Assembly (NCBI GenBank): GCA_051892935.1
Contig: JBJFGS010000025.1
Location: 64,001-128,000 of the forward strand
Direction of reading: 5' to 3'
Source: Candidatus Coprovivens sp.
GTDB lineage: Bacteria > Bacillota_I > Bacilli_A > RF39 > UBA660
DNA length: 64,000 bases
In this document: in pieces, positions 1 through 64,000 of the stretch
Position numbering within the stretch: the first letter of the stretch is position 1
How the letters are laid out: each line of letters starts with the position of its first letter
Made by a program: the position numbers and the translations under genes
The notes under the pieces: model-generated
The model's database searches: none
The model's input: only the letters and a program-made list of their open reading frames with translations
What the model was told of the DNA's origin: nothing

Positions 1-2
1 AA

Positions 3-584
3 GTATTCACCAGAGAGCAAAATAATTTATTTATCAAAGATCAAAAAGGAATAATTACATCATTCATAATAGAAAGTGGAGATTCCATCGAATACATAAA
101 AAGTCAATACTCTGAAAAAGTAAATATTCCTACAAATAAAATAGTTTTCAAATACAATGAAAAAGAGTTAAATGATAAACCTACGTTTGCAGATTATAAT
201 ATCCAAAGAAACACAACAATAAATGCTTATATTATATTTGATATTAATACTAAAGTGGAACAAGGTAAAGGAGAAATAATAAGTTCTCAAAAAACAGCAT
301 TAACAGGAGAAAAAATAACAATTTCAATAAAACCAAACCCAGGATATGAATTAAATAAATTAATAGTAAATGGAATTGATAAAACAAACGAAGTTCAAAA
401 CAATGAAATAATCATAGAATGTGGTGAAGAAGACATTAATATAAAAGCTAGTTACGAATTAAAAGAAGAACAAATTATTAATCCAGATACAGGAGATAAT
501 ATAATTAAATATATTATATTATTAATTACTTTTAATACAGGAATAATCCTATGTAATCTAAAAAAGATAATAAAAAAAAGTTAA
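3..584 (+). CDS. 5'-truncated surface protein: ubiquitin-like domain, divergent InlB B-repeat-like domain, NPDTG sorting signal, TM helix and basic tail
   Basis: Frame is open from base 3 into ORF 255..584. Bases 21-233 translate to NNLFIKDQKG...IEYIK...IP...KELND..TFADYNIQRNTT, which aligns without gaps to ubiquitin. C-terminus is NPDTGD + hydrophobic stretch + KKIIKKS. Confidence 0.8.
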   Translation, partial: VFTREQNNLFIKDQKGIITSFIIESGDSIEYIKSQYSEKVNIPTNKIVFKYNEKELNDKPTFADYNIQRNTTINAYIIFDINTKVEQGKGEIISSQKTALTGEKITISIKPNPGYELNKLIVNGIDKTNEVQNNEIIIECGEEDINIKASYELKEEQIINPDTGDNIIKYIILLITFNTGIILCNLKKIIKKS

Positions 585-608
585 AATAGTTTAAAGGTGA
601 AAAAAGTA

Positions 609-663
609 AAAGACAAAATCAAGAAGATTTTGCCTTTTCTTATGATATAATAAAATATATAAA
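609..663 (+). repeat. Direct repeat copy 1: hairpin plus extended -10 (TGATATAAT)
   Basis: 21-bp core CTTTTCTTATGATATAATAAA at 634-654 is identical to 1188-1208; flanks are similar. Confidence 0.75.
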
Positions 664-688
664 TAAAAGAAAAATGAATTTGTAAGGG

Positions 689-1150
689 ATGATTAGATTG
701 AAAAAAATTTTTATACTACTTATTATGTTAATATTTTTTATAACAGGATGTAATTCTACATCAGAAGATATTGATATTCCTAAAGGATATACCGATAAAA
801 AAGAATATTTTGATAAAAATGGATTTCAAGACTATACAGATTATGCAAAATATACTTATCCAGAAAAAGATATAATAGCAAAAAATAGTGACTATAAAAT
901 TATATCCCAAGATGACATCGAAAATATAAAAGGATACTTTGAAAACTTTAAAAACGTCATGGAATCATCCAATAGACTTGATGAATATGATTTTAATGAT
1001 GAAGTAATTAATGAAGGTGATTACATTAGAATTAAAACTAAAGAAGGAGAAAAAATCGGTGATTCAGAATACACAAAATATGATAATTATTCAATATATT
1101 ATTTTGATATAGAATCACTAACATTGTATTATATACATACTAATATATAG
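689..1150 (+). CDS. Hypothetical lipoprotein
   Basis: Basic N-terminus, hydrophobic core and lipobox-like ITGC. Confidence 0.75.
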   Translation: MIRLKKIFILLIMLIFFITGCNSTSEDIDIPKGYTDKKEYFDKNGFQDYTDYAKYTYPEKDIIAKNSDYKIISQDDIENIKGYFENFKNVMESSNRLDEYDFNDEVINEGDYIRIKTKEGEKIGDSEYTKYDNYSIYYFDIESLTLYYIHTNI

Positions 1151-1163
1151 TGTAATATTCGCT

Positions 1164-1217
1164 AAAGACCAAATCTAAAAGATTTGTCTTTTCTTATGAT
1201 ATAATAAATTATATAAA
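1164..1217 (+). repeat. Direct repeat copy 2: hairpin plus extended -10
   Basis: AAAGACCAAATC-TAAAA-GATTTGTCTTTTCTTATGATATAATAAA, matching 609-663. Confidence 0.75.
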
Positions 1218-1232
1218 GAAAATATAGTACAG

Positions 1233-1769
1233 GTGATTAAAATAAGTGAAATTAAATTAATAAATGGTTCATGCGCTGAACAAAAAGTAGATGCTATAGT
1301 AAATGCTGCTAACAGGAATCTCTGGGCAGGCGGAGGAATATGTGGAGCAATATTCAAAAAAGCAAGTTATAAAGAATTAACTCAAGCATGTAGCAAAATT
1401 AAAACACCATTAAAAGATGGTAATGCAGTTATAACACCATCTTTTAATATTAGTAATTGCAAATATATAATACATGCTGTAGGTCCAGATTTTGGAAAAA
1501 CACCATCAGCGTTTAAAGAGTTATACGACGCATATTATAACTCATTAATTGTACTAAGAGAAAACAATTTACATTCTATATCATTCCCATTAATAAGTTC
1601 AGGAATATTTGGCTATGGATTAGATAACCCAGTAGAAGAATCGACCAAACAATGTTTAAGAGCATATAATAAATTTATTAATGATTACCCAGATTATGAA
1701 ATTAACGTTTTACTATGTGCTTATAATAAGAAAGAATATATAATTGCTAAAGAAATACTAAATATATAA
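1233..1769 (+). CDS. Macro domain protein (ADP-ribose binding/hydrolase, YmdB/MacroD-like)
   Basis: Motifs DAIVNAAN, GGGICGAI, IIHAVGP and FPLISSGIFG. Confidence 0.93.
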   Translation: MIKISEIKLINGSCAEQKVDAIVNAANRNLWAGGGICGAIFKKASYKELTQACSKIKTPLKDGNAVITPSFNISNCKYIIHAVGPDFGKTPSAFKELYDAYYNSLIVLRENNLHSISFPLISSGIFGYGLDNPVEESTKQCLRAYNKFINDYPDYEINVLLCAYNKKEYIIAKEILNI

Positions 1770-1879
1770 AAACATTGATAATATAAGCAAAATATAACAA
1801 ATAAAAAAAGATTCAAAATAAATAATTATCAAAATCAAATGAAGCAACCAATAGTTGCTAAAATGTTAAGCAAAATATG

Positions 1880-1907
1880 TTGCATAAACATAAAACCATA
1901 GTATAAT
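1880..1907 (+). promoter_or_regulatory. Putative sigmaA promoter of the dlt-like operon
   Basis: TTGCAT-16-TATAAT. GTTGCATAAA is repeated at 1879 and 1915, and palindrome AGCAAC-N5-GTTGCT lies at 1843-1859. Confidence 0.55.
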
Positions 1908-1958
1908 TAGAGTAGTTGCATAAAAAAGAAAAATAATATAAGAAATTAAGGTGGTAAC

Positions 1959-3476
1959 ATGTTTAATGTATTAGATTATCTAGAAAATTCTGCAGCAAAA
2001 TATAAAAATAAAATAGCTGTAATTGAAGAAGAAAAAAATATCTCATATGAAGAACTATATCATATGAGTAAAAGAGTAGGATCATACTTTGCAACTAAAA
2101 ATATTTCCAATGAATTAATAGTAGTATTTATGGATAAAGGAATAGACACACTAATATCTTTCTTCGGAAGTGTATATGCAAATTGCTATTATAGTCTAAT
2201 AAATCCAGAGCTACCAGAAGTAAGAATTAATAATATAAAAGAAACAACAAACGTAAAATATATAATTACTAATGATGAATATGAGGAAATAGCTAAAAAG
2301 TATTTTGAAGATTTAGAAATAATAAATATTAAAACTTTGAAAGAAAACGAAATAAACGAAGAAGCACTTTCTATATCTAGAAATAATCATATTGATTGTG
2401 ATCCACTATATGTAAATTTTACTTCAGGTTCAACCGGTATTCCAAAGGGAGTGGTTGTATCACATCGTTCTGTTATAGACTTTATTGATAAATTTACTGA
2501 ACTATTTCACTTTAAGAGTAATGATATAATAGGAAATCAAGCTCCTTTTGATTTTGATGTTTCAGTAAAAGATATTTACTCATCAATAAAGATAGGAGCA
2601 ACATTAGTCATTATTCCTAAAAAGTATTTTTCTAGTCCATCAAAACTATTAGATTATATTTGTGATAATAAAGTTACAACACTAACATGGGCTGTTTCAG
2701 CATTATGTTTAATTACAACATTCCATGGATTAGAATACAAAACCCCTATAACAGTAAATAAAGTTATATTTAGTGGTGAAGTAATGCCATTAAAGCATTT
2801 GAAACAATGGATGGAACATCTTCCAAAAGCAACATTTATAAATGTGTATGGTCCAACAGAAATTACATGCAATTGCACATATCATATAATAGATAGAAAT
2901 AGAGATTACACAGATAAGATTCCGATAGGAATTCCATTTCCTAATGAAAGAATTTATCTATTAAATAATGAAAATAAACTAATTACAACCCCTAATGAAA
3001 CAGGTGAGATTTGTGTAGGGGGAACATGTCTAGGTTTAGGATACTTTAATAATAAAGAACAAACAGAAAAAGCATTTATTCAAAACCCAACAAATGAAAA
3101 GTATATTGATCTAATTTATAGAACCGGAGACTTAGGATACTATAACGAACAAAAAGAACTAATGTTTAGTGGCAGAAAAGACTTCCAAATAAAATATCAA
3201 GGACATCGTATAGAACTTGAAGAAATAGATAAAGCATTAATGAATATTGAAAACATCATTAGAAGTTGTACTATATTTGAGGAGGAAAAGAGTAAATTAT
3301 ACGGTTTTTATATAGGAGACATTGATTCAAAAGAATTACACCATAAACTAAAAGAAATACTACCTATATACATGATACCTACTAAATTAATAAAGATGAA
3401 TGAATTCCCAATGACCAAAAACGGAAAAATAGATCGTAAAAAATTAATGGAATGTAAAGGTGAAAAAAATGATTAA
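1959..3476 (+). CDS. Stand-alone amino-acid adenylation enzyme (DltA-like)
   Basis: Core motifs FTSGSTGIPKG, FDFDVSVKD, NVYGPTE, YRTGD and NGKIDR. Confidence 0.93.
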   Translation: MFNVLDYLENSAAKYKNKIAVIEEEKNISYEELYHMSKRVGSYFATKNISNELIVVFMDKGIDTLISFFGSVYANCYYSLINPELPEVRINNIKETTNVKYIITNDEYEEIAKKYFEDLEIINIKTLKENEINEEALSISRNNHIDCDPLYVNFTSGSTGIPKGVVVSHRSVIDFIDKFTELFHFKSNDIIGNQAPFDFDVSVKDIYSSIKIGATLVIIPKKYFSSPSKLLDYICDNKVTTLTWAVSALCLITTFHGLEYKTPITVNKVIFSGEVMPLKHLKQWMEHLPKATFINVYGPTEITCNCTYHIIDRNRDYTDKIPIGIPFPNERIYLLNNENKLITTPNETGEICVGGTCLGLGYFNNKEQTEKAFIQNPTNEKYIDLIYRTGDLGYYNEQKELMFSGRKDFQIKYQGHRIELEEIDKALMNIENIIRSCTIFEEEKSKLYGFYIGDIDSKELHHKLKEILPIYMIPTKLIKMNEFPMTKNGKIDRKKLMECKGEKND

Positions 3477-4629
3477 TTTTGAAAAAATAGCCAAAGAATA
3501 CGGAACACCAACATTCATATATGATATTTCAACATTAAAAAAGAGAATATCATATCTAAAAGAAAATTTACCAGAAAACATTAATCTTGTATATGCTGTT
3601 AAAGCAAACACATTTATAATCAAAGAATTAGAAAAAGACGTAGAAAGATTCGAAATATGTTCAAAAGGTGAATTCGATATATGTAATAAACTTAATATCG
3701 ATTACAAAAAAATGGTCATCTCCGGTGTCAACAAAGATGACGCATCAATAGATGAAATGATTTCAAACTATAAAGAAATAGGCAAATATACTATAGAATC
3801 AGTTAATCAATATAAACTTTTAAAAGAAAAGTGTGAAAAATATAATAGAAATATTAACGTTTTAATAAGACTTACATCAGGAAACCAATTTGGTGTAAAT
3901 GAAGAAGAAGCAATCGATATATTAAAAGAAAATAATGAATTTATTAATATATCAGGATTTGAATACTTTTCCGGTACTCAAAAACATTCAATAAAAAAGA
4001 TTAACAAAGAAATTGATTACTTAGTAGAATTCGTTAATAAAGTTGAACAAGAACTAAATATATCAATCGAAGAAATAGAATATGGACCAGGATTCCCAGT
4101 TTACTATTTCCAAGATGATGAATTTGCTGAAGATGAATTTCTAAAAGAAGTTTGTATAGCCTTAGAAAAAATGAAGAACAAAAAAATATCTTTAGAATTA
4201 GGACGTAGTATAGCAGCCAGCTGTGGTTACTACTTAACAAAAGTAGTTGATATGAAAACTAATAAAAACGGCAATCACATAATTTTAGATGGCGGAATAA
4301 ATCATCTAGTATACTATGGTCAAACAATGGCAATGCGTATTCCAAAATACAAACTATTACCCGAGAAAGAAGATACAGAAGAAACTTATAACCTATATGG
4401 TTCATTATGTACAATAAACGATATAATAATTAAAAGTTTAAAAACTAGAAAACTACAAACAGGTGATTTATTCGTTTTTGAAAACGTCGGAGCATACTCT
4501 ATAACAGAAGGAATTGCACTATTCCTTAGTAGAGACATGCCCAAAGTTATATTATACGACGAAACAAATGAATCAAAATTAATAAGAAATACAATAAAAT
4601 CAAGTGAAATTAATTGTCCAAAGTATTAG
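3469..4629 (+). CDS. Fold-type III PLP-dependent decarboxylase (LysA/ODC/BtrK family), divergent
   Basis: YGTPTFIYD, PLP lysine YAVKAN, ELGRS, GSLCTIND and GAYS; overlaps the upstream gene. Confidence 0.88.
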   Translation: MINFEKIAKEYGTPTFIYDISTLKKRISYLKENLPENINLVYAVKANTFIIKELEKDVERFEICSKGEFDICNKLNIDYKKMVISGVNKDDASIDEMISNYKEIGKYTIESVNQYKLLKEKCEKYNRNINVLIRLTSGNQFGVNEEEAIDILKENNEFINISGFEYFSGTQKHSIKKINKEIDYLVEFVNKVEQELNISIEEIEYGPGFPVYYFQDDEFAEDEFLKEVCIALEKMKNKKISLELGRSIAASCGYYLTKVVDMKTNKNGNHIILDGGINHLVYYGQTMAMRIPKYKLLPEKEDTEETYNLYGSLCTINDIIIKSLKTRKLQTGDLFVFENVGAYSITEGIALFLSRDMPKVILYDETNESKLIRNTIKSSEINCPKY

Positions 4630-4643
4630 AAGGAGTGAGTTAT

Positions 4644-4874
4644 ATGGAAAAATTAATTGAAATATTAGAGGAACTAAACCCAGATGTTGATTACAACACA
4701 ACAGAAAACTTAATAGATGGAAGATATTTAGATTCACTAACAATCTTATCATTAGTAGCAGAAATAGAAGATGAATTTGATGTAGAAATACCAACAGTAG
4801 AAATAATACCTGGAAATTTTAATTCAGCAAAGAAAATTTGGGAACTAATTAAAAAACTAAAAGAGGAAGAATAA
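4644..4874 (+). CDS. Acyl carrier protein (DltC-like)
   Basis: Small acidic protein with phosphopantetheine site YLDSL and C-terminal NFNS; RBS AGGAG. Confidence 0.92.
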   Translation: MEKLIEILEELNPDVDYNTTENLIDGRYLDSLTILSLVAEIEDEFDVEIPTVEIIPGNFNSAKKIWELIKKLKEEE

Positions 4875-6463
4875 TGTCATATTTGCATCCTGCTTATTCT
4901 TTCCTTTTTTTACCTATTCTTATAGTTATATATAATATCTTACCAAAAAAGGTTAGACCATATTTATTATTAATTAGTAGTTTAGGTTTTTTTGCTTTCA
5001 TAAGTAAAGGTCTAATAATATTTCTAATACTATCTATAATATCAATTTATCTAGTAGCTAGATATCTTACTAAAATAGATAAAAAAAGAGACCAAGTATT
5101 AGAAAATGCAGAGAAAGAACAAAAAAAAGAAATAAAAGAACAATATAAGAAAAAAAAGAAAATAATACTTATAATCGGTATTCTATTTAATATAGCATTC
5201 CTATTTTTCTTCAAATATCTAAATTTTTTTGGTTCTATAGCCAATGACATATTAAATTTATTTAATATAAATTGTCATTATACAATAATAAAAATTGCTG
5301 CACCAATAGGGATTTCATATTATACATTACAAGCAGTATCCTATATATTAGATGTATACAACGAAAAAATAGAAGCATCAAAAAACTTCTTCAAAGTCGC
5401 TTTATATTTATCATTCTTTCCTCAAATAATGGAAGGACCAATAGCTAAATACGAAGATACAGCTGACGATTTATTTGAAGGTAATAAAGTTACTTATAAA
5501 AATTTCTGTTTTGGTTATCAAAGAATTCTATATGGTTTTTTCAAAAAATATGTTATAGCAGATCGTATTAATATCATAGTCAAAACAATCTTCGAAGGAT
5601 ATGCGCTATACAGCGGCATTCCGATTTGGCTAGGTGTAATTTGTTACACTATTATGCTTTATATGGAATTTTCTGGAACGATGGATGTTGTAATCGGAAC
5701 AGGTGAAATGTTTGGTATAAAAATACCTGAAAACTTTAGACAACCATTCTTTGCTAAAAACATCTCAGAATTTTGGACTAGATGGCACATAAGTTTAGGA
5801 ACATGGTTTAAAAACTATATTTTCTTTCCTGTTTCACTATCAAAACCAGTAAAAAAACTAACACTTAAAACAAGAAAAATTCTTGGAAATAGATTTGGCC
5901 AACTAATAGGTGGAGCTATAGCACTATTTGCAGTATGGTTCTTAAACGGGTTATGGCATGGTGCAGGATGGACATTCCTATTCTACGGTATGTACCAATT
6001 TACACTAATATTATTAGGTAATATATTCGAACCAACAATAAACAAAATTTGTGCAAAAATCCATCTAAATCGTCAAAACAAAGTATACAGAATATTCCAA
6101 TCTATAAAAATGACATTCTTTGTCTTTATAGGAGAGTTATTCTTTAGAGCACCATCTTTAAAAGTTGGATTCGAAATGTTATATAAAATGTTTTGTAACA
6201 TAAAACTATCATCATTAACAAATGGTGAATTATTACATTTAGGTGTAGATTTATGTGACTATGGAATAGTCATAATAGCTCTTATAGTAATATTTATAAT
6301 AAGTCTATTAAAAGAAAAAAACATTAATATAAGAGAAGAAATAAGTAAGAAGAATATCTTTATTAGATGGAGTCTATACTACATATTAATAATTTCAATA
6401 ATAATATTTGGAGCTTATGGACCAGGTTACATTCCAGTAGATCCAATATATGCAGATTTTTAG
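4874..6463 (+). CDS. MBOAT family O-acyltransferase (AlgI/PatA/DltB-like) with C-terminal Tyr motif
   Basis: PIGISYYTLQ, FFPQIMEGPI, ENFRQP, EFWTRWHISL, catalytic GLWHG; ends in PIYADF. Confidence 0.95.
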   Translation: MSYLHPAYSFLFLPILIVIYNILPKKVRPYLLLISSLGFFAFISKGLIIFLILSIISIYLVARYLTKIDKKRDQVLENAEKEQKKEIKEQYKKKKKIILIIGILFNIAFLFFFKYLNFFGSIANDILNLFNINCHYTIIKIAAPIGISYYTLQAVSYILDVYNEKIEASKNFFKVALYLSFFPQIMEGPIAKYEDTADDLFEGNKVTYKNFCFGYQRILYGFFKKYVIADRINIIVKTIFEGYALYSGIPIWLGVICYTIMLYMEFSGTMDVVIGTGEMFGIKIPENFRQPFFAKNISEFWTRWHISLGTWFKNYIFFPVSLSKPVKKLTLKTRKILGNRFGQLIGGAIALFAVWFLNGLWHGAGWTFLFYGMYQFTLILLGNIFEPTINKICAKIHLNRQNKVYRIFQSIKMTFFVFIGELFFRAPSLKVGFEMLYKMFCNIKLSSLTNGELLHLGVDLCDYGIVIIALIVIFIISLLKEKNINIREEISKKNIFIRWSLYYILIISIIIFGAYGPGYIPVDPIYADF

Positions 6464-6472
6464 GTGATCATA

Positions 6473-7408
6473 ATGAAAAATATTTTAAAAAGCATAATAT
6501 TTGTAACAATATTTATCCTAATCCTAGTAATTTTAACTTTTATACTATTGCCTAGTAAAGACATATTAGAATTTGGTGTATACAATATTTCAAAATATGA
6601 GATACTTGGTGAGAAAAGAGATACAATCGATGTCGTAGCAATAGGAGATAGTCTTGTATATAGTTCATTATCTCCTATGGAAATATGGAACGAATATGGA
6701 TATACAGCTTTTGATAGTGCCGAGCCAGCTCAAATAATAGAAAATACATACAAAAGTGTCGATATAGCTATAAAAAGTCAACATCCAAAAATAATACTAT
6801 TAGAAGCAAATGTAATTCTAAGAGATCCAAAAAATCAAAACAAATACACTAGACTATATAGAGAAAATAAAGACTTTAATCCATTAGGTCTACACCATAA
6901 TAACTGGAAAAACTATATTACATATGGAGATAAGTCAGAATGGATAAATGTGTACAAAGGTTTCAAATTCATTACCAAAATAGAGCCTTCAAAAAACAAA
7001 GCATATATGAAACCATCAAAAGAATTAAGAGTAATACCAAACAACAACCTAAAAGTATTCAATAAAATCGTATCACTATGTCAAAAAAACGATGTTAAGC
7101 TAGTTTTAATAAGCTTTCCAACTCAAACATCTTGGGGATACAAAAAACATAACACAATAGCTAAAATTGCCTCAGAAAACAATTTAGAATTTATTGATTT
7201 AAATCTAATAGATTTAGGAATTGATTGGCAAATAGATACTAAAGATAATGGTTCACATTTGAACTATCGCGGAGCTCTAAAAGCAACAAAATATATAGGA
7301 GAATACCTAAGCAAACTAGAAATGTTAGAAGATAAAAGAAAAAATCCAGAATACGAATCCTGGAATAAAGCTTATGAAAAATATATAAAAACGGAAGCAA
7401 TGGCATAG
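6473..7408 (+). CDS. Membrane-anchored SGNH/GDSL-type acyltransferase (DltD/PatB/AlgJ-like)
   Basis: N-terminal TM helix, IGDS nucleophile motif and DNGSHLN catalytic His motif. Confidence 0.85.
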   Translation: MKNILKSIIFVTIFILILVILTFILLPSKDILEFGVYNISKYEILGEKRDTIDVVAIGDSLVYSSLSPMEIWNEYGYTAFDSAEPAQIIENTYKSVDIAIKSQHPKIILLEANVILRDPKNQNKYTRLYRENKDFNPLGLHHNNWKNYITYGDKSEWINVYKGFKFITKIEPSKNKAYMKPSKELRVIPNNNLKVFNKIVSLCQKNDVKLVLISFPTQTSWGYKKHNTIAKIASENNLEFIDLNLIDLGIDWQIDTKDNGSHLNYRGALKATKYIGEYLSKLEMLEDKRKNPEYESWNKAYEKYIKTEAMA

Positions 7409-7731
7409 TCACCATCATGAGATATAGATAAAGAAATATTACTAAAATTGTAATCTTCTTTAATCTTACCTTGAAAGATAAAATAAGGTGCACCATTCAT
7501 ATTGTGACTTACTATAATATCCTTTAAGGAATAATCACTTATTCCTTTTTTTATTGCTTTTAAAAATGCCTCCTTAGCAGCATAAATACCAGCTATAGAA
7601 GCTAAAGAATAATCACACTTTTTCAAATAATATAATTCAATATCATTAAAATTATCATTTAAAAACTTATTATTCTTAGAAATACTTTTAAATCTATTAA
7701 TTTCAACTAAATCAATACCATTAGATATCAA
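7372..7731 (-). CDS. acpS: Holo-ACP synthase (4'-phosphopantetheinyl transferase)
   Basis: GIDLVEI, AAKEAFLKA, GAP and LSISHDGDYAIA. TTG start after GAGGTG; overlaps the 3' end of the SGNH gene by 37 bp. Confidence 0.93.
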   Translation of the reverse strand: MISNGIDLVEINRFKSISKNNKFLNDNFNDIELYYLKKCDYSLASIAGIYAAKEAFLKAIKKGISDYSLKDIIVSHNMNGAPYFIFQGKIKEDYNFSNISLSISHDGDYAIASVFIYFS

Positions 7732-7854
7732 TCTAACCACCTCAAATAAATAATAACACATTTATAATTAGAAAGGATAACTTAATATCAAAAATAAAAA
7801 ACATATTTATTGATAAGAAATAGTTTTTATATTATAATAAAAACAAGATAAAGG

Positions 7855-8769
7855 GTGATTATAATGATAAAAGCCATATGCTTAGGAAGAGTTACATATG
7901 ATATAAATTTAGTCGTAGACAAGTTACCATCAGATGGCTCCAAAAATGAGTTTTTTGAAAAAAACGGCAATGTTGGAGGAGAAGCAGCACTAGTATCATG
8001 TTGTTTTTCAAAATGGGGTATTAATACTACATTCGCCGGTGTATTAGGAAATGATGTTAACGGAACAAGAATTAGGAAAATATTTGATAAATTACACATT
8101 GATACAAGATACATAGAACCATCTTTTGATAACGATACACCTATGACAATAGTATTAATTAATAAAAGTACTCAAAACTACACTGTAATTAACATATCTG
8201 ATAAATACGTAGGATTAAAAAAATGTGATTTCGATTTTACACCTGATTTAATCTTCGTAGATGGATACGATGCAGTACAAGCTAAGAACTTATTAGAAAG
8301 ATACCCTAAAAGTCTTTCAGTAATCGATGCAAGCTTAGTAACTAGTTCAGTAATTGACTTAGTAAAAAAAGCCAAATACGCTGTATGTAGTAGAGAATTT
8401 GCCGAATCAGTATCCGGAGAAAAAATCGACTTTCAAGTGCCATCTAGTATCATTAAAGCATATCAAAAATTAAAAAAGAAATATCTAAATACAGAAATAA
8501 TAATAACGTTAGGTGAAAGAGGAGCCTTATATTGCATAAATAATCAAATAAAAATAACTCCATCATTAAAAGTTAAAGTTGAAGATACACATGGCTGTGG
8601 ACCTATTTTTAGAGCAGCCATTGCTCATACATTAATAGGTGGTGGAGATATCGAAAAAGCAGTGAAAATTGGTTGTATTGCAGGAAGCCTAGCTGCAACA
8701 AAAGTAGGTGCTCTAGATTCAATTCCTACGCTAGAAGAAATAAAAAATATATATGAGCAAAACTATTAA
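7855..8769 (+). CDS. PfkB/ribokinase-family protein, possibly catalytically degenerate
   Basis: GVLGNDVNG, TLGERGA and DTHGCGP (canonical motif is DTxGAGD). Confidence 0.85.
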   Translation: MIIMIKAICLGRVTYDINLVVDKLPSDGSKNEFFEKNGNVGGEAALVSCCFSKWGINTTFAGVLGNDVNGTRIRKIFDKLHIDTRYIEPSFDNDTPMTIVLINKSTQNYTVINISDKYVGLKKCDFDFTPDLIFVDGYDAVQAKNLLERYPKSLSVIDASLVTSSVIDLVKKAKYAVCSREFAESVSGEKIDFQVPSSIIKAYQKLKKKYLNTEIIITLGERGALYCINNQIKITPSLKVKVEDTHGCGPIFRAAIAHTLIGGGDIEKAVKIGCIAGSLAATKVGALDSIPTLEEIKNIYEQNY

Positions 8770-9022
8770 AGATCCATTTACTTATTTCTTTCCCCAACTT
8801 GATATACATGGAGAAACAACTTTAACATGTAATGCAGTAATAAATTCTTTTATAAAAGATAACATTAAATTAAAAAGAAAAAATATTATAATCATTCATG
8901 GCAAAGGAAGCGGAGCCTTAAGAAAAGCTACACATGAATATTTAAAGCACAACAAAAATGTAGAAAAGTATTATATTGATGGTCTTAATGATGGTCAAAC
9001 AATAGTTGAACTAAAATTATAG
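8753..9022 (+). CDS. Stand-alone Smr domain protein
   Basis: LDIHG, IIHGKGSGALR and NDGQTIVEL. Confidence 0.9.
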   Translation: MSKTIKDPFTYFFPQLDIHGETTLTCNAVINSFIKDNIKLKRKNIIIIHGKGSGALRKATHEYLKHNKNVEKYYIDGLNDGQTIVELKL

Positions 9023-9063
9023 ATAGTTTTTAAACAAAAACATTAAAAAATGTTTAAAAACTC

Positions 9064-9146
9064 TTGCAAAACATCCCCATAATTGCTATAATAATGCACA
9101 AACCATTGAAAATTGAGCACAAAAAGTGAGCAAAATTTGACGGTTT
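9064..9146 (+). promoter_or_regulatory. sigmaA promoter followed by a structured 5' leader hairpin (9100-9146)
   Basis: TTGCAA-17-TATAAT with TG extension, then AAACC-A-TTGAA-AA-TTG-AG-CAC-AAAAA-GTG-AG-CAA-AA-TTTGA-C-GGTTT. Confidence 0.65.
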
Positions 9147-9197
9147 TCTCTAGTAGTGTTAGAATTAAAGCACGAAAAGGAAATAGGGGGTATAATT

Positions 9198-9617
9198 ATG
9201 AAAGGATATGTTTTAGATTATATTAACGAAAATGAATTTAAAAAACTAGAAAGAGCATTAAAAAAATATAATATGCTAGCTTATAAAAAATTAAATTTTG
9301 AATATTATCCTGCATTAAGAAATGGTAAATTCGTTGGTAAAATGACTAGTCAAAATAAAAAAGCTGGTACTGAAACATACGAACTTAAATTACCAAGTGA
9401 TAACATGTTTACTCAAGTTCATGGTGACGTTAAATTAATATATACTGTATATGTAAAAGAACAAACAATTATGTTAAATACTATTACTCCATCTGATATA
9501 TTATTAGAAGGACACAAATCTGAATTAACAACATATAAAGGTATTATGATATCAAAACAAAACGCATCTAAAGATATGTTTAAAATAGACTTATTAAAAA
9601 TGTTACAAGACAAATAA
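9198..9617 (+). CDS. Hypothetical protein, possible RelE/ParE-like fold
   Basis: ATG after AGGGGG. Pattern YELKL...GDVKLIYTV...IMLNTI resembles RelE YRLRV-GDYRIIY-VLVL. Confidence 0.6.
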   Translation: MKGYVLDYINENEFKKLERALKKYNMLAYKKLNFEYYPALRNGKFVGKMTSQNKKAGTETYELKLPSDNMFTQVHGDVKLIYTVYVKEQTIMLNTITPSDILLEGHKSELTTYKGIMISKQNASKDMFKIDLLKMLQDK

Positions 9618-9639
9618 GAGTATAAAATACTCTTTTTTT
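9616..9639 (+). terminator. Intrinsic terminator
   Basis: AAGAGTA-TAAAA-TACTCTT followed by a T run. Confidence 0.7.
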
Positions 9640-9700
9640 ATGTCTAAATTTGCCAAAATAAACATAATATAATAAGATATAAAACCAAAGAAGGGGTAAT

Positions 9701-10312
9701 ATGATAAAAAAATATACATTAGAATCCTTAAATATCTATATATTAATACTTAGTTCAATAATATATATAATAGGTTTATTTACAATCGATTTATTTCCTA
9801 AAACAACCAAAGCATTAATAATAGTAGGTATATTAACAATGATAATCATATCATTATATTGTTATTTAAATAAGAAAAATACAATATATAATATCGGAAT
9901 ATTTCTAACATTACTATTAAATGTAGTAATAATATATAATATAATTAACTTAAATAATAGATACGATTACATAACAAATGTCATAACAAAAAAGTATGAA
10001 TATAAAGAATATGACATATATGTTCTTAAAAAAAATCCCAAATATAATGAACTAGAAAAACTAAATAACAAAACAATTGGTATATTAAATGAAAACAATG
10101 AAAACTTTTGCAATCAAATAAACAATGATATAGAAATAAAATGCTTATACTATAGTTCATTAGATGAAATAGAAGAATCAATTAAAACAGGAATAATCCA
10201 ATCTTTTGCACTATCAAAAGAAGAACAACTAATATTAAATCAAAGTAGCTTAGATATAAAAAAACAAAGTAGAATAATAAAAACTATCAAAATAAAAGAT
10301 TCTATTAATTAG
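9701..10312 (+). CDS. Three-TM membrane protein with an extracellular domain resembling the CpsA/Wzg accessory domain
   Basis: Three hydrophobic helices then YDIYVLK...LNNKTIGIL; paralogous to the C-terminal half of 11405..12433. Confidence 0.6.
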   Translation: MIKKYTLESLNIYILILSSIIYIIGLFTIDLFPKTTKALIIVGILTMIIISLYCYLNKKNTIYNIGIFLTLLLNVVIIYNIINLNNRYDYITNVITKKYEYKEYDIYVLKKNPKYNELEKLNNKTIGILNENNENFCNQINNDIEIKCLYYSSLDEIEESIKTGIIQSFALSKEEQLILNQSSLDIKKQSRIIKTIKIKDSIN

Positions 10313-10318
10313 AATCTT

Positions 10319-11305
10319 TTATCGTTTTAAATTCTTAACAGCTGTATCCAAATCGGTTATAGATAAATTAGCCATTAAATCAATATTATTATTTTTATAA
10401 GGTAAAGCACAAGATTCATATATAGAATATAAAGAATTATTAATAACCGTGGTTTGTTCAATCATATTAGGTGCTTCTATAGTAACATAATTTAAAGAAG
10501 GATCGTTATAATCCAAAATATTTTCATCATATTTATAAATTTGTAAAATAGAAGGCATATTTTTACCAAAAGAACGACTAAATATTATATAATCGAGACC
10601 ATCAACATTATAAATAGTAACACCTTGTACCTTATCAGGTATAGAAAATTTTCTAACATAACCAAGAGTTAAAACACGCGTATTCGAATCAATTGATATA
10701 TCATACTCCTTAATAAAACCCAAACCATTCAAACTAAAATTTCCCACAAATAAATGATTATTATATACAGATAAAAAAGAAATAGAATTTAAAAATGGAT
10801 TTCTATAATTAATCAATCCACTACCTACATCAACATCAGAGTATTTCGGGAAAACATTGGAATTATGTAATATAGAATCAAAATCAAAAGCACTAACACA
10901 GCCATCAAGAGAAGCAACCCACACCAAGTTATTTTCTTTATCATAAGATAAACCACCAACATGCGATTTATTATCCAAATAAGCAGTATTCACAATAGAA
11001 CCATCATTATTTAAAGTATATACGCAAGAATTACTATTTTTAGAATAATCATAAGAAGAAATCAAAAAATATTCGCCAGTATAACATAAACCTTGAGGAA
11101 CCATTTCATCAACAATCGGTATTTTAACATCAGACATTTGAATCAAACTATCTCCCTCTGCAATTGTTGAAGAAGAAACATCATAAAGTGCACATAATGA
11201 AAAATTAGAATTTAAAACATCAGTACCATAAGAAGAACAAACAATTGCTCCCGTAAGTAAACTTAAAAAAGCAACTTTATTTTTCATTTTCATAATAATC
11301 ACCAT
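10319..11305 (-). CDS. Secreted hypothetical protein, probable beta-propeller (YncE-like)
   Basis: Signal-like N-terminus; VPQGLC, SHVGGLSYD and KVQGVT blade-like motifs. Confidence 0.6.
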   Translation of the reverse strand: MVIIMKMKNKVAFLSLLTGAIVCSSYGTDVLNSNFSLCALYDVSSSTIAEGDSLIQMSDVKIPIVDEMVPQGLCYTGEYFLISSYDYSKNSNSCVYTLNNDGSIVNTAYLDNKSHVGGLSYDKENNLVWVASLDGCVSAFDFDSILHNSNVFPKYSDVDVGSGLINYRNPFLNSISFLSVYNNHLFVGNFSLNGLGFIKEYDISIDSNTRVLTLGYVRKFSIPDKVQGVTIYNVDGLDYIIFSRSFGKNMPSILQIYKYDENILDYNDPSLNYVTIEAPNMIEQTTVINNSLYSIYESCALPYKNNNIDLMANLSITDLDTAVKNLKR

Positions 11306-11404
11306 AGAAAAAGTATATCAAAAAAAATCACAAAAAACATTATTAGACCTTTTATTTTAAAAAAAATATGATATATTATTATTGTTAATTTGGAGTGATA
11401 AAAA

Positions 11405-12433
11405 ATGGTGAAAAAAAAGTCAAAAACACAAAAGTATAAGAAAAATCAAAAGAAAAAAATACAAAAAGTACAAACATCTAAGAAAAATAATCAAAATAAA
11501 ATACCAAAGGAAACAAAAAAACAAAATAGTAATCAACTAGTATCAAAAGAGAATGTAAAATACAATGTAGTTTTAAATAAAATAGTTCAAAATAATACAA
11601 AAAAACAGCAAAATAATCAAACAAATACAGAAAATAAAAAAACAAGCAATAATATAATATCTAAAATTAAAAACAAAATAACTATTCTTTGTAAAAAACA
11701 AGAAAAAAAGCAATCACCAAAATCATATAATTCAAAAAGAAAAAAAGTATCACATAAAATTGAAAAAGAAATTAAAAAGTCATTGCCTTCACTAAAAACA
11801 GAACAAGATCTAAAGAAAAAAAACATTTTCATTAGACTTTTTTACGAAATTAAAAATAACACACACATAATATTTAATACCATACTAATAATTACTTTCA
11901 TAACATTATTAATAGGGCTCATAAGAATTAATGTTTTTAAAACAGGTACTATAGTATATATAAGTTGTATAATAATCTTCCTAATGATTGTTGCAATATC
12001 ATACAATAAATACATAAGTGGAAAAATTTTTACTATTATAATAACAGCAGGAATGTTCGTTGGTATATACTACATGCAATATACATACGACTATATAAGA
12101 AATTTAAATTCTAATATATACGAATATAAAACATATTATGTTGTTGCATTCGACACAACAATAAATAGAAGCATATATACAATAAATAATAAAAAAGTAG
12201 GATTACTAAAAGAAAACTGCATTAATATTGAAAGAAAACTAAATACCAAGTTAGATAAAGTAAATTATATAGAATACGAAAATATAAACGATTTATTTGA
12301 AGATTTTTACAACAGTAAATTTAAAGCAATATTAGTTAATGAAAATCAATACAATTATTTAAAAAATAAAATAGAACCAAATAGTAGAGATATAAAAATA
12401 CTATACGAATTTAAAGTAAATGCTAAAAAGTAG
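11405..12433 (+). CDS. Membrane protein: K/Q/N-rich cytoplasmic tail, three TM helices, CpsA-accessory-like domain
   Basis: Low-complexity basic N-terminus; YEYKTYYVVA...INNKKVGLL paralogous to 9701..10312. Confidence 0.6.
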   Translation: MVKKKSKTQKYKKNQKKKIQKVQTSKKNNQNKIPKETKKQNSNQLVSKENVKYNVVLNKIVQNNTKKQQNNQTNTENKKTSNNIISKIKNKITILCKKQEKKQSPKSYNSKRKKVSHKIEKEIKKSLPSLKTEQDLKKKNIFIRLFYEIKNNTHIIFNTILIITFITLLIGLIRINVFKTGTIVYISCIIIFLMIVAISYNKYISGKIFTIIITAGMFVGIYYMQYTYDYIRNLNSNIYEYKTYYVVAFDTTINRSIYTINNKKVGLLKENCINIERKLNTKLDKVNYIEYENINDLFEDFYNSKFKAILVNENQYNYLKNKIEPNSRDIKILYEFKVNAKK

Positions 12434-12579
12434 TTTTTAAAAAACTACTTTTTTAAATACTTTACACATAATATAAATAAGCAACAAATAAATCGAACAA
12501 ATGATTGATTAAAAAGAAATACGAATTTATAATATATATAGAATAAAGGTAGAGTATTATTCTTAGAAAGAAGGTAAAT

Positions 12580-12681
12580 ATGAATAGTATAGAAGCATGG
12601 GAAATTTTTAAAAACACTGGAAATATAATCGATTATCTAGTATATATAAAAATTAAAAATTTTGAAATTAAAAAAAATTAA
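12580..12681 (+). CDS. YqzL-like small protein (33 aa, not in ORF track)
   Basis: MNSIEAWEIFKNTGNIIDYLVYIKIKNFEIKKN carries the W-x2-F-x2-TG-x3-DYL-x-Y pattern; RBS AAGAAGGT. Confidence 0.75.
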   Translation: MNSIEAWEIFKNTGNIIDYLVYIKIKNFEIKKN

Positions 12682-12728
12682 TATATTTAATTCAAAACTT
12701 CTGATATAATACAAAAGAAGGTGATAAA

Positions 12729-13307
12729 ATGAAAATAAAAAGAATAGTAGCTTATATAATAGATTTCTTCATCGTAAGTATTATATCATCATTGATATTC
12801 TGTTTACCATTTTTTAATAAATATAATAATGAATATCAAGAAATTACATCAGAATACCTAAAATTAATAGCTAATAGCGGCTCAGAAGAAATAGACTACG
12901 ATATAGAAAGTCAACTATTATACGATATGAGTAAATCCAGTCAACCACTATCAATAATCAATTGTGGAACGATAATACTATATTTTGGAATACTTTCATT
13001 CATATTAAATGGACAAACGCTTGGTAAAAAGATAATGAAAATAAAAGTAGCACCATTAGAAGGAAATAAGCTTAATCCCAATTTATATATGATAAGAGAA
13101 ATAATTGTAACGAATCTTATTCCCAAAATATTATCCATAATAGCATTAGCGTTCTTAAGTAAATCAAACTGGTTAATAGCTCAAAATATTATAGGATACT
13201 TGTCAAACATAACTCTTTTCCTAATTATTGGCTTTATGATCTTTAGAGATGATGAAAGAGGATTACACGACATCATATGTAAAACAAACGTTATCGAAGT
13301 AAAATAA
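12729..13307 (+). CDS. RDD family membrane protein
   Basis: KRIVAYIID, GQTLGKKIMKIKV and RGLHDIICKT. Confidence 0.93.
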   Translation: MKIKRIVAYIIDFFIVSIISSLIFCLPFFNKYNNEYQEITSEYLKLIANSGSEEIDYDIESQLLYDMSKSSQPLSIINCGTIILYFGILSFILNGQTLGKKIMKIKVAPLEGNKLNPNLYMIREIIVTNLIPKILSIIALAFLSKSNWLIAQNIIGYLSNITLFLIIGFMIFRDDERGLHDIICKTNVIEVK

Positions 13308-13331
13308 AACTACAAAAATAGTTTTATTTTT
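13300..13331. repeat. 32-bp target-site duplication, left copy (right copy at 13524-13555); contains the RDD stop codon and terminator hairpin
   Basis: TAAAATAAAACTACAAAAATAGTTTTATTTTT is identical at both positions. Confidence 0.9.
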
Positions 13332-13523
13332 CAGAGTGTTGACAAACTACTTATCTCAAAAAATTAGAAAATTTAGTTTTGTAATAGTGGGAGTAGTTTA
13401 TCAAATTTAGAGTAATTTTAGGTTTTAAGAGTCTAAAAATTGCTCTTTTTATATATTAAAGTGGGGATTATAAAAAGCCGTATGACAAAGCCGGTTTTAA
13501 ATACCGACTTTGTCAACGGCCTG
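13332..13523. mobile_element. 192-bp non-autonomous MITE with IS1182/IS5-like ends
   Basis: Terminal inverted repeats CAGAGTGTTGACAAA / CAGGCCGTTGACAAA (12 of 15 match), long flanking duplication, no transposase ORF. Confidence 0.85.
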
Positions 13524-13620
13524 TAAAATAAAACTACAAAAATAGTTTTATTTTTTTTTAAAAGTTTCTTTTCATAAACAAACATTTATATTATAATAAA
13601 AAAGAATAGGAGTATACTTT

Positions 13621-14940
13621 ATGGAAATCAAAAGAAATAAAAACTTCATAAATACATATGAAAACGAAATCAAACCATATAGAGAAAAGTATTACAAAGA
13701 CATTCTAAAATATTCAAAAGATGAAAAAAAATACCCAATCATTTCAATATATTTAATACCAATAATAACTTCAATAGTTACATTGCTAATTACAAATTTT
13801 AATATAACGGGATATATAATTTCATTCATAGAAATATTCATAATAAACTATTTAATAAAAATAGTTTTAAAATATCTAAAAATAGAACAAAATAATGAAT
13901 ATTTAGAAATCTTAAAGAAAAAAGGCTATTACTCGATTGAAGACTATGAAAAAAAACTAAAAAGTATAATAACTGGACCAAATGGATATTATCAAAAGTT
14001 GTTAAATGAATTAATAGAAAAATATAAAATAAATGAAACAACAAGAAAAGTTACAACAACATCAGGAGAAGAATACTATTATTGGACAAATACAAATCGC
14101 GATAAAATAATGCTACTAAATACAAAATATAATAAAAAACCAGAAATAAAAGCAATACATATATCTAACATAAGATATTATCGAATAGACAATGAAAAAA
14201 AATCTATTATAATAAATACATCAACAGAAATATATTCATTTAAAATAGAAAGCTCAAAAATATTCAACGAAATAATAAAAGAGAAAAAACTAGAAAATAT
14301 TACAGCTTTTAATCCAGCAACATATATAGATGATTTTGAAATATATATGCATAGTATAAAAAGCGAAGATAATAAAAAAAATCTCGAAAATTCACAAAGA
14401 ATAACTAAAAGCGTTAATTACATTATAATATTTTCAATAATCTATTTAATAATAAGTTTATTAATATTTATATTAAAAAAATATCTTTTATTATTAAATA
14501 TACTAAATGTGATAAGTATATGTATAATAAGTATAAACCTACAAATAGCGCTATCCACTAATAGAAAATACAATAAAACAGATACAGAATACATAAAAGA
14601 ATTAAACACAAATCCAGAATGTATAACTAGATTTGAAGAATTGAAATATGTTTTGGGAATAAAACCAACATATGACAACGTATACACCCCAGAAGGAGTA
14701 GAATATAAAACATGGCTAGCAAATGGATATTTTCACGTTTTCTTAAACTTAATATATTTTAATACAGTATATATGTCAGTTAAAATATCGGATGTAGCAT
14801 ATTATAAAAAAGAAGATAATGAATGTATTGTAAAATTAAAAGATAAAACCTTAGTATTTACAAGTGATTCCGAAGAGGTTTTTAGAAAAATACTACCAAA
14901 TAAAGATTATTATTGGTTAAAAGGTTATCAAAAAAAATAA
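13621..14940 (+). CDS. Membrane protein with an internally duplicated [2 TM + beta-rich domain] unit
   Basis: GEEYYYW...IHISNIRYY...IFNEIIKEK versus GVEYKTW...VKISDVAYY...VFRKILPNK. Confidence 0.65.
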   Translation: MEIKRNKNFINTYENEIKPYREKYYKDILKYSKDEKKYPIISIYLIPIITSIVTLLITNFNITGYIISFIEIFIINYLIKIVLKYLKIEQNNEYLEILKKKGYYSIEDYEKKLKSIITGPNGYYQKLLNELIEKYKINETTRKVTTTSGEEYYYWTNTNRDKIMLLNTKYNKKPEIKAIHISNIRYYRIDNEKKSIIINTSTEIYSFKIESSKIFNEIIKEKKLENITAFNPATYIDDFEIYMHSIKSEDNKKNLENSQRITKSVNYIIIFSIIYLIISLLIFILKKYLLLLNILNVISICIISINLQIALSTNRKYNKTDTEYIKELNTNPECITRFEELKYVLGIKPTYDNVYTPEGVEYKTWLANGYFHVFLNLIYFNTVYMSVKISDVAYYKKEDNECIVKLKDKTLVFTSDSEEVFRKILPNKDYYWLKGYQKK

Positions 14941-14980
14941 AATGTGATATAATAAAAAAGATAAAAGGATGTGACCAAAT

Positions 14981-16540
14981 ATGGTAAGAGAATGTACAGG
15001 AAAAGAAGTAAATAGTGAATTCTTAAGAATAATCGATCAAAGAATATCAAATTTTGTAAATAGCAAAAGTATATCAGAAGAATTAATAACAGATTATAGC
15101 GCAGTAATAGAAGCATACGATCCAGTAGAGAAACAAACAAAAATGATTTATGCAGACAAAGAAGATGAATACAAAAGCATATGCGACTTTAGAAATTATA
15201 TAAATTTTAATAGAACAACAAGCGATAATGTTTACGAAATACCAGGAATAAAAATAAAAAATGAAGACAACCCAAGCGAAGAAACAAAAATTACTATTTA
15301 TTTACCAATTGAAAATATTAAAAACATTGTCAAAATATTAATTGAAAAGAAAGATTTATTTAATGGTATAGAATTTCCACAGGAATTATATCAAATATAT
15401 TACGATAATATAATACCAGGAACAGAATACGAAGGAATCTATGCTCCACTACCTAAAAAATTAAGCGAAACAGATGAAGAATACGAAGCAGGAATGGAAC
15501 AACATTATAGAGAACATGGCATAAATAGAGAAGAACTAGAAACTTACAGGAAACCATATCCTCATGAAAATGTAGACTATAGAGATTCGATAGGACCAAT
15601 AATGACTGATACACCAAGAGAAAGCTACATTAGACGAGTAGCTACAGCTATTCCAAGAGAAATAGCTGAACCAGAAGAAGAAACTCGTGAAGGCGAAAGA
15701 AGAAGAGTTGTAGATATAGATTTAACAATCGGTCAAATATTACGTCAAGCATACCTAGGAATAAAAGGAGTAAAAGAATCAAAAGACTCTATTAAAAAAA
15801 TAGCATCAATGGTAGGAGGAACAATAATAGTAGGTTTTTCTTTGGTTAATTTTCCAATAATAACACTTGGATTGCTAGGTAGTTCCGCGGCAATCGCTGG
15901 TCTAGGTCTAGGATATAAAAACAGTAAAAATCGTGGAAAACTAATAAAAGCAATTAAGAAAAAATTTAAAGACTTTTTCAAAGGTAAACCATTAGAAGAA
16001 GTTCCAGAAAATGGCGAAGAAACCCAAACATTAGGAGAGGGCGACAGCTCACCTGCATTTGAAGAAGAGTATGATTACGATGATTATGATGAAGAGTTAG
16101 ACGAAGAAGACCTAGGACATCCTGGCGAAGGAACAACCACAACTGAAGAAGGTGAAGGCTCATCTACATCAGAAGAAGATGAAGAAGAACTAGGGCATTC
16201 AGGAGAAGGAACAACTCCACCAGGAGGAAGTGAAGAAACACCTATATCAGAAGATACATATACACCAGAAGAGCCAAGCCAATCAATTTCTGATGATCTC
16301 GAAGTTTTATTTGGTGAATTGGAATTTGAATTTAATGAAATTAAAGGAATTGAAGCAATAATAAAAAAAGAAAGATACATACTAGAGAGTATGGCAGATG
16401 ACAATCCACATAAATCAGAAGTACTAGAAAATTTACAAAAAATGGAAAATGAATTAAGAGATTATTATTTAAGATGCTACGATATGATTCAACAATATGT
16501 TGCTGGAAAATCAAAAACTATAGGAGGACCAACACAATGA
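14981..16540 (+). CDS. Hypothetical protein with central hydrophobic hairpin and acidic low-complexity region
   Basis: 519-aa ORF; Gly-rich hydrophobic segment, D/E-rich tract with LGHxGEGTT twice, C-terminal coiled coil. Confidence 0.7.
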   Translation: MVRECTGKEVNSEFLRIIDQRISNFVNSKSISEELITDYSAVIEAYDPVEKQTKMIYADKEDEYKSICDFRNYINFNRTTSDNVYEIPGIKIKNEDNPSEETKITIYLPIENIKNIVKILIEKKDLFNGIEFPQELYQIYYDNIIPGTEYEGIYAPLPKKLSETDEEYEAGMEQHYREHGINREELETYRKPYPHENVDYRDSIGPIMTDTPRESYIRRVATAIPREIAEPEEETREGERRRVVDIDLTIGQILRQAYLGIKGVKESKDSIKKIASMVGGTIIVGFSLVNFPIITLGLLGSSAAIAGLGLGYKNSKNRGKLIKAIKKKFKDFFKGKPLEEVPENGEETQTLGEGDSSPAFEEEYDYDDYDEELDEEDLGHPGEGTTTTEEGEGSSTSEEDEEELGHSGEGTTPPGGSEETPISEDTYTPEEPSQSISDDLEVLFGELEFEFNEIKGIEAIIKKERYILESMADDNPHKSEVLENLQKMENELRDYYLRCYDMIQQYVAGKSKTIGGPTQ

Positions 16541-16860
16541 TTATAGAAGAAGAAACAACAATAATACTAGATAATGGAGTTCGCTATCTATTACTTGAAG
16601 AACTTGGAGAGATAGACGGATACCCAGGAAAAACATACTACTATGCTGCTGGAATAACAAAAAACGATAAAATAAACACTAATGATATTTGTTTCGTCGA
16701 AATAGAAAAAGAAAACAACGAAATATACGCAACAAAAGTAAAAAAAGATTCTGAATTATACGAGATCTTAGCATCACTTGAAGCCGTATCATTAGCAATA
16801 GGAGAAAATCCACAACTTATAAACGAATTAGAACAAAGAATAGAAGAACTTTCAGAATAA
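16537..16860 (+). CDS. Hypothetical acidic protein (possibly DUF1292-like)
   Basis: ATGA overlap with the upstream stop and RBS AGGAGG; sequence starts MIIEEETTIILDNG. Confidence 0.6.
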   Translation: MIIEEETTIILDNGVRYLLLEELGEIDGYPGKTYYYAAGITKNDKINTNDICFVEIEKENNEIYATKVKKDSELYEILASLEAVSLAIGENPQLINELEQRIEELSE

Positions 16861-16920
16861 AAAATAAAGAATGTAGCTTAATGCTACATTTTTTTGTATA
16901 ATAAAAAAGGTGATTTATAA

Positions 16921-19107
16921 ATGAAAAAAGCAGAGCTACTAATACCTGTTGGAAATCAAGAATGCTTAATAGCAGCAATTCATAATGGAGCCGATGCAGT
17001 ATACCTTGGTGGAAAAAAATTTGGAGCAAGAGCATATTCAAACAATTTCAATGAAGAAGAAATGGTAAAAGCAATAAAATTATGTCATCTATACGGAGTA
17101 AAAATATATGTAACAGTAAACACAATGATTTATAATGAAGAAATAAAAGAAGTATTAAACTATCTAAATTTTCTTTACATTAATAATGTTGATGCCGTAA
17201 TAATGCAAGATAATGGGTTAATAGAACTAGCAAGAAAATTAATACCTAATTTAGAAATACACGTTTCAACACAGGCTCATAATCATAACTCTCCAGCAAT
17301 ACAGCACTACAAAGAAATAGGATGTACTAGAGTAGTATTTGATCGAGAATCATCACTAGAATCAATAGCTAATATAACTGTAGACATAGAAAAAGAAGTC
17401 TTTATATATGGAGCACTATGTATTTGCTACTCAGGAAACTGCTTATTTAGCGCCTTAAACGGCGGTAGAAGTGCTAATAGAGGAATGTGTGTAGGTTCAT
17501 GTCGTCTACCATATACTTTATACAAAAATAACCAAAAACAAAAAGAAGGATACTTACTAAGTACAAAAGACTTAAATACACTTCCTAATCTTAAAGAAAT
17601 ACTAGATAAAAAGATTGATTCTTTAAAAGTAGAAGGTCGTATGAAAAGCAAAGAATACGTAGCAATAGTAACAAAAACATTCCGTAAACTAATTGATGAC
17701 TACTACAACAAAAAAGAAATAATCTTTACACAAGAAGATAATGAAAAACTATTACAAACATATAATAGAGAATTTACAAAAGGATACCTATTTAATGAAG
17801 ATAATATAATAAATAATAAAACATCAAATCACCAAGGAATAAAAATAGGTACAGTAATTGGCGTAAATAACAAAAAAATAACTATTAAGTTAGATAAAGA
17901 TTTATATCAAAACGATGCAATTAGATTTGATAAACCAAATAAAGGTATGTATGTAAATACCCTATATAATAATAAAGGACTACTAGTATCAAATATAGCC
18001 AAAGGAAACATATGCCAAGTAGACAATAAAGAAAGAATTATGATTAAAGACCTACTAGGCAGTAACGTTCTAAAAACAATAGATACAAAACTTAATGAAG
18101 AACTAAATCAAATAACAGAAAAGAAAATACCTATCAATATAACATTTAAAGCCAAAATAGACGCAAATAGCACACTTTCCATAACAGATAATACAAATAC
18201 CATAGAAATAGAAGGAACAATAACAGAAGAAGCTAAATCATCCCCTATAACAAAAGAACGTATTATAGAACAAATTACTAAACTAGGATCAACACCATTT
18301 ACACCAAATCAAATATTAGTAGATATAGATAGAAATATATTTATTAATATAAAAGAACTAAACGAACTAAGAAGACAAGCAGTAGAAAAACTAATAAATA
18401 AAAAAGAAGGACATTCCAAATCAGAAATACACCTTAGCATTCCATCTCCAATAGAAAAAATAAGTAATAATCCTAAAATAAGTATCTTAGTAAGAAACGA
18501 AGAACAATTAAATATAGCACTAAGAAATAATATAGACTATATATATGTAACAGAAGAAAAAATATACCAAAAATATAAAACATATAAAAATATTTATTTA
18601 AGACTAAACAGAGTAATAGAAAATCACCCAGACTATGAAAACGAAAGACTTCTATGTACAGAATTTGGTTCTATAATAAAATATAATAAAAATAATAGCA
18701 TAAGAACAGATTATTATCTAAATGTTGCAAACGATTATACCATAAACAAACTTATTAAATTAAACAGTAATTCTATTACTTTGAGTGTAGAATTATCAAT
18801 AGAACAACTAAAAAATATAAAAAATAAAGAAAAATCAGAAATATTAATATATGGAACACCAGAATGTATGATTATTAAAAATAATATATTTAATATAAAA
18901 GAAGAAAATGCCTACTTATTAGATAATAAGAACAATAAATATCCTATAATATATGATAATTATACTCATATCTTCAATCATACCAAAATTAATTTAATAG
19001 ATAAAATTCCTATATTAAAAAACTTTGGCACATATAGAATAGAATTATTAAACGAAAATATAATAGAAACACAAACAATTATAAATAAAATAAAAGATAT
19101 GTTATAA
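16921..19107 (+). CDS. Peptidase U32 family with C-terminal DUF3656-like region (RlhA-type rRNA hydroxylation protein)
   Basis: ELLIP, GADAVYLG, HVSTQ, GALCICYSGNCLFS, RSANRGMCVGSCR and KVEGRMK; 728-aa long form. Confidence 0.9.
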   Translation: MKKAELLIPVGNQECLIAAIHNGADAVYLGGKKFGARAYSNNFNEEEMVKAIKLCHLYGVKIYVTVNTMIYNEEIKEVLNYLNFLYINNVDAVIMQDNGLIELARKLIPNLEIHVSTQAHNHNSPAIQHYKEIGCTRVVFDRESSLESIANITVDIEKEVFIYGALCICYSGNCLFSALNGGRSANRGMCVGSCRLPYTLYKNNQKQKEGYLLSTKDLNTLPNLKEILDKKIDSLKVEGRMKSKEYVAIVTKTFRKLIDDYYNKKEIIFTQEDNEKLLQTYNREFTKGYLFNEDNIINNKTSNHQGIKIGTVIGVNNKKITIKLDKDLYQNDAIRFDKPNKGMYVNTLYNNKGLLVSNIAKGNICQVDNKERIMIKDLLGSNVLKTIDTKLNEELNQITEKKIPINITFKAKIDANSTLSITDNTNTIEIEGTITEEAKSSPITKERIIEQITKLGSTPFTPNQILVDIDRNIFINIKELNELRRQAVEKLINKKEGHSKSEIHLSIPSPIEKISNNPKISILVRNEEQLNIALRNNIDYIYVTEEKIYQKYKTYKNIYLRLNRVIENHPDYENERLLCTEFGSIIKYNKNNSIRTDYYLNVANDYTINKLIKLNSNSITLSVELSIEQLKNIKNKEKSEILIYGTPECMIIKNNIFNIKEENAYLLDNKNNKYPIIYDNYTHIFNHTKINLIDKIPILKNFGTYRIELLNENIIETQTIINKIKDML

Positions 19108-19124
19108 TAAAAATAGGTGATAGT

Positions 19125-19745
19125 ATGATAGATTTAAAAACTTGTAAAACAAAAGATCTAGACGATATATTCTATGCAACAAAAGAAAGTCAAGGAACTG
19201 AAAATGCTATATCAGCAATTAAATATGTTTTATTCGATGATGATTCTGTATTAGAAGGAAAAAAACCTGAAGATAATAAATACTTATATATATCATCTAC
19301 AAATAATGCCCGAAAAAAAGCTATGTTAATGCAACAAGACGATATAACACATATTTTAATAAAGTATTGCATGTCTACGTTTGGCTTAAGAGGAAAAGAT
19401 TTTATTGTAAACGAAGAAGAATTACTATTAAATCTTCAACGTATAGAAAGACTAGAACTAAGTGCTTATGAAATGATTGAACAAATAGCCTATGCAGCAA
19501 TAGGAAATATTTATAATGCCATAGATCTTCTATATGGCAATCAAAATATTTTTAACGAAATAGTAGATTACATGTTATCAGAAAGATATATCTCAGAGTA
19601 CAAAGATTCACTTGACAATTTTTCAGGAATTATTGATAATAATAACATTGATTCAGAAAAACGTTTTGCTTTTTATGATGCATATTGCAATATAGACAAA
19701 ACATTCGAAGAAATAAAAAGAAACAATCCAGATTATATAAAATAG
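19125..19745 (+). CDS. Hypothetical protein
   Basis: 206-aa ORF with RBS AGGTGA; no motif recognised. Confidence 0.7.
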   Translation: MIDLKTCKTKDLDDIFYATKESQGTENAISAIKYVLFDDDSVLEGKKPEDNKYLYISSTNNARKKAMLMQQDDITHILIKYCMSTFGLRGKDFIVNEEELLLNLQRIERLELSAYEMIEQIAYAAIGNIYNAIDLLYGNQNIFNEIVDYMLSERYISEYKDSLDNFSGIIDNNNIDSEKRFAFYDAYCNIDKTFEEIKRNNPDYIK

Positions 19746-19760
19746 AAAAGAGTAGAGTTT

Positions 19761-20225
19761 ATGAAAAAAAATAAAAAAGAACTTGATATAAAAGAAAATT
19801 TAAAAGATTTAGGCAAAAAAAGTAATGGATTTTTATCAGAATTTAAGAAATTTATTGCTCGTGGAAACGTAATGGATCTTGCCGTTGGTGTAATTGTTGG
19901 AACAGCATTTACAAGTATAGTAACAAGTCTATCGAATAATATTTTACTCCCTTTAATAGGAATTGTTATTGGTGGATTTAATTTTAAAGAACTTTCACTT
20001 GAATTTACAGCTTGGGGAAATCCAGTCACATTAAATTATGGTTTATTTATTCAAAGTACTGTAGACTTCCTAATAACAGCATTTTGTGTTTTCGTAATAG
20101 TAAAAGTATTAAACAACTTATTTAGTAAAAAAGAAAAAAAAGAAGAACCCAAAGCTCCTGTTAAATCAGATGAAGTTAAGTTATTAGAAGAAATTAGAGA
20201 TTTATTAAAAGAATCAAATAAATAA
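19761..20225 (+). CDS. mscL: Large-conductance mechanosensitive channel
   Basis: EFKKFIARGNVMDLAVGVIVG, YGLFIQ and LLEEIRDLL. Confidence 0.97.
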   Translation: MKKNKKELDIKENLKDLGKKSNGFLSEFKKFIARGNVMDLAVGVIVGTAFTSIVTSLSNNILLPLIGIVIGGFNFKELSLEFTAWGNPVTLNYGLFIQSTVDFLITAFCVFVIVKVLNNLFSKKEKKEEPKAPVKSDEVKLLEEIRDLLKESNK

Positions 20226-20283
20226 AAAGTAGATAGAGTAATATGAACTGAACCCCAAAAGTTGGACAGTTTATAAATAGTTT

Positions 20284-21130
20284 CTAATTAGAGGATTGTA
20301 ACCTGTAATTCACGGGAGACAGTCCTTTTAATTTTACTTTAATTCTATCGTAATTATAATAATAAATATAGTCATCAATCGCTTTTATCAAATCATCTAA
20401 TGTTTTATAATTATCCTCTTGGTCATAAAACATTTCTGTTTTAAGTATACCAAAGAAATTTTCCATCATTCCATTATCCATACTATTTCCTTTTCTAGAC
20501 ATACTTTGTTTTATACCATTATTTTTTAATCTTTGCTGATAAGATTGATGTTGATATTGCCATCCTTGATCTGAATGAAATATTAATCCTTCTAAATTAT
20601 TATTTTTATTAAATGCTTTATTTAGCATATCATTAATTTGTTCTAAGTTTGGTGATTTAGAAGTATTATAAGAAATTACTTCGCCATTATATCCATCTAA
20701 TATTGGTGATAAATAACATTTTTCACCACGAAGATTAAATTCAGTAACATCTGTATACCATTTTTCATTTGGTTTGTCTGCATAAAAATTTCTATCGATT
20801 AAATTATCGGTAATTTTACCTATAGTTCCTTTATATGATGAATATTTTCTTTTATTTCTTTTTAACGGTTTTAAACCTAATTTAACCATTATTCTATAGA
20901 CTTTTTTATGGTTAACATTATAACCTTAATTTCTTAATTCTAATGTGATTCTACGATAACCATATCTTTCTTTATTATTAATAAATATTTCCTTTATTTT
21001 ATCATTATTTCCTTATTTTTATCATCTTTATCTATTTTAGATAAAGTATAATAATATACTGATTTAGCTAAACCAGATATTTTCAGAAGAATCACTAATG
21101 GATATATTAGCCGAAGTTCACTTACAACAT
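20284..21130 (-). pseudogene. IS3 OrfB transposase, disrupted
   Basis: WYTDVTE, HSDQGWQY and ENFFGILKTE are intact. The upstream YGYRRIT segment is cut off by an in-frame TAA (20928-20926) and a frameshift near 21003. Confidence 0.85.
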
Positions 21131-21637
21131 TTACTTTTTCTTCTGTTGTTGATTCTTCCTTGCTTGAACAACGGCTCTCAATTTTTTTGAGTATTCTAGC
21201 TCCGCTTTTAAATATAAATTTTCTTCTTCCAATCTTTTTATTTTTTCTTTATCTGTTTCATTTTCTTTTTTCTTTGTTACTTTAGGCATAGTTGACCGTC
21301 CTCGCTTTCGTTCAACTATATTATAACCATTTTCTATATAATTTTTAATCCAATTTTGTAACATTCCATAACTTAGTAAACTCATATCCAAAGCAACAGA
21401 CCATACGGCCTCACCATTAATTAAAACTCTATCAATAGCTTCTTGTTTTTCGAATCTTGTATGATTTTTATTTTTACCAGCTCTTAAAATATCTATTCCG
21501 TGTTTATCAATTAGTGCAATTAGATAATTTATTAGACATTTTCTAACTTTATACTTATTTGATAAACTGCATATGGACATTCCATTCTTTTTATCATTAT
21601 ACAAATTTATTTTATCTTCATAAGTTAATTTTGACAT
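21131..21637 (-). CDS. IS3/IS150 OrfA (HTH protein)
   Basis: Two HTH-like segments, LEEENLYLKAELEYSKKL, A-rich slippery 3' end. Confidence 0.9.
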   Translation of the reverse strand: MSKLTYEDKINLYNDKKNGMSICSLSNKYKVRKCLINYLIALIDKHGIDILRAGKNKNHTRFEKQEAIDRVLINGEAVWSVALDMSLLSYGMLQNWIKNYIENGYNIVERKRGRSTMPKVTKKKENETDKEKIKRLEEENLYLKAELEYSKKLRAVVQARKNQQQKKK

Positions 21638-21712
21638 ATAAAAACCTCGTTTCTATTTTGTCCAAGAAACGGGGTTCATATCAATACTCAAATCTACTTT
21701 TTTATTTAATAA

Positions 21713-22624
21713 TTAAACTTTTTCTACTAATTTAATAGATTTATCTACTAAGTAATTAATATTTTCATCTCTACATACTGTATCTTTTTTAGTATGAATT
21801 TTATCTATATATTCAAAATGCTTTCCTCTAATTACTGAACAAACACCTACACCATTAGTAAAATTAGCTTGATCAGATGGATAAATAGCTCCTTTAGTAA
21901 TCATATCAGTAATAACATTATTATCACTAGTATAAACATCTTTTAACAAATCTACATTTTTAATAGCTTTTTTATTAAAAATAAACATAATTTTATCTCC
22001 ATCAGAAACACAATCAAAATTAATTAGTAGCTTTTCTTTCATAACATCCTTATGCTTAGAAGCAAAAGATGCAGAACCTATAAGTCCAGATTCTTCTAAA
22101 TCAAACAAGATAAAAGCAACTTTATCTTTTAAATTATCAGGTATTTTATTAATCATTTCTAGAATAGTTAATACACCAGATGTGTTATCATTAACAGTAG
22201 ATTTATTTGCTGGACCAAACATTATTAAACAAACAAATAATATTATAATAAAATCATATATAAGTTCTAATAATAACTCATTAATTGGAAACAAAAATGA
22301 AATTCCAATAGTAATAAAAGCAGAAACAAATACAATTAAGAATAATAATAAAATTTGATATAAAACATAAATAAAAATATTTGTAGGTGTAATAAAATTA
22401 GGAACAGGTAATACAGCACAAGTATCATAATGAGCCGTAAATAAAACCTTAGCTTTACTAACATCACCAATAACTATATTTCTACTACCAAAATATCCTT
22501 TTTCAATTGATATGTCATATTTAGAATCTTTTAATTCCTCTTTAACATAACTAATAAACTCATTTTTTTGTTTTTTATTTTTTCTAACCATATACTTATT
22601 TAAAATAGTATCTTTATACTTCAT
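21713..22624 (-). CDS. M28 family metallopeptidase with membrane insertion
   Basis: TAHYDT, NDNTSGV, DLEESGLIGS, NFDCV, SD and IHT; start set at ATG 22624 after GGAGG. Confidence 0.9.
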   Translation of the reverse strand: MKYKDTILNKYMVRKNKKQKNEFISYVKEELKDSKYDISIEKGYFGSRNIVIGDVSKAKVLFTAHYDTCAVLPVPNFITPTNIFIYVLYQILLLFLIVFVSAFITIGISFLFPINELLLELIYDFIIILFVCLIMFGPANKSTVNDNTSGVLTILEMINKIPDNLKDKVAFILFDLEESGLIGSASFASKHKDVMKEKLLINFDCVSDGDKIMFIFNKKAIKNVDLLKDVYTSDNNVITDMITKGAIYPSDQANFTNGVGVCSVIRGKHFEYIDKIHTKKDTVCRDENINYLVDKSIKLVEKV

Positions 22625-22659
22625 ATAAACTTCCTCCAAAAAAAGAGCAATCATTGCTC

Positions 22660-22830
22660 TTAATAATATATTAACATTCCAAAAATAGATATCAAAGAAC
22701 CTAAAATCATAACAAGAGCCATAATCCAACCAACAATTTTCATTACTAATTTTCTTTTTTGATTGGCAGTCATTTTTTTCTTTTTAGGTTTAATTTTTTC
22801 TTCGACTTCATCTTTAATTTTTTTTGCCAT
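22660..22830 (-). CDS. Small tail-anchored membrane protein (56 aa, DUF4044/Prli42-like; not in ORF track)
   Basis: MAKKIKDEVEEKIKPKKKKMTANQKRKLVMKIVGWIMALVMILGSLISIFGMLIYY; RBS GAGGTG; followed by hairpin AAGAGCAAT-G-ATTGCTCTT and a T run. Confidence 0.75.
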   Translation of the reverse strand: MAKKIKDEVEEKIKPKKKKMTANQKRKLVMKIVGWIMALVMILGSLISIFGMLIYY

Positions 22831-22905
22831 TTAAAATCACCTCTAACTATATAAACTAAATATAATTTATCATATTTTTCACCTTAAGTAAATAAATTTA
22901 ATCAG

Positions 22906-23481
22906 GTGAAAAATATGATAAGAATAATATCGAAGTATAAAAATATCTATATATTTCTAATAACACTAGCTATAATCGGTGCAATAAGTGGTTATCTATA
23001 TTATCAGATTCAACCAACTAAAACTAAAGAAGAAATAAAAACAAACGTCAACATCAAAGAAAGCATAAATTCAAGAGTAAATAACTTATCTAAAAACTTA
23101 AAAAATAATATAAAAATATTCTTTTATTCACTATTAATAATACCTATAATAATAAATATCTTTAATATATTTTATAAGCCTTTCGAAATAGGTTTTATTT
23201 TTAATTTATTATCAAAATATAATATTAAACTATCATTAATATATACAAACATATACTTAAATATTCCTTTTATAATAAGTATCATCCTAACTAGAATAAG
23301 TATAACTTTCATATATAATATAATAAAATACATTATAATAAGAGATAATAAATCAAAAGTATTAATAAAAAATACATTTAAAAAATACATTATAATAATA
23401 ATTATTTCAATACTATACGATATATTAATTATCATCACTAGTCCTTATATAAACAGATATTTAATGACATTTATTAAATAA
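22906..23481 (+). CDS. SpoIIM-like membrane protein
   Basis: Multi-TM topology with IIGAISGYLYY, FEIGF and NIPF pattern; sigmaE-like TCATATT upstream. Confidence 0.5.
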   Translation: MKNMIRIISKYKNIYIFLITLAIIGAISGYLYYQIQPTKTKEEIKTNVNIKESINSRVNNLSKNLKNNIKIFFYSLLIIPIIINIFNIFYKPFEIGFIFNLLSKYNIKLSLIYTNIYLNIPFIISIILTRISITFIYNIIKYIIIRDNKSKVLIKNTFKKYIIIIIISILYDILIIITSPYINRYLMTFIK

Positions 23482-23512
23482 TAATGTTATAATTAATAAT
23501 AGAGGTGATGAT

Positions 23513-25180
23513 ATGGAAGCACTAGCTATCAGCGCAGCAAATTTAAATACCATAGAAGAAAACTTAGGAGCAGTTGCCAAAGAATTATCTGGAGTCATAA
23601 ATAATGTTTCAACAGTAAATGATCAAGTAAATAAAGTAGAATCAAAAGTAGAAACACTTAATGACGAAGTAAAAAGCCTAGTTAAAGAAATAAGAGAAAC
23701 TACTATAATAACAAACGCTCGTCAATCTATTATGTATAACAACTCAGAAATAGAAAAAAAATATGGATACTACGATAAAGTAAGAAGAACAACTGAATCC
23801 CTATTAGATGCTATTGAAAACTCATCAATAAGAAAAAATTCTCTTCAAGAACTAAATCAAGAAATTATTTTAAATAATCCAAATTACTGGTTATCTTCTG
23901 CTTTAGCTGCATTATCATCATGGTTATTAAACGATCGTACAAATACCGAAAAAGAATTAAATAACGCATTAAAAAAAGATAATAAAAAAACAAGTCTTTT
24001 CTTCTGTTTGATAAATTTAAAATTACAAAGAACTCAAACATCTTTAAATTGGTTAAATAAATATCTATCTCTTCAAAATCCAACTAAATTAGATAAAGAT
24101 TTTATAACTATCCTTGATTTAATTGCAACAGGTACTTTTGGTGATGAAGCCAAAAATACAGTATTAAAAAAAATAAATTTCTGGTTTAATAGTCTTAACT
24201 CTGAAAAAGAAATACAAAACGAACAAAAAAGCATATGGAGCAATTTTTTAAAAACAAAACAAGATACCGATATAAGAATGCCAAATTTAGAAAACTATTC
24301 CCCAGATGTATTCAAACTAAAAAACAACTTAGCAATAACATCAACTTATATAAATGTCCTTAATCATTTAGAAAACATTATAAAAAGCGACACATCAAAT
24401 AAAGGAATAAACGAAATAATAAATAATTTAATATACGAATACGAATCAAATGAACAAATATATCAAAAAGACAATTTAAAAAATAATCTTATTATAGAAT
24501 GTAATGGTAATAGAGAAGAAGCCGAAAAACTATTTAAAAAACAAGAAAGTATTTATAACAATGAAACCAATCTTCTAACCCTTTTAAGCAACATTATAAT
24601 ATATAAAAATTCATACAGTATTAGTAATGAAACACAAAAAATAGCTTTATCACTAATGAAAGAATACATCCAAAACGCTATTGAAGAAATGAATGAAGAA
24701 ATAAGTAAAGATAACATCAATATATCAATAGACAAATTTAAAACAACAACCAAAGATGGAAGTAATTTAAAAGAAGCAAAACAAGACTTAGAAGCTTATC
24801 TAAGTACGATATTTAATGAAGAAGATAAAGATTTAATAATTACTCTTTTAATAATAAATATTCTAGGAATAATAGGAATATTCATAACTTTAAACAGCAA
24901 AATTCTTTGTACATTATTAATAATAATAATTCTATTAGGAAATTTCATTTTACTATTTAAATTAAATCAAAGAAATAGGCTAAGAACAAGAGAAAAAAAT
25001 AAATTGAGAATCAATATAGGAAATATCCTTGAAAGAGTCTTAGCAGAAACAACAGATTACAACAACTTAATGTTAGAAGACAACGAACATTATATAGAAT
25101 TAAAAACATATCTAAACAATCTAGAAGCTGAAAACTACACAAAAAGTAACGACGAAAGAAATATTAATATAGGAGAATAA
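23513..25180 (+). CDS. Hypothetical protein: N-terminal coiled coil, helical-repeat core, two C-terminal TM helices (gene 1 of AAA operon)
   Basis: Heptad pattern over the first ~65 aa; YGYYDKVRR, PNYWLSSALAAL and KTSLFFCLI; paired hydrophobic helices near the C-terminus. Confidence 0.8.
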   Translation: MEALAISAANLNTIEENLGAVAKELSGVINNVSTVNDQVNKVESKVETLNDEVKSLVKEIRETTIITNARQSIMYNNSEIEKKYGYYDKVRRTTESLLDAIENSSIRKNSLQELNQEIILNNPNYWLSSALAALSSWLLNDRTNTEKELNNALKKDNKKTSLFFCLINLKLQRTQTSLNWLNKYLSLQNPTKLDKDFITILDLIATGTFGDEAKNTVLKKINFWFNSLNSEKEIQNEQKSIWSNFLKTKQDTDIRMPNLENYSPDVFKLKNNLAITSTYINVLNHLENIIKSDTSNKGINEIINNLIYEYESNEQIYQKDNLKNNLIIECNGNREEAEKLFKKQESIYNNETNLLTLLSNIIIYKNSYSISNETQKIALSLMKEYIQNAIEEMNEEISKDNINISIDKFKTTTKDGSNLKEAKQDLEAYLSTIFNEEDKDLIITLLIINILGIIGIFITLNSKILCTLLIIIILLGNFILLFKLNQRNRLRTREKNKLRINIGNILERVLAETTDYNNLMLEDNEHYIELKTYLNNLEAENYTKSNDERNINIGE

Positions 25181-25182
25181 CT

Positions 25183-25359
25183 ATGAACGAAGAACAATTT
25201 AAAAAACTAGATATAGGCAATGAAATAAAAATAAAACCAGCTATTATTAATCTTCCAGAAAAAAAAGATAAAGATAATAAAAATGATGAAAAAATAATAG
25301 TCGAACTTCCAACATGGAACATAGAACCACCTATAGAAATAAAAAGAGGCGAACAATGA
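25183..25359 (+). CDS. 58-aa peptide with C-terminal LPxWxIEPP motif (gene 2; not in ORF track)
   Basis: RBS AGGAG; starts 2 bp after the upstream stop and has an ATGA overlap downstream. MNEEQFKKLDIGNEIKIKPAIINLPEKKDKDNKNDEKIIVELPTWNIEPPIEIKRGEQ. Confidence 0.85.
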   Translation: MNEEQFKKLDIGNEIKIKPAIINLPEKKDKDNKNDEKIIVELPTWNIEPPIEIKRGEQ

Positions 25360-25790
25360 CATACGAAGAATGGTTAAATACAATTGAAGAATTAAAACAC
25401 CCAAACCTAAGCATAGATAATCTAAATAAAATAAAAAACACCTCCTTAAATGAAAATATTAATCCTTTATTAATTCCTAAAATAGAAAATTTAGTTAAAG
25501 AAAGATTAAACAACAGCATAAATAAAATAATTTTAAATCTTAGTGAAATATTTAGCGATATAAACTACTTAGATCTAACACTACTAAATTTTAAAAAAGA
25601 AATAAACTATATATTAGAGATAATCTCTATAAAACAATTACCAGAAGAAAAACAAAAAGAATTAAAAGACATGATAAAAGCCGAAAGTAATAATGTAATA
25701 GAAATTCTAAATAAAGAAGCACAAAAGCTTGATTACACAGGTTCCTTATCATCAATAATAAATAACTATAGAATAAAATGGAGTGAATAA
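25356..25790 (+). CDS. Hypothetical helical protein (gene 3)
   Basis: Starts MTYEEWL at the ATGA overlap; 144 aa, amphipathic helical pattern. Confidence 0.8.
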   Translation: MTYEEWLNTIEELKHPNLSIDNLNKIKNTSLNENINPLLIPKIENLVKERLNNSINKIILNLSEIFSDINYLDLTLLNFKKEINYILEIISIKQLPEEKQKELKDMIKAESNNVIEILNKEAQKLDYTGSLSSIINNYRIKWSE

Positions 25791-25791
25791 A

Positions 25792-27288
25792 ATGAATTAC
25801 AATGAAGCAAAAGAATACTTAAAAAGATATTTAAAAGCAAGAATACCAGTTATTATAATTAATACAGCAGAAAAAAATCGTTCATTAAGATTAATTAAAG
25901 AAATTGCCAATGAAGCAAATATGAATTTTAATTTATATCAAATGTCTCAAGGAATATCTGATTTAAAAACAAATACAATAAAAAGCGAAGATAAAACAAT
26001 AATGAGTGCCATTGATTACATTGTAAACGAAATAAGACACCAAGAAAATAGTAATTTTATCATAAGTGATATATCAGATATATACGAATCAACCACCATT
26101 TCAAGGTACCTTGTAGATGTAATAGAAAAAGCAGAAACCATGTCTGGAGTAATAGTTTTAGTTACAAACGAACCAATTTGGTCAAATATTCAAAGATTAG
26201 GAATAACAATCAAACTAAACTACCCTACAGAATCAGAATTAAAAGAAACAATAATGAACACTATTTCTCCTTATAAAAACCAAATTGAAATAGAATGGGA
26301 TGAAATAGACTATGTAAATGCTGCAACATATCTTCAAGGATTAAGTGAAATGGAAGTAAAAAATATTATCTCATCATTAATTGTAAAAGGTTCAATAAAA
26401 AAAGAAGATTTAAAAGAACTAAAATATGCAAAACAAACTTTATTTAATGAAATAGCAGGGTTAGAAGCTATTGAAGTAGATGATGACTTTCAAATAGCTG
26501 GACTAGATAATTTAAAAGAATGGTTATATGAAAAGAAAACTTTAATGGATCCAGCAAAAAAAGAAGAGCTATCAAAAAGAGGAATTGCTGCTCCTCGAGG
26601 AATTCTACTAACTGGAGTACCAGGTTGCGGAAAAAGTCTTTGTTCAAAAGCAACAGCAAGTATCTTTAATATTCCCTTATATAGACTTGATTTAGCAACT
26701 GTTCAAGGTCAATACGTTGGTCAATCAGAAAAACAACTCAAAGAAGCTCTAGATACAGCAGAATACGTTTCCCCTTGTGTTCTTTGGATTGATGAAATAG
26801 AAAAAGGATTAAACGATTCAAATTCTAGTGTTACATCAAAAATGATTGGCCAATTCCTATTTTGGTTACAAGAATGTGAAAAGCCCGTATTCGTAATAGC
26901 ATCAGCTAATAGCGTTGAATCACTACCACCAGAACTAATAAGAAAAGGACGTTTTGATGAAATATTCTTCGTTGATTTACCAAACGCATCCGAAAGAAAA
27001 CAACTACTAAAATTATATTCAAATAAATATTTAAAAGTAGAAATAAGTGAAGAACTAAAAAACAAACTAGTCTCAATAACCGAAGGATTCGCAAGCGCTG
27101 ATATTGAGGCAACAATTCGTAATATAGCATATAAATTAATTGCCAATAAAGATATCGAATTAACAGAAAGACTTATAATAGAAGAATTATCAAAAGTAGT
27201 ATCACTATCCAAAACAAATCCAGAAAAAATAGAAAAAATACGAAAATGGGGACAAGAAAGAGCAACCAAAGCATCAAAAGATATATAG
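25792..27288 (+). CDS. Ycf46-like AAA+ ATPase (gene 4)
   Basis: ARIPVI N-terminus, GLDNLKEWL, Walker A GVPGCGKS, pore loop YVG, Walker B LWIDEIEKG, LPPELIRKGRFDE and IRKWG tail. Confidence 0.92.
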   Translation: MNYNEAKEYLKRYLKARIPVIIINTAEKNRSLRLIKEIANEANMNFNLYQMSQGISDLKTNTIKSEDKTIMSAIDYIVNEIRHQENSNFIISDISDIYESTTISRYLVDVIEKAETMSGVIVLVTNEPIWSNIQRLGITIKLNYPTESELKETIMNTISPYKNQIEIEWDEIDYVNAATYLQGLSEMEVKNIISSLIVKGSIKKEDLKELKYAKQTLFNEIAGLEAIEVDDDFQIAGLDNLKEWLYEKKTLMDPAKKEELSKRGIAAPRGILLTGVPGCGKSLCSKATASIFNIPLYRLDLATVQGQYVGQSEKQLKEALDTAEYVSPCVLWIDEIEKGLNDSNSSVTSKMIGQFLFWLQECEKPVFVIASANSVESLPPELIRKGRFDEIFFVDLPNASERKQLLKLYSNKYLKVEISEELKNKLVSITEGFASADIEATIRNIAYKLIANKDIELTERLIIEELSKVVSLSKTNPEKIEKIRKWGQERATKASKDI

Positions 27289-27296
27289 GTGATAAA

Positions 27297-28124
27297 ATGA
27301 AAGAAAAAAAAGACATCAAATATCTTGTCAAAAGTAACAATTACATAGGACTATTATTCTTCGCGCTAGTACTAGCATCACTATTATATATATTAAAAAA
27401 AGAAGAAACAACATTTCAAAACATCGAACCAACTATGAATGAAATAACAAACTTACAAGAACAACCTAAAGAAATAACAGAGCCAACAAAAGAAATATCA
27501 GATCTCCAAAACTATCTAAATACCGGAGATCCAAACACATTTAATATATATCAATCACATTATATATTAAATGAAAAAATAACAAAAGATAACCTTAATA
27601 ACGAAACTCTTCTATATATGGCATATAAATATATAGAAAAAACAACCGACTTCACAAACTATATAAACTACCTGGGTTGTGATGAAGCTCAAATCATAGG
27701 ACTAGATAATCAAATAACACAATGTGGTGGAACCAAAATAAATGCTACTACTTATACGATGAACAGATATATTACAAAAGAATTATTAAATAAAACAATC
27801 AAAAAAATATTTAACATAAATCTAACTCAATATACAAACTTTTATACAAGTGAAGATAATCTATGTTACTATTTAAAAGACGAATTTTTATGTGTTTCCC
27901 ATCAAACAAATAAAATAACAAATTATGGCGAAAAAGAATTTCAAAAAGCATACAAATATAATAATAAAATAGAAATTATAGAAAAATATCATTTCATAAA
28001 TAATGGAATATATTACAAAGGTTTTAATAGCCAAGAAATAGGTGAAGGATATTATAAAAGTACCTTCAATAAAATAAATGGTTCATATTACTGGGAAAGC
28101 ACAGAGTATTACGAAATAAACTAG
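27297..28124 (+). CDS. Membrane-anchored extracellular hypothetical protein
   Basis: N-terminal TM helix; C-terminal YKSTF...YYWEST resembles 54206..54973. Confidence 0.7.
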   Translation: MKEKKDIKYLVKSNNYIGLLFFALVLASLLYILKKEETTFQNIEPTMNEITNLQEQPKEITEPTKEISDLQNYLNTGDPNTFNIYQSHYILNEKITKDNLNNETLLYMAYKYIEKTTDFTNYINYLGCDEAQIIGLDNQITQCGGTKINATTYTMNRYITKELLNKTIKKIFNINLTQYTNFYTSEDNLCYYLKDEFLCVSHQTNKITNYGEKEFQKAYKYNNKIEIIEKYHFINNGIYYKGFNSQEIGEGYYKSTFNKINGSYYWESTEYYEIN

Positions 28125-28143
28125 TTATTTTAACTAGTTTTTT

Positions 28144-28184
28144 CTTGATATTTCCTTGACATATCAAGTGTCTAGCAATATAAT
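28144..28184 (+). promoter_or_regulatory. Consensus sigmaA promoter with an overlapping inverted repeat (candidate operator)
   Basis: TTGACA(28156)-17-TATAAT(28179); CTTGATAT-N9-ATATCAAG straddles the -35. Confidence 0.75.
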
Positions 28185-28220
28185 TAAGATGTAAAATATA
28201 AAAGAAAGGAATTGGTAAAA

Positions 28221-28988
28221 ATGCGTAAATTAAATGAATTATTTCAAGAATTAGGAATATCTAAAGTAAGATTAGCAAAATATTTAGGAGTTTCAAGACA
28301 AATGGTCTATAACTATCTAGAACTAAATGATATAAATAAATGGCCAAAAGAAAAAAAATTATTACTATTTAAATTATTAGATATAAATGATAGTAACGCA
28401 ATAGAAGATATTCAAGTAACAACAGACTACTTAATGAATGTTGAAAGTAGATTAAATCAAGGAGTAAAAAGTACGGCTGAAATGGATAATGGTTTAAACT
28501 TCAAAGGTTTAAATAAAGAATCACAAGTACTCCTAAGCGATATAACTTATCTTCTAAAAGAAAAATTAAGTGATGAGACAAAAGAAGAAAACTACTATGC
28601 TATTTTATATCTATATCATCTACTACAATCTTTAGATAATGTTCCAGAAATTAAATATATATTTGGTTATATGAGTAAAACAACAGGATTTACCAATCCA
28701 GAAGAATATAAATTTCAAGAAGATAAACAATTTATTTTTGAAGGTATCCTATACTCAGCTTTAACATTATACAACAACGGAGGAGCATCTCGTTCTAAGT
28801 TAGCCGAATCACATAAACGTTTTGTACAAGAAATAGAACAAAAAAATGAAGAAAAACTTTCTCGTACACAACAACTAAATACAATAAAAATTCAAGCACT
28901 TAAAGAACTAGGATTCACAGAAATAAACGAAAGCAATGCTGCCGAAGTATTTGAAAAAATAGCAGAAATTCAATCAAGAAAGGTTTAG
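28221..28988 (+). CDS. XRE-family HTH transcriptional regulator
   Basis: LGISKVRLAKYLGVSRQMVYNY. Confidence 0.85.
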   Translation: MRKLNELFQELGISKVRLAKYLGVSRQMVYNYLELNDINKWPKEKKLLLFKLLDINDSNAIEDIQVTTDYLMNVESRLNQGVKSTAEMDNGLNFKGLNKESQVLLSDITYLLKEKLSDETKEENYYAILYLYHLLQSLDNVPEIKYIFGYMSKTTGFTNPEEYKFQEDKQFIFEGILYSALTLYNNGGASRSKLAESHKRFVQEIEQKNEEKLSRTQQLNTIKIQALKELGFTEINESNAAEVFEKIAEIQSRKV

Positions 28989-29021
28989 CAATAAACCTTT
29001 TTTATAATAAAAGGAGTATAT

Positions 29022-29603
29022 ATGAAAAAGAAAATAATAATATTATCTAGCTTACTATTATTAATTAGTGGATGTAAAGAAAAAGAAATAGAATGTGAAG
29101 AGCAAAAAGAAGAAACACTAATAAAATATAATAATACAAAAATAACCGAAAAAGATGCTCTAGAAGAAACAAAAGAATATATCTTTCCAGTTATATTTGA
29201 AAAAGTAATAGGAGATATTTTAACAGAAGAAATGAAGGATAAACTCGAAGATGGAAATAACTACGCAGAAGAAACAATAGAAGAACTAAAAACTTACTAT
29301 GAAGATGAACTTGAAAAAGCAATAATATCCTATACATCATATAAAACAATAGAAGAATATAAAAGATCAATTTTAATAAGTTATTTACAAGAAGAATATT
29401 TTAAAGAATATATTAGCAATAAAGAAAAAATAGATTACAACGAAATTACCGATGATAATTTAACTAATTATTATAAAAAATATTATGTTGAGAGTATAAA
29501 CGACTTATTAAAAAAATATAATGTAACATTCGAAAATAAAGATTATAAAAAGATGTATGAAAAATATATAGAAGAAAAAGAAACTTACTATAATAATAAC
29601 TAA
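29022..29603 (+). CDS. Lipoprotein, PrsA-like chaperone scaffold without a parvulin domain
   Basis: Lipobox LISGC; ITEKD..., TIEEYK..I..YLQ and LLKKYNVTFENKDYK resemble the PrsA N- and C-terminal regions. Confidence 0.6.
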   Translation: MKKKIIILSSLLLLISGCKEKEIECEEQKEETLIKYNNTKITEKDALEETKEYIFPVIFEKVIGDILTEEMKDKLEDGNNYAEETIEELKTYYEDELEKAIISYTSYKTIEEYKRSILISYLQEEYFKEYISNKEKIDYNEITDDNLTNYYKKYYVESINDLLKKYNVTFENKDYKKMYEKYIEEKETYYNNN

Positions 29604-29819
29604 AGCACATTTTGTGCTTTTTTAATAATTTAAAGTGTCCTATTAGCATAATAAGAATAGAGAAGGGGAAGATAAAGAAATTAAAGAAAACATTCTTAAA
29701 AATAGCTAAAAACGCCCAAAAATATATAACATAAATAAAATTAATAAGTATGAAAAAATAATAATTAAAAAATAAAAAGATCAAACTCATAAACATAACA
29801 TTTGTTCGCTAGCAAAAAT

Positions 29820-29865
29820 TAAAAAACTCCCCCTATTCAAAAATGCAAAAATTAATAGGGGACTC
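29820..29865 (-). terminator. Candidate minus-strand intrinsic terminator
   Basis: On minus: CCCCTATT-loop-AATAGGGG(GAG) followed by TTTTTT. Confidence 0.5.
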
Positions 29866-29915
29866 GAATTAAAAAAATACAAATAAAACATTCAAAAAAA
29901 AGATACAATTATTCA

Positions 29916-30222
29916 ATGAGATAATGAAACTAATCATATAATTAAATCTCGAATCCTAATTTGAAATAACCACAGTCCATAGATTGATAATTTATCAATT
30001 ATTTAAATGTCGATTCCAATTTCATAATACAGATTACGAAATATTAATTCCACGAGATGATAAATTGTTCATCTTTTAAAATCTCGATGCCGATTTAAAA
30101 CAATAAATAAGAAACGAGACGATGAAGTATTCATCAAAAGAAATCTCGATTCCTAATTTAAAAGTTTAAATAGAAATCAAGCTAAAGAACTAATAAGCTA
30201 ACAGAAATTCGTTTCCAATAAA
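29916..30222 (-). repeat. Array of five degenerate structured repeats (candidate ncRNA)
   Basis: Core TCG at 29949, 30010, 30084, 30146 and 30209. Minus-strand consensus AAATT(A)GGAAT-CGAGAT-~7nt-hairpin-ATCTCG. Confidence 0.65.
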
Positions 30223-30419
30223 TGCCAAACCAAAAACGAACAAATGTATAACATATAAGAAAATAATAATTTTAAATTTTTTCTTAAATTAAAGATTAAT
30301 TAAATAATAATTATATAATATATATTAATAAAATAAAACTAAAGAAAAATAACATAATAAAGAAATAAATTAACAAAATAATTTTCTATATATAAATGAA
30401 TTTTTAAATTAAATATTTA

Positions 30420-30447
30420 ACTTCGTATAATATATATTATGTTAACC
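30420..30447 (+). other. dif site (Xer chromosome-dimer resolution site)
   Basis: ACTTCGTATAA-TATATA-TTATGTTAACC matches 24/28 of B. subtilis dif as recalled (ACTTCCTAGAA-TATATA-TTATGTAAACT). It is intergenic, lies at the gene-orientation switch and is ~1.7 kb from a Xer gene. Confidence 0.9.
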
Positions 30448-30530
30448 AATTAAATATTTTATAAAAAATAAATACTATTATTCATAATAATTATATTTAT
30501 AAAGTTTAAAAAAGCTCATATTAAAAACTT

Positions 30531-31259
30531 CTATAAAGATATGATAATTATTATAATTCCAAATATAATCCCCATAATAAGCCATTTATAACATTTATAA
30601 GAGATTCCTTCTTTTAAAATTTTTAAAACACTAAGACTAATCATAATACCACCAGTAATTATTAGAATAATACTCATAATAAAATCATTAATAAAATTAT
30701 TTAAAAAAATAATACTAAATAAAGCACCAAAAACTTCCCCCATAGAACTAATAATAGTCATAAAAAAAGCTTTCCCCCTACTTCCAGTACTATAATAAAT
30801 AGGTAAACTAATACATATTCCTTCCGGAATATTATGAATCATAATAATAAAACTCATCTTCAAACCTAAAGAAAGATTATTACTACTAGTTAAAGCACAA
30901 ATAACTCCTTCAGGAACATTATGAACAAATAAACTAAGCATACTAAGAATACCTATCTTATATAAGCTACTCTCCCCTACAATATTTCTATCAATAACAA
31001 AAACAATTATATAACCAATCAATAATAAAATTAAACCATACACAAAAATACCAAATATACTAAAATCATTATTAACCAATAATAAACCATCAGGAATTAA
31101 TTCTATAATAGAGATTAAAAACATAACTATAAAAGATAACCCCATTGAAAAAGAGATTAACTTATTTTTATATTTTACATCAATAAATAATAGTATATTT
31201 CCTAATATAGTAGCAAATCCAGCTATAAAAGTTATAATTAAAGGATAAATATTTTTCAT
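30531..31259 (-). CDS. ZIP family metal transporter (ZupT/GufA-like)
   Basis: Duplicated HNVPEG / HNIPEG motifs, multi-TM. Confidence 0.92.
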   Translation of the reverse strand: MKNIYPLIITFIAGFATILGNILLFIDVKYKNKLISFSMGLSFIVMFLISIIELIPDGLLLVNNDFSIFGIFVYGLILLLIGYIIVFVIDRNIVGESSLYKIGILSMLSLFVHNVPEGVICALTSSNNLSLGLKMSFIIMIHNIPEGICISLPIYYSTGSRGKAFFMTIISSMGEVFGALFSIIFLNNFINDFIMSIILIITGGIMISLSVLKILKEGISYKCYKWLIMGIIFGIIIIIISL

Positions 31260-31342
31260 AGTAAATTATATTCAATAAATTACCAACTATTACCATAATA
31301 TATTATTAAATATAGCTAATAATAGTATTAGGAGGTTAGATT

Positions 31343-31468
31343 ATGAGCAGAAAAGAAAATAATCAAAAATCTTCTAGTAGATGTAATAATAATGCTAGAA
31401 GCAAAGAAAGATCTAATGCTAGATCAAATGAACAAAAACAATCTGGATCAAAAAGCCAAAATAAGTAA
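31343..31468 (+). CDS. 41-aa hydrophilic S/N/K/R/Q-rich peptide (not in ORF track)
   Basis: Strong RBS AGGAGG; MSRKENNQKSSSRCNNNARSKERSNARSNEQKQSGSKSQNK; followed by hairpin AAGAACTA-TTTT-TAGTTCTT. Confidence 0.7.
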   Translation: MSRKENNQKSSSRCNNNARSKERSNARSNEQKQSGSKSQNK

Positions 31469-31499
31469 TCAAAATAAAAAGAACTATTTTTTAGTTCTT

Positions 31500-32123
31500 T
31501 TATTTTTTTACCAAACAAGTAACTGCTTCTCTATCTTTTGTCTCACTATTAACATAATAGCAAGTACATAAATTTTCCCTGCAGCTACCACAATCAACAG
31601 CAGTAGCACATTTCGTTAATCTAATTTTCTCGCTATTTTGAGGGCTAACTGAACCAGGGTTATTAACAACTTTTTCTAAACCTGCAACTTTAGTTGCTCC
31701 TTGCTTATTTAAATTAGTATATGAACTAGGAATAATTATAGTAAAGCCATCATCGCACTTAGTTTCATACAAATTAGTAAGTTTTTCGTTAAGTACTTTA
31801 AATTCAGCCAATTGAGCGATACATGAATTTAAATTTATATTATCACAATAATATTTATTATCTAAGTAAGTAAACCAACTACCAACTATATCCAAACTAT
31901 AATTCTGTATTTCTTTTCTTTTAGCATCTTCTTTTTTATATTCCTCAAGTAATTCTATTACAGGTTCTAGTTCACTTACACTTCCACTAACATAATACTT
32001 AGTCAAACTATTCGTAACAATCTCCGTATAATCTGAAGTTTTAAAATCAATAATTTTTTTACCTCCAAAAATAATTCCTACAATCAATAATATTATTAGT
32101 ATAATAGGTAAAGCCTTTTTCAT
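31500..32123 (-). CDS. Membrane-anchored hypothetical protein with Cys-rich C-terminus
   Basis: N-terminal TM helix; KCATAVDCGSCRENLCTC; ATGA overlap with the recombinase gene. Confidence 0.7.
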   Translation of the reverse strand: MKKALPIILIILLIVGIIFGGKKIIDFKTSDYTEIVTNSLTKYYVSGSVSELEPVIELLEEYKKEDAKRKEIQNYSLDIVGSWFTYLDNKYYCDNINLNSCIAQLAEFKVLNEKLTNLYETKCDDGFTIIIPSSYTNLNKQGATKVAGLEKVVNNPGSVSPQNSEKIRLTKCATAVDCGSCRENLCTCYYVNSETKDREAVTCLVKK

Positions 32124-33022
32124 AAATCCTCCTTATAAATTTTATTTCTTGGATGACATTGATAATCACTCTTTATTTTCTCATTTACTAAATGAGCATA
32201 TATTTGTGTAGTAGATATATCTTCGTGTCCAAGTAATTCTTGTATAATTCTCAAATCTGCCCCATTTTTTAATAAATGAGTAGCAAAAGAATGTCTAAGT
32301 ACATGAGGAGATACATTTTTCTCTATTCCAGCTCTTTTACATTCTTTCTTTAATATTTTAAAAAATCCTTGCCTACTTATATTAGTCAAACTATTAGAAA
32401 TAAACAAATAATCGGATACTTTATCTTTTAAAATAATATTTCTATATTCCGTAACATAAATAGTCAAATATTTTAAAGCTAAATCAGTAACAGGAACTAT
32501 TCTTTCCTTTTTGCCTTTCCCCATAACTCTTATAAAACAATTTTGAACATCAACATCAATTAATTTTAAATTACACAATTCAGTTATTCTAAGCCCTGTT
32601 GCATAAAGTAATTCTAACATTGCTTTATTTCGATAGTCATAAGGGGTTAATAAGTTTATATTAAGTAACTTATTTACTTCATCTTCAGTTAAATAAGTTG
32701 GTAATTTCCTAGCATTCTTAGGACTAGAAATATTACTACAAGGATTTTCCTTTATAATATTATCATTAACTAAAAAAGTATAAAAAGAATTAATAACTGT
32801 TGTATAATGAGAAATAGTTCTAGAATTCTTATCTTGTATTGTAGCAATATATTTTTTTAAATCATCATAAGTATTATTAACGACATTTCCTTTAAAGAAA
32901 ATATCAAAGTCTTTAAGATCATTTAAATAACTCTTTAAAGTATTATTAGATAACTTTCTTTCGAATTCTAAATACTTTAAATACTTATTAATATATTCAC
33001 TAGGAACATATTCATCTTTCAT
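32120..33022 (-). CDS. xerD: Tyrosine recombinase XerD-like
   Basis: LSNNTLKSY, LYATGLRITEL, GKGKKER, HVLRHSFATHLL and LLGHEDISTTQIY. XerD versus XerC is judged from RQG and QELLGH. Confidence 0.88.
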   Translation of the reverse strand: MKDEYVPSEYINKYLKYLEFERKLSNNTLKSYLNDLKDFDIFFKGNVVNNTYDDLKKYIATIQDKNSRTISHYTTVINSFYTFLVNDNIIKENPCSNISSPKNARKLPTYLTEDEVNKLLNINLLTPYDYRNKAMLELLYATGLRITELCNLKLIDVDVQNCFIRVMGKGKKERIVPVTDLALKYLTIYVTEYRNIILKDKVSDYLFISNSLTNISRQGFFKILKKECKRAGIEKNVSPHVLRHSFATHLLKNGADLRIIQELLGHEDISTTQIYAHLVNEKIKSDYQCHPRNKIYKEDL

Positions 33023-33101
33023 ATTACCACCCTACTATTAAAATTATATAAAATTTCTCATAAAAAGTAAATTACTAAAAAAGATAATCTTTCGATTACC
33101 T

Positions 33102-34115
33102 TTAACAACCCCCAGCACCTACCCACATATCTTCAGAATAAGTATTTATTATCTCTTCTTTTAATTTACCATTATTAATAGAAAGTTTAAATTCAGTAAA
33201 AATATCACAACTTCCAACAACATAATAAATATAATTATCTCCAATATCAAGATAAGAATCAGTATAAATCATATATGAAGTTTTAGTTTCACCAGTAACA
33301 TCATCATCAATTGTAGTTTCAACCGCTTTAGTATAATTCATTTTTAAAGTATATTCTTTATCTACATATATACCTTGTAAACTAAAGTAAGAAAGTTGAT
33401 TTATAATCTCCTTTAAAACAACTCCATCACTATTCAAAATATATGCAATATTTTCATAAGTGTTTCTATGATTAAAAATATTATTATCCGATATAATATC
33501 ATTGTTATTTCCTAAAAATAACACTAAGTACTCATCTTTTTCATCTTCCGACTTAAATGTTTTAGAAACATATAAATTATCGTTAAAATAATTATCTATA
33601 ACACTAGAATCAGTAAAAACAGAAACAATAGATATATCAATAGATTTATTTCCAGCTAAAAATACTTCTCGTCTTAAAACATAATAATCTTTTGAATCAT
33701 TATCATCAAAATCAGCTTCTACATATGATTCTTTATCCAAATAATAATAAAATATTAATGGAACTTTATGTCCATTTAAAACAGCCTCTTTATTAACTTC
33801 TTTATAGAATGTATATTTATCATTTTTTACTGGAGGCAATAATTCTTTGTTTTCATCCAAATTATCTTTTAAATCAAGATTTTCTTTACTTTGATTATCT
33901 TTTTCTAAAGTGTTATCATTTTTTGCATGCATTAAATACAAATTCCATCCACCAAAACCAATAATACCTATCAATATCAGGAATAACAATACAATCAAAA
34001 AAACATTACTTTTCCTTTTTTTAGGCATGACATCTTTAGGGATAGTTACACCATTGTTTCCATTTTCTTCTAAAACTTCATTAGATCTACTAGGTCTAAT
34101 AACATTATTATTCAC
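33102..34115 (-). CDS. Membrane-anchored hypothetical protein ending in GAGGC
   Basis: KKRKS then one TM helix; GTG start after GAGGTG. Confidence 0.65.
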   Translation of the reverse strand: MNNNVIRPSRSNEVLEENGNNGVTIPKDVMPKKRKSNVFLIVLLFLILIGIIGFGGWNLYLMHAKNDNTLEKDNQSKENLDLKDNLDENKELLPPVKNDKYTFYKEVNKEAVLNGHKVPLIFYYYLDKESYVEADFDDNDSKDYYVLRREVFLAGNKSIDISIVSVFTDSSVIDNYFNDNLYVSKTFKSEDEKDEYLVLFLGNNNDIISDNNIFNHRNTYENIAYILNSDGVVLKEIINQLSYFSLQGIYVDKEYTLKMNYTKAVETTIDDDVTGETKTSYMIYTDSYLDIGDNYIYYVVGSCDIFTEFKLSINNGKLKEEIINTYSEDMWVGAGGC

Positions 34116-34220
34116 TTCCAACACCTCACTACTATTAAATAATAACACAAAATACCTAAAAAAAATAAAAAAATATCAAATTTTCTTATATTTTGTTATA
34201 ATTAATTATAGGTGATCAAT

Positions 34221-35420
34221 ATGGAAGTACTTGCAGACAAACTAAGACCACAATGTATCAACGACATAATTGGTCAAAAACATCTTGTTGGTGAAAATAA
34301 AATAATCAGAAATTTAGTAGAAAATAATCACATTGTAAGTATGATATTATATGGAAAACCAGGTATAGGAAAAACTTCAATAGCTTGTGCCATTGCTCAA
34401 GAAATAAAAAAACCATACCGTATGTTAAATGCAACCATAAATAACAAGCAAGACTTTGATATAGTAATTGAAGAAGCTAAAATGAACGGTGAAATGATTG
34501 TTATAATGGATGAAATACATCGTCTAAATAAAGACAAACAAGACTTATTACTTCCATATATTGAAAATGGTTTAATAATTCTTATAGGAATGACAACATC
34601 GAATCCATATCATAAAATAAATCCAGCAATTAGAAGTCGTTGTCAAATATTCGAATTAAAAGAACTTACAATAGAAGATATAAAAGAAGGACTAGACAGA
34701 GCATCAAAGCATTTAAAAGGTCTTATAATAGACGAAGATGCCAAAAATACAATTGCTCGTTTATCATCAGGTGATTTAAGGAACGCCATAAATTTACTGG
34801 AAGTATCATATTATGCTACTAAAGATAAACATATAACATTAGAAGTCGTTGAAAAAATAAATGCCAAAGCTGTCTTTTTTTCAGATGCTAATGAAGATGC
34901 CCACTACGATGTATTATCAGGACTTCAAAAATCAATAAGAGGATCAGATGTTGATGCATCACTACACTACTTAGCTAGATTAATTACCGAAGGAGATTTA
35001 GATAGTATATATAGAAGATTAAGCGTTATCGCTTATGAAGATATAGGGCTTGCAAATCCAGGAATAGGACCTAAAGTAATTGCAGCTATCGAAGCGGCAG
35101 AACTTGTTGGACTACCAGAAGCTAGAATACCATTAGGAACTATTGTTACAGAAATGGCCTTAAGCCCTAAAAGTAATAGCGCCCACATTGCCCTAGATGC
35201 TGCACTATCAGATATAGAATCAGGAACAACGGGAAACTTACCAGAACACATAAAAACAAATTCGCCACTATATAAGTACCCTCACGACTATCCAAATGCT
35301 TGGGTAAATCAACAATATCTTCCAGATAACATAAAAAATAAAAAATACTATAAACCTAAAAACAATAAATACGAATTAAATTTAAATAAAATACATTCAG
35401 AAATGAAAGGTGGAAAATAA
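34221..35420 (+). CDS. rarA: Replication-associated recombination protein A (RarA/MgsA/YrvN)
   Basis: LADKLRP, GKPGIGKT, DEIHR, KSIRGSD, EDIGLA and YKYPH. Confidence 0.96.
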   Translation: MEVLADKLRPQCINDIIGQKHLVGENKIIRNLVENNHIVSMILYGKPGIGKTSIACAIAQEIKKPYRMLNATINNKQDFDIVIEEAKMNGEMIVIMDEIHRLNKDKQDLLLPYIENGLIILIGMTTSNPYHKINPAIRSRCQIFELKELTIEDIKEGLDRASKHLKGLIIDEDAKNTIARLSSGDLRNAINLLEVSYYATKDKHITLEVVEKINAKAVFFSDANEDAHYDVLSGLQKSIRGSDVDASLHYLARLITEGDLDSIYRRLSVIAYEDIGLANPGIGPKVIAAIEAAELVGLPEARIPLGTIVTEMALSPKSNSAHIALDAALSDIESGTTGNLPEHIKTNSPLYKYPHDYPNAWVNQQYLPDNIKNKKYYKPKNNKYELNLNKIHSEMKGGK

Positions 35421-35421
35421 A

Positions 35422-36402
35422 ATGAAAATAGCCCTAATAGGAACTGGAGTTTATGGACTTGCAATTGCCATGGCCATAAGTAAAAACCATAAAGATATAA
35501 CAATGTGGACAGAATCAGATGAAAGATACGAAAAATACATAAAAGATGGTAAAGTACTAAAAGACATAATACCTAACATAGAAGCACCCAAAAACATAAA
35601 ACTTACCATATCATACGAAAAAGCCGTAAAAGATGCTGATATAGTATTTATAACATCAACTGCAGCATTCGTAGGAAGCATATGCAAAAATATCAATCCA
35701 TTTATTACTAAAAAAACTGTTGTATGTATCGCTTCAAAAGGAATAGAAAACACATCGTGTGCCTTCTTAAGTGATATCGCCTACGAAAACTTAAAAACAA
35801 AACATATAGCGATAATTTCAGGCCCCTCATTTGCAATTGATATGGCCTCAAACAACCCAGTTGGATTATCACTAGCATCTCATAGTAGAAAAGCAACAAA
35901 ACTAATAAAAAATGCTTTAGAAAACGATACATTAAAACTAAGACCAACTAATGATCTTATAGGTGTCCAAATATGTGGCTCAGTAAAAAATATTATAGCA
36001 GTAGCAGCTGGAATGTTAGATGGAATGAATTATCCAGAATCTACTCAAAGTTTTTTAATAACTGAAGCTTTAAATGATATAAAAAATCTAATAGGAGCCT
36101 TAGGAGGAAATCCCAGAACCATTACATCATTTGCTGGTGTTGGAGACTTACTACTAACATGTACATCAACCAAAAGTAGAAACTTCTCCTTCGGAAGAAT
36201 AATTGGTCAAGGTGCAACCAAAGAAGAAAAAGAAGAACATCTAAAAAATAACACAGTCGAAGGATACTACACATTAAAAAGCATTTACAAACTAATTAAA
36301 AATAAAAAAATAAAAATGCCTATAATAGATTTAATTTACAAAATAGTAATGAATGATGAAGATCCACAATTACTTATTTCATTCTTAGTAAACAAAAAAT
36401 AA
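35422..36402 (+). CDS. gpsA: NAD(P)H-dependent glycerol-3-phosphate dehydrogenase
   Basis: GTGVYG, SKGIE, SGPSFA, KNIIA, GVGDLLLTC, SRN and VEG. Confidence 0.96.
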   Translation: MKIALIGTGVYGLAIAMAISKNHKDITMWTESDERYEKYIKDGKVLKDIIPNIEAPKNIKLTISYEKAVKDADIVFITSTAAFVGSICKNINPFITKKTVVCIASKGIENTSCAFLSDIAYENLKTKHIAIISGPSFAIDMASNNPVGLSLASHSRKATKLIKNALENDTLKLRPTNDLIGVQICGSVKNIIAVAAGMLDGMNYPESTQSFLITEALNDIKNLIGALGGNPRTITSFAGVGDLLLTCTSTKSRNFSFGRIIGQGATKEEKEEHLKNNTVEGYYTLKSIYKLIKNKKIKMPIIDLIYKIVMNDEDPQLLISFLVNKK

Positions 36403-36441
36403 AGTATAAATTCATACTTTATTTTTTTATAAAAAAGACTA

Positions 36442-36657
36442 CTATTCAGTAGTCTTATCCTCATCATGTTCATCTTCATATAAATCTAAATAATCATTTA
36501 TAGTTTCTTTAATCTTATTAGCTTCCTCTTCATCCTTAGCATTAGATAGTAAAAAATCTAAATAAGTCGTTTTTTCACAAAAAGTTAAATCAGGATTAGT
36601 AAGAGTACTATCTTTCATAACTTCAGAAACATTTTCTAATTCTTCATTTTCATTCAT
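36442..36657 (-). CDS. Small acidic hypothetical protein
   Basis: ORF overlapping the tcdA stop; highly acidic. Confidence 0.55.
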   Translation of the reverse strand: MNENEELENVSEVMKDSTLTNPDLTFCEKTTYLDFLLSNAKDEEEANKIKETINDYLDLYEDEHDEDKTTE

Positions 36658-37345
36658 GATAACCACTTCCATTATTAATTATATCATTAAAAACATAACT
36701 TGCGATACAAAAACCAGCAGCATTAGGCACAAAACTTACAGAACCAGGAGTTCTAGACTGAATCTTCCTAGGTAATTCTTGAGAACACAAAACAGGTAAT
36801 TTATACTTAATGCCATTATCTCTCATCATCTTACGAATAACTTTAGCAACAGGATCATTCTGCGTTTTCCATATATTAGTAATCTCTAATTTAGTAGGAT
36901 CAACTCTATTACCAGTACCCATACTACTAATAATTCTTATATTATATTGTAAAGCTTTCTTTATTAATAATAACTTTGTTGACATAGTATCACAACAATC
37001 AATAATATAATCAAACTTAGAATAATCTAAAACGTCAATATTAGCTTCATTTAAAAACATTTCATAAGAATCAACACTTATATCATGATTAATCAATTTA
37101 GCTCTTAAAGAAGCTTCATTTACTTTAGAACAACCTATATTATTAATATTACACAATAATTGTCTATTTAAATTAGATTTACTAAATACATCACCATCTA
37201 CTATAGTTAATCTCTTAATCCCCATTCTAACTAAAGCTTCAAAACAAGCCCCACCTACTCCACCAACACCAACAATTAAAATATTACTATTACAAAAAGC
37301 ATTCAGCTCATCATCACTAAAAAGTAATTTACAACGTTCCAACAT
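36650..37345 (-). CDS. tcdA: tRNA threonylcarbamoyladenosine dehydratase (ThiF family, YrvM-like)
   Basis: VGVGGVG, SNLNRQ, ISSMGTGNRVDP and PGSVSFVP; downstream of 6S RNA as in B. subtilis. Confidence 0.92.
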   Translation of the reverse strand: MLERCKLLFSDDELNAFCNSNILIVGVGGVGGACFEALVRMGIKRLTIVDGDVFSKSNLNRQLLCNINNIGCSKVNEASLRAKLINHDISVDSYEMFLNEANIDVLDYSKFDYIIDCCDTMSTKLLLIKKALQYNIRIISSMGTGNRVDPTKLEITNIWKTQNDPVAKVIRKMMRDNGIKYKLPVLCSQELPRKIQSRTPGSVSFVPNAAGFCIASYVFNDIINNGSGYHE

Positions 37346-37388
37346 AAAATCACCCAATAAAGTATATCATATTTTAAAACACAAAAAA

Positions 37389-37559
37389 ACTCAAGGGATA
37401 CCTACCTGTGATAAAAAACCTGCACTAAACAGGTGGGCATCACATGAACTGCTTTAGGATCCCTACACTTAAAAAGCAAGGTCTTCAACACCACAGTCAA
37501 TTAGATTCCCAATAAATCACTTACTCGGTTTTTATGAAAAGTAAGCACTTACCTTGAGT
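37389..37559 (-). ncRNA. ssrS: 6S RNA
   Basis: Terminal stem ACTCAAGG/CCTTGAGT then a U run. Firmicute 6S hallmarks GGGA...CCCACCTG...GCAGGTT. Extended -10 TGTTATACT just upstream; located upstream of the yrvM homologue like bsrA. Confidence 0.85.
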
Positions 37560-37618
37560 AATTAAAGTATAACATAAAAAAAGGAATAATACTAGTACTA
37601 TTCACTTCCTTTACACAT

Positions 37619-39625
37619 TTACCCAACAGGTGGAATAAAATTAGGTTTAATTGTTCCATTATTACTAACTTGACCATTTGAAGAAACATTCGGCATCATC
37701 ATATCTGGTTTAGAATTATCATAAAAATTAGTAATAACTTGAGATTGAACTTCGTTAGTAGGCTGAGAAACAACATTACCTGTATCATTAGCAGATTTTG
37801 CATTTACCTGAGAAACAGCTACACCTCCACCACTCTGTTGATTACCAGAATTATTAGAATTAGCAGCCGTTCCATGAACTTTCCAACAATTATTAACATC
37901 ACATGAATTAGAATTAGGTGCAGGGTTAGGCATTTCCATTTTTATAACCATTGGTAGCTTAAATGCTCCACCAAATCCAACACAATTACCTGGCTGTAAA
38001 ATTTTCTGCTTTTCAATAACATCAGCAGAAATATTAGGTAACATCGTTCTAATATATTCAATATCCTTAGGATGTGTCATTTTAAATATTAAGAAATTAC
38101 TACATTGAGCAATAACTGTTTCTGATATTTCTACAGGTCTTTGCGAAATTATATTAAGTAAAACTCCATACTTACGACCTTCTTTAGCAATTCTATCAAA
38201 TATATTATATCCAATTAAGAAAACATCTGCATCCTTTTGAACATATCTATGAGCTTCTTCCAAAAACAAATGAAACGGAATTTGTGCTCTTTGTTTTCTA
38301 GTCTTACAAAAATCAAAGAATATTCTAGCAATAATTTTAACAATAATCTTCGCTTGAGTATCATCAATATCTTCCAAATTAATATTAATAACTTGTGCTT
38401 TCTTATTACCAACAGCAACTAACGAAGCAATATATGTTTCATAAGAAATATAAGTATCACATTTATATATATTAGCAATTTTACTATTTATCAAAGAATT
38501 TAATCTAACTTTTAATAACATAGAATCATCATATAATTGTTCATTACTTTGGAAACCTTCACTTATTAAAGTAAACTCTAAAGCCGCAGCAAAATCTCTC
38601 ATTGAATAAAAAGCATTAACTGGTTCTTCAGTCATTTCCAAATCTTCATCAATATGTTTTAAAATATAATCAGTAATTAAAACAGATTCTCCAAAATTAC
38701 CATTACTATCTATTTCAAAACACTCAGATAACGTTCTAGTATAACCCAATCCTTGAATAACACTATCAAAATTAAAATCGTTAGTATGGCATACTTCTAA
38801 TACCTTAAATATTTCATTTTTCTTATTAGCAGTAATTTGATTACTATATAAAATAGCAATTAATGCTTTCGCTATTAAATGATCTTTATATCTATTAGCT
38901 ACTTCATCATCTTTACTAAATATTCTAGTTAACTTTAAAGACCTTTCTATGATAGGAATTTGACTATGTTTATCTGCTTGTAACATAATAGTTAAATCAT
39001 CCATGTTTAATAAATGAAAAGGAATCTTTAATTCGTAATCAGATTCTTCTTGAATATTAGTTGTAATAAATTTATAACTATAATTAGGATTAATCTTACC
39101 TAAATCTCTAAAAGCAGTCTTATATTCACCATAAGCATCAAAAATGAAAATATTAGCATTATAAGAAACTAAATTAGGATTAGAAAAGATATTTTGAACT
39201 AATCTTGCAACCCCACATGACTTACCTGAACCAGTATTTCCAAATACTGCCATATGATTAGCAAATAGATTATTAATATCAGCAAAAACATCATAATCAG
39301 TATAAATAGAGCTTCTTCCTAATTTAAATGTTGTCTCATCATAAACCCCAACAATAGCACTAAGTTCTTGATCATTAATAGTTCTTATTTTACTAGATAA
39401 AACAGGCTTTCTAATAACACCTGATACATATCTCCCATTCATAAATTCCCCAAGAAATCTTATTTTAATTATTTCATCAGTAACTTCTTCTACTTCACCC
39501 AAAATAGCTTGATTTGGAGCTTCAAAAACTACATGGACATTCATTAAATCTCCCATTTCTTCAGCTTTAGCTATAGTAGTAACGTGAGCTACGTTTCCAG
39601 AAATAAATTTAATATTACCAAACAT
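37619..39625 (-). CDS. HerA/FtsK-family ATPase (DUF87) with low-complexity C-terminal tail
   Basis: HMAVFGNTGSGKS, LFLEEAHRY, RIAKEGRKYG and SQRP. Confidence 0.92.
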   Translation of the reverse strand: MFGNIKFISGNVAHVTTIAKAEEMGDLMNVHVVFEAPNQAILGEVEEVTDEIIKIRFLGEFMNGRYVSGVIRKPVLSSKIRTINDQELSAIVGVYDETTFKLGRSSIYTDYDVFADINNLFANHMAVFGNTGSGKSCGVARLVQNIFSNPNLVSYNANIFIFDAYGEYKTAFRDLGKINPNYSYKFITTNIQEESDYELKIPFHLLNMDDLTIMLQADKHSQIPIIERSLKLTRIFSKDDEVANRYKDHLIAKALIAILYSNQITANKKNEIFKVLEVCHTNDFNFDSVIQGLGYTRTLSECFEIDSNGNFGESVLITDYILKHIDEDLEMTEEPVNAFYSMRDFAAALEFTLISEGFQSNEQLYDDSMLLKVRLNSLINSKIANIYKCDTYISYETYIASLVAVGNKKAQVININLEDIDDTQAKIIVKIIARIFFDFCKTRKQRAQIPFHLFLEEAHRYVQKDADVFLIGYNIFDRIAKEGRKYGVLLNIISQRPVEISETVIAQCSNFLIFKMTHPKDIEYIRTMLPNISADVIEKQKILQPGNCVGFGGAFKLPMVIKMEMPNPAPNSNSCDVNNCWKVHGTAANSNNSGNQQSGGGVAVSQVNAKSANDTGNVVSQPTNEVQSQVITNFYDNSKPDMMMPNVSSNGQVSNNGTIKPNFIPPVG

Positions 39626-39704
39626 AACCAACACCTCTTTTATTATATACAACTATATCTTAACACAAAACAAAAATAAATTAAATAAAAAAGAACTATT
39701 TTTC

Positions 39705-41534
39705 CTAGTTCTTTAATTTAACTTTATCATTCTGTATAATAGAATTTCTAAATATAGAATTCCTTATTTTATTAATATATTGACCATATAAATCAGGATT
39801 GAATTCCTTAATAACATTTACAGCTCTATCAAACCTCAAACTATTAATGCCACTAACATTTAAATAATGAGTTTTACTTATGTAATCACCATTTATAAAC
39901 TCTCTTATTATAAAAGAATGATGTTTTAACATTAATTCATCAACATACTGACGTCTAATTAATATACTACACGCTAACTCATCATATAATTTCTTTTGAA
40001 CTAATAACACATCACTTTTCAAAGAAGGATACAAAATATTTAAAGAAGCACACATATATTTAAAATCATCTAAACTAAAATTCTCTTCCTGATACATTAG
40101 TAAAGAACCATTATCAGAAATAACATTAATCATTTCCTTTATATGTATTAACCCATAAGAAGCAAAATATTGATTAAATACACCATCTAAATAGTTTTTC
40201 CATTCTTTTATAGAAATGTATTTATAACCAACCATTTTTCTAATAAATTCCAAATATGCTTTATGAATAATATCTCTATTATGAATATCTGCATATATAT
40301 CTTTTTTCCATTCAAGTAAAATTAAATCAAAAGTATTCTTCTTTACTTCATCACTATCAAAGAATATATTTCTACCAAAATACTTTTTATCCCTAGAATA
40401 AAACCACTTAACAACATCATAAAAAGTATCTTGATATTCTTCACTAACATTTAAATAAATAAAATAATTTATAGTTACAGAAATAGGTCTTTTCAACTCT
40501 TCAAGTAAATAATCATAATTACTTAATACATACTCTTTCTTTCGATTATAATTATCAAAAGAAAGAGCAAATTCATTTACTTCTCCTTTCCATTCTTCTC
40601 CCTTTATACTTAAACTTTTAGATTTACCTAAATATTCACGAAAACAATCAAAATTACAAAAAGAATCTCTATCATTATTTAAAATAATATATAATAATTC
40701 CCTGTTCAATAAAGAATATTTAGAATAATAAAAAGAACTAAAATTACTGCCAACAGTACTATTATAAAACTCTATAAACTCATCTAAAGTAAAATATAAA
40801 TGACTACTAGTATATTCTTTATAAGTAAGTAAAACACTCTTTCTTAAAACATCTCTATCAAAACTATTATCAATAATTAACATTATATTTTTAAATAATA
40901 AAGATAAATTTGATACATCAAATAATCTAATATTTTCATAATCCTTAATAAAGAAAGAAATATCATCGAAAGTAATACCAAGTAATCTAAAATTATTAAG
41001 TAAAAACTTAATATCATAACAGCACATAAAAGAAACAGCTTTTTTCTTTCTTAAAACATTCTCCTTCTCATTATAAATATCTAAAAAACAATTATATAAA
41101 TCATATATAGTTAAACATTTATTTAAAGCACTATAAGAAATAATATCATCATTAATAACATTTTCTATTAAAGAAGAAGAAAAAAGCTTTAAAACGCCTT
41201 TAAATACATCAATATTACTAGATTGTAATAAATAATAAATAATAATATTTCTAACATCAAAATCTAAACAAACTTCATCCATTTCATAAAGTATCAATTC
41301 TCTACTACAAGTAAAATCAAGTAATTCAAAATCATCCATAAAATGATCAGAATAACAAAGTAATAAATCATTAATATCATCACTAGAAAAACTATCTTTA
41401 CTCAATATATTCCTAAGTAATACTACTTCATCACTCTCTCCATATAAAAAATAAAGATTACTAAAAGCTCTTTTCTTCAACAATATAATCTTTTTAAAAA
41501 CATATTCACTTAAAAAAGACTTTATATCATTCAT
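39705..41534 (-). CDS. Hypothetical protein, paralogue of 41615..43864
   Basis: Shared blocks DDINDLLLCYSDH, GITFDDI, YLLEELK.PI, YFGRN and DY.SK. Confidence 0.75.
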   Translation of the reverse strand: MNDIKSFLSEYVFKKIILLKKRAFSNLYFLYGESDEVVLLRNILSKDSFSSDDINDLLLCYSDHFMDDFELLDFTCSRELILYEMDEVCLDFDVRNIIIYYLLQSSNIDVFKGVLKLFSSSLIENVINDDIISYSALNKCLTIYDLYNCFLDIYNEKENVLRKKKAVSFMCCYDIKFLLNNFRLLGITFDDISFFIKDYENIRLFDVSNLSLLFKNIMLIIDNSFDRDVLRKSVLLTYKEYTSSHLYFTLDEFIEFYNSTVGSNFSSFYYSKYSLLNRELLYIILNNDRDSFCNFDCFREYLGKSKSLSIKGEEWKGEVNEFALSFDNYNRKKEYVLSNYDYLLEELKRPISVTINYFIYLNVSEEYQDTFYDVVKWFYSRDKKYFGRNIFFDSDEVKKNTFDLILLEWKKDIYADIHNRDIIHKAYLEFIRKMVGYKYISIKEWKNYLDGVFNQYFASYGLIHIKEMINVISDNGSLLMYQEENFSLDDFKYMCASLNILYPSLKSDVLLVQKKLYDELACSILIRRQYVDELMLKHHSFIIREFINGDYISKTHYLNVSGINSLRFDRAVNVIKEFNPDLYGQYINKIRNSIFRNSIIQNDKVKLKN

Positions 41535-41614
41535 ATATCTCCTCCTAAAGTCAAATTAATATAACAAAAAAGTATATTAAAGTAAATAAAAAGAATTAGA
41601 AAAATCTAATTCTT

Positions 41615-43864
41615 TTACTTTTTACCAACATGTTTAACACCATCTAATTCATCTAAATATTCTTTAGTAATCTCTCCCTTTAAAACTTTATTCAAAGCTC
41701 CTTTATACAAAGAATAATAATTAGATAATCCTTTAATCCTTAAAAACCTTAAAGCAAGCTCTTTTTCTTCAAGACTAACTTCATGCATAATATCATCAAT
41801 TTTAATAATAAGTCTTTCATTAAATATCTCTTGATTAGTAACTAGTCTACTAGATTTAACCATTTTTTCAAAACTTCTAAATTGTCTAATATTAATACTA
41901 TTCAACTTTTTAGAATTAACTACTAAAACAGTAAATTTATCAAAAGGCAAATTAGTTAACAAACAATAATCTAAAAAAGTAAAAGGTCTAACTATACCAT
42001 TATCATTTACACCTTCAACTAAAGCTTTTAAAACATAATCAACCATTTTCATAAGTACAGCATATCTTTGAGATTTTAACATATCAAACTTATTAATAAA
42101 CTGAATGTATAAATTATAATCATTCTCCATAACATTATTCAAAATCTTATCAAATTGAGTTTCACTAAGTCCTTCTTCTTCCAAAAAAGCTTCTTTACTT
42201 TTGTAATCCTTATTTAAAAATCTTTCTAAAAGGATAGAACACTTTCTTGCTTCTTCCATTTTTTTATCAAGGTTTCTCAAATCTAAAACTCTATTCTTAT
42301 CATTTGTATATACATCATATAAAATAACTAATTTATTTTCCAATTCAGGATGTTTACTCTTAAACGCATCAAAACAAAGATCGAAATCATCAACTAAACC
42401 AATTTCTTCAGCTTTTAAATATATATTATCCACTTGATTGACTAATGACAAAAGTATCATCATTCTATCATAACCAATTCTATAATAGTAATCCTTTTCC
42501 AATAGTTTCATTTGATTATTCCAAGAACTTTTAGAAATATATCTTTTACCTAAAAATTTACATACAATATCATAGTATTCTTTATATATAGCATTACGAT
42601 TAACAAAATCTAAAGTAATCTTTTCTCTACAATTATCCAAAATATCTTTATAAGTATTTTGTTGTTCTTCGACACTAGATTTTAAAACATTTCTTCCGAA
42701 GTATTCATAATCATTCTCACAAATCCAAGAAACTATTTCTTTAAAAAAAACAATATCTTCAACATTAACATTTAATAAAACAAAATAATCAAAAGTAAAT
42801 CTAATAGGTTTCTTTAATTCTTCTAATAAATATGAATATTCTTTTAGAACTCTTTCTTTATTATGATAGTTTTTAACATCTAATTTACACCAATAATCGA
42901 TAAATGATTTATACCTATTAGTATCGCTTAAAAAAGAACTATGTTTACTAAAAATATCGTATATACCAGAAGAGCCTTGAACCATAAATCTAAAACTAAT
43001 GCTTTTCATTATTGTATAAAACAAATCTACTGACAATAAAACAGGACCATCACTATTTATATAAAAAGAACTAAAATCATCTTTAAAAGTATCATTATAA
43101 TAAGAAATAAAATCTTCATCTAAGAAATTAATATGTAATTTAGAATACTTATCGTATTCACTAATTACTTTATTATATAATTTTTCATCACCCAAAGTTC
43201 TATGTTTAATACTAAATTGATTATTAAGTATTCTCCGACATTCTTTTTCATTTAATGATATATTCTTTTGATCAGCCAAAGAAAAAAAGTCATCAATATC
43301 ATCAAAAGTAATACCTATTTTTTTAAATTTATCTGAAAAGAAAGAGTAATCAATTAATCCCATTAAAGCAATAACTTTCATCTTTTTTTCTTCTATATTA
43401 GAAATATTACATATATCATTAACTAAAATATATAAGTCATATAAAGACTCACCAATATGCAAATCAACAACACTCTCAATAGAATCACTTCTTTTAAAGA
43501 AACAATCATAAGGAATACATTGTAAAACCCTTAAATTAAAGTCAAAATCCTTTATACTTAATAAATAATATAAAATTAAATTAGTAATATTAAAAGTAGT
43601 CCCAAATTGTTCAAAATCATAGTATAATTCCTTATTATTTAATACTAATTCCAATATTTCTTCATTACTTAATAAATGATCAGAATAACAAAGTAATAAA
43701 TCATTAATATCATCTAATGAATAAACACTCTTACCTATTATATCTTTATAAGTATTATAATCCTCATTACTATCAAAATAATAATATTTTTTCAAATCTT
43801 TCTGAGTAGCAATTTTAGCACAAAAAGAAATACGCAAACGTTGTATGATTTCTTCAAAATCCAT
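41615..43864 (-). CDS. Hypothetical protein, paralogue of 39705..41534 with C-terminal extension
   Basis: Same shared blocks; start at ATG 43864 after AGGTGA. Confidence 0.75.
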   Translation of the reverse strand: MDFEEIIQRLRISFCAKIATQKDLKKYYYFDSNEDYNTYKDIIGKSVYSLDDINDLLLCYSDHLLSNEEILELVLNNKELYYDFEQFGTTFNITNLILYYLLSIKDFDFNLRVLQCIPYDCFFKRSDSIESVVDLHIGESLYDLYILVNDICNISNIEEKKMKVIALMGLIDYSFFSDKFKKIGITFDDIDDFFSLADQKNISLNEKECRRILNNQFSIKHRTLGDEKLYNKVISEYDKYSKLHINFLDEDFISYYNDTFKDDFSSFYINSDGPVLLSVDLFYTIMKSISFRFMVQGSSGIYDIFSKHSSFLSDTNRYKSFIDYWCKLDVKNYHNKERVLKEYSYLLEELKKPIRFTFDYFVLLNVNVEDIVFFKEIVSWICENDYEYFGRNVLKSSVEEQQNTYKDILDNCREKITLDFVNRNAIYKEYYDIVCKFLGKRYISKSSWNNQMKLLEKDYYYRIGYDRMMILLSLVNQVDNIYLKAEEIGLVDDFDLCFDAFKSKHPELENKLVILYDVYTNDKNRVLDLRNLDKKMEEARKCSILLERFLNKDYKSKEAFLEEEGLSETQFDKILNNVMENDYNLYIQFINKFDMLKSQRYAVLMKMVDYVLKALVEGVNDNGIVRPFTFLDYCLLTNLPFDKFTVLVVNSKKLNSINIRQFRSFEKMVKSSRLVTNQEIFNERLIIKIDDIMHEVSLEEKELALRFLRIKGLSNYYSLYKGALNKVLKGEITKEYLDELDGVKHVGKK

Positions 43865-43937
43865 AAAATCATCACCTATCATTGTATAAATGATAACATA
43901 ACAAAACATTCCGTGCAAATTAAAAAAGATTTATATT

Positions 43938-44741
43938 TTAAATCTTTTTTAAATTTTTACTATTAATAAAATTTAAATGTTTCAAATAATGAAATTTACT
44001 TCTATAGATAATGCCAGTATCAGAATCCTTAATAGCACCAAAATCATCAATATATTCATCATCACTCTTAGTTACTAAAGTAGGATCAAAAACTTTTATT
44101 TTTTCTTCTTGAATATCTAATCCCCAATTTTCAAAAGTTATATTAGCAAGTTGTTGTTCCAAAGGAACATAATTAGGATTATCAACTATTTTATAGCACC
44201 CATTACTCATATAAATAGATTCCATATCAACAATAGCATATTTACTTGGAACATCTTGCATAACAAATCTATCTGCTATACTAATAAGTTCACTTTGTGC
44301 AGAGAGCCCCTTACCTTTTACAGATATATTAATACATCCTTCATGATAATGATAACAAGAATACTCTCTTTTAATTTGTTCAAGTATTTCTTTATTTTCA
44401 TCAGATAAGCAATCAATCTCTAATTCAATCCAAGCATCCTTATCTATACTATCACTACACATAAAAGTATAAATATTCTTACTCCATAATATTTGGCAAG
44501 CTGGAACACATTCTTCAATTATCCATCTACGAGGTTCTACCTCTACCATTTCTTGTGAAACTCGTGGAGCACCTTCATATTGTTTATTATTAGCAAGCTT
44601 TTTCCCACTAATAACAGCTGCTGTATCATTTAATTTAGAAGATAACCTTCTATACAATATAGAAACCTTTAACTTAGCTTTATCAAGTATAGTTGCTTTT
44701 CTCCCTAATCTTTCATCTAATAACATTTCATCTAAATTCAT
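43938..44741 (-). CDS. Hypothetical protein
   Basis: 267-aa ORF with RBS AGGGGA; contains IEECVPACQILWSKNIYTFMCS. Confidence 0.7.
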   Translation of the reverse strand: MNLDEMLLDERLGRKATILDKAKLKVSILYRRLSSKLNDTAAVISGKKLANNKQYEGAPRVSQEMVEVEPRRWIIEECVPACQILWSKNIYTFMCSDSIDKDAWIELEIDCLSDENKEILEQIKREYSCYHYHEGCINISVKGKGLSAQSELISIADRFVMQDVPSKYAIVDMESIYMSNGCYKIVDNPNYVPLEQQLANITFENWGLDIQEEKIKVFDPTLVTKSDDEYIDDFGAIKDSDTGIIYRSKFHYLKHLNFINSKNLKKI

Positions 44742-44809
44742 TTCAAAATCCCCTTACATCTATAATTATAACCCCAAAATAAAAAAACAGGCAAATTTAC
44801 ATCCTGTTT

Positions 44810-46261
44810 TCATCTTTTATTTAATTCATCAGTTATTATTTCTTTCGTCATAACTGGATTAGCTTTACCTCTCGTATTTTTCATAACTTGACCAACAAAG
44901 TAATCAAATAAATTTGTCTTACCAGCTTTATACTGTTCGATTTGCGTACTACTATTATCCATTATTTCACAAATAATACGAGTAAGTTCATCTTTATCAC
45001 TAATTTGCGCATTCTCTTTACTAATAAAGTTTTTAGGTTCTTTATTATTTTCAATAGCTTTAAAGAAAACTTCTTTAGCTTGCTTACTAGATAAAATACC
45101 AGTTGCTAAAGCATCTGTAATTTGTTTTAACATTGAAGGAGTAATATAAAACTCCGAAATACTTTTATCTTCTTTATTTAATTCACCAACTATATTAACA
45201 GTAACCCAGTTAGAAGCGACTTTAGCATCAATTCCTAATTCAACACATTCTTCATAATAATCAGAAATTGCTTTTTCTTTAACCAATACACCTGCATCAT
45301 AAGAAGATAATCCAAATTTATCAATATATTTTTTCTTTCTATCCATAGCAAGTTCAGGTATAGAATTTCTAATTTCTTCTAACCATTCTTTACTAATCTT
45401 GTATTTAGGAATATTAGGTTCAACAAAATATTTATAATCAATTGCATCTGCTTTACTTCTCATATGAATAGTAGACTGACTCTCCTCATCCCAACGTCTA
45501 GTTTCTTGTTCAATAACACCGCCATTTTCTAGTAATTCAGTTTGTCTTTCTATTTCATAATTAATTGAATCTCTAACACCACCAAAAGAGTTTACGTTCT
45601 TAATTTCAACTTTAGTTCCCCAATTATTAGGATCAGACTCATCTAAAGATGCATCCATTAACGAAACGTTAACATCACACCTAATTTGACCTTTCTTAGT
45701 ATCAGCCTCAGATACACCAGCATATTGATAAACACTTCTCATATGCTCTAAAAACGCAACAGCTTCACTTGCACTATGAAAATCAGGTTCAGTAACTAAT
45801 TCCATCAAAGGAACACCTGCTCTATTATAATCAATATTACTAGTTGAATAAAAATGATCTAAAGAAGCAGCATCTTCTTCTAAATGGAAATTATTAACTC
45901 TTACCTTTTTTATTTCATCACCACATTCAAATTCAACCTCACCATAAATACCAGCAGGAATTGGTTTAGTTTCTTGAGTAATTTGAAAACCCTTTGGTAA
46001 ATCAGGATAATAATAATTTTTTCTTTCAAAATAGAAAAACTCAGGTTGACTACATTTCAAAATCATACTAATCATTAAAGCTTTTTTTACAGCTTCTTTA
46101 TTTACAACAGGTAATATACCAGGAAAAGCCATATCTACAGCAGATATATTACAGTTAGGAGTAGACTCATACGAGTTACGAGAACTACTAAATACTTTAG
46201 AATTAGTTTCACTCATCTCACAATGCATTTCTAATCCTATTTTAGCTAAATACTTAGTCAT
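44810..46261 (-). CDS. gatB: Asp/Glu-tRNA amidotransferase subunit B
   Basis: IGLEMH, YYYPDLPKGFQITQ, RCDVNVS, EIKNVNS and FVGQVMK. Confidence 0.98.
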   Translation of the reverse strand: MTKYLAKIGLEMHCEMSETNSKVFSSSRNSYESTPNCNISAVDMAFPGILPVVNKEAVKKALMISMILKCSQPEFFYFERKNYYYPDLPKGFQITQETKPIPAGIYGEVEFECGDEIKKVRVNNFHLEEDAASLDHFYSTSNIDYNRAGVPLMELVTEPDFHSASEAVAFLEHMRSVYQYAGVSEADTKKGQIRCDVNVSLMDASLDESDPNNWGTKVEIKNVNSFGGVRDSINYEIERQTELLENGGVIEQETRRWDEESQSTIHMRSKADAIDYKYFVEPNIPKYKISKEWLEEIRNSIPELAMDRKKKYIDKFGLSSYDAGVLVKEKAISDYYEECVELGIDAKVASNWVTVNIVGELNKEDKSISEFYITPSMLKQITDALATGILSSKQAKEVFFKAIENNKEPKNFISKENAQISDKDELTRIICEIMDNSSTQIEQYKAGKTNLFDYFVGQVMKNTRGKANPVMTKEIITDELNKR

Positions 46262-47727
46262 TATTTTACCTCCTTAACTACTTGGCCTTTATAATCCATT
46301 GCACTTTCAAGTGCATAAGCAATATTCAAAACTTTTTCATCTTCATAACAATTACCAGTTATATTAATACCTACAGGTAAGTTAGAAACAAAACCATTAG
46401 GTATAGTTATAGAAGGAAAACCGCCAAAATTACCTACCTGTAAATGTTCATCTAAAGACATTGTATTTATATCTTGTTTTAAATCTAATTCAGTAAACTT
46501 CTTAGCAGGTCCTACACCAACAGGACATAAAACTGCATCATATTTCTTATATAAATTTTTCCAAGTATCAACAATCATTCTTCGAGCTCTTTGAGCATTT
46601 TTAAAGTATCTTTCTTGGTTTTCTTTTTGTAATACATAAGAACCAATTACAAATCTTCTTTTTATTAATGGCGAAAAACCTTTAGTTCTATGATCTTTAA
46701 TCATATCAATGTAATTATCTCCTTCACCTCTAGGTCCAAAGATAATACCTGTTAAGTTACTCATATTACTAGTAGCTTCAGCACTATGAATAACTCTATA
46801 TACACTAAAAACTGCGTTAAGTAGTTTTCTATCTACCGAAACTTCATCTACTTCCATACCAATATTTCTCGCAAGTTCAATAGTTTTCTTAAAATTTTCT
46901 AAATGTTCTTTAAGTTCATGTGAAGCATTAGGATAGTTTTCTATATCACATATTTCTTTTACATAACATAACTTCATACCTTTAACATCACCAGTACAAG
47001 ATCCAAGTAAATCCATCTTACTAGAATCCCAAGAAGTCATATCATTAGGATCAATTCCTTTCATAGTATTAACTACTATTGCAGCATCTCTAACAGAACG
47101 AGTTAAAACACCACAATGATCTAAACTAGAAGCAAAAGGAAATAACCCATATCTTGAAATCATTCCGTATGTAGGTTTATATCCAACAATACCACAATAA
47201 GCAGCTGGTTTACGAATAGAATCTCCAGTATCAGAACCTAATGCATAAGGATATACTCCAGCTGCAACAGCAGCAGCTGATCCAGAAGAAGATCCAGCAC
47301 AAATACGAGTTCTATCCCAAGGATTTAATTGAACACCAGTATGACCAGTAGTACCAGTTCCACCCATACCAAATTCATCCATTGCTGTTTTATTTACTTT
47401 AATAGCTCCCGCTTTATTTAAATTAACAATAGCAGTAGCATCAAAAAAAGGTACATAATCTTTTAAAGTATTAGAACTTCCTGTTGAAAGAATACCCTTA
47501 GTAGAATAATTATCTTTAACACCATAAGGAATTCCAGATAGTAAATTATCAGTTACTTCACATCCTTTAGCATCATCCAAAATAGTAACGAAAGCATTAC
47601 ATTTATCTTGAATTTCATGACTACGTTCTAAAGATTCTTTAACTAACTCATCACTAGTTACATCACCTTTAACTAACATTTCATGTAATTCTTCAATTGA
47701 TTTATCCATATATTTCATCATCTTCAC
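46261..47727 (-). CDS. gatA: Asp/Glu-tRNA amidotransferase subunit A
   Basis: Amidase signature GSSSGSAAAVA, GSDTGDSIRKPA and IKRRFVIG. Confidence 0.97.
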   Translation of the reverse strand: MKMMKYMDKSIEELHEMLVKGDVTSDELVKESLERSHEIQDKCNAFVTILDDAKGCEVTDNLLSGIPYGVKDNYSTKGILSTGSSNTLKDYVPFFDATAIVNLNKAGAIKVNKTAMDEFGMGGTGTTGHTGVQLNPWDRTRICAGSSSGSAAAVAAGVYPYALGSDTGDSIRKPAAYCGIVGYKPTYGMISRYGLFPFASSLDHCGVLTRSVRDAAIVVNTMKGIDPNDMTSWDSSKMDLLGSCTGDVKGMKLCYVKEICDIENYPNASHELKEHLENFKKTIELARNIGMEVDEVSVDRKLLNAVFSVYRVIHSAEATSNMSNLTGIIFGPRGEGDNYIDMIKDHRTKGFSPLIKRRFVIGSYVLQKENQERYFKNAQRARRMIVDTWKNLYKKYDAVLCPVGVGPAKKFTELDLKQDINTMSLDEHLQVGNFGGFPSITIPNGFVSNLPVGINITGNCYEDEKVLNIAYALESAMDYKGQVVKEVK

Positions 47728-47729
47728 CT

Positions 47730-48029
47730 CTATCCTACTACCTTAGGTACAACTATTTCTCTATCTTCAGTATCATCACTATTAGCAAGCAAATCTTCAA
47801 TTGGTACAGAATCAACTGCAACATCTTCTCTTAATTCATAAACGAAATCATCTAAACAATGTGTCATAGGTTCGGCATCCTTAATACCATCTATTTCATT
47901 AATTAAATCAATATTAGCATCAATAGCTTCAAATTCATCTAATACCATAGCATTTTCTTCTGAACTAAGACCAATCAAAAGTTTATCTGCTAAGTCATCA
48001 ACTAATTCTTTTGTAAATACTTTACTCAT
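47730..48029 (-). CDS. gatC: Asp/Glu-tRNA amidotransferase subunit C
   Basis: EPMTH, LRED and VPKV; position before gatA. Confidence 0.93.
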   Translation of the reverse strand: MSKVFTKELVDDLADKLLIGLSSEENAMVLDEFEAIDANIDLINEIDGIKDAEPMTHCLDDFVYELREDVAVDSVPIEDLLANSDDTEDREIVVPKVVG

Positions 48030-49785
48030 CTTTTTTCACCTCTATTTTAATTCCTAACTCTTTAAGTTGTTCCCTAGTTAATTCGCTTGGACTTCCCATC
48101 ATTTGATCAGCTCCAGAAGCACTAGGTGGAAACGCTTGAACTTCTCTTAAATTAGGTTCATCTTTAATTAACATAAGTATTCTATCAATTCCAGGAGCCA
48201 TTCCTCCATGTGGAGGGCATCCATACTTAAACGCTGTAAATATAGATTTAAATCTTGTTTCAATTTCATCCCTAGTATAGCCAACTACTTCAAAACCTTT
48301 AGCTAAACTTTCTAAATCATGATTTCTAATAGCTCCAGAAGCCATCTCATTACCATTACAAACAAAATCATATTGATAAGCTAAAATGTCACCAACATCT
48401 TCATATTTATCATAATCAGATATTCCACCATGAGGTAAACTAAATGGATTATGACAGAATTCATATTTTTTCTTTTCATCATCCCATTCAAACATTGGGA
48501 AATCATTTACAATACATAATTCTAATTTATTAGTATCAATTAATTCTAATTTTCTACCTAATTCAGTTCTAATTAAACCAGCAAATTTTTGTGCTTGTTT
48601 AACTCTCTTATTAGCAATAAAAAACATTACAGAATTAGTTTTCATATTAAACTTTTTAATTAAATTATCTCTTTCTTCATTACTTAAGAATTTATCAATA
48701 GGTCCTTTAAATGTTCCATCTTCCATTAAAGTAAGATATCCAATACCAGGCATACCAATAGATGATGCAAAATCAACAACTTCATTAAACCAAGAATTTG
48801 GTTTATCTCCAATATCATCTACTACAATAACTTTTATAGTACTTTTCTTAAAAGGGCCAAAAGTAATATCTTTAAGTACTTCAGTAGCATCTTTTATAAT
48901 AAGTGGATTTCTTAAATCAGGTTTATCTGTTCCATACATATCCATCGCATCTTTATAAGCAATCCTCCTAAAAGGTTTAGGACTTACCTTTTTATTAGTA
49001 AAAGTAGTAAATACATCATAAAAAATATCTTCTCCAACTTCTAAAACTTCATCTTCAGTAACAAAAGACATTTCTAAATCTAATTGATAAAATTCTAAAG
49101 TTCTATCAGCTCTTGCATCTTCATCTCTAAAACAAGGAGCAATTTGAAAATACTTTTCAACACCACCAACCATTAATAACTCTTTATATATTTGAGGAGC
49201 TTGTGGCAAAGCATAAAACTTTCCTTTAAAGTTTCTTGAAGGAACAACAAAATCTCTTGCTCCTTCAGGACTAGAAGCTGTAAGAATAGGTGTTTGAACT
49301 TCCATAAAACCATTATCATACATTTTATTTCTTAAAAAATGTAAAACATCACTTCTTAGCTTAAAATTATCTTTAACTTTATTATTTCTCATATCAAGAT
49401 ATCTATATTTTAACCTTATATCTTCGCTAGCTTCTTTAGAAGAAACAATTTGAAAAGGAAGTTCATGTAATGAAGATCCCAACACTTCCAAAGTATCTAC
49501 TAACAACTCAACTTCACCAGTTTTTAGATTATTATTTATAGTATCCTCGCTTCTCTTTCTAATAATCCCAGACAATTTAACTACTGATTCTTTAGCAAGA
49601 CCAACAAATAATGAATCATCATTTGATACCGCTTGTAGTTTTTCAGTATTATCTCTTAAATCTAAAAACAATACTCCACCATGATCTCTTATATTTTCAA
49701 TCCATCCACTAACTACTACAGTTTTTCCTACTAATGTAGAATCTATATCACAACAATGATGTGTTCTAAAAATATTTTGCTTCAT
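48022..49785 (-). CDS. aspS: Aspartate-tRNA ligase, probably non-discriminating
   Basis: RTHHC, RDHGG, YRYLDMR, ALPQAPQ, CFRDED and PPHGGMAPGIDR. Confidence 0.97.
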   Translation of the reverse strand: MKQNIFRTHHCCDIDSTLVGKTVVVSGWIENIRDHGGVLFLDLRDNTEKLQAVSNDDSLFVGLAKESVVKLSGIIRKRSEDTINNNLKTGEVELLVDTLEVLGSSLHELPFQIVSSKEASEDIRLKYRYLDMRNNKVKDNFKLRSDVLHFLRNKMYDNGFMEVQTPILTASSPEGARDFVVPSRNFKGKFYALPQAPQIYKELLMVGGVEKYFQIAPCFRDEDARADRTLEFYQLDLEMSFVTEDEVLEVGEDIFYDVFTTFTNKKVSPKPFRRIAYKDAMDMYGTDKPDLRNPLIIKDATEVLKDITFGPFKKSTIKVIVVDDIGDKPNSWFNEVVDFASSIGMPGIGYLTLMEDGTFKGPIDKFLSNEERDNLIKKFNMKTNSVMFFIANKRVKQAQKFAGLIRTELGRKLELIDTNKLELCIVNDFPMFEWDDEKKKYEFCHNPFSLPHGGISDYDKYEDVGDILAYQYDFVCNGNEMASGAIRNHDLESLAKGFEVVGYTRDEIETRFKSIFTAFKYGCPPHGGMAPGIDRILMLIKDEPNLREVQAFPPSASGADQMMGSPSELTREQLKELGIKIEVKKDE

Positions 49786-49822
49786 ATCAATCTACTTCCT
49801 TTCTTTCTTATTTTTATTTATA

Positions 49823-51190
49823 TTAATATTCGCAATTTCCTGGAGTTCTTGGATAAGGAATAACATCTCTTATATTTTCAACACCAGTTAGATATATAAG
49901 TAATCTTTCAAATCCCATTCCAAACCCAGAATGAATACATCCTCCAAATTTTCTTAAATTTAGGTACCAATCCATACCATCAGTTGCCATACCTAATTCA
50001 TTCATTCTATTAACTAATTTATCATAATTTTCTTCTCTTTGTGAACCGCCCATTAATTCACCAGCACCAGGTACTTCTAAATCAACAGCAGCTACTGTTT
50101 TACCATCATCATTTTGTTTCATATAGAATGCCTTAATATCTTTAGGCCAATTTTTTATAAATACCGGTCCATTAAAATACTCAGTAATATATTTTTCGTG
50201 TTCCTTAGCAATATCTTCCCCATATTCAGGTTCAAATTCCCATTTAACATCAGCTTCTTTAAGAATCTTAATTACTTCATCATGATCAATTCTTACAAAT
50301 GAACTATTTACTAAATTAGTTAATTTTTCTTTCAATCCCTTTTCAACAAATTGATCAAAGAAATCTATTTCCAAGGAAGCATTATCAAGTACATATTGAA
50401 CAACATACTTAAGCATATCCTCCATAACATCCATATCACCATTTAAATCAGTAAATGCCATTTCAGGCTCAATCATCCAAAATTCATTTGCATGCGTTTT
50501 AGTATTAGAATTTTCAGCTCTAAAAGTCGGACCAAATGTATAAGTCTTTTTATAAGCTAAAGCAAATGTTTCAGCTTCAAGTTGACCACTAACAGTTAAA
50601 TTAGCCATCTTACCAAAGAAATCCTTTGAATAATCAGGTTTACCATTAACTCTTTCTAAATCCAAAGTAGTAACTTGAAACATTTCTCCTGCTCCTTCAC
50701 AATCACTAGCAGTAATAAGAGGTGCATGAAAATACACATAATTTCTTTCTTGAAAATATTTATGTATAGCATAAGCAGCAATACTTCTAACTCTAAATAC
50801 TGCTTGAAAAAGATTAGTTCTAGGTCTTAAATAAGCTTGTTCTCTTAAAAATTCTCTAGTATGTCTCTTAGGTTGAATAGGATAATCAGCAGGACAATCT
50901 CCTAACAAAGTTACAACACTAGCTTTTAATTCAACATCTTGATTACCAGAACTTTCAACTAATATCCCTTTAACTTCAATAGCACAACCTACTAACATTT
51001 TTTGTATATCTAAAAAATTATCAAGTCCATTATCATAAACAACTTGTAAATGTTGTTGTGTAGTACCATCACTAAAATCAATAAAACCAAATTCCTTTTG
51101 CTTACGATGATTTCTTATCCATCCCTGAATAATAACTTCATCTCCAATATGAGCATTATTAAATAAATCTTTTAAATCCATAATATTCAT
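49823..51190 (-). CDS. asnS: Asparagine-tRNA ligase
   Basis: EGAGEMF, LTVSGQL, FGPTFRAENSNT, GGSQRE and GFGMGFER. Confidence 0.98.
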   Translation of the reverse strand: MNIMDLKDLFNNAHIGDEVIIQGWIRNHRKQKEFGFIDFSDGTTQQHLQVVYDNGLDNFLDIQKMLVGCAIEVKGILVESSGNQDVELKASVVTLLGDCPADYPIQPKRHTREFLREQAYLRPRTNLFQAVFRVRSIAAYAIHKYFQERNYVYFHAPLITASDCEGAGEMFQVTTLDLERVNGKPDYSKDFFGKMANLTVSGQLEAETFALAYKKTYTFGPTFRAENSNTKTHANEFWMIEPEMAFTDLNGDMDVMEDMLKYVVQYVLDNASLEIDFFDQFVEKGLKEKLTNLVNSSFVRIDHDEVIKILKEADVKWEFEPEYGEDIAKEHEKYITEYFNGPVFIKNWPKDIKAFYMKQNDDGKTVAAVDLEVPGAGELMGGSQREENYDKLVNRMNELGMATDGMDWYLNLRKFGGCIHSGFGMGFERLLIYLTGVENIRDVIPYPRTPGNCEY

Positions 51191-51192
51191 CC

Positions 51193-52461
51193 CTATCTAC
51201 AATTTATATCTAAATAATCATCAATCTCTGCTTCTTTAACCATTGTTACTTCCTTAGTATGATTATCTTTAACTTGAATTTCTCCACCTACTAAATCTTC
51301 ACTATTAAGTATTACTAAAAATTTTGCATTTAATCTATCTGCCTGTTTAAATTGACCTTTTAAAGCTCTTCCCATATATTCAGTTTCAACACGTAATCCT
51401 TGTAATCTTAAATCTTGCGTTAAAGCCATCGCATACTCTTTTTCAGTATCATTTACATATAAAATAAATGCATCTAACTCATTATTAATAGGTACTTCAA
51501 TATTTTCTTTATCCAAAGCCATAACAAGCCTACCCAGTCCACAAGCAAATCCAATACCAGGTGTAGATGGACCTCCTAAATTACTAACCAAAGTATCATA
51601 TCTACCACCACCAGCTAAGACATTATTAGAACCAAAATCCTTAACTGTAGCTTCAATTTCAAATACAGTATGACAATAATAATCTAATCCTCTAACTATT
51701 TTAGGATCAACTTCATAATCAATATCTAAAACATCTAAATAATTTTGAACATCCATAAATCTATTTTTAGATTCTTCATTTAAGTAATCTAACATTACTG
51801 GAGCATTCTTAATTATGTCATTTTCAGCATCAAATTTACAATCTAAGATACGTAATGGATTCTTTTTTAATCTCTCATTACAATCAGGACACAATTCACT
51901 TATATGAGGCTCAAAATAATCAATTAAAGCGTTTCTATAATTATCTCTAGATAGAGTATCACCTAAACTATTAATTTTAACTTTTATACCTTTTAACCCC
52001 AATAATTTAAAAATATTAACAGCAACAGAAATAACTTCTGCATCAATAGCGGGATCATCACTACCAAGAACCTCAACCCCAAACTGCGTAAGTTCTCTAT
52101 CTCTTCCAGATTGTGGTCTCTCATATCGATACATTGTTCCATTATAGTATAGTTTTACAGGTTGTATAGTATCTCCATACATTTTATTTTCAATAAAACT
52201 TCTAACAACACCAGCTGTTCCTTCTGGTCTTAAAGTCATATTTCTATCCCCACGATCAACAAAATCATAAGTTTCTTTAGACACTATATCTGTTGTATCT
52301 CCAACACCTCTATGAAACAATTCCGTACTTTCAAAAATAGGTGTTCTAATCATTCCATAATTATATCTTTCCATTACTTCATCAACAACACGACTAACAT
52401 ATTGCCATTTTTTCATTTGTTCACCATACAAATCATAAGTTCCCTTAGGTTTAGTTATCAT
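51193..52461 (-). CDS. hisS: Histidine-tRNA ligase
   Basis: TKPKGTYD, LRPEGTA, RYERPQSGR, VRGLDYY and GGRYD; start at ATG 52461 after GGAGG. Confidence 0.98.
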   Translation of the reverse strand: MITKPKGTYDLYGEQMKKWQYVSRVVDEVMERYNYGMIRTPIFESTELFHRGVGDTTDIVSKETYDFVDRGDRNMTLRPEGTAGVVRSFIENKMYGDTIQPVKLYYNGTMYRYERPQSGRDRELTQFGVEVLGSDDPAIDAEVISVAVNIFKLLGLKGIKVKINSLGDTLSRDNYRNALIDYFEPHISELCPDCNERLKKNPLRILDCKFDAENDIIKNAPVMLDYLNEESKNRFMDVQNYLDVLDIDYEVDPKIVRGLDYYCHTVFEIEATVKDFGSNNVLAGGGRYDTLVSNLGGPSTPGIGFACGLGRLVMALDKENIEVPINNELDAFILYVNDTEKEYAMALTQDLRLQGLRVETEYMGRALKGQFKQADRLNAKFLVILNSEDLVGGEIQVKDNHTKEVTMVKEAEIDDYLDINCR

Positions 52462-52479
52462 TATATCTCCTCCATAAAT

Positions 52480-52689
52480 AAAAAAGGTACCTAAATAACG
52501 TAAGGACGAAAAATTCCGCGGTGCCACCTTACTTTACTTAGGTACTCTCATATTTTTATTTTATCGCTCTTAATGCGTTCTTAATATCAGAAAGTTGTTT
52601 TTCATATATAATCCAATAAGGCATTTCCACCATATAGCCCTCTCTTTTATTTTCAATATATACTACTCGTCTTTCAATAAGAAAAGTCT
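52480..52689 (-). promoter_or_regulatory. T-box riboswitch leader, probable Asn specifier (AAC)
   Basis: AGAGA and GGTGGAA stem-I motifs, specifier loop GAAAAACAA, T-box AAGGTGGCACCGCGG, terminator with a U run. Confidence 0.9.
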
Positions 52690-52695
52690 AAAAGT

Positions 52696-52724
52696 ATTTT
52701 ACTATCAAAATAATAATTAGTCAA
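52696..52724 (-). promoter_or_regulatory. sigmaA promoter of the hisS operon
   Basis: TTGACT-17-TAAAAT on the minus strand, directly upstream of the T-box leader. Confidence 0.7.
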
Positions 52725-52809
52725 TAAATAGATTTAATTTATTCATATGACTAGCTATAATATTAACACTTTTTAGTAATATTAACAAAAAAAGCAAGAA
52801 AACTTGCTT

Positions 52810-54126
52810 TTAATCATTAGCATCCCATATATTAGTATTTACAGCTTTAGTATCATAATCATACTTCAATTCTCTTCCCTTATATATTCTTAATAATAAA
52901 ACTCCTTTATTCTCAGCATATAATTGAAAAGCAGGATGAGAAAAATCATCATAATGCATTTCTGAAAAATATAGTTTAATTTTATATCTCTCTGTTTTAC
53001 CATAATCCATAAAGTGTAAAACACTATCTTCACTAGTTAAATACATCACAAAAGTATCTCTAGCCAAAACTTCTGTTACTTTTTCAATATTTAAAAACTC
53101 ATTACCATCAATTCTAAATATTCTATAATCTACAAAAGTATCATCACCAATTGTCCTATCTCGTCCAGTCTTAAAATAATAAGTATGATTATTGTTTTTC
53201 CATACATCGTAAATAGGATCTACACTTTCAGCCGAAACAGTAGACTTTTTATATAAATCATATATAAACCATATACCATCTTTACACAAAATATAGTAAT
53301 CAGTATCTTCATCATAACTAATAGAATCATAAACATAATCTAATTCTTTAATTATTTCACCATCTTTATCTATCTTAATTAATCCCCACTTACCAGTATC
53401 CATACTTTTTACTATATATCGATTATTTTCACCATAACCAATATCATAATCTTCATCCAAAGTACTCATTTTAACATCAGCAAATTTAGCAATAATTTCT
53501 GGCTTATGTTCATCATCTTCTAAAAATCTATACAAATAAATAATTCTAGAATAATTTAAATCACCATATTCAGATTCTTGTTTTAATGAATCATCCACAA
53601 AGGCAAAAGTCTCATAAATCATCCCCAAAGTATAAGGATCATGTTTCGTCAAAGCATCTTTATTAGTTGTATTATACTGATCATATCCACCAAAAGCTTT
53701 ATTACATCCTAAAACAGTATTTATACATTTATAAGTTCCTAATAGTTCACCTTTTCTACTATAATAATAAAGTAATCCTTTATATTTATCATATCTCTTT
53801 ATATTTTCAGGAACTTCATAATCAGTATCTACAACAGGCAAATCAGGTAAAGCCTCAGGATTTTTAAGTCCAATCCAAAAAGGAACCATTTCTTTCTTTG
53901 TTATAGAAACTCTGTTATAAGCCCTATAAACATATCCAAAAGAAATATATTCATTAACAACACCATCATCATACTTTCTTTCAATATGTAAAGCCAATAT
54001 AGGTGTCTTACCTTCAGTATATCTAACATAATTTATAATAAACAATATTCCCCATAAAATCAAAACGATTAACACAATTAATTCTATTTTTTTCTCTTTA
54101 GACATCTTCTTTGGCGTTTGATACAT
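52810..54126 (-). CDS. Membrane-anchored extracellular protein with WG-repeat-like segment
   Basis: N-terminal TM helix; GKWGLIKIDKDGEII...YDSI. Confidence 0.6.
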   Translation of the reverse strand: MYQTPKKMSKEKKIELIVLIVLILWGILFIINYVRYTEGKTPILALHIERKYDDGVVNEYISFGYVYRAYNRVSITKKEMVPFWIGLKNPEALPDLPVVDTDYEVPENIKRYDKYKGLLYYYSRKGELLGTYKCINTVLGCNKAFGGYDQYNTTNKDALTKHDPYTLGMIYETFAFVDDSLKQESEYGDLNYSRIIYLYRFLEDDEHKPEIIAKFADVKMSTLDEDYDIGYGENNRYIVKSMDTGKWGLIKIDKDGEIIKELDYVYDSISYDEDTDYYILCKDGIWFIYDLYKKSTVSAESVDPIYDVWKNNNHTYYFKTGRDRTIGDDTFVDYRIFRIDGNEFLNIEKVTEVLARDTFVMYLTSEDSVLHFMDYGKTERYKIKLYFSEMHYDDFSHPAFQLYAENKGVLLLRIYKGRELKYDYDTKAVNTNIWDAND

Positions 54127-54205
54127 TTTATACCACCTCTATTATATATAATATCACATTTTATAATATTAAAAAATAACAAATAATTAAAAAGGATAAA
54201 CGCAT

Positions 54206-54973
54206 CTATCCTTCATTAACTATTGAACTACTAATTAAATAAAAAGATTCATCTTCTTTTAAGAAAATATGTTCATATAAAACACCATCCTGTTTAATAG
54301 TTTTATCAGATAAAGAAGGTTTTTCTTTTCCTTTATAATTACTACAAAATTCTTCTCCAAAATAATTAATACATCTATTAATATCACGCAAATCAATTTG
54401 TAAATAATACTCTCGAATAGCTATTTGATTATTAGATTTATAAGCACTATCATAACTAGAATATCCAAATACAGTATTAGTATAATCATCAATTAAACAG
54501 TAGTATCTTTTACCATCATTTTTACAATCATATCCATGATAATTAAAATCATCAAAATTTATTTCATTGTCAGAAATAAAATATTTCTTTTGATAATTAC
54601 TAAAAACACTATTATCAATAATTCTAATTTTACAATCAGTACTACTAGTGAATTTAATTGTTTTAGTAACTTGACAAACTATCTTTTCATGTTCATAAAT
54701 TTTTTCATTATAATCATTTTTAGTAAGATTATCTATAACAAAATGAACAATCTCCTCACTAGTCAAATCTTCACTAAGAAATTCTGCTTTTCTTAAATCA
54801 GTTTTATCTTTTATTCTGTCATAAAGAACTACTGCCGTAGGATCTTTTTCATCTAACTTAGTGGTAGTTAACAATTCATATCCATATTTAGCATTTCCAA
54901 CAACCAAAAAAGTAATTGTTAATACAACAAGAACTACTAAAACAACGACAAAAGTTTTAACTACATCTTTCAT
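54206..54973 (-). CDS. Membrane-anchored extracellular hypothetical protein
   Basis: N-terminal TM helix; architecture similar to 27297..28124. Confidence 0.7.
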   Translation of the reverse strand: MKDVVKTFVVVLVVLVVLTITFLVVGNAKYGYELLTTTKLDEKDPTAVVLYDRIKDKTDLRKAEFLSEDLTSEEIVHFVIDNLTKNDYNEKIYEHEKIVCQVTKTIKFTSSTDCKIRIIDNSVFSNYQKKYFISDNEINFDDFNYHGYDCKNDGKRYYCLIDDYTNTVFGYSSYDSAYKSNNQIAIREYYLQIDLRDINRCINYFGEEFCSNYKGKEKPSLSDKTIKQDGVLYEHIFLKEDESFYLISSSIVNEG

Positions 54974-54983
54974 AAGTACCACC

Positions 54984-55427
54984 TTATTTAATATCAGTAT
55001 CTATAATTATTGTTGTAGGGCCATCATTAATAATTTCTACCTTCATATCAGCTCCAAAAATACCGCCCTTAGTAGGAACAATCTCATTAAGCAATTCATT
55101 AAACTTTTCATACATAGGTTTAGCCTTTTCTCCTCCTAAAGCTCTAATATAAGAAGGACGATTACCCTTTCTCGTATCACCATATAAAGTAAATTGTGAA
55201 ATAGATAAAATTTCTCCTTTTTCATCGATAACACTTCTATTCATAACATCATTCTCATCTTCAAAGACTCTTAGATTTGTTATCTTCCTAACACAATACT
55301 TTATATCTTCCAAAGTATCAGTATCAGTAAACCCAACTAAAACATTTAATCCTCTTCCAATCTCATTTACTAAAGCTCCATTAACCACTACTTTTGATCT
55401 ATTTACTTTTTGAACAACACATCTCAT
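54984..55427 (-). CDS. dtd: D-aminoacyl-tRNA deacylase
   Basis: SQFTL, GNRPS, FGADM and NDGPT. Confidence 0.97.
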   Translation of the reverse strand: MRCVVQKVNRSKVVVNGALVNEIGRGLNVLVGFTDTDTLEDIKYCVRKITNLRVFEDENDVMNRSVIDEKGEILSISQFTLYGDTRKGNRPSYIRALGGEKAKPMYEKFNELLNEIVPTKGGIFGADMKVEIINDGPTTIIIDTDIK

Positions 55428-57589
55428 AATTTACTTTTCCTTTCAACTTCAATTAAGAAAGGCAATGACTTCAAATCACTAATAAAGTTTTCCAATTGTG
55501 TAGAACTAGTCGTTTTAATTGTAAGTGCAAAAGTAGTACTATCTAATTCTTCTATAGTTTTAACAGATTCAATATAAACATCTTTTTGAGAAGCTTTTGT
55601 AATAATATCAAGTAACTGATTTTTACCTCTAACAACCTTAATAGTTATATCTGTAAGATAAGAAGAATCACTATTCATATTCCATTCAACATCAATTAAT
55701 CTCGTACTATTCTTTATATTTGGACAATCCTTTTTGTGGACAGCTATACCTTCTCCTTTAGTAATATAACCAATAATAGGATCACCCTTAACAGGTTTAC
55801 AACAAGTTGCTATTGTAACTAAAATATCATCAGTACCAGCAACAATTATATCACCTTTTGAAGCCTTATTACTTATACTACCTCTATTATTAACTTTACT
55901 TAGATAGATATCCATAACATCTTTTTTATCTTCAAATAATAAATCAATAATATAACCAGCTGTATATCTTAAAGATCCAATAGATAAATATAAATCATCT
56001 AAATCATTTGTATGAGTGTCCCTAAACACTTTATTTAGATTATCATCAGTCAATACATCAGAAAAAGATAATTTTCTTCTTCTAATTTCTTTTTCCAACA
56101 TTTCCTTACCACTATTAATATAATTAGTTCTATCTTGTTTACTAAAATATGATTTGATTTTACTTTTAGCCTGGCTCGTTTTAACAAAATTCAACCAATC
56201 TTTATTTGGATTAGCTTCTTTTCCAGTGTTAATTTTTACAATATCTCCATCTTGCAATTCATAATCTAAAGGAACAATTTGATCATTGACAATAGCTCCT
56301 ATAGTTCTATCGCCAACACCACTATGAATACGATATGCAAAATCTATAGGAGTTGCACCTTTAGGTAATTCTAAAACATCTCCTTTTGGAGTATAACAAT
56401 AAATTAAATCAGTAAGTAATTCATTATTTAAATTATTAGCAAACTCAACATCACTTTCTACACCATTATTAGCTTCAATAATATTTCTAAACATTTCAAG
56501 TTTATGTTCCATCATACTCTGTACTTTAACAGAACCTTTTTCTTTATAAGACCAATGCGAAGCAATACCTTTTTCTGCAATTTCATCCATTTCATAGGTT
56601 CTTACTTGTACTTCAAAAAGTTGCCCTTCTACACCAAAAACAGTCGTATGCAAACTCTGATACATGTTTTCTTTGGGATTAGCAACATAATCCTTAAATC
56701 TTCTAGGCATAGGTCTAAATTTACTATGTATCAACCCTATAGTTAAATAACACTCTTGTACAGTGTCAACAAATACTCTTAAAGCTAAAATATCATAAAT
56801 ATCACTAAACCTCTTACCATTATCCATTTTATTATAAAGACTGTGAACAGATTTAACTCTGCCCTTTATTTTAAAAGGAATACCATTTTCTGTAAGAATA
56901 TCAGAAATACTTTGTTTCATCTCTAGTAAATACTCATTTAATTGTTCTCTAGAAGCATCAAGTTTTTCCAAAATATCGTTATATACATCCGGTTTAGTAT
57001 ATCGTAGGCATAAATCCTCTAATTCACTCTTAATACTATTAATACCTAATCTATGAGCAATCGGAATTAAAACAGCAGTCGTTTCATTAGCTTTTTGCTT
57101 CTGCTCATCAACAGTTAAAGCATCAAGAGTTCTCATATTATGTAATCTATCAGCTAATTTTATAAATAAAACTCTAACATCTTCAGAAAGTCCAATTAAT
57201 ACTTTTCTTAAATAAGCAGCAGAAGAATCTTTATCATCAGATAATTCTAGTCTATTAATTTTACTCAAACTATTTACAATAGTAGCAATTTCTTCACCAA
57301 AATCCTCTCTTATTTCATCTAAAGTCGCATCTGTATGATTTATCGTTTCATGTAAAAGAGCCGAAGCAAGAGTAATATAATCAACATTTAAATCACATAA
57401 AATATTAGCAACTTCTAAAGGATGTGTTATATAATCATCACCATTACGTCTTTTTTTACCCGCATGTTTAGCTAAAGCAAAACTATAAGCATTATTAATT
57501 ACATCCAACTCATCTTGTTTTTTTACTATTTTTTTAATTTTTTCATATAATTCATCATAAGTAACAGGTTTTTCATTATTTTGTGTCAT
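55424..57589 (-). CDS. relA: Bifunctional (p)ppGpp synthetase/hydrolase (Rel)
   Basis: IKLADRLHNMRT, YQSLHT, EVQVRT, GIASHW; TGS, Cys-containing and ACT domains. Confidence 0.97.
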   Translation of the reverse strand: MTQNNEKPVTYDELYEKIKKIVKKQDELDVINNAYSFALAKHAGKKRRNGDDYITHPLEVANILCDLNVDYITLASALLHETINHTDATLDEIREDFGEEIATIVNSLSKINRLELSDDKDSSAAYLRKVLIGLSEDVRVLFIKLADRLHNMRTLDALTVDEQKQKANETTAVLIPIAHRLGINSIKSELEDLCLRYTKPDVYNDILEKLDASREQLNEYLLEMKQSISDILTENGIPFKIKGRVKSVHSLYNKMDNGKRFSDIYDILALRVFVDTVQECYLTIGLIHSKFRPMPRRFKDYVANPKENMYQSLHTTVFGVEGQLFEVQVRTYEMDEIAEKGIASHWSYKEKGSVKVQSMMEHKLEMFRNIIEANNGVESDVEFANNLNNELLTDLIYCYTPKGDVLELPKGATPIDFAYRIHSGVGDRTIGAIVNDQIVPLDYELQDGDIVKINTGKEANPNKDWLNFVKTSQAKSKIKSYFSKQDRTNYINSGKEMLEKEIRRRKLSFSDVLTDDNLNKVFRDTHTNDLDDLYLSIGSLRYTAGYIIDLLFEDKKDVMDIYLSKVNNRGSISNKASKGDIIVAGTDDILVTIATCCKPVKGDPIIGYITKGEGIAVHKKDCPNIKNSTRLIDVEWNMNSDSSYLTDITIKVVRGKNQLLDIITKASQKDVYIESVKTIEELDSTTFALTIKTTSSTQLENFISDLKSLPFLIEVERKSKL

Positions 57590-57615
57590 CACCAAAGTCA
57601 TCTCCTATCATCACA

Positions 57616-57927
57616 TTATGATTTCAACTTAGGTAAGATAATATCACCATCACCAAGTTGTCCATCATTTTTTGCATCTATATTCATATATTTATTATGA
57701 TAATAACTAACTATTAAATTATTATCAGTATGTAAAATATCATCAACCATATCACATAATTCTAAACCAATAGATAAAGACCACTTATTAAATCGTAAAT
57801 AATCCCAAATATCTTTTTCTGAAATATTTTTAAACCCAGCTTGTCTTAACAATCTTTTCTTACTTCTTAAAGCCGGTTTAATTCTATCGTAAAGTTCTTC
57901 TTGTGAATTCATAATAATTTCTTCCAT
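57616..57927 (-). CDS. ComN/YrzD-like post-transcriptional regulator
   Basis: PALRSK...GF..I...DIWDYL...W...L..MVDDIL pattern; next to spoVB as in B. subtilis. Confidence 0.75.
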   Translation of the reverse strand: MEEIIMNSQEELYDRIKPALRSKKRLLRQAGFKNISEKDIWDYLRFNKWSLSIGLELCDMVDDILHTDNNLIVSYYHNKYMNIDAKNDGQLGDGDIILPKLKS

Positions 57928-58002
57928 ATTAATCACCTTAACATAATACTTCAACACTTACATTATATAACAAAAAGAAAAACTTATAAAGGAGAAAAGC
58001 CT

Positions 58003-59286
58003 ACGAAAAATAAATTTATAAAATCAACTATTATTCTCCTTATAGGAGGATGTCTTACTAAAATACTTGGTTTAATAATAAAAATAATATATACAAGAAA
58101 TATCGGATTAGAAGGCGTTACAATCAATTCATTAATAGCACCAACATACTCTCTTCTAATAACATTAGCAAACTTTAATATGATAGTATCAATAAGTAAA
58201 AGAATAAGTTCAAATATATCTTCTAAAAAAGTACTAATAAATTCATGTTATATAATGTTTATTTTAGACTTAATACTTATAATAATAATGTTTCTATCTT
58301 CAAAATATATTAGTATTAATCTTCTAAAAAACCCTAGTACTTATTATCCACTTCTAGCTTGTTCTCTAACACTACCCTTTATATCTATAGGATACATTAT
58401 TAAAGGATATTTCTATGGTAAACAAAATATGACACCACATATGATAAGTAACGTTTTAGAACAATTATTTCGTCTTATAATAATATCTACCTTTATTCCA
58501 AAAATAACTAAATATGGAAGTATATTAACAATTACTATATATATATTATTTAATATAATAAGTGAATCAGTATCTATCATAATATTTTTATTCTTTCTTC
58601 CTAAAAACATAAAAATTAAAAAAGAAGATTTGCAATTCAATTATAATGAAATAAAAGAAATATTAGGAATATCTATTCCCTCAATAGCAGGTCGTCTACT
58701 AGGTAATTTAGGCTTCTTTCTAGAACCAATAGTACTAACAAATATATTATCATATAAAGGTTTATCTATTAACTACATAACAACAGAATATGCAATATAT
58801 AATACATATACCATATCAACACTTTTATTCCCATCATTTTTTATAACAGCAATATCAAATTCTCTTCTACCAGAAGTATCAAATTATTATAGCAAAAACA
58901 AAATAAGCATAGTAAAAAAAAGAATTAAACAATCATTAATAATATCACTTATAATAGGTTTACTTTGTACTATAACAATAACCATTTTAAAAGAACCTCT
59001 ACTAAAAATATTATATAATACCAAAGAAGGAATAGAATACATAAATATCCTAGCCCCATTCTTCATTCTCTTTTACCTAGAATCACCATTAGTTAGCGCT
59101 TTAACAGGTATAAACAAAATAAAACATTGCACTATAATAAGTACAACTGGTATCATAATAAAACTCTTAGCAATAATAATTCTAGGATTACTAAACTTTA
59201 AAATATATTCACTTATAATAGCAGAAATAATAAATATAATATATGTTACTACATTAAACTATATAACCTTAAAAAAAGCACTATAA
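58003..59286 (+). CDS. SpoVB-like MOP flippase (polysaccharide biosynthesis family); apparent ACG start
   Basis: Frame is open from ACG 58003 (RBS GGAG 8 nt upstream), giving KNKFIKSTIILLIGG..TKILG; IKGYFYG, SNVLEQ and SLLPEVS. Confidence 0.8.
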   Translation, partial: TKNKFIKSTIILLIGGCLTKILGLIIKIIYTRNIGLEGVTINSLIAPTYSLLITLANFNMIVSISKRISSNISSKKVLINSCYIMFILDLILIIIMFLSSKYISINLLKNPSTYYPLLACSLTLPFISIGYIIKGYFYGKQNMTPHMISNVLEQLFRLIIISTFIPKITKYGSILTITIYILFNIISESVSIIIFLFFLPKNIKIKKEDLQFNYNEIKEILGISIPSIAGRLLGNLGFFLEPIVLTNILSYKGLSINYITTEYAIYNTYTISTLLFPSFFITAISNSLLPEVSNYYSKNKISIVKKRIKQSLIISLIIGLLCTITITILKEPLLKILYNTKEGIEYINILAPFFILFYLESPLVSALTGINKIKHCTIISTTGIIIKLLAIIILGLLNFKIYSLIIAEIINIIYVTTLNYITLKKAL

Positions 59287-59293
59287 GTGCTTT

Positions 59294-59926
59294 TTAAGAC
59301 TTCCTAATAATATAAATATGATTATTTTTAAAAAGAGCATAAAATATATTATCCAAAGAAATATTATTCCTTATAAGCACATCCTCTAACCACTTATAAG
59401 ATTTATTAATATATTTTAATGTATCTTTTTGTACTACACCTTCAACAATAATAGGTAAAGGTAAATTACTTTTAAGTTTAAATGGTTTATATTTAAAAAT
59501 AGATAATTCCCCATTAGTTTCTAGTAAAGCATATTCAACTTCTTCAATAGAAGAAATACCCTTTTTTCTTAATTCCAATAACAAATCATCAATAGAATAT
59601 CTTTGACTCACTAAATTCTTATATACAATCTTACCATCATTAATTATAACAGTCGGCTTCCCACCAAAAACTTTATTAACTATTCTTAATTTAACGCTTA
59701 AATATCCTAAAACAATCTCTAATACAACTAAAACTGCAATCGGTGCAATAGCAAGCCAAATACTTTGATTAGTTTTTTCAATACTTAAAGCAACCAATTC
59801 AGCTATCAAAATAGACACAATAAGATCTATTATTCCCAATTGGCCAACTTCTCTCTTACCCATAATTCTATAAGCAAATACAATAAAAAAATAAAAAAAC
59901 ACAGTTCTAAAAATAGTATCAAACAT
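59294..59926 (-). CDS. DUF421 (YrbG/YetF-like) membrane protein
   Basis: RIMGKREVGQL, GKPTVII.DG and ALLETNGELS. Confidence 0.92.
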   Translation of the reverse strand: MFDTIFRTVFFYFFIVFAYRIMGKREVGQLGIIDLIVSILIAELVALSIEKTNQSIWLAIAPIAVLVVLEIVLGYLSVKLRIVNKVFGGKPTVIINDGKIVYKNLVSQRYSIDDLLLELRKKGISSIEEVEYALLETNGELSIFKYKPFKLKSNLPLPIIVEGVVQKDTLKYINKSYKWLEDVLIRNNISLDNIFYALFKNNHIYIIRKS

Positions 59927-59993
59927 AAAATCACCTAATAATATTATGGTACTAAATAATTATTTTTAAACATAATATTAATTAGGTGATTAA

Positions 59994-60359
59994 ATGAATA
60001 TAATAAAACAATATTCTTATATACTAAAATTTATTATTTTTATACTATTAGCAACAACAACTCTAACTATAATAAATTTAATTTATCCTTTAAATAAAAC
60101 TACTAATCAAATAGTAAGTCTAATTATAATAACAATCTACTCATTAATAATAGGAATAAAAAAAGGAATAAAATGTGAAGAAAAAGCATATATAGAAGGT
60201 CTTAAACTAGGAACAATTAATATAATAGTATTATATATATTAAGTATAATTACCTTAGACTTTAGAATTACTATAAAAAGAACAATATATTACTTAATAA
60301 TTATCGGAATAACAACATTAGGAAGTATTATTGGAATAAATAAAAAAAATACTAGATAA
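59994..60359 (+). CDS. TIGR04086/YrzE-like four-TM membrane protein
   Basis: KAYIEGLKLG and LGSIIGIN; divergent from the yrbG homologue. Confidence 0.75.
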   Translation: MNIIKQYSYILKFIIFILLATTTLTIINLIYPLNKTTNQIVSLIIITIYSLIIGIKKGIKCEEKAYIEGLKLGTINIIVLYILSIITLDFRITIKRTIYYLIIIGITTLGSIIGINKKNTR

Positions 60360-60384
60360 AAAGACACAAAAGTGTCTTTTTAAA

Positions 60385-61497
60385 TCAAACTTTATTCCCA
60401 TTTTCATCAAAAGCATAAATATAATTAACGTTATTATAAATAAACATATTATTGCCTGTAATTTCTAATACCTGGTCGTTATTAAAAACGATCTTATCAT
60501 ATCCTACATCGAATTTATACAAAACATCATTATAAATGATAGTACCATCTCTTTTAATAATCAACTCATTAACTAAGATATCATCATTCTCACCTTTATA
60601 CGAACCAGTATAAGTACCAAAAGATATCCTGCGCCCTTTTACAGCAATAGCATCAACATTTTGATATTTATCTTCATCCCCAGATGAAACATACTCTTTA
60701 GAAGAATTTTCGCTCTTTAGTTTATCAATCGCAGTATTAATATCTTTTTCATAAGTGGTATATCTTCCTATAATAGTCTTCATATCAACTTCAAAATTAC
60801 TAGTATTAACTTGATAGAAAACTAATTTATATTTACCATCTACATAAGCTTTATTATATTCCTCTAATAATCTATCAGTAGTAACTTTAATATCAGAATC
60901 AAAAGCTTTACCATTAATAACCTTATCTAAACTAGTATAAGCTCCATAATCACCATTAGAAGAAATAAAAATATACCAACCAACACTTTTATCAACTACA
61001 GAATATAACATATGTAAAGAATATAAATGATAATACTTAGTACTAAAGACTTCTTTATCAGAAATATAAAAAATTTTCAAAGTATCATTATTACTCTTAT
61101 CTTGGTATTTAACCAACATTTCAGGTGTTCCATTAAAATCTAAATCAACTAAAGAAATATCATATTGTATATAATCAGACATCTCTTTTTGAATAAAAAG
61201 AGCATAAGAATCTCCCCAAGTAGTACCAGTTTCAAAAGATAAAGTACCATCTTCATTAATTAAAGAACCCCCATTATTATATTTCTTTTGCATAGAAACA
61301 AATAAAACAATAATTATACATAGAACTAATACTCCAAAAAACATAATAATAGTCTTTTTACTCTTATTAGGATTTTTTAAATTATTAACAAATACTTTTG
61401 CTTTATTAGCAATACTTTTATCATTTAGAATAGGTTCCAAAAGTTCTACACTATTACTACTTTGAGTATCTTTTTGATTATTAACATCACCATTCAT
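60385..61497 (-). CDS. Membrane-anchored hypothetical protein
   Basis: One TM helix; DLDFNGTPEM (DxDxNG calcium-loop-like). Confidence 0.65.
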   Translation of the reverse strand: MNGDVNNQKDTQSSNSVELLEPILNDKSIANKAKVFVNNLKNPNKSKKTIIMFFGVLVLCIIIVLFVSMQKKYNNGGSLINEDGTLSFETGTTWGDSYALFIQKEMSDYIQYDISLVDLDFNGTPEMLVKYQDKSNNDTLKIFYISDKEVFSTKYYHLYSLHMLYSVVDKSVGWYIFISSNGDYGAYTSLDKVINGKAFDSDIKVTTDRLLEEYNKAYVDGKYKLVFYQVNTSNFEVDMKTIIGRYTTYEKDINTAIDKLKSENSSKEYVSSGDEDKYQNVDAIAVKGRRISFGTYTGSYKGENDDILVNELIIKRDGTIIYNDVLYKFDVGYDKIVFNNDQVLEITGNNMFIYNNVNYIYAFDENGNKV

Positions 61498-61558
61498 ACT
61501 ATCACTATCCTCCTATTATATAATATCACATAATAATAAAATTTAAACAAAAAAGATA

Positions 61559-62746
<1,188 letters not shown>

Positions 62747-62829
62747 TTATAACATAAATAATATTATATTAAAACTTGCTTTTTTATAAAAAAGAATTAT
62801 AATAATCCTCGCAAAAAGGGGAAATTAAA

Positions 62830-63756
62830 ATGATATCAAATGAAATAAGTGCCGACGGAATAAAACAAAAACTATATCAAAAAGCAAGAAGTTTCAAAAA
62901 TTTCGAAAATTTAAATGAAGATGATTTAGTTAGAATATCTAAAAAAGTATATTATAAACAAGAAAGCAATCAAGAACCAACACTATTAAATCTCGTTTCA
63001 AATAAATTATCAAAATATTTAAATACATTAAGATATTTAACAAATCCACAAATTCACATAGAATTACCAAATTACGATGAAAGAATAATATATTTAATAA
63101 TGAGTTCTGACCCAGACTTAGTAATATATAAAGAATTTTTAAAAAGAAATATAACAACTATTAAAGAAATAAATAGCGAGCAAGATATCCGTAAAAAAGA
63201 AGAATTAATTGAAAAACGCAGTATTGAAATAATGGAATATCAAGCAAAAGTAAGAAGTTTAATAGGTTTTTATGATAGTCAACTATTAAAATTTGAAGAA
63301 ATATATTTTAAGAAATTTACAAGTAAATATGAATTAATTACTGATGTAAGACAAGACTACACAACAAAACTACTAGCTATCGTACCTTTATTCAAAAATC
63401 TATCTCCATTAAGTCAAAAAAGATATAAAGAATTACAAGAAAAAGCAACAATATGGCTTAATGAAACACACGCAATAAATAATTTACACACAGTTGCATA
63501 TAGTTGCAATATCCAAAAAGAAACTATAGGTTTAAATAGTATATTAGAACAATTAGTATTTTTCATACTAGTTGCCGATCCTAATTTAAAATGTCTTCAA
63601 ATATACGAAGAAGAATCAAAAATGAGCGAAGTACAAAGAAGAATAGAAGAAGAATTTGGTTATTATAACATTAACTTAATATTATTAGAAAAAATATACC
63701 ATCAAGCTTTTTGTCCTGATAAAGAATTAAGTCCATGGACATTAAAAAAACAATAG
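62830..63756 (+). CDS. Hypothetical protein with internal duplication
   Basis: ERIIYLIMSSDPDL...IGFYDSQLLKFEEIY versus EQLVFFILVADPNL...FGYYNINLILLEKIY. Confidence 0.7.
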   Translation: MISNEISADGIKQKLYQKARSFKNFENLNEDDLVRISKKVYYKQESNQEPTLLNLVSNKLSKYLNTLRYLTNPQIHIELPNYDERIIYLIMSSDPDLVIYKEFLKRNITTIKEINSEQDIRKKEELIEKRSIEIMEYQAKVRSLIGFYDSQLLKFEEIYFKKFTSKYELITDVRQDYTTKLLAIVPLFKNLSPLSQKRYKELQEKATIWLNETHAINNLHTVAYSCNIQKETIGLNSILEQLVFFILVADPNLKCLQIYEEESKMSEVQRRIEEEFGYYNINLILLEKIYHQAFCPDKELSPWTLKKQ

Positions 63757-63775
63757 AAACAAATTTCTATTGTTT

Positions 63776-64000
63776 TTATTTAGCTAATTTTTTAACACTA
63801 TTTTTATTCTTTAATCCTAAAAACAATTTTTTACCAACAAATTTAACAGCTACAATAATATATGCACATGATAATAATAAATCAACACAGTTTAAGACTT
63901 TAGCAACCGGTAAATCAGGATAATTACTTAAATCAATTTCAATAGTACCAGCAACATACTCAGAATCCACCTTATCAATAAAATCATCACCAAATACAGA
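63776..64000 (-). CDS. 3' end of a gene starting beyond the window; C-terminal TM helix and basic tail
   Basis: Frame is open to the window edge; LLLSCAYIIVAVKF followed by a K-rich end. Confidence 0.55.
   Translation of the reverse strand, partial: SVFGDDFIDKVDSEYVAGTIEIDLSNYPDLPVAKVLNCVDLLLSCAYIIVAVKFVGKKLFLGLKNKNSVKKLAK

Follow-up and report, generated by a model that had tools for sequence, protein, structure and literature searches.

Ubiquitin homologues exported by gut bacteria have been described in Bacteroides fragilis (BfUbb) and Bacteroides ovatus (BoUbb), and are reported to be proteins with a eukaryote-type ubiquitin fold that are exported with a signal sequence and do not act as normal conjugatable modifiers (PMC3352274; PMC11467351). 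According to the later paper, which in 2024 added the second Bacteroides case, BfUbb is a free small protein about 61–63% identical to human ubiquitin, requires a C-terminal disulfide for killing, is taken up through a SusCD transporter and has a periplasmic PPIase as its target (PMC11467351). The protein analysed here, P0001 of an uncultured Candidatus Coprovivens sp. (genome G000), likewise carries a eukaryote-type ubiquitin fold in a gut bacterium and is not a modifier, with export that is only predicted; it differs from BfUbb in that the domain is 31% identical to ubiquitin, lacks cysteine, is embedded at residues 325–394 of 510 and belongs to a protein with a sortase-type anchor in a Gram-positive-type organism. 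An earlier interpretation made from the DNA by itself, below called the sequence-only reading, had taken BfUbb as the classic case of a rare bacterial ubiquitin; the two are comparable, but BfUbb is not the sole comparator, since wall-anchored ubiquitin recurs in the bacterial family to which this genome belongs.

Substrates of class B sortases carry motifs of the NPQTN or NPKTG type, for example IsdC, and include the SrtB substrates of C. difficile. P0001 shares with them an NPxT-type motif, a hydrophobic stretch, a basic tail and a class B sortase in the genome, but its signal-like segment is internal, 130 residues in, and there is no haem-uptake context. DarT and Tpt1/KptA, which act on nucleic acids, resemble residues 1–130 of P0001 in fold and in an N-terminal strand-helix motif around YHYT, whereas the P0001 domain lies below the Pfam cut-offs for ADP-ribosyltransferases (ART) and is fused ahead of a predicted signal peptide. 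A literature search gave no description of ubiquitin domains in sortase-anchored proteins, and none of an ART domain placed before a signal peptide.

The window, that is the whole stretch of 64,000 nucleotides that was analysed, is G000:C25:64001–128000 within a contig of 149,345 bases, and as the contig runs on past the window its left edge is a mere cut. Bases 3–584 on the plus strand form a frame of 193 aa that is open at the 5' end and has its first in-window start codon, a GTG, at 255, so that an ORF track requiring a start codon would miss bases 3–254, which the sequence-only reading had correctly seen to be open. Extending the contig upstream, as had been proposed for recovering the N-terminus, the frame reaches an ATG preceded by a Shine-Dalgarno-like sequence, giving a gene of 510 aa. 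A misassembly at the window edge, which had been raised as a possible objection, has left no sign, and the edge is bridged by independent contigs, one of 42,513 bases from an independent metagenome run (L007:17366–18700) and one of 900 bases from another run (L007:17680–18579). The runs holding related sequence are animal-gut or faecal metagenomes and one labelled only 'metagenome', and a small share is held by one anaerobic digester run. The features of the gene and its surroundings are as follows.

L007:17052–18584, equal to G000:C25:63052–64584: whole gene of 510 aa (P0001), from ORF and coordinates.
1..584, plus strand: part of the gene inside the window, residues 317–510 and the stop codon.
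L007:17052–17441, upstream of the window: ART-fold domain, residues 1–130, from the structure model.
L007:17442–17522: internal signal-like segment, residues 131–157, with a conserved A-x-A site.
L007:17523–17816: cap domain, residues 158–255, from the structure model.
L007:17817–18017, the last five residues at 3..17 of the window, plus strand: UBL1, first beta-grasp domain, residues 256–322, from the model (strand, strand, helix, strand, strand by DSSP).
24..233, plus strand: UBL2, ubiquitin-family domain, residues 325–394, from Pfam, phmmer against PDB sequences and hhalign.
240..461, plus strand: InlB B-repeat-like beta-sandwich, residues 397–470, from a Flg_new_2 match below the cut-off and an all-strand model with pLDDT >90.
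480..494, plus strand: NPDTG sorting motif, residues 477–481, from the sequence and family conservation.
501..560, plus strand: hydrophobic segment of the sorting signal, residues 484–503, from the sequence and a predicted helix at 484–509.
561..584, plus strand: basic tail KKIIKKS and TAA stop codon, from the sequence.
608..638, strand unassigned: terminator-like hairpin 3' of the gene, one found against 0.2 expected in shuffled sequences.

The hairpin was reported on the minus strand; its stem is palindromic, with T-rich tails on both strands. Promoter-like sites are not enriched, 19 being found where 17.9 are expected in shuffles. No neighbour gene is common to G000 and the loci L008, L009, L010 and L031. 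In G000 a macro-domain gene lies near the gene with the ART-fold domain, and no such gene was seen in L008, the sole compared locus with enough downstream DNA.

A search of NCBIfam with the whole of P0001 gave no family. An AlphaFold model built with 62 family sequences has a mean pLDDT of 85.3 and is low only at residues 131–155 and 474–483. It consists of an alpha/beta domain (1–130), a segment with basic, hydrophobic and small residues in that order (131–157), an alpha/beta cap (158–255), two strand-strand-helix-strand-strand units, an all-beta domain (397–470), the NPDTG motif, a helix and the basic tail. The family conservation counts given below all refer to a 62-sequence alignment.

UBL2 is a genuine, strongly diverged ubiquitin-family domain. 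The Pfam ubiquitin profile (PF00240) matches residues 9–77 of the fragment encoded by 3–581 over profile positions 1–69 of 72 with 42.0 bits (E 8.1e-11, cut-off 25.4), and the whole protein with 39.3 bits; Rad60-SLD matches the window fragment with 39.8 bits. Among PDB sequences, phmmer found chains of single ubiquitin with E-values of about 3e-8 to 1e-7 (35–37 bits), in an ungapped alignment of fragment residues 9–75 to ubiquitin 3–69 with 21 identities in 67 positions (31%), the same count as in the manual alignment from which a ubiquitin domain had been proposed. By hhalign the family profile of UBL2 is related to a ubiquitin alignment with a probability of 99.7% (E 1.2e-25), against 2–3% for two control domains of P0001. 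The structure prediction that had been suggested along with the Pfam search gives a beta-grasp, with pLDDT 87–93 over residues 321–400.

In Foldseek comparisons with the PDB the best matches are linear di-ubiquitin, tetra-ubiquitin and ISG15 (E 1.8e-12 to 1e-7), and 142–152 columns are aligned to the two-domain targets di-ubiquitin and ISG15, indicating two tandem beta-grasp domains in P0001. P0001 thus has two consecutive beta-grasp domains in common with linear di-ubiquitin and ISG15, but it is without the conjugation tail and would be found in an extracellular bacterial setting; the TM-scores normalised to these targets are only 0.44–0.50, which indicates that the relative orientation of the two domains differs. 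Of the two only UBL2 is recognisable by sequence, UBL1 being related to UBL2 with an hhalign probability of 59% (E 9.2e-5) and to ubiquitin with 39%. The expectation that further ubiquitin copies might lie upstream was therefore right as to the fold, the model containing one more ubiquitin-shaped domain at 256–322, whereas homology of this domain at the sequence level is weak.

UBL2 is not conjugatable, as the sequence-only reading had also held, because it has no di-glycine and is embedded in the chain. The equivalents of Gly75 and Gly76 are Ile and Asn and are followed by 116 more residues, and no Gly is among the residues listed for either position in the 62 family members. The positions corresponding to the Leu8/Ile44/His68/Val70 patch of ubiquitin are Gln, Lys, Asn and Tyr in UBL2. 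Lys at the Ile44 position, which like the missing GG had been noted beforehand, is found throughout most of the family (53/62), the Val70 position is Tyr in 56/62, the His68 position is mostly Asn or Asp and that of Leu8 mostly Ser. There is no Cys in residues 325–394. The neighbourhoods searched, with ORFs up to 12 kb away in G000 and those of L008–L010, contain no E1, E2, deubiquitinase or JAB genes.

The family search gave 113 proteins at E<=0.001 among 7,999 scored. Length and architecture are those of P0001 in about 100 of these metagenome proteins, which are 42–86% identical to it, and one of them bears the name 'ubiquitin-like protein' at NCBI. When residues 322–396 were used in a word-based search, only six proteins were returned, all of the same family. 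No full-length member turned up in 26 further genomes of the genus, of which many are incomplete; a sample of the order gave partial C-terminal matches only, in 20 of 201 genomes including G000, and the family-level sample gave one distant orthologue with 46% identity (L031).

Proteins with a ubiquitin head are found in the same bacterial family, in which 10 of 301 genomes gave a match to PF00240, eight above the cut-off; in a sample of the class there were three among 399 scored genomes, including G000. Such proteins were seen in L014, L024–L029, L036, P0108, P0109 and P0113. The strong matches (87–100 bits) are in ORFs of 312–565 residues that begin with a signal peptide; ubiquitin comes directly after it, where the mature protein is predicted to start, and is succeeded by surface domains of the Flg_new type or of other kinds and by an NPxT-type anchor. 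The heads are 62–77% identical to eukaryotic ubiquitin and have kept the Ile44 patch, and a class B sortase gene adjoins two of the head ORFs, with 165.8 bits in one case (above 153.75) and 152.6 bits, just below, in the other. No match was obtained when 50,697 phage records were searched by tblastn with one of the ubiquitin-head relatives.

P0001 is related to these proteins over more than the ubiquitin domain. UBL2 and the ubiquitin head of a relative are identical in 22 of 67 positions (E 3e-13), members of the P0001 family score up to 47 bits against a relative whose head is 72–77% ubiquitin-like, and the 176 residues 326–501 of P0001 are colinear with the entire mature part of the 219-aa protein of L014 (29% identity over 197 columns, E 1e-13). 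The two groups have in common a ubiquitin-family domain, a repeat of the Flg_new/InlB-B type and an NPxT-type anchor. In P0001, unlike in the head proteins, the ubiquitin-family domain is internal, diverged and doubled, lacks the patch and lies behind a cap and an N-terminal ART-fold domain; the heads have ubiquitin exactly at the predicted mature N-terminus, whereas UBL2 begins about 168 residues after the predicted cleavage site. A motif, ESGDSI, common to UBL2 and some of the bacterial heads hints at a bacterial intermediate. In a maximum-likelihood tree, made with a domain set that left out L030, L031 and P0084, all UBL2 domains from the family of P0001 fall into a single clade with 100/100 support and a long branch, and eukaryotic ubiquitins and bacterial heads together make an unresolved cluster. 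Such a phylogeny had been proposed; the tree gives neither the number of ubiquitin acquisitions nor the attachment point of UBL2, nor does it separate an origin from a bacterial head from a separate capture.

The C-terminal part of P0001 had been read as an InlB-B-like domain followed by NPDTG, a transmembrane segment and a basic tail, and these do follow UBL2. Flg_new_2 (PF18998, InlB B-repeat) matches with 20.1 bits in the fragment and 18.0 bits in the whole protein, below the cut-off of 23.6, and some relatives of P0001 score above it. In the sorting motif P478 and T480 are invariant (62/62), N477 is kept in 55/62 and G481 in 47/62, and the following Asp482 in 59/62; the NPxT-type motif, the hydrophobic stretch and the basic tail together correspond to the C-terminal signal of sortase B substrates. 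G000 contains a class B sortase domain (TIGR03064, 170.4 bits, cut-off 153.75; L035:454–2007) and a pilus locus with a class C sortase and an adjoining third sortase-family ORF of 190 aa. When all ORFs of G000 were scanned for C-terminal signals, 20 candidates of the NPxT type and three of the LPxTG type were obtained. Five PBP transpeptidase and five Mur-ligase matches in the genome indicate that the organism has a peptidoglycan wall. P0001 is probably a surface protein fixed to the cell wall; its export, cleavage and wall linkage are all predictions from signals in the sequence.

The signal-like segment at residues 131–157 is unusual in its position. The first hydrophobic stretch of P0001 comes 138 residues after the first ATG, and P0001 is alone in this among the NPxT candidates of G000, since of the other 19 there are 15 that have it at most 14 residues from a candidate start, and in the remaining four the filter found none near the N-terminus. 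The segment resembles a Sec signal, and A156, which is kept in 61/62 members and accompanied by small residues at -3, suggests that it can be cleaved; it might instead be an uncleaved signal-anchor.

We consider it likely that P0001 is a surface protein of the sortase B type in which a remodelled ubiquitin and a second beta-grasp domain form an exposed stalk below a cap, with a cytoplasmic ART-fold domain ahead of the export signal. The internal Sec-type signal with its conserved A-x-A site would drive export, and the 130 residues before it, the ART-fold domain, would have to remain on the cytoplasmic side. From tip to wall the exported part would then consist of a GLUG-like cap, two ubiquitin folds, an InlB-B-like beta-sandwich and the NPDTG anchor. 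No fold was assigned to the cap (158–255); the list of structural matches obtained with VIA was filled by the ART domain, and the sole lead is a Glug cluster at 0.85 in the protein atlas. UBL2 is probably descended from eukaryote-type ubiquitin of the kind that is passed around among gut Bacillota with small genomes, where it forms the outermost part of wall-anchored proteins. Rather than being a mimic recognised by ubiquitin-binding domains, the UBL pair would most likely be an exposed stalk or a binding module having its own specificity. What the analysis shows is homology, fold, motifs, conservation within the family and the presence of a class B sortase and a peptidoglycan wall, while export, cleavage, wall anchoring, the role as a stalk and any enzyme activity are inferred.

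The UBL domains are also the part that differs most between close relatives. P0001 and its closest relative P0002 are 86% identical overall, with 96% in the ART-fold domain, 96% in the signal, 99% in the cap and 89% in the beta-sandwich, but 76% in UBL1 and 63% in UBL2, and otherwise matching contigs from two runs carry, in place of the stretches L007:17945–18107 and L007:18166–18264, diverged sequence of about the same length. It is thus the cassette derived from ubiquitin that changes fast or is exchanged in this protein. Such variation suits an exposed surface under selection and counts against an inert spacer. At the same time loop and surface positions of UBL2 (E341, S342, G343, A380–I384 and Y393) are kept at 90% or more across the 62 members, and the combination of conserved surface positions with variable UBLs is more typical of a contact or antigenic surface than of a pure spacer.

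These observations would also fit a UBL pair that is itself the working end of an adhesin or mimic, with a partner from the host, a protist or a bacterium bound by some surface different from the Ile44 patch, and with the pair varying between strains under selection by this partner, by antibodies or by phages. The mosaic cassette, the diverged replacements and the conserved surface residues all fit, as do the relatives whose outermost domain is a near-eukaryotic ubiquitin that retains the patch residues, and a bacterial ubiquitin homologue with a specific protein target has a reported precedent in BfUbb (PMC11467351). We regard it as rather unlikely, as the positions of the patch are not kept in the P0001 family, no partner is predicted, and in this subfamily the tip is occupied by the cap domain and not by the UBLs. 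The sequence-only reading had left the choice between a host mimic, an adhesin and a structural repeat on the cell surface; display on the surface is predicted from signals in the sequence, and the replacement of the Leu8/Ile44/His68/Val70 patch across the family weakens the host mimic for P0001, though the near-eukaryotic relatives may have such a role. Extracellular ubiquitin has been reported as a ligand of CXCR4, which would be relevant, if at all, to those relatives.

Residues 1–130 form an enzyme-like domain with a DarT/Tpt1-like ADP-ribosyltransferase fold, as judged from the model. A separate model of residues 1–255 (pLDDT 83.5) was compared by VIA with 48,161 PDB representatives, and the best match was KptA (Z 9.5, rmsd 2.7, 89 residues aligned), followed by CC0527 (Z 8.1) and others at 7.5 and lower, scores that are middling by the tool's own caution. 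The lower matches include Tpt1, Rhs toxin domains, Scabin, DarT, heat-labile and pertussis toxins and PARPs, and among the best 50 at least 35 are ADP-ribosyltransferase-fold proteins, judged from their titles. With Foldseek the best match for residues 1–130 is Tpt1 at E 3.2e-3, with none at E<=0.001, and when a profile that includes distant stand-alone relatives was compared with PDB sequences, DarT1 was matched at E 9.3e-4 and Tpt1 at E 0.01, and in both cases the alignment covers the conserved strand with YHYT and the next helix. The nearest named clusters in the protein atlas are Arr-ms and Tox-ART-HYD1, at 0.92; relatives score 17–19.7 bits against Tox-ART-HYD1, below the cut-off of 25, and residues 1–130 of P0001 match no curated ART family in Pfam or NCBIfam. 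H15, T17, Y80 and G115 show at least 90% conservation, which extends to the distant stand-alone relatives. Any enzyme activity of the domain would be a supposition from this fold.

A profile search of 1.84 billion representatives found the ART-type domain in only 70 proteins, always at the extreme N-terminus, and G000 has one copy. The longer proteins of this set that were examined (P0244, P0250 and P0273) have a hydrophobic segment and a cap domain after the ART domain. In several of the longer proteins there are Pfam matches to surface-type domains or a wall anchor (Flg_new_2, Big_2, Cadherin-like, and once LPXTG), and further proteins of the set are stand-alone forms of 130–180 residues. 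Within the P0001 family the ART-fold domain is the best conserved part, with a mean pairwise identity of 74%, compared with 63% for the cap, 54% for UBL2 and 47% for UBL1.

Such conservation of the ART-fold domain, and the fact that ART, hydrophobic segment and cap stay together in distant relatives whose C-terminal domains are different and may even include an LPXTG anchor (P0105–P0107, P0244, P0250 and P0273), would also fit a protein that is not released by signal peptidase and is bitopic or doubly tethered, a signalling or defence device with the cap and UBLs as an extracellular sensor and the ART-fold domain as its cytoplasmic output. This seems quite unlikely, however, given that the signal-peptidase-type site is conserved, that residues 131–155 have no confident AlphaFold helix (pLDDT about 30), unlike the C-terminal hydrophobic segment, and that one member, P0104, consists of the exported part only, with the signal peptide at its very start and no ART domain. 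Lastly, that UBL2 belongs to the bacteria's own beta-grasp proteins (ThiS/MoaD, YukD or a conjugation Ubl of the Bil/CBASS type), or is an artefact of AT-rich composition, or a eukaryotic contamination or misassembly could be argued from the identity of only 31% to ubiquitin and from the G+C content of G000, which at 26.5% enriches Lys, Asn and Ile, but this is very improbable and is contradicted by the Pfam score well above the cut-off, by the hhalign probability against those of the controls, by the scores of family members against the ubiquitin-like relative, by neighbours that vary between loci and include no E1, E2 or JAB genes nearby, and by the position of the domain inside a bacterial ORF that is conserved in about 100 clusters and bridged by independent contigs at the window edge.

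For a wall-anchored protein with a UBL stalk below its cap, the placing of the ART-fold domain ahead of the signal also raises the question whether one polypeptide gives two products, with a cut at the A-x-A site leaving the ART-fold domain in the cytoplasm and sending out a wall-anchored protein with its variable, double ubiquitin-derived domain turned towards the gut; we think this unlikely. If true, an intracellular NAD-dependent enzyme would be released or activated, molecule for molecule, as the surface protein is exported, and this would provide an undescribed link from surface display, or from an attack on the surface by phage or host, to a cytoplasmic response, besides being a second-generation domestication of a captured eukaryotic ubiquitin.

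Gram-positive-type gut bacteria have taken up ubiquitin repeatedly, or have spread it widely, and have fixed it to their walls, and in the P0001 family it has been remodelled into an internal, doubled and fast-changing module. The enzyme-like domain ahead of the signal peptide is a separate puzzle. Together the proteins form a natural series from near-eukaryotic to highly diverged surface ubiquitin that may be used to test the role of extracellular ubiquitin in the gut.

The gene of P0001, the 510-residue predicted wall-anchored protein with an N-terminal ART-fold domain and two tandem ubiquitin-fold domains (UBL1 and UBL2), is surrounded in the Candidatus Coprovivens genome by the following features, listed with those of its own cassette, a related locus (L009) and a sortase region on another contig.

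L007:16105-16713, + strand, Fic/DOC-family gene directly upstream of the P0001 gene
L007:17945-18264 (window up to 264), UBL1/UBL2 cassette found diverged in the allele comparison
Window 689-1150, + strand, 153-residue ORF that begins like a lipoprotein, with Gly-Cys after a hydrophobic stretch
Window 1233-1769, + strand, macro-domain protein (PF01661, 98 bits)
Window 1959-4629, + strand, AMP-binding enzyme gene and PLP-dependent decarboxylase-family gene
L009:4678-5607, Fic/DOC-family gene directly upstream of the P0001-family gene
L035:454-2010 (contig C10), class B sortase protein of 518 residues

The second gene downstream of the ART-fold gene encodes the macro-domain protein, a pairing that recalls DarT-DarG; the adjacency was not found in L008, the sole related locus with sufficient downstream DNA. 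The 153-residue ORF matches no Pfam family. The AMP-binding enzyme, presumably DltA-like, is encoded by a gene overlapping the start of the decarboxylase-family gene, and the two may form a cell-envelope modification pair.

The class B sortase domain occupies the C-terminal 240 residues of its protein, preceded by an N-terminal part of about 270 residues without a Pfam family and then a hydrophobic stretch, an extension that is unusual among sortases. NPxT-type sorting-signal candidates number 20 in the whole genome against three of the LPxTG type, all three within the pilus locus of contig C30 that carries the class C sortase, and the class B enzyme therefore looks like the housekeeping sortase.

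A Fic/DOC-family gene immediately upstream is common to this genome and L009, where a phage-type integrase and a NikA/MobC mobilisation protein, encoded farther upstream, hint at a mobile-element context. In the family member P0104, which lacks the ART-fold domain, the first six residues are similar and run straight into the signal peptide, as though a clean deletion or insertion of the domain had taken place. Otherwise near-identical alleles (P0001 versus its closest relative P0002, and contigs of sequencing runs X3 and X4) diverge at the UBL1/UBL2 cassette, a block whose sequence pattern points to recombination or diversifying selection.

What the first reader, a model, noticed from the sequence alone, without database searches (positions are those of the whole stretch)
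1959..7731. dlt-like envelope acylation operon with an extra PLP decarboxylase: candidate non-D-Ala (beta-Ala/GABA-type) polymer modification
Seen: coupled genes for an adenylation enzyme, fold-III decarboxylase, ACP, MBOAT and SGNH protein, plus a convergent acpS. The A domain differs from DltA: DVSVK (Lys at the PheA-239 equivalent, where DltA has Met) and IFSGE instead of FCGE. The decarboxylase keeps the PLP Lys but replaces HIGSQ and SKFG with FSGTQ and NQFG. The MBOAT ends in PIYADF. Known: DltX and AlgI/PatA C-termini carry a Tyr-containing six-residue acyl-shuttle motif, and BtrK (butirosin) and VinO (vicenistatin) decarboxylate carrier-bound acidic amino acids. Inference: an acidic amino acid is loaded on the ACP, decarboxylated to an omega-amino acyl group, and relayed MBOAT -> Tyr -> SGNH onto a wall polymer.
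Basis: partly seen in the sequence, partly recalled or inferred. Interest (0 to 1): 0.8.

Follow-up and report, generated by a model that had tools for sequence, protein, structure and literature searches.

The report
Dlt-like wall acylation operon with decarboxylase
A conserved five-gene operon of gut Firmicutes joins a DltA-like amino-acid loader, a carrier protein and a BtrK-like decarboxylase to a membrane acyltransferase pair, and probably puts a non-D-alanine aminoacyl group on a cell-envelope polymer.

Summary
In detail: five tightly coupled genes (adenylation enzyme, fold-III PLP decarboxylase, carrier protein, MBOAT ending in PIYADF, SGNH-fold protein) and a convergent acpS sit at 1959-7761, with every quoted motif present.

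The module is real and widespread. 74 of 80 related loci carry all five genes in the same order, and 9 of 9 further genomes carry them in three different orders.

The decarboxylase is not LysA. A canonical LysA lies elsewhere in 4 of 5 carrier genomes, and a family profile scores highest on BtrK, a carrier-protein-dependent decarboxylase, though only narrowly.

The adenylation pocket is most like DltA but has invariant changes: Met to Lys, Cys to Ser, Val to Cys and Ala to Asn.

The MBOAT is closest in fold to DltB, yet carries the acyl-shuttle Tyr motif fused to its own C-terminus. Carrier protein plus fused motif is a hybrid that the literature I could search does not describe.

Sister clusters without the decarboxylase exist, and some also have the Lys.

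The substrate (Asp or Glu giving beta-Ala or GABA) and the acceptor polymer remain inferred.

Verdict: new variant of a known kind; interest about 0.7.

The parts
1959..3476 (+). Stand-alone adenylation enzyme (A), DltA-like, with its own specificity pocket: Asp200, Val201, Lys204, Trp244, Ser272, Cys304, Asn305, Lys490
   Evidence: AMP-binding 209 bits. DltA models score 304 and 293 bits, below their cut-offs of 476 and 560. The pocket segment matches DltA structures best. The pocket residues are invariant in 87-91 aligned rows.
3460..4629 (+). Fold-III PLP-dependent decarboxylase (DC), BtrK/SbnH/LysA-like; PLP Lys48, Cys317; probable start at 3469
   Evidence: Pfam. lysA model 168 bits against a cut-off of 298. 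Family profile: BtrK 173, SbnH-type 6knh 167, LysA 160 bits. About 60 positions conserved at 97% or more over 91 rows. 19-22% identical to canonical LysA of the same genomes.
4614..4874 (+). Carrier protein (CP); phosphopantetheine Ser41 in LDSL; family-specific NFNS at 68-71; probable start at Met11 (4644)
   Evidence: PP-binding 24.1 bits. DltC model 36 bits against a cut-off of 68. Ser41 in 88 of 88 rows. Alignment A3.
4874..6463 (+). MBOAT acyltransferase, DltB-like core with catalytic His305 (RWH) and His362
   Evidence: MBOAT 53.4 bits. DltB model 147 bits against a cut-off of 375, covering residues 89-424. Arg303, Trp304 and His305 in 86 of 86 rows. The AF2 model (pLDDT 82) matches DltB 6bug and 8jem best (E about 5e-11, TMt 0.69-0.70).
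6251..6460 (+). C-terminal extension of the MBOAT: two extra helices (residues 460-481 and 495-513) and the terminal hexapeptide PIYADF (6443-6460) with Tyr526
   Evidence: Helices in the model. Tyr at the fourth-from-last position in 84 of 85 complete homologues, and 83 of these end in Phe. The motif FXYXXF is described in PMC12148441 (passages read).
6464..7408 (+). Membrane-anchored SGNH-fold protein (P5): N-terminal helix 2-27, Gly61-Asp-Ser63, His145, Asp261-x-x-x-His265
   Evidence: No family hit. Model pLDDT 87. SGNH hydrolases are the top matches. Gly61, Ser63 and His145 in 85 of 85 rows; His265 in 83 of 83.
7372..7761 (-). Convergent holo-ACP synthase (acpS), the only ACPS-family gene found in this genome
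   Evidence: ACPS 43.6 bits. acpS model 66.9 bits against a cut-off of 59.8. One match in the whole genome. An acpS homologue was detected in 25 of the 74 complete related loci.
7345..7364 (-). Terminator-like hairpin just after acpS, inside the 3' end of P5
   Evidence: Consensus scan only; 3 such sites found against 1.4 expected.

Best explanation
This is a carrier-protein-dependent MBOAT-SGNH acylation system for an extracytoplasmic envelope polymer. It is built like Dlt but has a different donor module. Proposed steps follow; every catalytic step is inferred. (1) AcpS primes Ser41 of the carrier protein. (2) The DltA-like adenylation enzyme loads an amino acid other than D-Ala, most likely Asp or Glu through its side-chain carboxyl. 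(3) The BtrK-like PLP decarboxylase removes the free alpha-carboxyl while the amino acid hangs on the carrier, giving beta-alanyl- or 4-aminobutyryl-S-CP. (4) The MBOAT (His305) moves the aminoacyl group across the membrane onto Tyr526 of its own C-terminal hexapeptide. (5) The membrane-anchored SGNH protein (Ser63, His265) takes it from the Tyr and esterifies an acceptor, probably a teichoic-acid-type polymer. Shown here: gene content, conservation, linkage, folds, catalytic residues and the relationships to DltA, DltB, BtrK and PatB-type proteins. My odds: about 0.8 for a carrier-dependent, non-D-Ala MBOAT-SGNH envelope acylation; about 0.5 for the whole chain including on-carrier decarboxylation to an omega-aminoacyl group.
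For: Linkage: all five genes in the same order in 74 of 80 loci, with 5 of the rest cut by a contig end. They occur in 9 of 9 further genomes in three gene orders, and A-DC-CP is always contiguous in order. The 19 DC-linked A rows form one clade (support 100/99) with an invariant pocket. The DC is not LysA: it scores 168 bits against a cut-off of 298. A canonical LysA of 436-477 bits lies elsewhere in 4 of 5 carrier genomes. The LysA blocks HIGSQ, the loop before KFG, DNIR, CESGD and S.YN are replaced by family-invariant blocks. BtrK is the best solved match to the family profile and shares [YF].GTQ, QFG, DGG.HH and FL.[RH]. Thiotemplated decarboxylation of side-chain-tethered Asp or Glu is established for BtrK, CtaF and FlvO (PMC11350588 and PMC7183216, passages read). 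The A pocket is closest to DltA, but Met is replaced by Lys, Cys by Ser, Val by Cys and Ala by Asn. The MBOAT fold is nearest DltB, has the catalytic His and carries a fused Tyr motif. P5 has the SGNH fold and an N-terminal anchor. The host has 3 TagF-like and 3 LtaS-like genes. No canonical DltB was found in the host or in any of 401 sampled genomes of its phylum.
Against: No biochemistry exists for any step. BtrK's lead over SbnH-type and LysA chains is small (173, 167 and 160 bits), and with the single sequence the SbnH-type chain 6knh and several LysA chains rank above BtrK. Lys at the 239 equivalent also occurs in DC-less sister clusters (types K2 and K3), so it is not specific to decarboxylase-linked systems. 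The A enzyme keeps the Asp that binds an alpha-amino group and resembles alpha-carboxyl-activating DltA, so side-chain activation is an assumption. One locus (L111) has A-DC-CP with no MBOAT or SGNH gene within 8 kb. The host lacks a canonical LysA but has DapF, so a role in lysine supply in this genome is not strictly excluded. The acceptor is unknown.
Confidence: 0.5

Rival explanations
1. The decarboxylase works on a free amino acid and supplies the substrate of the A enzyme (for example free Asp to beta-Ala, Glu to GABA, or meso-DAP to Lys). The product is then loaded and exported by the same MBOAT-SGNH relay.
For: Most characterised fold-III decarboxylases among the matches act on free substrates (LysA, Lys/Orn and D-Orn/D-Lys decarboxylases). 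The host lacks a canonical LysA but has DapF.
Against: The family profile scores best on BtrK, then on the SbnH-type chain; by name and recall, both act on tethered amino acids. The LysA blocks that I recall as binding the distal end of DAP are replaced. Free Asp is not a substrate of the analogous CtaF (PMC7183216). DC always lies between A and CP.
Confidence: 0.15
2. The PLP enzyme performs other chemistry on the carrier-bound aminoacyl group, such as epimerisation or beta-decarboxylation of alpha-linked Asp to alanyl-S-CP. The exported group would then be an ordinary alpha-amino acid ester.
For: A is DltA-like and keeps Asp200 and Lys490, as alpha-carboxyl-activating enzymes do. DC has a marginal Ala_racemase_N hit of 24.9 bits against a cut-off of 24.1.
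Against: Both decarboxylase domains and Cys317 in the G.LC..D block are conserved as in the decarboxylases. I know of no fold-III beta-decarboxylase (recalled). All close solved relatives are alpha-decarboxylases.
Confidence: 0.12
3. It is only a divergent D-alanylation (Dlt) operon, and the decarboxylase is a neighbouring lysine-biosynthesis gene.
For: The DltA, DltB and DltC models are the best named hits for A, MBOAT and CP. No canonical dlt was found in this lineage.
Against: All three scores are far below the equivalog cut-offs. The D-Ala pocket residues of DltA are replaced by other, invariant residues. DC is linked in 83 of 84 loci that have room for it, across A identities down to 42%. 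A canonical LysA coexists in 4 of 5 genomes.
Confidence: 0.05
4. The A-DC-CP triad feeds a small-molecule or lipid product, as in butirosin or closthioamide, rather than a wall polymer. The MBOAT-SGNH pair would acylate a lipid or protein, or serve in export.
For: All known A or ATP-grasp + CP + decarboxylase triads are from secondary metabolism. L111 has the triad without MBOAT or SGNH nearby.
Against: No NRPS, PKS or other tailoring genes recur in the flanks. The only recurrent neighbours are acpS and a two-component system. According to the passages read, bacterial MBOAT-SGNH pairs with the Tyr motif acylate envelope polymers (PMC12148441).
Confidence: 0.08

Closest known systems
Dlt teichoic acid D-alanylation system (DltX, DltA, DltB, DltC, DltD)
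   Same: An adenylation enzyme and a small carrier protein act as cytoplasmic donor. An MBOAT closest in fold to DltB follows, then a membrane-anchored SGNH-fold partner. The A pocket segment is most similar to DltA.
   Different: All equivalog scores are below their cut-offs. The pocket residues differ (Lys, Ser, Cys and Asn in place of Met, Cys, Val and Ala). There is no DltX microprotein, and the Tyr motif is fused to the MBOAT. There is an extra decarboxylase. P5 gave no hit to any NCBIfam model at E <= 0.01.
PatA/PatB- and AlgI-type MBOAT-SGNH O-acetyltransferases
   Same: The MBOAT has two extra C-terminal helices that end in a Tyr hexapeptide, paired with a separate SGNH protein (PMC12148441, passages read).
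   Different: Those systems are described as using acyl-CoA and lacking a carrier protein. Here an A enzyme and a carrier protein are always encoded alongside. The first motif position is mostly Pro, not Phe.
Thiotemplated amino-acid decarboxylation: BtrI/J/K (butirosin), CtaD/E/F (closthioamide), FlvL/N/O (fluvirucin)
   Same: An ATP-dependent loader, a carrier protein and a fold-III PLP decarboxylase are encoded together. BtrK is the best solved match to the DC family profile and shares its motif variants.
   Different: Those feed secondary metabolites. BtrJ and CtaD are ATP-grasp enzymes, whereas this loader is a DltA-like adenylation enzyme. Here the module is coupled to an envelope MBOAT-SGNH relay.
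Diaminopimelate decarboxylase LysA
   Same: Same fold, with the PLP Lys, E.GR, DGG, G.LC..D and GAY blocks. Public annotation calls a homologue diaminopimelate decarboxylase.
   Different: 168 bits against a cut-off of 298. 19-22% identical to true LysA of the same genomes, lacking HIGSQ, the loop before KFG, DNIR, CESGD and S.YN. A canonical LysA coexists in 4 of 5 genomes.
Exosortase-A-associated ligase and decarboxylase pair (TIGR03098, TIGR03099)
   Same: An AMP-forming ligase is paired with a LysA-like decarboxylase in a polysaccharide context (the family descriptions are recalled). Both models hit.
   Different: Scores of 186.6 and 165.5 bits are far below the cut-offs of 592 and 478. 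No exosortase context was seen, and the function of that pair is itself unknown.

Membership tests
Dlt D-alanylation system | DltA equivalog: score over the curated cut-off and the D-Ala pocket residues | tested here: not met
   TIGR01734 scores 293.4 against 559.85 and NF003417 scores 303.9 against 476. The pocket has Lys204, Ser272, Cys304 and Asn305 where DltA structures have Met, Cys, Val and Ala.
Dlt D-alanylation system | DltB equivalog MBOAT | tested here: not met
   TIGR04091 scores 146.8 against 375. The fold is nevertheless nearest DltB.
Dlt D-alanylation system | DltC equivalog carrier protein | tested here: not met
   NF003464 scores 36.2 against 68 and TIGR01688 scores 19.8 against 52.35. 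The Ser attachment site is present.
Dlt D-alanylation system | Separate DltX microprotein carrying the Tyr motif | tested here: not met
   The 189-nt gap before A holds no such ORF. The motif is at the MBOAT C-terminus.
Dlt D-alanylation system | DltD-type SGNH partner | tested here: inconclusive
   P5 has no NCBIfam or Pfam hit. The SGNH fold and N-terminal anchor are present. DltD was not among the rows shown.
MBOAT-SGNH polymer O-acyltransferases (PatAB/AlgIJ type) | MBOAT with the invariant catalytic His | tested here: met
   Arg303, Trp304 and His305 in 86 of 86 rows.
MBOAT-SGNH polymer O-acyltransferases (PatAB/AlgIJ type) | C-terminal FXYXXF hexapeptide on two extra helices | tested here: met
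   Tyr at the fourth-from-last position in 84 of 85 homologues, 83 ending in Phe; the first position is usually Pro. Helices at 460-481 and 495-513.
MBOAT-SGNH polymer O-acyltransferases (PatAB/AlgIJ type) | Separate SGNH-fold partner with a Ser/His catalytic pair | tested here: met
   Z 12-14 to SGNH hydrolases and PatB Z 12.4. Ser63 and His265 are invariant.
MBOAT-SGNH polymer O-acyltransferases (PatAB/AlgIJ type) | Acyl-CoA donor with no dedicated carrier protein | tested here: not met
   A and CP genes are present in all 74 complete loci. Use of the donor itself cannot be tested here.
Thiotemplated decarboxylase triads (BtrIJK, CtaDEF, FlvLNO) | Fold-III PLP decarboxylase with the catalytic Lys, encoded beside a loader and a carrier protein | tested here: met
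Thiotemplated decarboxylase triads (BtrIJK, CtaDEF, FlvLNO) | Closer to carrier-dependent decarboxylases than to LysA | tested here: inconclusive
   With the profile, BtrK scores 173, the SbnH-type chain 167 and LysA 160 bits. With the single sequence, the SbnH-type chain and several LysA chains rank above BtrK.
Thiotemplated decarboxylase triads (BtrIJK, CtaDEF, FlvLNO) | Acts on the carrier-bound substrate, not the free one | not testable with these tools
   Needs intact-protein mass spectrometry.
Diaminopimelate decarboxylase LysA | Equivalog score and the LysA motif set | tested here: not met
   168.1 against 297.9. The motifs are replaced. A canonical LysA lies elsewhere in 4 of 5 genomes.
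Exosortase-A-associated ligase/decarboxylase pair | TIGR03098 and TIGR03099 scores over their cut-offs | tested here: not met
   186.6 against 592.35 and 165.5 against 478.45.

The most novel reading that the evidence does not exclude
Gut and rumen Firmicutes that have no Dlt system decorate a teichoic-acid-type polymer with omega-aminoacyl esters (beta-alanyl or 4-aminobutyryl). These esters are made by decarboxylating Asp or Glu on a carrier protein. This operon is one branch of a larger, undescribed family of carrier-protein-dependent MBOAT-SGNH systems in which the Tyr shuttle is fused to the MBOAT. Their interchangeable donor modules (at least four A-domain types were seen here) would deliver different acyl groups to the cell surface.
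Probability: 0.4. Interest if true: 0.85.

Novelty: new variant of a known kind. Interest (0 to 1): 0.7.

Why it matters
D-alanylation by Dlt is the textbook way in which Gram-positive bacteria tune surface charge, resistance to cationic peptides and host recognition. The lineage of this genome has no canonical DltB (0 of 401 sampled genomes). Many abundant gut anaerobes instead carry this five-gene module: at least 594 matching stretches in one-genome-per-species collections, including Agathobaculum, Ruthenibacterium, Faecalicoccus, Lachnospiraceae and Oscillospiraceae.

If the model holds, it would reveal a new chemical class of envelope decoration in the microbiota. It would extend thiotemplated decarboxylation from antibiotic pathways to cell-wall biology. 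It would also break the stated dichotomy between Dlt (carrier protein plus DltX) and all other MBOAT-SGNH systems (acyl-CoA plus fused motif). The system can be tested directly with three soluble proteins and mass spectrometry.

Tried and rejected
Complex prediction of the DC dimer with the CP: no answer (scores 0.25 and 0.18, mark 0.32). This is no evidence either way.

Sequencing runs: no RNA holder was listed and no run holds half of the words or more. Read laying was not used, so nothing can be said about expression.

The promoter scan found fewer sites than the shuffles (41 against 50.4) and is uninformative.

The single-sequence PDB search for P5 found nothing meaningful (best E 0.64).

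Literature searches that found no description of this cluster:
- MBOAT + decarboxylase + carrier protein + teichoic: 2 papers listed of 3 holding the terms; unrelated judging by title and abstract start only.
- dlt-like + decarboxylase + acyl carrier protein: 0 papers.
- DltA + DltB + diaminopimelate decarboxylase + gene cluster: 2 genome reports, seen as listing only.
- exosortase + decarboxylase + ACP + acyl-CoA ligase: 0 papers.
- DltX / acyl shuttle: nothing relevant beyond the Dlt and PatAB papers.
- MBOAT + SGNH + adenylation + carrier protein: 0 papers.
- DltB + DltX + fused + Clostridi: 5 papers listed of 6 holding the terms; I re-read passages of the PatAB paper only, the others were seen as listing only.
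- teichoic acid + beta-alanyl: 1 unrelated paper.

The key Dlt mechanism paper cited as reference 25 in PMC12148441 was not read. Supplements are closed, for example SI Table S4 of PMC7183216 with CtaD-homologue neighbourhoods. Either could hold a survey that mentions such operons.

I considered and dropped the idea that Lys204 co-varies with the decarboxylase. Type S sisters lack it, but types K2 and K3 have it.

I considered whether DC is the host's LysA. I rejected this as a general explanation, but it is not fully excluded for this genome.

The PMC8336468 hit for 'btrK' refers to an unrelated transporter gene cluster.

L124, found with the sister A enzyme, is a different kind of cluster (SDR, KAS III, hexapeptide transferase). 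L020 (21% identity) and L126 were left out as non-members.

Full report
WHAT IS THERE. The window is AT-rich (GC 0.20-0.30 over the first 14 kb). It comes from a 1.81-Mb, 92%-complete assembly of 53 contigs.

Between 1959 and 7761 lie five co-directional genes with overlapping or abutting ends, plus a convergent sixth.
- A, 1959-3476: AMP-binding, 209 bits.
- DC, 3460-4629: both Orn/DAP/Arg decarboxylase domains. The public gene call starts at 3469.
- CP, 4614-4874: PP-binding. Homologues start at Met11.
- MBOAT, 4874-6463.
- P5, 6464-7408: no Pfam or NCBIfam hit.
- acpS, 7372-7761, minus strand.

NCBIfam's best named models are DltA (304 and 293 bits; cut-offs 476 and 560), lysA (168; cut-off 298), DltC (36; cut-off 68) and DltB (147; cut-off 375). 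The proteins are therefore relatives of these families but not members. The exosortase-A-associated ligase and decarboxylase models also hit, far below their cut-offs.

THE MODULE IS CONSERVED AND WIDESPREAD. Of these, 594 encode relatives, and the best 80 were kept.
- 74 of the 80 loci carry A-DC-CP-MBOAT-P5 in that order.
- 5 are cut by a contig end.
- 1 (L111, an Agathobacter bin) has A-DC-CP followed by rpsL, rpsG, fusA and tuf, with no MBOAT or SGNH gene within 8 kb.

Record titles include Agathobaculum, Ruthenibacterium lactatiformans, Faecalicoccus pleomorphus DSM 20574, Lachnospiraceae, Oscillospiraceae, Erysipelotrichaceae and many gut or rumen MAGs.

In an even sample of the host's phylum, 10 of 399 scored genomes (G000 included) have a DC match at E <= 1e-30. 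All 9 others carry all five genes, in three orders:
- A-DC-CP-MBOAT-P5 in 5 genomes;
- MBOAT-P5-A-DC-CP in 3;
- P5-MBOAT-A-DC-CP in 1.

A-DC-CP thus behaves as a donor unit and MBOAT-P5 as a transfer unit.

An acpS homologue was detected in 25 of the 74 complete loci. In the host it is the only ACPS-family gene, so it is probably the housekeeping enzyme that also primes this CP.

THE DECARBOXYLASE. Over 91 aligned homologues, about 60 positions are conserved at 97% or more. They include the PLP Lys48, QFG, F-x-G-T-Q, E-x-G-P-G, E-x-G-R, DGG, G-x-L-C-T-x-N-D and GAY...EG..LFL. This is an enzyme under strong selection.

It is not LysA. A canonical LysA of 436-477 bits lies elsewhere in 4 of 5 carrier genomes examined. 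An alignment with those four LysA proteins shows only 19-22% identity. The LysA blocks H-x-H-I-G-S-Q, the 15-residue loop before [ST]KFG, GGG, DGGM-x-D-N-I-R, CESGD and S-x-Y-N are all replaced by family-specific blocks. That several of those LysA blocks bind the distal end of diaminopimelate is recalled knowledge, not tested here.

Against solved structures, the single sequence ranks a 'probable diaminopimelate decarboxylase' first (6knh, which I recall as SbnH). Several LysA chains follow, and BtrK comes after them. The family profile ranks BtrK first (173 bits), 6knh second (167) and LysA third (160).

BtrK, CtaF and FlvO decarboxylate Glu or Asp that is tethered to a carrier protein through its side chain. 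CtaF does not accept free aspartate (PMC11350588 and PMC7183216, passages read).

The margin for BtrK is small, so I treat this as suggestive only.

THE ADENYLATION ENZYME. Its pocket segment (residues 185-315) matches DltA structures best (3fcc and 3dhv, 63 bits). That alignment gives these replacements: DltA Asp197 to Asp200, Leu198 to Val201, Met201 to Lys204, the Cys of FCGE to Ser272, Thr to Val296, Val to Cys304 and Ala to Asn305.

These residues, plus Trp244 and Lys490, are invariant or nearly so in 87-91 rows, down to 42% overall identity. All members therefore load the same substrate, and it is unlikely to be D-Ala.

A Lys in the pocket would suit an acidic substrate. Side-chain versus alpha activation cannot be decided from sequence.

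THE TRANSFER UNIT. The MBOAT keeps Arg303-Trp304-His305 and His362 in 86 of 86 rows. Its model (pLDDT 82) matches DltB best (6bug and 8jem, E about 5e-11, TMt 0.69-0.70), ahead of HHAT and PORCN.

Beyond the DltB-like core it has two more helices (460-481 and 495-513) and a tail ending in PIYADF. Tyr sits at the fourth-from-last position in 84 of 85 complete homologues, and 83 of these end in Phe. This is the FXYXXF acyl-shuttle motif, with Pro usually at the first position. In Dlt the motif sits on DltX. In PatA-type MBOATs it is fused (PMC12148441).

No DltX-like ORF precedes A.

P5 has an N-terminal helix and an SGNH fold: model pLDDT 87, Z 12-14 to SGNH hydrolases and Z 12.4 to PatB. Gly61-x-Ser63, His145 and His265 are invariant.

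The same paper states that MBOAT-SGNH pathways other than Dlt lack a carrier protein and use acyl-CoA. This system has both a carrier protein and the fused motif, so it is a hybrid of the two described types.

SISTER SYSTEMS. Searching the phylum sample with the MBOAT gave matches in 63 of 400 genomes. I fetched neighbourhoods for 12 of the long, high-scoring matches that lay outside the DC clusters and read them together with two loci found earlier (L121 and L125). Ten of these 14 loci (8 of the 12 newly fetched, plus L121 and L125) hold DC-less A-CP-MBOAT-SGNH clusters (L125 has a surface-protein gene between A and CP) with other A pockets:
- Type S has Ser at the 235 and 239 equivalents and Asp at 330. 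It occurs in 6 loci, one of them in genome G348, which also has a DC cluster.
- Type K2 (FDACLKE) occurs in 2 loci.
- Type K3 (FDASAKD) occurs in 2 loci.

Of the other four fetched loci, L162 and L166 show only MBOAT and SGNH, L167 only weak A and CP matches, and L168 only an MBOAT.

A type S locus also lies in a record titled Massilimicrobiota timonensis (L122).

In a maximum-likelihood tree of 29 A rows, the 19 DC-linked rows form one clade (support 100/99), separate from types S, K2 and K3. A quick MBOAT tree places the MBOATs of two DC clusters with the K-type MBOATs. That hints at module shuffling, but support there is modest.

HOST CONTEXT. The genome has three TagF-like glycerophosphotransferase genes on the same contig, 42-48 kb upstream, and three LtaS-like genes. 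It has no other DltB- or LysA-like gene and no canonical DltA. DapF is present, but DapA was not found.

A canonical DltB was not found in any of 401 sampled genomes of the phylum, whereas the B. subtilis and Lactococcus lactis controls were positive.

An OmpR-type regulator and a histidine kinase flank the operon in about 19-20 of the 89 loci compared.

CONCLUSION. The best-supported reading is a Dlt-like, carrier-dependent MBOAT-Tyr-SGNH relay whose donor is made by a DltA-like enzyme with a new specificity and then modified by a BtrK-like decarboxylase on the carrier. The likely product is a beta-alanyl or 4-aminobutyryl ester on a teichoic-acid-type polymer.

Gene content, linkage, folds and catalytic residues are shown. 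The substrate, the regiochemistry, on-carrier decarboxylation and the acceptor are inferred.

I found no description of such an operon in eight full-text searches. The original Dlt mechanism paper and all supplements were not seen.

Noticed in passing
L121:5049-9312 (genome G348); also L157, L158, L159, L163, L164, L160, L161, L125, L165: Sister four-gene clusters A-CP-MBOAT(fused Tyr motif)-SGNH without a decarboxylase. They have at least three other A-pocket types: type S has Ser at 235 and 239 and Asp at 330; types K2 and K3 keep Asp235 and Lys239. G348 and G392 each hold two different systems.
   Followed up: partly
L082, L083, L091, L095, L100, L075, L077, L087, L096, L104, L106, L109, L114-L117 (upstream of A); L071 and L105 (downstream): An OmpR-type response regulator and a histidine kinase of about 530 aa lie directly beside the operon in about 19-20 of the 89 loci compared. 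This suggests envelope-stress control in some lineages. The window itself has none.
   Followed up: partly
L111:3397-11092: In one Agathobacter bin, A-DC-CP is followed by rpsL, rpsG, fusA and tuf, with no MBOAT or SGNH gene within 8 kb. This is either a split system or an assembly join.
   Followed up: partly
window 3-584 (+): An ORF cut by the window start has a ubiquitin-family domain (42 bits), an InlB B-repeat-like domain and a C-terminal hydrophobic tail. That is unusual for a bacterium.
   Followed up: no
window 1233-1769 (+): A macro-domain protein (98 bits) lies just upstream of the operon, and a PfkB kinase and an Smr protein lie downstream. The PfkB and Smr genes recur only in the closest locus, L040.
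   Followed up: partly
G000:C25:16598-23452 (outside the window): Three TagF-like CDP-glycerol glycerophosphotransferase genes lie on the same contig, 42-48 kb upstream of the operon. They are candidate makers of the acceptor polymer.
   Followed up: no
phylum sample of 401 genomes: No canonical DltB (match at E <= 1e-80 or over the cut-off) was found in any sampled genome of the host's phylum.
   Followed up: yes
L125:7728-9356: In one Lachnospiraceae MAG, a surface protein with a transglutaminase core and Ig-like domains sits between the A and CP genes of a DC-less sister cluster.
   Followed up: no
G150:C23:169052-170191: A third LysA-like paralogue (139 bits, below the cut-off) occurs in a genome that also has a canonical LysA and the cluster DC.
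   Followed up: no
L035:6353-7498: About 1.1 kb separates DC from CP in one DC cluster. The content of that stretch was not examined.
   Followed up: no

Follow-up and report, generated by a model that had tools for sequence, protein, structure and literature searches.

The locus studied lies in a 64-kb stretch of DNA, referred to here as the window, and consists of four co-directional genes (g1–g4) that together occupy positions 23513–27288 of the forward strand (Table 1). The coordinates bear out the four-gene layout given in an earlier note on this DNA, with a 2-bp junction, an ATGA overlap and a 1-bp junction in succession. The ATG of g2 is preceded by GGAG 7 nt upstream, and the ATG of g3 overlaps the g2 stop codon as ATGA. 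An in-frame GTG for g4 was also seen at 25783. The extended -10 element claimed upstream of g1 is present (TGTTATAAT, 23485–23493), within the second-best promoter-like site of the region 22700–29200. However, its evidential weight was found to be small, because such sites were no more common in this region of 23% GC than in its shuffled versions (40 observed and 45 expected). A reading under code 4, in which TGA encodes Trp, was dropped, as Trp is encoded by TGG throughout and the long ORFs are open under table 11. The datasets listed as carrying the sequence were metagenome DNA from gut, faeces and digester, with no RNA dataset among those listed.

Table 1. Coordinates of the genes and features of the cassette in the window.
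Feature	Position	Strand	Description
Promoter-like site	23464-23493	+	ATGACA-18-TATAAT with TG; consensus match alone, 11/12
g1	23513-25180	+	555 aa, predicted membrane-anchored scaffold
g1 membrane hairpin	24827-24967	+	Model helices 439-458 and 463 onward
g2	25183-25359	+	58-aa micro-protein, C-terminal end LPTWNIEPPIEIKRGEQ
g2 tail motif	25306-25332	+	LPTWNIEPP, window copy of the family motif [FL]P-x-W-[DN]-[LIV]-x-P
g3	25356-25790	+	144-aa helical-bundle protein
g4	25792-27288	+	498 aa, classical-clade AAA+ ATPase by its sequence motifs
g4 Walker A	26614-26637	+	GVPGCGKS, residues 275-282
g4 pore loop	26710-26721	+	QYVG, residues 307-310; Y308 and G310 invariant

The g1 product, described earlier as a helical protein with two transmembrane helices, was modelled as an all-helical protein with a two-helix membrane hairpin (pLDDT 86.4). 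It comprises an N-terminal helix of ~90 residues, a TPR-like helical-repeat domain (residues 108–395), the hairpin and a long C-terminal helix. The hairpin has a loop of ~3–4 residues, with hydrophobic runs and then a basic stretch (KLNQRNRLRTREKNKLR), and by the positive-inside rule both of its ends would be cytoplasmic. Thus modelled, g1 is predicted to be anchored in the inner membrane via this short hairpin, and nearly all of its mass, namely the long helical stalk and the TPR-like repeat domain, would lie in the cytoplasm. A role in secretion, also suggested in the earlier note, was unsupported because no more than about three hairpin residues would be exposed on the outer side. When g1 was compared with solved folds, residues of about 84–200 aligned with TPR arrays, among them peptide-binding TPRs, at Z values of 8–9.4 and Foldseek E values of ≥0.04, which are below the decisive level for helical repeats.

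The g1 family is large and uniform in length, at about 560–580 aa. It comprises 607 clusters at 50% identity (E ≤ 0.001), and a search with a 12-sequence alignment confirmed it in no fewer than 473 stretches of a collection holding one genome per species. Among its carriers are Streptococcus oralis and mitis, Acinetobacter, Stenotrophomonas, Achromobacter, Clostridium, and Paenibacillus. No relative of g1 was found in Pfam, NCBIfam, PADLOC or PDB, no Pfam family was matched by any of 43 members, TPR models included. The ESM Atlas returned unnamed clusters alone. Moreover, profile searches of g1, g3, the N-domain of g4 and a fifth gene described below (g0) against solved structures gave nothing convincing.

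The 58-aa peptide encoded by g2 had been proposed although the open reading frame list lacked it, and the related loci show that it is a real gene. In all 82 related loci reaching past g1, the ORF directly after g1 ended in the motif [FL]P-x-W-[DN]-[LIV]-x-P...[RK]R; these loci range from 24 to 69% GC, and the motif is kept across phyla, appearing in Bacillota, Pseudomonadota, Verrucomicrobiota, Acidobacteriota, and Armatimonadota. Among 51 sequences, M1, P43, W45, and P49 were invariant, and all four Pro codons occur at the invariant prolines. The N-terminal part is variable, acidic and disordered, and the C-terminal tail motif is the sole conserved part. The strict motif occurs once in the six frames of the window; a looser form occurred 85 times in 943,163 bases read in six frames (85 loci), and 82 of these occurrences were at the expected place. 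The placement of the motif is far above chance. A complex prediction with the peptide, g1 (residues 103–438), g4 (residues 1–235) and g3 gave ipSAE values of 0.08 and 0.09, where the mark is 0.32; made with no controls, it speaks neither for binding nor against it.

In the case of g3, the 144-aa helical protein described earlier was reproduced as a confident all-helical model (pLDDT 92.2). The protein forms a small bundle of helices, and its translation is coupled to that of g2: in 67 of 81 loci the stop codon of g2 overlaps the start codon of g3, by 4 nt in 54 of them. Neither g2 nor g3 matched a Pfam family. Fold searches with g3 returned generic helical matches alone and no specific relative; the alignment with syntaxin Habc-type bundles (Z about 10) is at the level of generic helical bundles and within noise. 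A 44-residue match of g3 to annexin A8 (E 3e-4) lacks an explanation and was regarded as probably spurious. Fused forms of g3 were absent among proteins of 369–2000 aa, which is weak evidence. In three loci g3 has its own hydrophobic segment, which argues for action at the membrane.

The last gene, g4, scored 104.9 bits against PF00004 (cut-off 21.2). By its motifs it belongs to the classical clade of AAA+ ATPases, and it has the full set of catalytic motifs: Walker A, Walker B (VLWIDE, residues 330–335), an aromatic pore loop 1 and arginine fingers (RKGRFD, residues 384–389). The intact YVG pore loop reported earlier was recovered with its invariant tyrosine and glycine. The active AAA domain begins at about residue 235, and the preceding N-domain (residues 1–230) contains no nucleotide motifs. 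On aligning the N-domain with the active domain by hhalign, a probability of 8% and an E value of 0.004 were obtained over 86 columns in register, covering the sensor-1, arginine-finger and lid regions, which weakly suggests that the N-domain is a degenerate AAA module. No solved relative of the N-domain was detected by sequence. The full-length protein matched phrog_8638 (9e-90); its mean column identity was 69% over 51 sequences, and copies from other phyla are 41–55% identical to that of the window. Ycf46-type ATPases combine an inactive AAA domain with a classical AAA domain, a build that g4 may share.

The four genes were also found together elsewhere. Of 85 loci, 81 have the ATPase gene downstream of g1 and the remaining four end at contig edges, so that co-occurrence is complete for the loci uncut by a contig end (81/81), as for the peptide (82/82). 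Most relatives have a fifth gene, g0, with invariant Cys, His, His, Glu, and Asp residues. In addition, g3 and g4 elsewhere end in Arg-Arg-x-Val-Leu tails. The clade of the window has lost these tails and has no fifth gene, which is likewise absent from the whole genome of the window (92% complete). The window cassette is a reduced form of the set. A widespread bacterial machine of five parts, g0 to g4, which recognise one another by short terminal motifs, namely the W-P tail and the Arg-Arg-x-Val-Leu ends, is possible, though we place it on the unlikely side.

The fifth gene also bears on whether g2 could be a covalent tag or degradation signal of the Pup or ubiquitin kind, attached or cut by the g0 product and read by the ATPase. 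The disorder of g2, its length of about 60 aa, its position beside an unfoldase gene and the invariant residues of g0 would agree with such a tag. However, the last residues of g2 vary (K, R, L, I, Q, G), so there is no conserved residue for conjugation, and the conserved C-terminal Gly-Gly-Gln/Glu of Pup is lacking. Moreover, no ligase-like gene is present, the fifth gene is missing from the window cassette and genome, and g4 reached only 51.2 bits with the Pup-ATPase model TIGR03689 (cut-off 504.75). Tagging is thus regarded as highly improbable.

The cassette was also compared with other AAA+ systems. Ycf46-type ATPases have the small partners DUF1257/Ycf35 and DUF2997. As in those sets, the ATPase of the cassette has a single active classical AAA domain preceded by an N-domain devoid of motifs, and its gene is accompanied by those for a membrane anchor and for small partners bearing conserved termini. 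The partner set differs, however, because neither DUF1257 nor DUF2997 is matched by g2 or g3; here the ATPase is partnered by g1, by the peptide with the W-P tail, by the helical bundle and, in most relatives, by the Cys/His protein. The best solved relatives of the g4 active domain belong to the Cdc48/p97/VAT group (VAT, 9.5e-54), with the same pore loop and arginine fingers, whereas g4 has one active ring, an N-domain without Walker A or B, no CDC48_N domain, and a TIGR01243 score of 116.8 bits against a cut-off of 802.65. The cassette recalls NSF/alpha-SNAP/SNARE in that its AAA+ protein may consist of two modules of which one is inactive, and in its putative adaptor of helical repeats and its long-helix proteins anchored in the membrane, but there is no sequence relationship and the likeness is by analogy alone.

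In the cassette, as in Vps4/CdvC with the MIM motifs of ESCRT-III, a short proline-containing motif ends a partner protein, and a classical AAA+ motor is encoded beside it and acts, or here would act, at the membrane. The g2 motif differs from MIM1 and MIM2. Unlike Vps4, g4 has no MIT domain, and its score with the CdvC model NF041006 was 88.7 bits against a cut-off of 650. An adaptor or substrate tag in the manner of MIM2 or Pup, as the earlier note proposed for the peptide, would be an analogy alone. A further candidate is a PspA/ESCRT-III-like system for envelope stress or membrane repair, in which the ATPase would recycle a highly diverged membrane-remodelling polymer formed by g1 or g3. 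The long helices and membrane hairpin of g1 would suit such a polymer, and Ravi et al. 2024 (PMC11237479) report that PspA and membrane-anchored Snf7 homologues adjoin a two-AAA+ ATPase whose N-terminal copy is inactive. Nevertheless, PspA_IM30 and Snf7 were matched neither by the window proteins (E ≤ 1) nor by any of 43 g1 relatives (E ≤ 0.01), and no ESCRT-III structure appeared among the fold matches listed for g1 and g3, in a comparison where helical folds give low and unspecific scores. We therefore judge this explanation improbable.

No match of the cassette to a characterised system was found in the models, structures or literature searched, as the earlier note had anticipated. Four of the five cassette proteins are annotated as hypothetical alone, and none of g1, g2, and g3 belongs to a described family, while the set recurs in many bacterial phyla. 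The full-text literature searched contained no description of the cassette, and the supplement of PMC11237479 may tabulate its neighbourhood.

The distribution and neighbourhood were examined in relation to a further explanation, an anti-phage or conflict system in which the ATPase and adaptors would sense an invader or be triggered by it and g1 would act as effector, for example by membrane disturbance. The cassette is sparse and patchy, being present in 5 of 201 genomes of the order and 6 of 400 in a wider sample; such sparseness fits a defence or conflict system and an accessory function equally well. Signs of mobility were also observed. An IS3-type transposase lies 2–3 kb upstream of the window cassette, and another is its immediate neighbour on a Komagataeibacter plasmid of 26 kb. 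Two small plasmids have the cassette, and so does a mobile-element contig from IMG/VR, where the complete set is close to serine recombinases. In 4 of 30 loci, a strong PADLOC match was within 5 kb (PDC-S08, PD-Lambda-1 and type IV restriction, plus a weaker HerA-like match). Three Lachnospiraceae-type loci have a HerA-like ATPase directly upstream of g1, and one of them has a SUKH-domain ORF between g4 and the fifth gene.

Against defence, the flanks across loci are mostly housekeeping genes, and among 2.9 million viral contigs a single one had a relative within the reach of the scan. Carriage by the Streptococcus satellite phage Javan368 was rejected as a record-boundary artefact. The window proteins contain no nuclease, toxin or protease domain, and g0–g3 matched no PADLOC model, whether taken from the window or from three further lineages. 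PADLOC IetA models did match g4 (2.6e-27), a likeness to IetAS, but the match is confined to the generic AAA core (residues 255–490) and the NCBIfam IteA score was 69.2 bits against a cut-off of 510. Furthermore, the genes next to the cassette include no IetS-like protease; the only peptidases among the scanned neighbours were an M28 (opposite strand, ~0.8 kb upstream, beyond the ORF at 22906–23481) and a U32 (~4.4 kb upstream). The conservation of the ATPase is also far above that usual for immune genes. A defence role is accordingly considered rather unlikely.

The reading we prefer, with confidence a little short of even, is that the four genes form one membrane-tethered AAA+ protein-remodelling module. 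The data are consistent with the earlier description of a membrane-anchored AAA+ machine devoid of nuclease or toxin domains. In this module, the g2 tail would act as a short linear docking motif, and the tail and g3 would connect the hexameric ATPase with the g1 scaffold on the cytoplasmic side of the membrane. The g4 motor may then unfold, extract or disassemble a membrane-associated client, possibly g1 assemblies themselves, by a remodelling logic akin to that of NSF/SNAP/SNARE or Vps4/ESCRT-III. The role of the cassette would be accessory membrane or protein maintenance and not immunity.

If the less likely reading as a five-part machine with terminal recognition motifs were true, the cassette would found a class of its own among membrane-associated AAA+ systems, with a separate docking code, and would rank beside Vps4/ESCRT-III or Pup/Mpa as a variant of neither. 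The g2 gene is an example of a conserved gene of fewer than 60 codons that is missed by default ORF calling, and its tail is among the clearer bacterial short linear motifs. Moreover, this tail could reveal the way in which partners at the membrane are found by AAA+ ATPases of a large orphan branch.

The four co-directional genes described in the earlier note were confirmed in the window sequence, with respect to both coordinates and junctions. Hereafter, they are referred to as the cassette.

Features of the cassette region in the window
Feature	Position	Strand	Description
g1, membrane-anchored helical protein	23513-25180	+	555 aa
g2, micro-protein	25183-25359	+	58 aa; GGAG 7 nt ahead of ATG
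g3, helical protein	25356-25790	+	144 aa; ATG overlaps g2 stop as ATGA
g4, AAA+ ATPase	25792-27288	+	498 aa; starts 1 bp past g3 stop
Single-pass membrane-protein ORF	27298-28124	+	starts 10 nt past g4 stop
IS3-type element, two separated ORFs	20284-20889 and 21131-21637	-	rve integrase core, 201 aa; upstream ORF, 168 aa

The source assembly is 1.8 Mb, 92% complete and roughly 25% GC, and DNA near-identical to the window was found mainly in pig-gut and faecal metagenomes. The extended -10 proposed ahead of g1 (TGTTATAAT, 23485-23493) is part of the promoter-like site that ranks second in the region; at 23% GC such sites were no commoner than in shuffled sequence, and thus it carries little weight. 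No terminator-like site was found 3' of g4, ahead of the next ORF. The ORF following g4 had no family match, was not kept beside the cassette in relatives and is unrelated to it. The ORFs of the IS3-type element are separated by approximately 240 nt, with an integrase core of only the tabulated length; the element may be degraded.

Relatives of g1 were obtained by a word-indexed search (316, the best 120 of which were all 548-559 aa) and by an exhaustive HMMER search (607 clusters at 50% identity, with 215 at E ≤ 1e-30, nearly all 550-590 aa). When one genome per species was scanned by pattern, at least 473 stretches were confirmed and 80 loci returned; together with four from the window's order and the window itself, these loci made a set of 85. 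The scanned loci belonged to Moraxella, Acinetobacter, Achromobacter, Stenotrophomonas, Cupriavidus, Variovorax, Comamonas, Desulfovibrio, Komagataeibacter, Paenibacillus, Clostridium, Streptococcus oralis/mitis/infantis, Lachnospiraceae, and Verrucomicrobia, Acidobacteria and Armatimonadota relatives. The four genes co-occur elsewhere: g4 lay downstream of g1 in 81 of the 85 loci, the others (L024, L058, L059 and L081) stopping at a contig edge, and a g3 relative, recognized by position and a shared N-terminal motif, stood between them in 81/81. As a phmmer query, the divergent g3 of the window detected only 34 of the 85 loci. No description of the cassette was found in literature searches, and the partner proteins of g4 are labelled 'hypothetical protein' in RefSeq.

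The 58-aa peptide proved to be a real gene, as six-frame scans of the neighbourhoods for W-x-[ILV]-x-PP-type peptides recovered its conserved Trp/Pro motif near the C-terminus (the W-P tail) at the expected place in 82/82 informative loci. The strict pattern [LFIVM]P.W[ND][LIVM].PP matched at a single place across all six frames of the 64-kb window, and likewise in each of four 12-13-kb relatives, every time between g1 and g3. With the looser pattern P.W[DNSE][LIVMF].P, 943,163 bases x 6 frames (85 loci) gave 85 occurrences, and 82 of these fell in an ORF opening just past g1 and closing at the g3 start; the loci without it (L024, L059 and L081) all end at or just past g1. Among 81 loci, the overlap of g2 stop and g3 start was mostly 4 nt (54 loci), otherwise 1 nt (12 loci) or 8 nt (one locus) where present. 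Since the invariant prolines use all four proline codons across loci of 24-69% GC, selection acts on the g2 protein.

The W-P motif is separated from the C-terminus by 8-13 residues (36 in a single case), and a hydrophobic pair and Arg/Lys residues come after it. The Pseudomonadota form, FP-x-WDLLP-xxx-F[VI]RR[VI]K, lacks the second proline, and that of most other lineages is WD[LI]-x-PP-xxx-V[RK]R; divergence is greatest in the window's copy, LPTWNIEPPIEIKRGEQ. Outside the tail, g2 is variable (43-394 aa), with N-terminal zinc ribbons in some Lachnospiraceae forms. Long tail-bearing proteins of up to 394 aa (L071:6738-7331, L086:6741-7925, L063:6759-7133 and others) combine such ribbons with low-complexity repeats and still carry the W-P tail at the very end. 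The tail would serve as a docking motif; that g2 is a Pup-like tag is considered highly improbable.

In g4, a classical-clade AAA+ protein, Walker A, Walker B, sensor 1, the arginine fingers and the QYVG pore loop are intact, in agreement with the pore loop noted earlier. Among solved structures, VAT and p97 are the closest to it, over the active domain only, and identity to the window's copy was 41-55% across phyla, with a mean column identity of 69%. The N-domain (1-230) has no nucleotide motifs, and profile searches against solved structures gave it no relative by sequence. When it was compared with the active domain by profile, the sensor-1, arginine-finger and lid regions fell in register, weakly (probability 8%, E 0.004). 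Thus, a degenerate AAA module, in line with the earlier note, is at most a plausible reading of this domain.

The g1 structure model was confident (pLDDT 86.4), with a single helix (11-102), a helical-repeat domain (108-395), a small hairpin, hydrophobic helices at 439-458 and from 463 onward, separated by a 3-4-residue joint, and a helix extending to 535. Past the membrane hairpin comes a strongly basic stretch; we infer a cytoplasmic position for both ends, with hardly any of the protein exposed outside. No Pfam family was found in 43/43 g1 members scanned and no NCBIfam or PADLOC match for g1, and the best that fold searches yielded were weak TPR-type matches at residues ~84-200 (Z 8-9.4, Foldseek E ≥ 0.04). 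A PspA/ESCRT-III-like repair role would rest on Ravi et al. 2024, who describe the same type of ATPase beside PspA or membrane Snf7 (PMC11237479). No such homology was detectable in the window proteins or the 43 g1 relatives scanned, and this role appears improbable.

The g3 model was a confident helical bundle (pLDDT 92.2), and neither fold searches nor a profile search of solved structures gave a specific relative. Profile positions 97-140 (window ~25620-25750; consensus SLEDSAK-DR-G-L) matched residues 116-159 of annexin A8 (E 3e-4), a helix-loop-helix likeness that is probably due to chance. In a Desulfovibrio/Thiobacillus/Comamonadaceae variant (L025:3946-5034, L027:6926-8107 and L028:2781-3932), g3 measures 362-393 aa and has both a hydrophobic segment and a C-terminal extension, and an extra ORF lies between it and the ATPase.

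A fifth protein, g0 (~160 aa; invariant Cys, His, His, Glu and Asp), was found in 77 of the 85 loci (L013:4452-4958, L065:4505-4984, L077:9103-9585 and 74 others). In 58 loci its gene is upstream of g1, and in 18 (Streptococcus, Lachnospiraceae) it is downstream of g4. It had no Pfam, NCBIfam, PADLOC or PDB relative and might be an enzyme. Neither the window, nor its four order-level relatives, nor the 92%-complete genome as a whole contains it. The pattern [RK][RK].[VIL][LIVMF] was present in the last 10 residues of 40/59 distinct g3 and 46/55 distinct g4 tails (loci L012-L091), compared with 2/162 flanking control ORFs, and a looser version ended g1 in 37/63 (controls, 7/162). M-x-R-x-I-L starts g0 and many g2 proteins. 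These shared terminal peptides suggest a common receptor. The Arg-Arg-x-Val-Leu-type tails occur outside the window's clade; its g3 (25740-25790) and g4 (27240-27288) have lost them. In some Lachnospiraceae-type loci, a ~900-aa HerA-like ATPase lies directly upstream of g1 (L063:2297-4999, L076:2313-4991 and L084:2300-4963). L063 and L076 have two further ORFs between g4 and g0, one of which in L076 (10070-10483) matches SUKH/SMI1 domains; its L063 counterpart had no Pfam match.

Within the window's order, 5 of 201 genomes had full-length g1, as did 6 of 400 in a wider sample, the window's genome being counted in both. Of the four plasmid records with g1, two are small Komagataeibacter plasmids, one is a 643-kb Comamonas replicon and one a chromosome-sized Fusobacterium record. 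On a 26-kb Komagataeibacter plasmid, the record whose flanks were examined, g1 adjoins genes for an IS3 transposase and a recombinase; ORFs of 61 and 186 aa and an AAA family ATPase come next. Among 2.9 million viral contigs, one relative came within the scan's reach, holding the full cassette near serine recombinases. Carriage as cargo of the Streptococcus satellite phage Javan368 (L093, MK448457.1) was rejected, as the record continues into the neighbouring chromosome. Its last 5.4 kb (8844-14257), with the cassette, is 93-99% identical to nine S. oralis/S. mitis/S. infantis chromosomal loci, which had no match to the satellite's own genes (214-8843). Two of these strains have, immediately upstream of the cassette, a 213-bp repeat of the record's left end, the position that an attachment-site repeat would take. 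The flanks of 30 diverse loci held mostly housekeeping genes (AcrB, isocitrate dehydrogenase, pyruvate formate-lyase, ribosomal protein S4), with strong defence matches in four. That the cassette is itself a defence system is a serious rival, albeit a rather unlikely one.

Beyond the anatomy, co-occurrence, coupling and motif demonstrated here, the cassette is tentatively, and quite possibly, a membrane-tethered AAA+ remodelling module. In such a module, g1 would be anchor and platform, the g2 tail would make the docking contact, g3 would act as a co-translated adaptor, and g4 would be a hexameric unfoldase working on a membrane-associated client, possibly g1 assemblies. For this family, the new elements are the motif count, the two forms of the motif, the reduction seen in the window's clade, the terminal-tail statistics and the corrected account of satellite-phage carriage.

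What the first reader, a model, noticed from the sequence alone, without database searches (positions are those of the whole stretch)
29820..30222. Five-unit covarying hairpin array next to dif: candidate novel structured RNA
Seen: in a ~930-bp gene-free region, a motif recurs at 61, 74, 62 and 63 bp spacing. On the minus strand each unit reads AAATT(A)GGAAT-CGAGAT-~7-nt A/T bulge-inner hairpin-ATCTCG. Inner stems differ in sequence yet still pair (GATGAA/TTCATC, GATGAA/TTTATC, ATTGATA/TATCAAT, ATGA/TCAT, AGCT/AGCT). Two substitutions are G-U wobbles on minus but A-C mismatches on plus, which points to a minus-strand RNA, and a terminator-like hairpin follows at 29865-29820. Four of five units have GGA just before the stem; the units at 30010 and 30209 pair weakly. 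Known: CsrB/RsmZ sponges and type III antitoxins are repeat-built RNAs. Inference: a multivalent protein-sponge or processed RNA array. An alternative is phased DNA-binding sites (about six helical turns apart) for a terminus-organising protein.
Basis: partly seen in the sequence, partly recalled or inferred. Interest (0 to 1): 0.82.

Follow-up and report, generated by a model that had tools for sequence, protein, structure and literature searches.

The report
SOS-flanked hairpin repeat array beside dif
Beside the site where this uncultured gut bacterium resolves its replicated chromosomes lie five tandem copies of a small hairpin element that related bacteria carry singly at the same spot; it fits no described family and its function is unknown.

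Summary
The repeat array is real. Five ~62-nt units lie on the minus strand (29908-30219), 200 nt from a dif site. 24 of 27 genomes of the genus have a unit and 19 of 27 have two or more. Each unit is a bulged hairpin: P1, a 10-nt 5' bulge, P2, then a loop.

The same hairpin occurs once (rarely 2-3 times) in at least 20 other genera of the family. It lies within 50-440 nt of a dif-like site in 21 of 26 such loci, in any orientation.

Only in this genus is it amplified. Here it is bracketed by LexA-type SOS boxes matching those at lexA, and it ends in a conserved intrinsic terminator.

Covariation is modest and confined to the outer stem. CsrA is absent in 0 of 27 genomes. There is no toxin gene downstream and no Rfam match.

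My best reading (about 0.4) is a DNA-damage-inducible non-coding RNA made of repeated protein-binding hairpins. A DNA-level, dif-associated hairpin or binding site (about 0.3) is not excluded. No expression data could be obtained.

The parts
30420..30445 (+). dif-like Xer recombination site (26-bp core)
   Evidence: Read. It lies at the GC-skew switch. The stretch is 95-100% conserved even in other families of the class (query 634-671). It is present beside the array in every same-genus locus that reaches it. An XerD-type recombinase gene lies 1.7 kb away.
30237..30250 (-). Proximal LexA-type SOS box. On the minus strand it reads as a TATAC half, a 4-nt spacer and a GTTCG half, overlapping a -10-like hexamer.
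   Evidence: Its 11-nt core has only 5 exact copies in the genome, and 2 of them flank this array. The same core stands upstream of lexA, a RhuM-like gene and a radical-SAM/HTH pair. Related boxes stand at recA, pcrA/uvrD and recX. It is present upstream of 12 of 16 same-genus arrays.
30168..30219 (-). Unit 1 (degenerate copy)
   Evidence: cmsearch gives 23.4 bits, E 3e-5. Spacing to unit 2 is 63 nt.
30105..30161 (-). Unit 2. The 3' flank pairs with the GGAA of the 5' flank, giving a long hairpin.
   Evidence: cmsearch gives 49 bits. Sequence read. It has orthologues in two relatives.
30043..30098 (-). Unit 3 (best copy, with GGAAU on both flanks)
   Evidence: cmsearch gives 54.4 bits. It holds the only exact CGAGAT..ATCTCG pair in the window, where 0 are expected by chance. 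It is over 90% conserved in two relatives.
29968..30024 (-). Unit 4 (weak outer stem, its own inner palindrome)
   Evidence: cmsearch match at 29981-30024, model positions 2-45, 32.4 bits.
29908..29963 (-). Unit 5
   Evidence: cmsearch gives 41.2 bits.
29821..29863 (-). Intrinsic-terminator-like hairpin (C-rich and G-rich arms, about 15-nt loop) followed by a U-run on the minus strand
   Evidence: Read. Both arms are invariant in a three-species alignment. The same hairpin ends the arrays of relatives. My regex finds only 3 such hairpins in the whole genome. The simple scan missed it because its loop exceeds 8 nt.
29795..29808 (+). Distal LexA-type SOS box, inverted relative to the proximal one, just beyond the terminator
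   Evidence: Comparable distal boxes stand in relatives L011, L010 and L020.
28212..28988 (+). Context: conserved HTH protein gene that accompanies dif and the hairpin element across the family
   Evidence: 73-96% identity in the best 80 loci. Orthologues (52-74% identity) lie next to the unit in 10 of 16 other-genus loci. Only weak HTH Pfam hits.
32120..33022 (-). Context: XerD-type tyrosine recombinase gene
   Evidence: Pfam Phage_integrase 1e-52. NCBIfam recomb_XerD scores 327.8 bits, just below its cut-off of 329.6.

Best explanation
The array is a genus-specific tandem amplification (2-8 copies, about 62-nt period) of a family-wide element of about 45-60 nt that lives next to dif. The element folds as a bulged hairpin. 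P1 is AAUCGA/UCGAUU plus a variable extension. A 10-nt A/U-rich bulge sits on the 5' strand. P2 is GAUGRAU/AUYCAUC, closed by a 4-nt loop.

In this genus the array is most likely transcribed from the minus strand. The promoter would be overlapped by a LexA operator, and the transcript would stop at the conserved terminator at 29863-29821. That gives an RNA of about 400 nt that is repressed by LexA and released after DNA damage.

Because the conserved letters sit at fixed places in and around the hairpin, and the copy number has been multiplied, the RNA most likely acts by binding several copies of one protein. It would be a decoy or scaffold rather than an antisense regulator. The partner is unknown and is not CsrA.

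What is shown: the repeats, their conservation, the dif linkage, the pairing potential of P1 with compensatory changes, the SOS-type boxes, and the terminator.

What is inferred: transcription, its direction, LexA control, and protein binding.
For: 1. Reality and conservation. 24 of 27 genus genomes have a unit and 19 of 27 have two or more. 24 of 50 spacings between successive units are 57-66 nt.

2. Transcription-unit layout. The same order is found in same-genus loci: dif, about 180-225 nt of AT-rich DNA, the SOS-type box, the units, then a terminator with a U-run on the unit strand.

3. LexA link.
- lexA is present.
- Boxes of the B. subtilis/S. aureus type CGAACN4GTTCG (PMC9578287, Table 1 passage) precede recA, pcrA/uvrD, recX and lexA.
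- The array box shares its 11-nt core with the lexA operator region.
- 2 of the 5 exact genomic copies of that core flank the array.
- The box is present at 12 of 16 same-genus arrays.

4. Hairpin under selection.
- Across 30 units outside the arrays, 72% of cells pair, against 31-47% when the partner is slid.
- 27 cells have changes on both sides, reached by 5 of 500 shuffles.
- 5' and 3' halves pair better within a unit than between units: z -4.7, 0 of 500 permutations; z -3.8 within the genus.
- Compensatory changes occur inside the otherwise invariant TCGA: TTTA/TAAA, ATGA/TCAT and TTGA/TCAA.
- P1 and P2 are non-concentric inverted repeats. That fits a folded single strand better than a duplex site for a dimer.

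5. The whole 456-nt candidate transcript folds with z -4.1 against shuffles.

6. It matches no known family: Rfam gives 0 hits at gathering score and only E >= 1.6 noise below it.
Against: - No expression evidence of any kind could be obtained.
- Promoter direction is ambiguous. Read towards dif, the same box is followed by equally good -10 hexamers, as in the genome's RhuM-like and radical-SAM SOS promoters.
- The SOS box is missing at 4 of 16 same-genus arrays. It is also missing at 0 of 14 tool-labelled other-genus loci, plus 0 of 10 loci of unlabelled genus. It is therefore not part of the ancestral element.
- G-U and A-C cells are about 1:1, and the two strands fold equally well. Selection on an RNA helix of one strand would not predict this.
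- RNAalifold predicts no consensus structure. Mutual information is low. The inner stem shows no covariation.
- The shuffle controls used are known to be liberal for related sequences.
- In other genera the unit has no fixed orientation relative to dif, the HTH gene or nearby hairpins. A canonical terminator downstream on the unit strand was found for only 1 of the 20 units scanned before the script stopped.
- Tight linkage to dif is not explained by a trans-acting RNA.
Confidence: 0.4

Rival explanations
1. The element works at the DNA level, in association with dif. The hairpin/palindrome acts as duplex, cruciform or transiently single-stranded DNA. It would be a binding or structural site for a terminus- or Xer-associated factor. 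One candidate is the very conserved HTH protein encoded alongside. In this genus the site has been multiplied.
For: - A dif-like site lies within 50-440 nt in 12 of 16 other-genus loci; 3 of the 4 misses lie at contig ends. The same holds in 9 of 10 loci found later with a second model.
- All four orientations relative to dif occur, as expected for a near-palindromic DNA site.
- The HTH orthologue is adjacent in 10 of 16 loci. It is 82% identical per alignment column across genera.
- There is no G-U over A-C excess and no strand asymmetry in folding.
- Mirrored half-site changes could also arise from co-evolution with a dimeric protein.
Against: - P1 and P2 have different centres, because the 10-nt bulge is always on the same arm. 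That is awkward for a duplex site.
- P1 extensions differ freely between genera yet stay complementary: GCA/UGC, AAA/UUU, GGAA/UUCC.
- The HTH protein is present beside dif in many genomes without any detectable unit, for example L086.
- LexA boxes and a strand-specific terminator around the array suggest transcription.
- Variable orientation argues against a polar fork barrier or a KOPS-like role.
Confidence: 0.3
2. The units are duplicated intrinsic-terminator-like hairpins. They would form a transcriptional insulator between convergent genes at the terminus and have no function of their own as a product.
For: - A unit-like hairpin (29 bits, E 1.6e-6) with a perfect 10-bp stem and a U-run stands directly after gyrA in the own genome. 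Solitary unit-like matches on contigs other than the array's were listed for about 15 other genus genomes; their gene context was not read.
- Some array units have U-rich 3' flanks.
- The array lies between convergent genes.
Against: - Terminators do not normally keep a 10-nt bulge and about 15 fixed letters across 20 genera.
- Most units lack a U-run.
- A strong terminator already closes the array.
- Neither the dif linkage nor the LexA boxes are explained.
Confidence: 0.12
3. The element is a relic or miniature form of a mobile element that uses Xer recombination to integrate at dif (an IMEX). Its hairpin would be a single-stranded-DNA structure of that element.
For: - The element sits immediately beside dif, on either side and in either orientation. 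That pattern could arise from integration followed by decay of one flanking site.
- Extra degenerate dif-like sites stand near the unit in L139 and L145.
- That IMEX elements integrate at dif is recalled knowledge. The abstracts of PMC6744903 and PMC9226527 were seen only in the listing.
Against: - No element genes are present and no second dif-like site flanks the array in the window.
- The element is inherited throughout the genus at one locus with orthologous units.
- The unit shows no resemblance to dif arms beyond an ATAA/TTAT core (my reading).
Confidence: 0.1
4. The array is a CsrB/RsmZ-type sponge for CsrA, or a type III (ToxI-like) antitoxin array, or a degenerate CRISPR array.
For: The units carry GGA motifs (G9 and G10 are invariant). 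They are tandem repeats followed by a terminator.
Against: - CsrA is found in 0 of 27 genus genomes. FliW and Hfq are not found in the own genome.
- GGA lies in the stem flank, not in a loop.
- No same-strand gene follows the terminator.
- The units are about 69% identical per column, with no unique-spacer pattern.
- Rfam gives 0 matches.
Confidence: 0.03

Closest known systems
CsrB/RsmZ-type protein-sponge RNAs
   Same: One RNA built from repeated short hairpin units carrying a conserved purine-rich motif (GGA). The proposed mode of action, multivalent protein binding, is the same.
   Different: There is no CsrA in the genus (0 of 27). GGA is at the base of the stem rather than in loops. The units are 62 nt long with a bulged two-part stem. 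There is no Rfam match. The element is linked to dif and to SOS boxes.
Rcd RNA of the ColE1 cer site (recalled, not read here)
   Same: A small RNA gene physically tied to a Xer recombination site, thought to link dimer resolution to cell division.
   Different: Rcd is plasmid-borne, single-copy and transcribed from within cer when multimers form. Here the element is chromosomal, lies 50-440 nt from dif, and is repeated and flanked by LexA boxes in one genus. No sequence or structure comparison was possible.
LexA-regulated small transcripts of the SOS regulon (for example the tisB/istR and dinQ loci of E. coli; recalled, and the listing of PMC2887945)
   Same: An intergenic, non-protein locus with a LexA operator, some of them tandemly repeated.
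   Different: Those loci encode small toxic peptides with antisense RNAs. Here no conserved ORF exists: the longest unit-borne ORFs are 12-22 codons and are not conserved in L010.
ToxI-type type III antitoxin arrays (recalled)
   Same: A promoter, tandem RNA repeats and a terminator.
   Different: ToxI repeats are about 36 nt, near-identical, and followed by the toxin gene. Here the units are 62 nt and about 70% identical, and the next gene is convergent.
Accessory sequences of plasmid Xer sites (cer/psi) and B. subtilis Ter/RTP sites (recalled)
   Same: Protein-binding DNA repeats placed beside a recombination site or in the terminus, next to the gene of a small DNA-binding protein.
   Different: Those sites have a fixed side, spacing and polarity. 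The unit here occurs on either side of dif, in either orientation and at variable distance.

Membership tests
CsrB/RsmZ sponge RNAs | The cognate CsrA/RsmA protein is encoded in the genome | tested here: not met
   PF02599 is found in 0 of 27 genus genomes, while the controls ring in E. coli, B. subtilis and T. maritima. FliW is not found in the own genome.
CsrB/RsmZ sponge RNAs | Many GGA motifs exposed in hairpin loops or single-stranded linkers | tested here: inconclusive
   GG is invariant just 5' of P1, and often a second GGAAU follows 3' of it. None is in a loop. In some units the GGAA pairs with the 3' flank.
CsrB/RsmZ sponge RNAs | Match to the Rfam covariance models | tested here: not met
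   0 matches at gathering score in the window. Only three unrelated hits with E >= 1.6 in 29600-30530.
Type III toxin-antitoxin (ToxI-like) array | An endoribonuclease toxin gene directly downstream on the same strand, after the terminator | tested here: not met
   Downstream genes are convergent: the lipoprotein ORF 29022-29603 (+), and the HTH gene in relatives. The only same-strand ORF (29464-29796) overlaps the lipoprotein gene in antisense and was not searched against families.
Type III toxin-antitoxin (ToxI-like) array | Near-identical repeats of about 34-36 nt | tested here: not met
   The period is 61-74 nt. Mean column identity is 69%.
CRISPR array | Identical repeats alternating with unique spacers | tested here: not met
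   The units diverge along their whole length, and the inter-unit linkers are partly conserved between species. cas genes were not searched for.
LexA (SOS) regulon member | An operator of the Firmicutes type CGAACN4GTTCG at the promoter | tested here: met
   The proximal box (30237-30250) and distal box (29795-29808) share the 11-nt core found at lexA and at other SOS-type promoters of this genome. The consensus is from PMC9578287, Table 1. One half-site of each box is degenerate.
LexA (SOS) regulon member | LexA and RecA are encoded and have their own boxes | tested here: met
   LexA_DNA_bind and Peptidase_S24 match at C18:50739-51332. RecA matches at 1e-141 with a box upstream.
LexA (SOS) regulon member | Induction by DNA damage, and LexA binding | not testable with these tools
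Rho-independent terminator (for 29821-29863) | A G+C-rich stem followed by a U-tract on the transcribed strand | tested here: met
   A 9-10 bp stem is followed by six U, one A, then five U on the minus strand. It is conserved in relatives. The loop of about 15 nt is unusually long.
dif / Xer site (for 30420-30445) | A conserved site of about 28 bp with two inverted arms around a central region, one per chromosome at the skew switch, with a Xer recombinase present | tested here: met
   Its resemblance to the Firmicutes dif consensus is recalled, not computed.

The most novel reading that the evidence does not exclude
The hairpin is the core of a previously undescribed class of dif-linked RNA, a chromosomal counterpart of the plasmid cer/Rcd checkpoint. 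Its gene would be kept within a few hundred bases of dif because Xer/FtsK activity at dif, or the replication state of the terminus, gates its expression. In this genus it would have been multiplied and placed under LexA, so that DNA damage and unresolved chromosome dimers feed one RNA signal that holds back division or recombination.
Probability: 0.07. Interest if true: 0.9.

Novelty: new variant of a known kind. Interest (0 to 1): 0.62.

Why it matters
I found no description of a conserved structured element kept beside the chromosome dimer-resolution site. Rfam gives no match. Two full-text searches listed nothing relevant (listings only).

If it is an RNA, it adds an SOS-controlled, repeat-built regulatory RNA to a large, uncultured, reduced-genome clade of gut Bacilli that lacks CsrA and Hfq. 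It would also suggest a link between DNA damage, the terminus and regulation.

If it acts as DNA, it marks an unrecognised accessory site of dif, possibly together with a very conserved HTH protein of unknown function.

Either way, it gives a concrete handle of about 50 nt for experiments on terminus biology in Firmicutes outside Bacillus.

Tried and rejected
CsrA sponge: rejected.

Hfq partner: Hfq was not found in the own genome.

Type III antitoxin and CRISPR: rejected on layout and repeat identity.

Small ORFs in the units (an ATG is nearly invariant at the start of P2). The SD-like GGA lies 16 nt upstream. The ORFs are 12-22 codons, and the last, hydrophobic one has no counterpart in L010. 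Rejected by reading; no formal test was run.

Polar replication-fork barrier or KOPS-like role: rejected, because all four orientations relative to dif occur.

Conserved element in the dif-to-box spacer: rejected. Only dif and the box are conserved there. The BLAST matches to that stretch come from those two parts plus AT-rich sequence.

cis-Leader of DUF1540 genes. The unit lies 60-90 nt upstream of a DUF1540 gene in L137, L139, L179, L181 and L182. The own genome has no DUF1540, so this cannot be the general role.

HTH protein identity:
- No sequence relative with a solved structure.
- AlphaFold2 mean pLDDT is 66.7, with only residues 1-88 confident.
- Foldseek against the PDB finds nothing at E <= 0.001; the top hits are generic XRE/Cro-type HTH domains.

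Hits outside the family: three weak matches in another family lie in coding-like sequence without a dif site and are taken as chance.

Expression: no RNA holder listed.

Terminator orientation scan: my script stopped at an N after 20 of 37 units. The partial result (1 of 20 with a site downstream on the unit strand, 6 of 20 on the opposite strand) is confounded by the bidirectional terminators of the HTH gene. I did not repeat it.

Supplementary files of papers were not consulted.

Groups: 'same genus' and 'other genus' are the tool's labels for loci L010-L025 and L133-L189. For loci L029-L108 the genus is not given. In some searches I sorted those by hand, partly by whether they carried arrays. 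Counts that depend on this sorting are flagged in the report.
Full report
WHAT IS THERE.

The window is 22-31% G+C, and its GC skew changes sign at about 30 kb. Between a lipoprotein-like ORF (29022-29603, +) and a ZIP-family transporter gene (30531-31259, -) lies a 930-bp stretch without genes. It holds a 26-bp dif-like site at 30420-30445. An XerD-type recombinase gene lies 1.7 kb further on.

A model built from relatives places five units at 30168-30219, 30105-30161, 30043-30098, 29981-30024 and 29908-29963. Their spacings are 61, 74, 62 and 63 nt.

The core word GGAATCGAGAT, with at most one mismatch, occurs four times in the window, and all four are here. It occurs only 11 times in the 1.8-Mb genome. 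The array ends in a hairpin of C-rich and G-rich arms (29828-29863) followed by a U-run on the minus strand.

No tRNA and no Rfam family matches at gathering score anywhere in the window. With relaxed thresholds only three unrelated hits with E >= 1.6 appear in 29600-30530.

CONSERVATION.

The genome belongs to uncultured gut Bacilli. Related public records are titled, for example, Candidatus Coprovivens, Coprobacillus sp. CAG:605 and 'uncultured Tenericutes'. NCBI places Ca. Coprovivens in Bacilli incertae sedis.

In the genus as held, 24 of 27 genomes have at least one unit and 19 of 27 have two or more, up to eight. The three genomes without a match are 64, 65 and 88% complete.

In the same-genus loci the order is always the same. 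It runs dif, then 178-225 nt of AT-rich DNA that is not conserved in sequence, then a conserved box, the units, and the C/G hairpin with its U-run. Of 50 spacings between successive units, 24 are 57-66 nt and 9 are 120-140 nt. Orthologous units can be followed across three species, and the terminator arms are invariant among them.

THE UNIT IS OLDER THAN THE ARRAY.

- A sequence-only model (R1) finds one unit, rarely two, in 17 of 150 other genomes sampled from the order. All 17 are in the same family, in 16 genera.
- A second model with structure (R2) finds it in 24 of 150 genomes, in 20 genera of 86.
- Both searches used stricter filters, so these counts are floors.
- Outside the family, only three weak matches in coding-like sequence were seen among 137 genomes. 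None was near a dif site, and I take them as chance.

In these other genera the unit sits 50-440 nt from a dif-like site. This holds in 12 of 16 loci, with 3 of the 4 misses at contig ends. It also holds in 9 of 10 further loci that were not used to build the model.

All four arrangements occur, by my count:
- unit before dif in the same sense: 9 loci;
- dif before unit in the same sense: 7 loci;
- dif in the opposite sense before the unit: this genus plus 2 loci;
- unit before dif in the opposite sense: 3 loci.

A 258-aa HTH protein gene (window 28212-28988) accompanies the pair. Its orthologues (52-74% identity) lie next to the unit in 10 of 16 other-genus loci. In 80 loci fetched by that protein, dif is usually within about 1.2 kb of its 3' end.

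STRUCTURE.

The units align almost without gaps. The fixed letters are GG (in this genus only), A-TCGA, the TG of GATG, and A and T in CATCT.

The best model is a bulged hairpin. P1 is AAUCGA/UCGAUU plus a variable extension. Ten A/U-rich nucleotides bulge from the 5' strand. P2 is GAUGRAU/AUYCAUC, closed by a four-base loop. Single-sequence folding of many single units gives exactly this shape.

An alternative pairing is also possible, in which CGAGAU pairs with AUCUCG and the inner stem is shifted. It scores similarly inside the genus: 73% versus 80% of cells paired.

Evidence that pairing is selected:
- In 30 units outside the arrays, 72% of cells pair, against 31-47% when the partner is slid.
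- 11 of 15 pairs show changes on both sides.
- 27 cells have such double changes, reached by 5 of 500 shuffles. The covariation score is reached by 17 of 500.
- The 5' and 3' halves of a unit fit each other better than halves of different units: z -4.7, 0 of 500 permutations; z -3.8 within the genus.
- The invariant TCGA/TCGA is replaced by TTTA/TAAA in L179 and L181, by ATGA/TCAT in L174, and by TTGA/TCAA in a solitary copy in the own genome. L174, L179 and L181 were found with a structured model, which favours paired sequences.
- P1 extensions differ between genera but remain complementary.

Evidence against:
- RNAalifold returns no consensus structure for either alignment.
- No column pair exceeds 0.20 bit of mutual information.
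- The inner stem shows no excess of within-unit pairing (z +1.3).
- The outermost flanks alone show none either (z -1.2).
- G-U cells are no more frequent than A-C cells.
- Half of all units have a C-A mismatch at the base of P1.
- The two strands fold equally well.

So a hairpin is supported, but the data do not say which strand folds.

THE SOS BOXES.

The conserved box upstream of the array, read on the minus strand, is a TATAC half, ATTT, then a GTTCG half (30250-30237). This is the Firmicutes LexA operator type CGAACN4GTTCG (PMC9578287, Table 1 passage), with one degenerate half.

The genome encodes LexA. Boxes of this type precede recA, a pcrA/uvrD helicase gene, recX and lexA itself. They also precede a RhuM-family gene and a divergent radical-SAM/HTH pair.

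The 11-nt core of the array box has five exact copies in the genome. Two of them flank the array in inverted orientation: 30237-30247, and 29798-29808 just beyond the terminator.

The proximal box is present at 12 of 16 same-genus arrays and missing in L017, L019, L021 and L024. Distal boxes also stand in L011, L010 and L020. No such box lies within 350 nt of the unit in 14 tool-labelled other-genus loci, nor in 10 further loci of unlabelled genus. LexA control is therefore an addition made in this genus together with the amplification.

The direction of the promoter is not settled. Towards the array, the box overlaps a TATAAC/TATACA hexamer and would cover the start site. Its GTTC half could also serve as a -35, as at lexA. 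Towards dif, the box is followed by TATAAT-like hexamers at the same distance as in the RhuM-like and radical-SAM promoters. The strand-specific terminator at the far end of the array is what tips me towards the array.

WHAT IT IS NOT.

- CsrA is not found in any of 27 genus genomes. FliW and Hfq are not found in the own genome.
- No same-strand gene follows the terminator, so the type III toxin-antitoxin layout is not met.
- The units are about 69% identical per column and lack a repeat/spacer pattern, so this is not a CRISPR array.
- The small ORFs that start at the conserved ATG are not conserved.
- Variable orientation excludes a polar Ter- or KOPS-like role.
- In five genomes the unit stands 60-90 nt upstream of a DUF1540 gene. 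The own genome has none.

VERDICT.

It extends far outside the given coordinates: a hairpin element tied to dif across about 20 genera of one family, amplified and bracketed by LexA boxes in one genus.

I rank the readings as follows:
- a damage-inducible, repeat-built non-coding RNA that binds several copies of an unknown protein: 0.4;
- a DNA-level hairpin or binding site that works with dif or with the neighbouring HTH protein: 0.3;
- terminator-like insulator hairpins: 0.12;
- a relic of a Xer-exploiting mobile element: 0.1;
- the named families (Csr sponge, ToxI-like array, CRISPR): 0.03.

No expression data were available. No RNA holder was listed.

The two literature searches aimed at such an element listed nothing relevant (listings and abstracts only). 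What I say about Rcd/cer, ToxI, RTP/Ter and IMEX elements is recalled.

Noticed in passing
window 28212-28988 (+); loci L029-L108: This 258-aa protein has an N-terminal XRE-type HTH and an unassigned C-terminal part. It is unusually conserved: 73-96% identity in the best 80 loci, and 82% mean column identity in a 25-sequence alignment. Its gene almost always ends within about 1.2 kb of dif. It has no Pfam or NCBIfam family above cut-off, no PDB relative, and only a partly confident AlphaFold2 model. It may be a terminus- or Xer-related factor.
   Followed up: partly
G000:C27:2859-2914 (+), locus L155 1500-1575: A solitary unit-like hairpin (29 bits) with a perfect 10-bp stem and a U-run stands directly after gyrA and before tadA-dnaX. 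Solitary unit-like matches on contigs other than the array's were listed for about 15 other genus genomes; their gene context was not read. Three copies of a palindrome with a CACGTG core flank it in the own genome.
   Followed up: partly
G000: C18:51380-51425, C14:4559, C24:40027, C14:77166, C15:20861, C36:35257, C19:4753, C50:81130: This is a candidate LexA regulon of the organism. SOS-type boxes stand at lexA (two boxes), recA, pcrA/uvrD, recX, a RhuM-family gene, a divergent radical-SAM(SPASM)/HTH_3 pair, a PHP-domain gene, and one contig-end site.
   Followed up: partly
loci L137, L139, L179, L181, L182 (60-90 nt downstream of the unit): In five genomes of other genera the unit lies just upstream of a small DUF1540 (Cys-rich) protein gene on the same strand, in the order dif, unit, gene. 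The own genome has no DUF1540.
   Followed up: partly
window 29464-29796 (-): A 110-codon, very hydrophobic ORF starts immediately after the distal SOS box and overlaps the 3' end of the lipoprotein gene in antisense. It is probably an AT-rich artefact. However, an SOS-induced small membrane protein cannot be excluded.
   Followed up: no
window 23513-28124 (+): A four-gene block lies upstream of the HTH gene: a 555-aa coiled-coil/membrane protein, a 158-aa protein, a 501-aa AAA+ ATPase (with a weak NCBIfam hit to the anti-phage ATPase IteA, far below cut-off) and a 292-aa protein. Only the ATPase has a family assignment. It could be a defence or stress module.
   Followed up: no
loci L017, L021, L133, L135, L144: In some relatives the C-rich/G-rich hairpin that closes the array here is interleaved between units, without a U-run. 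This suggests that the ancestral repeat module was unit plus hairpin.
   Followed up: no
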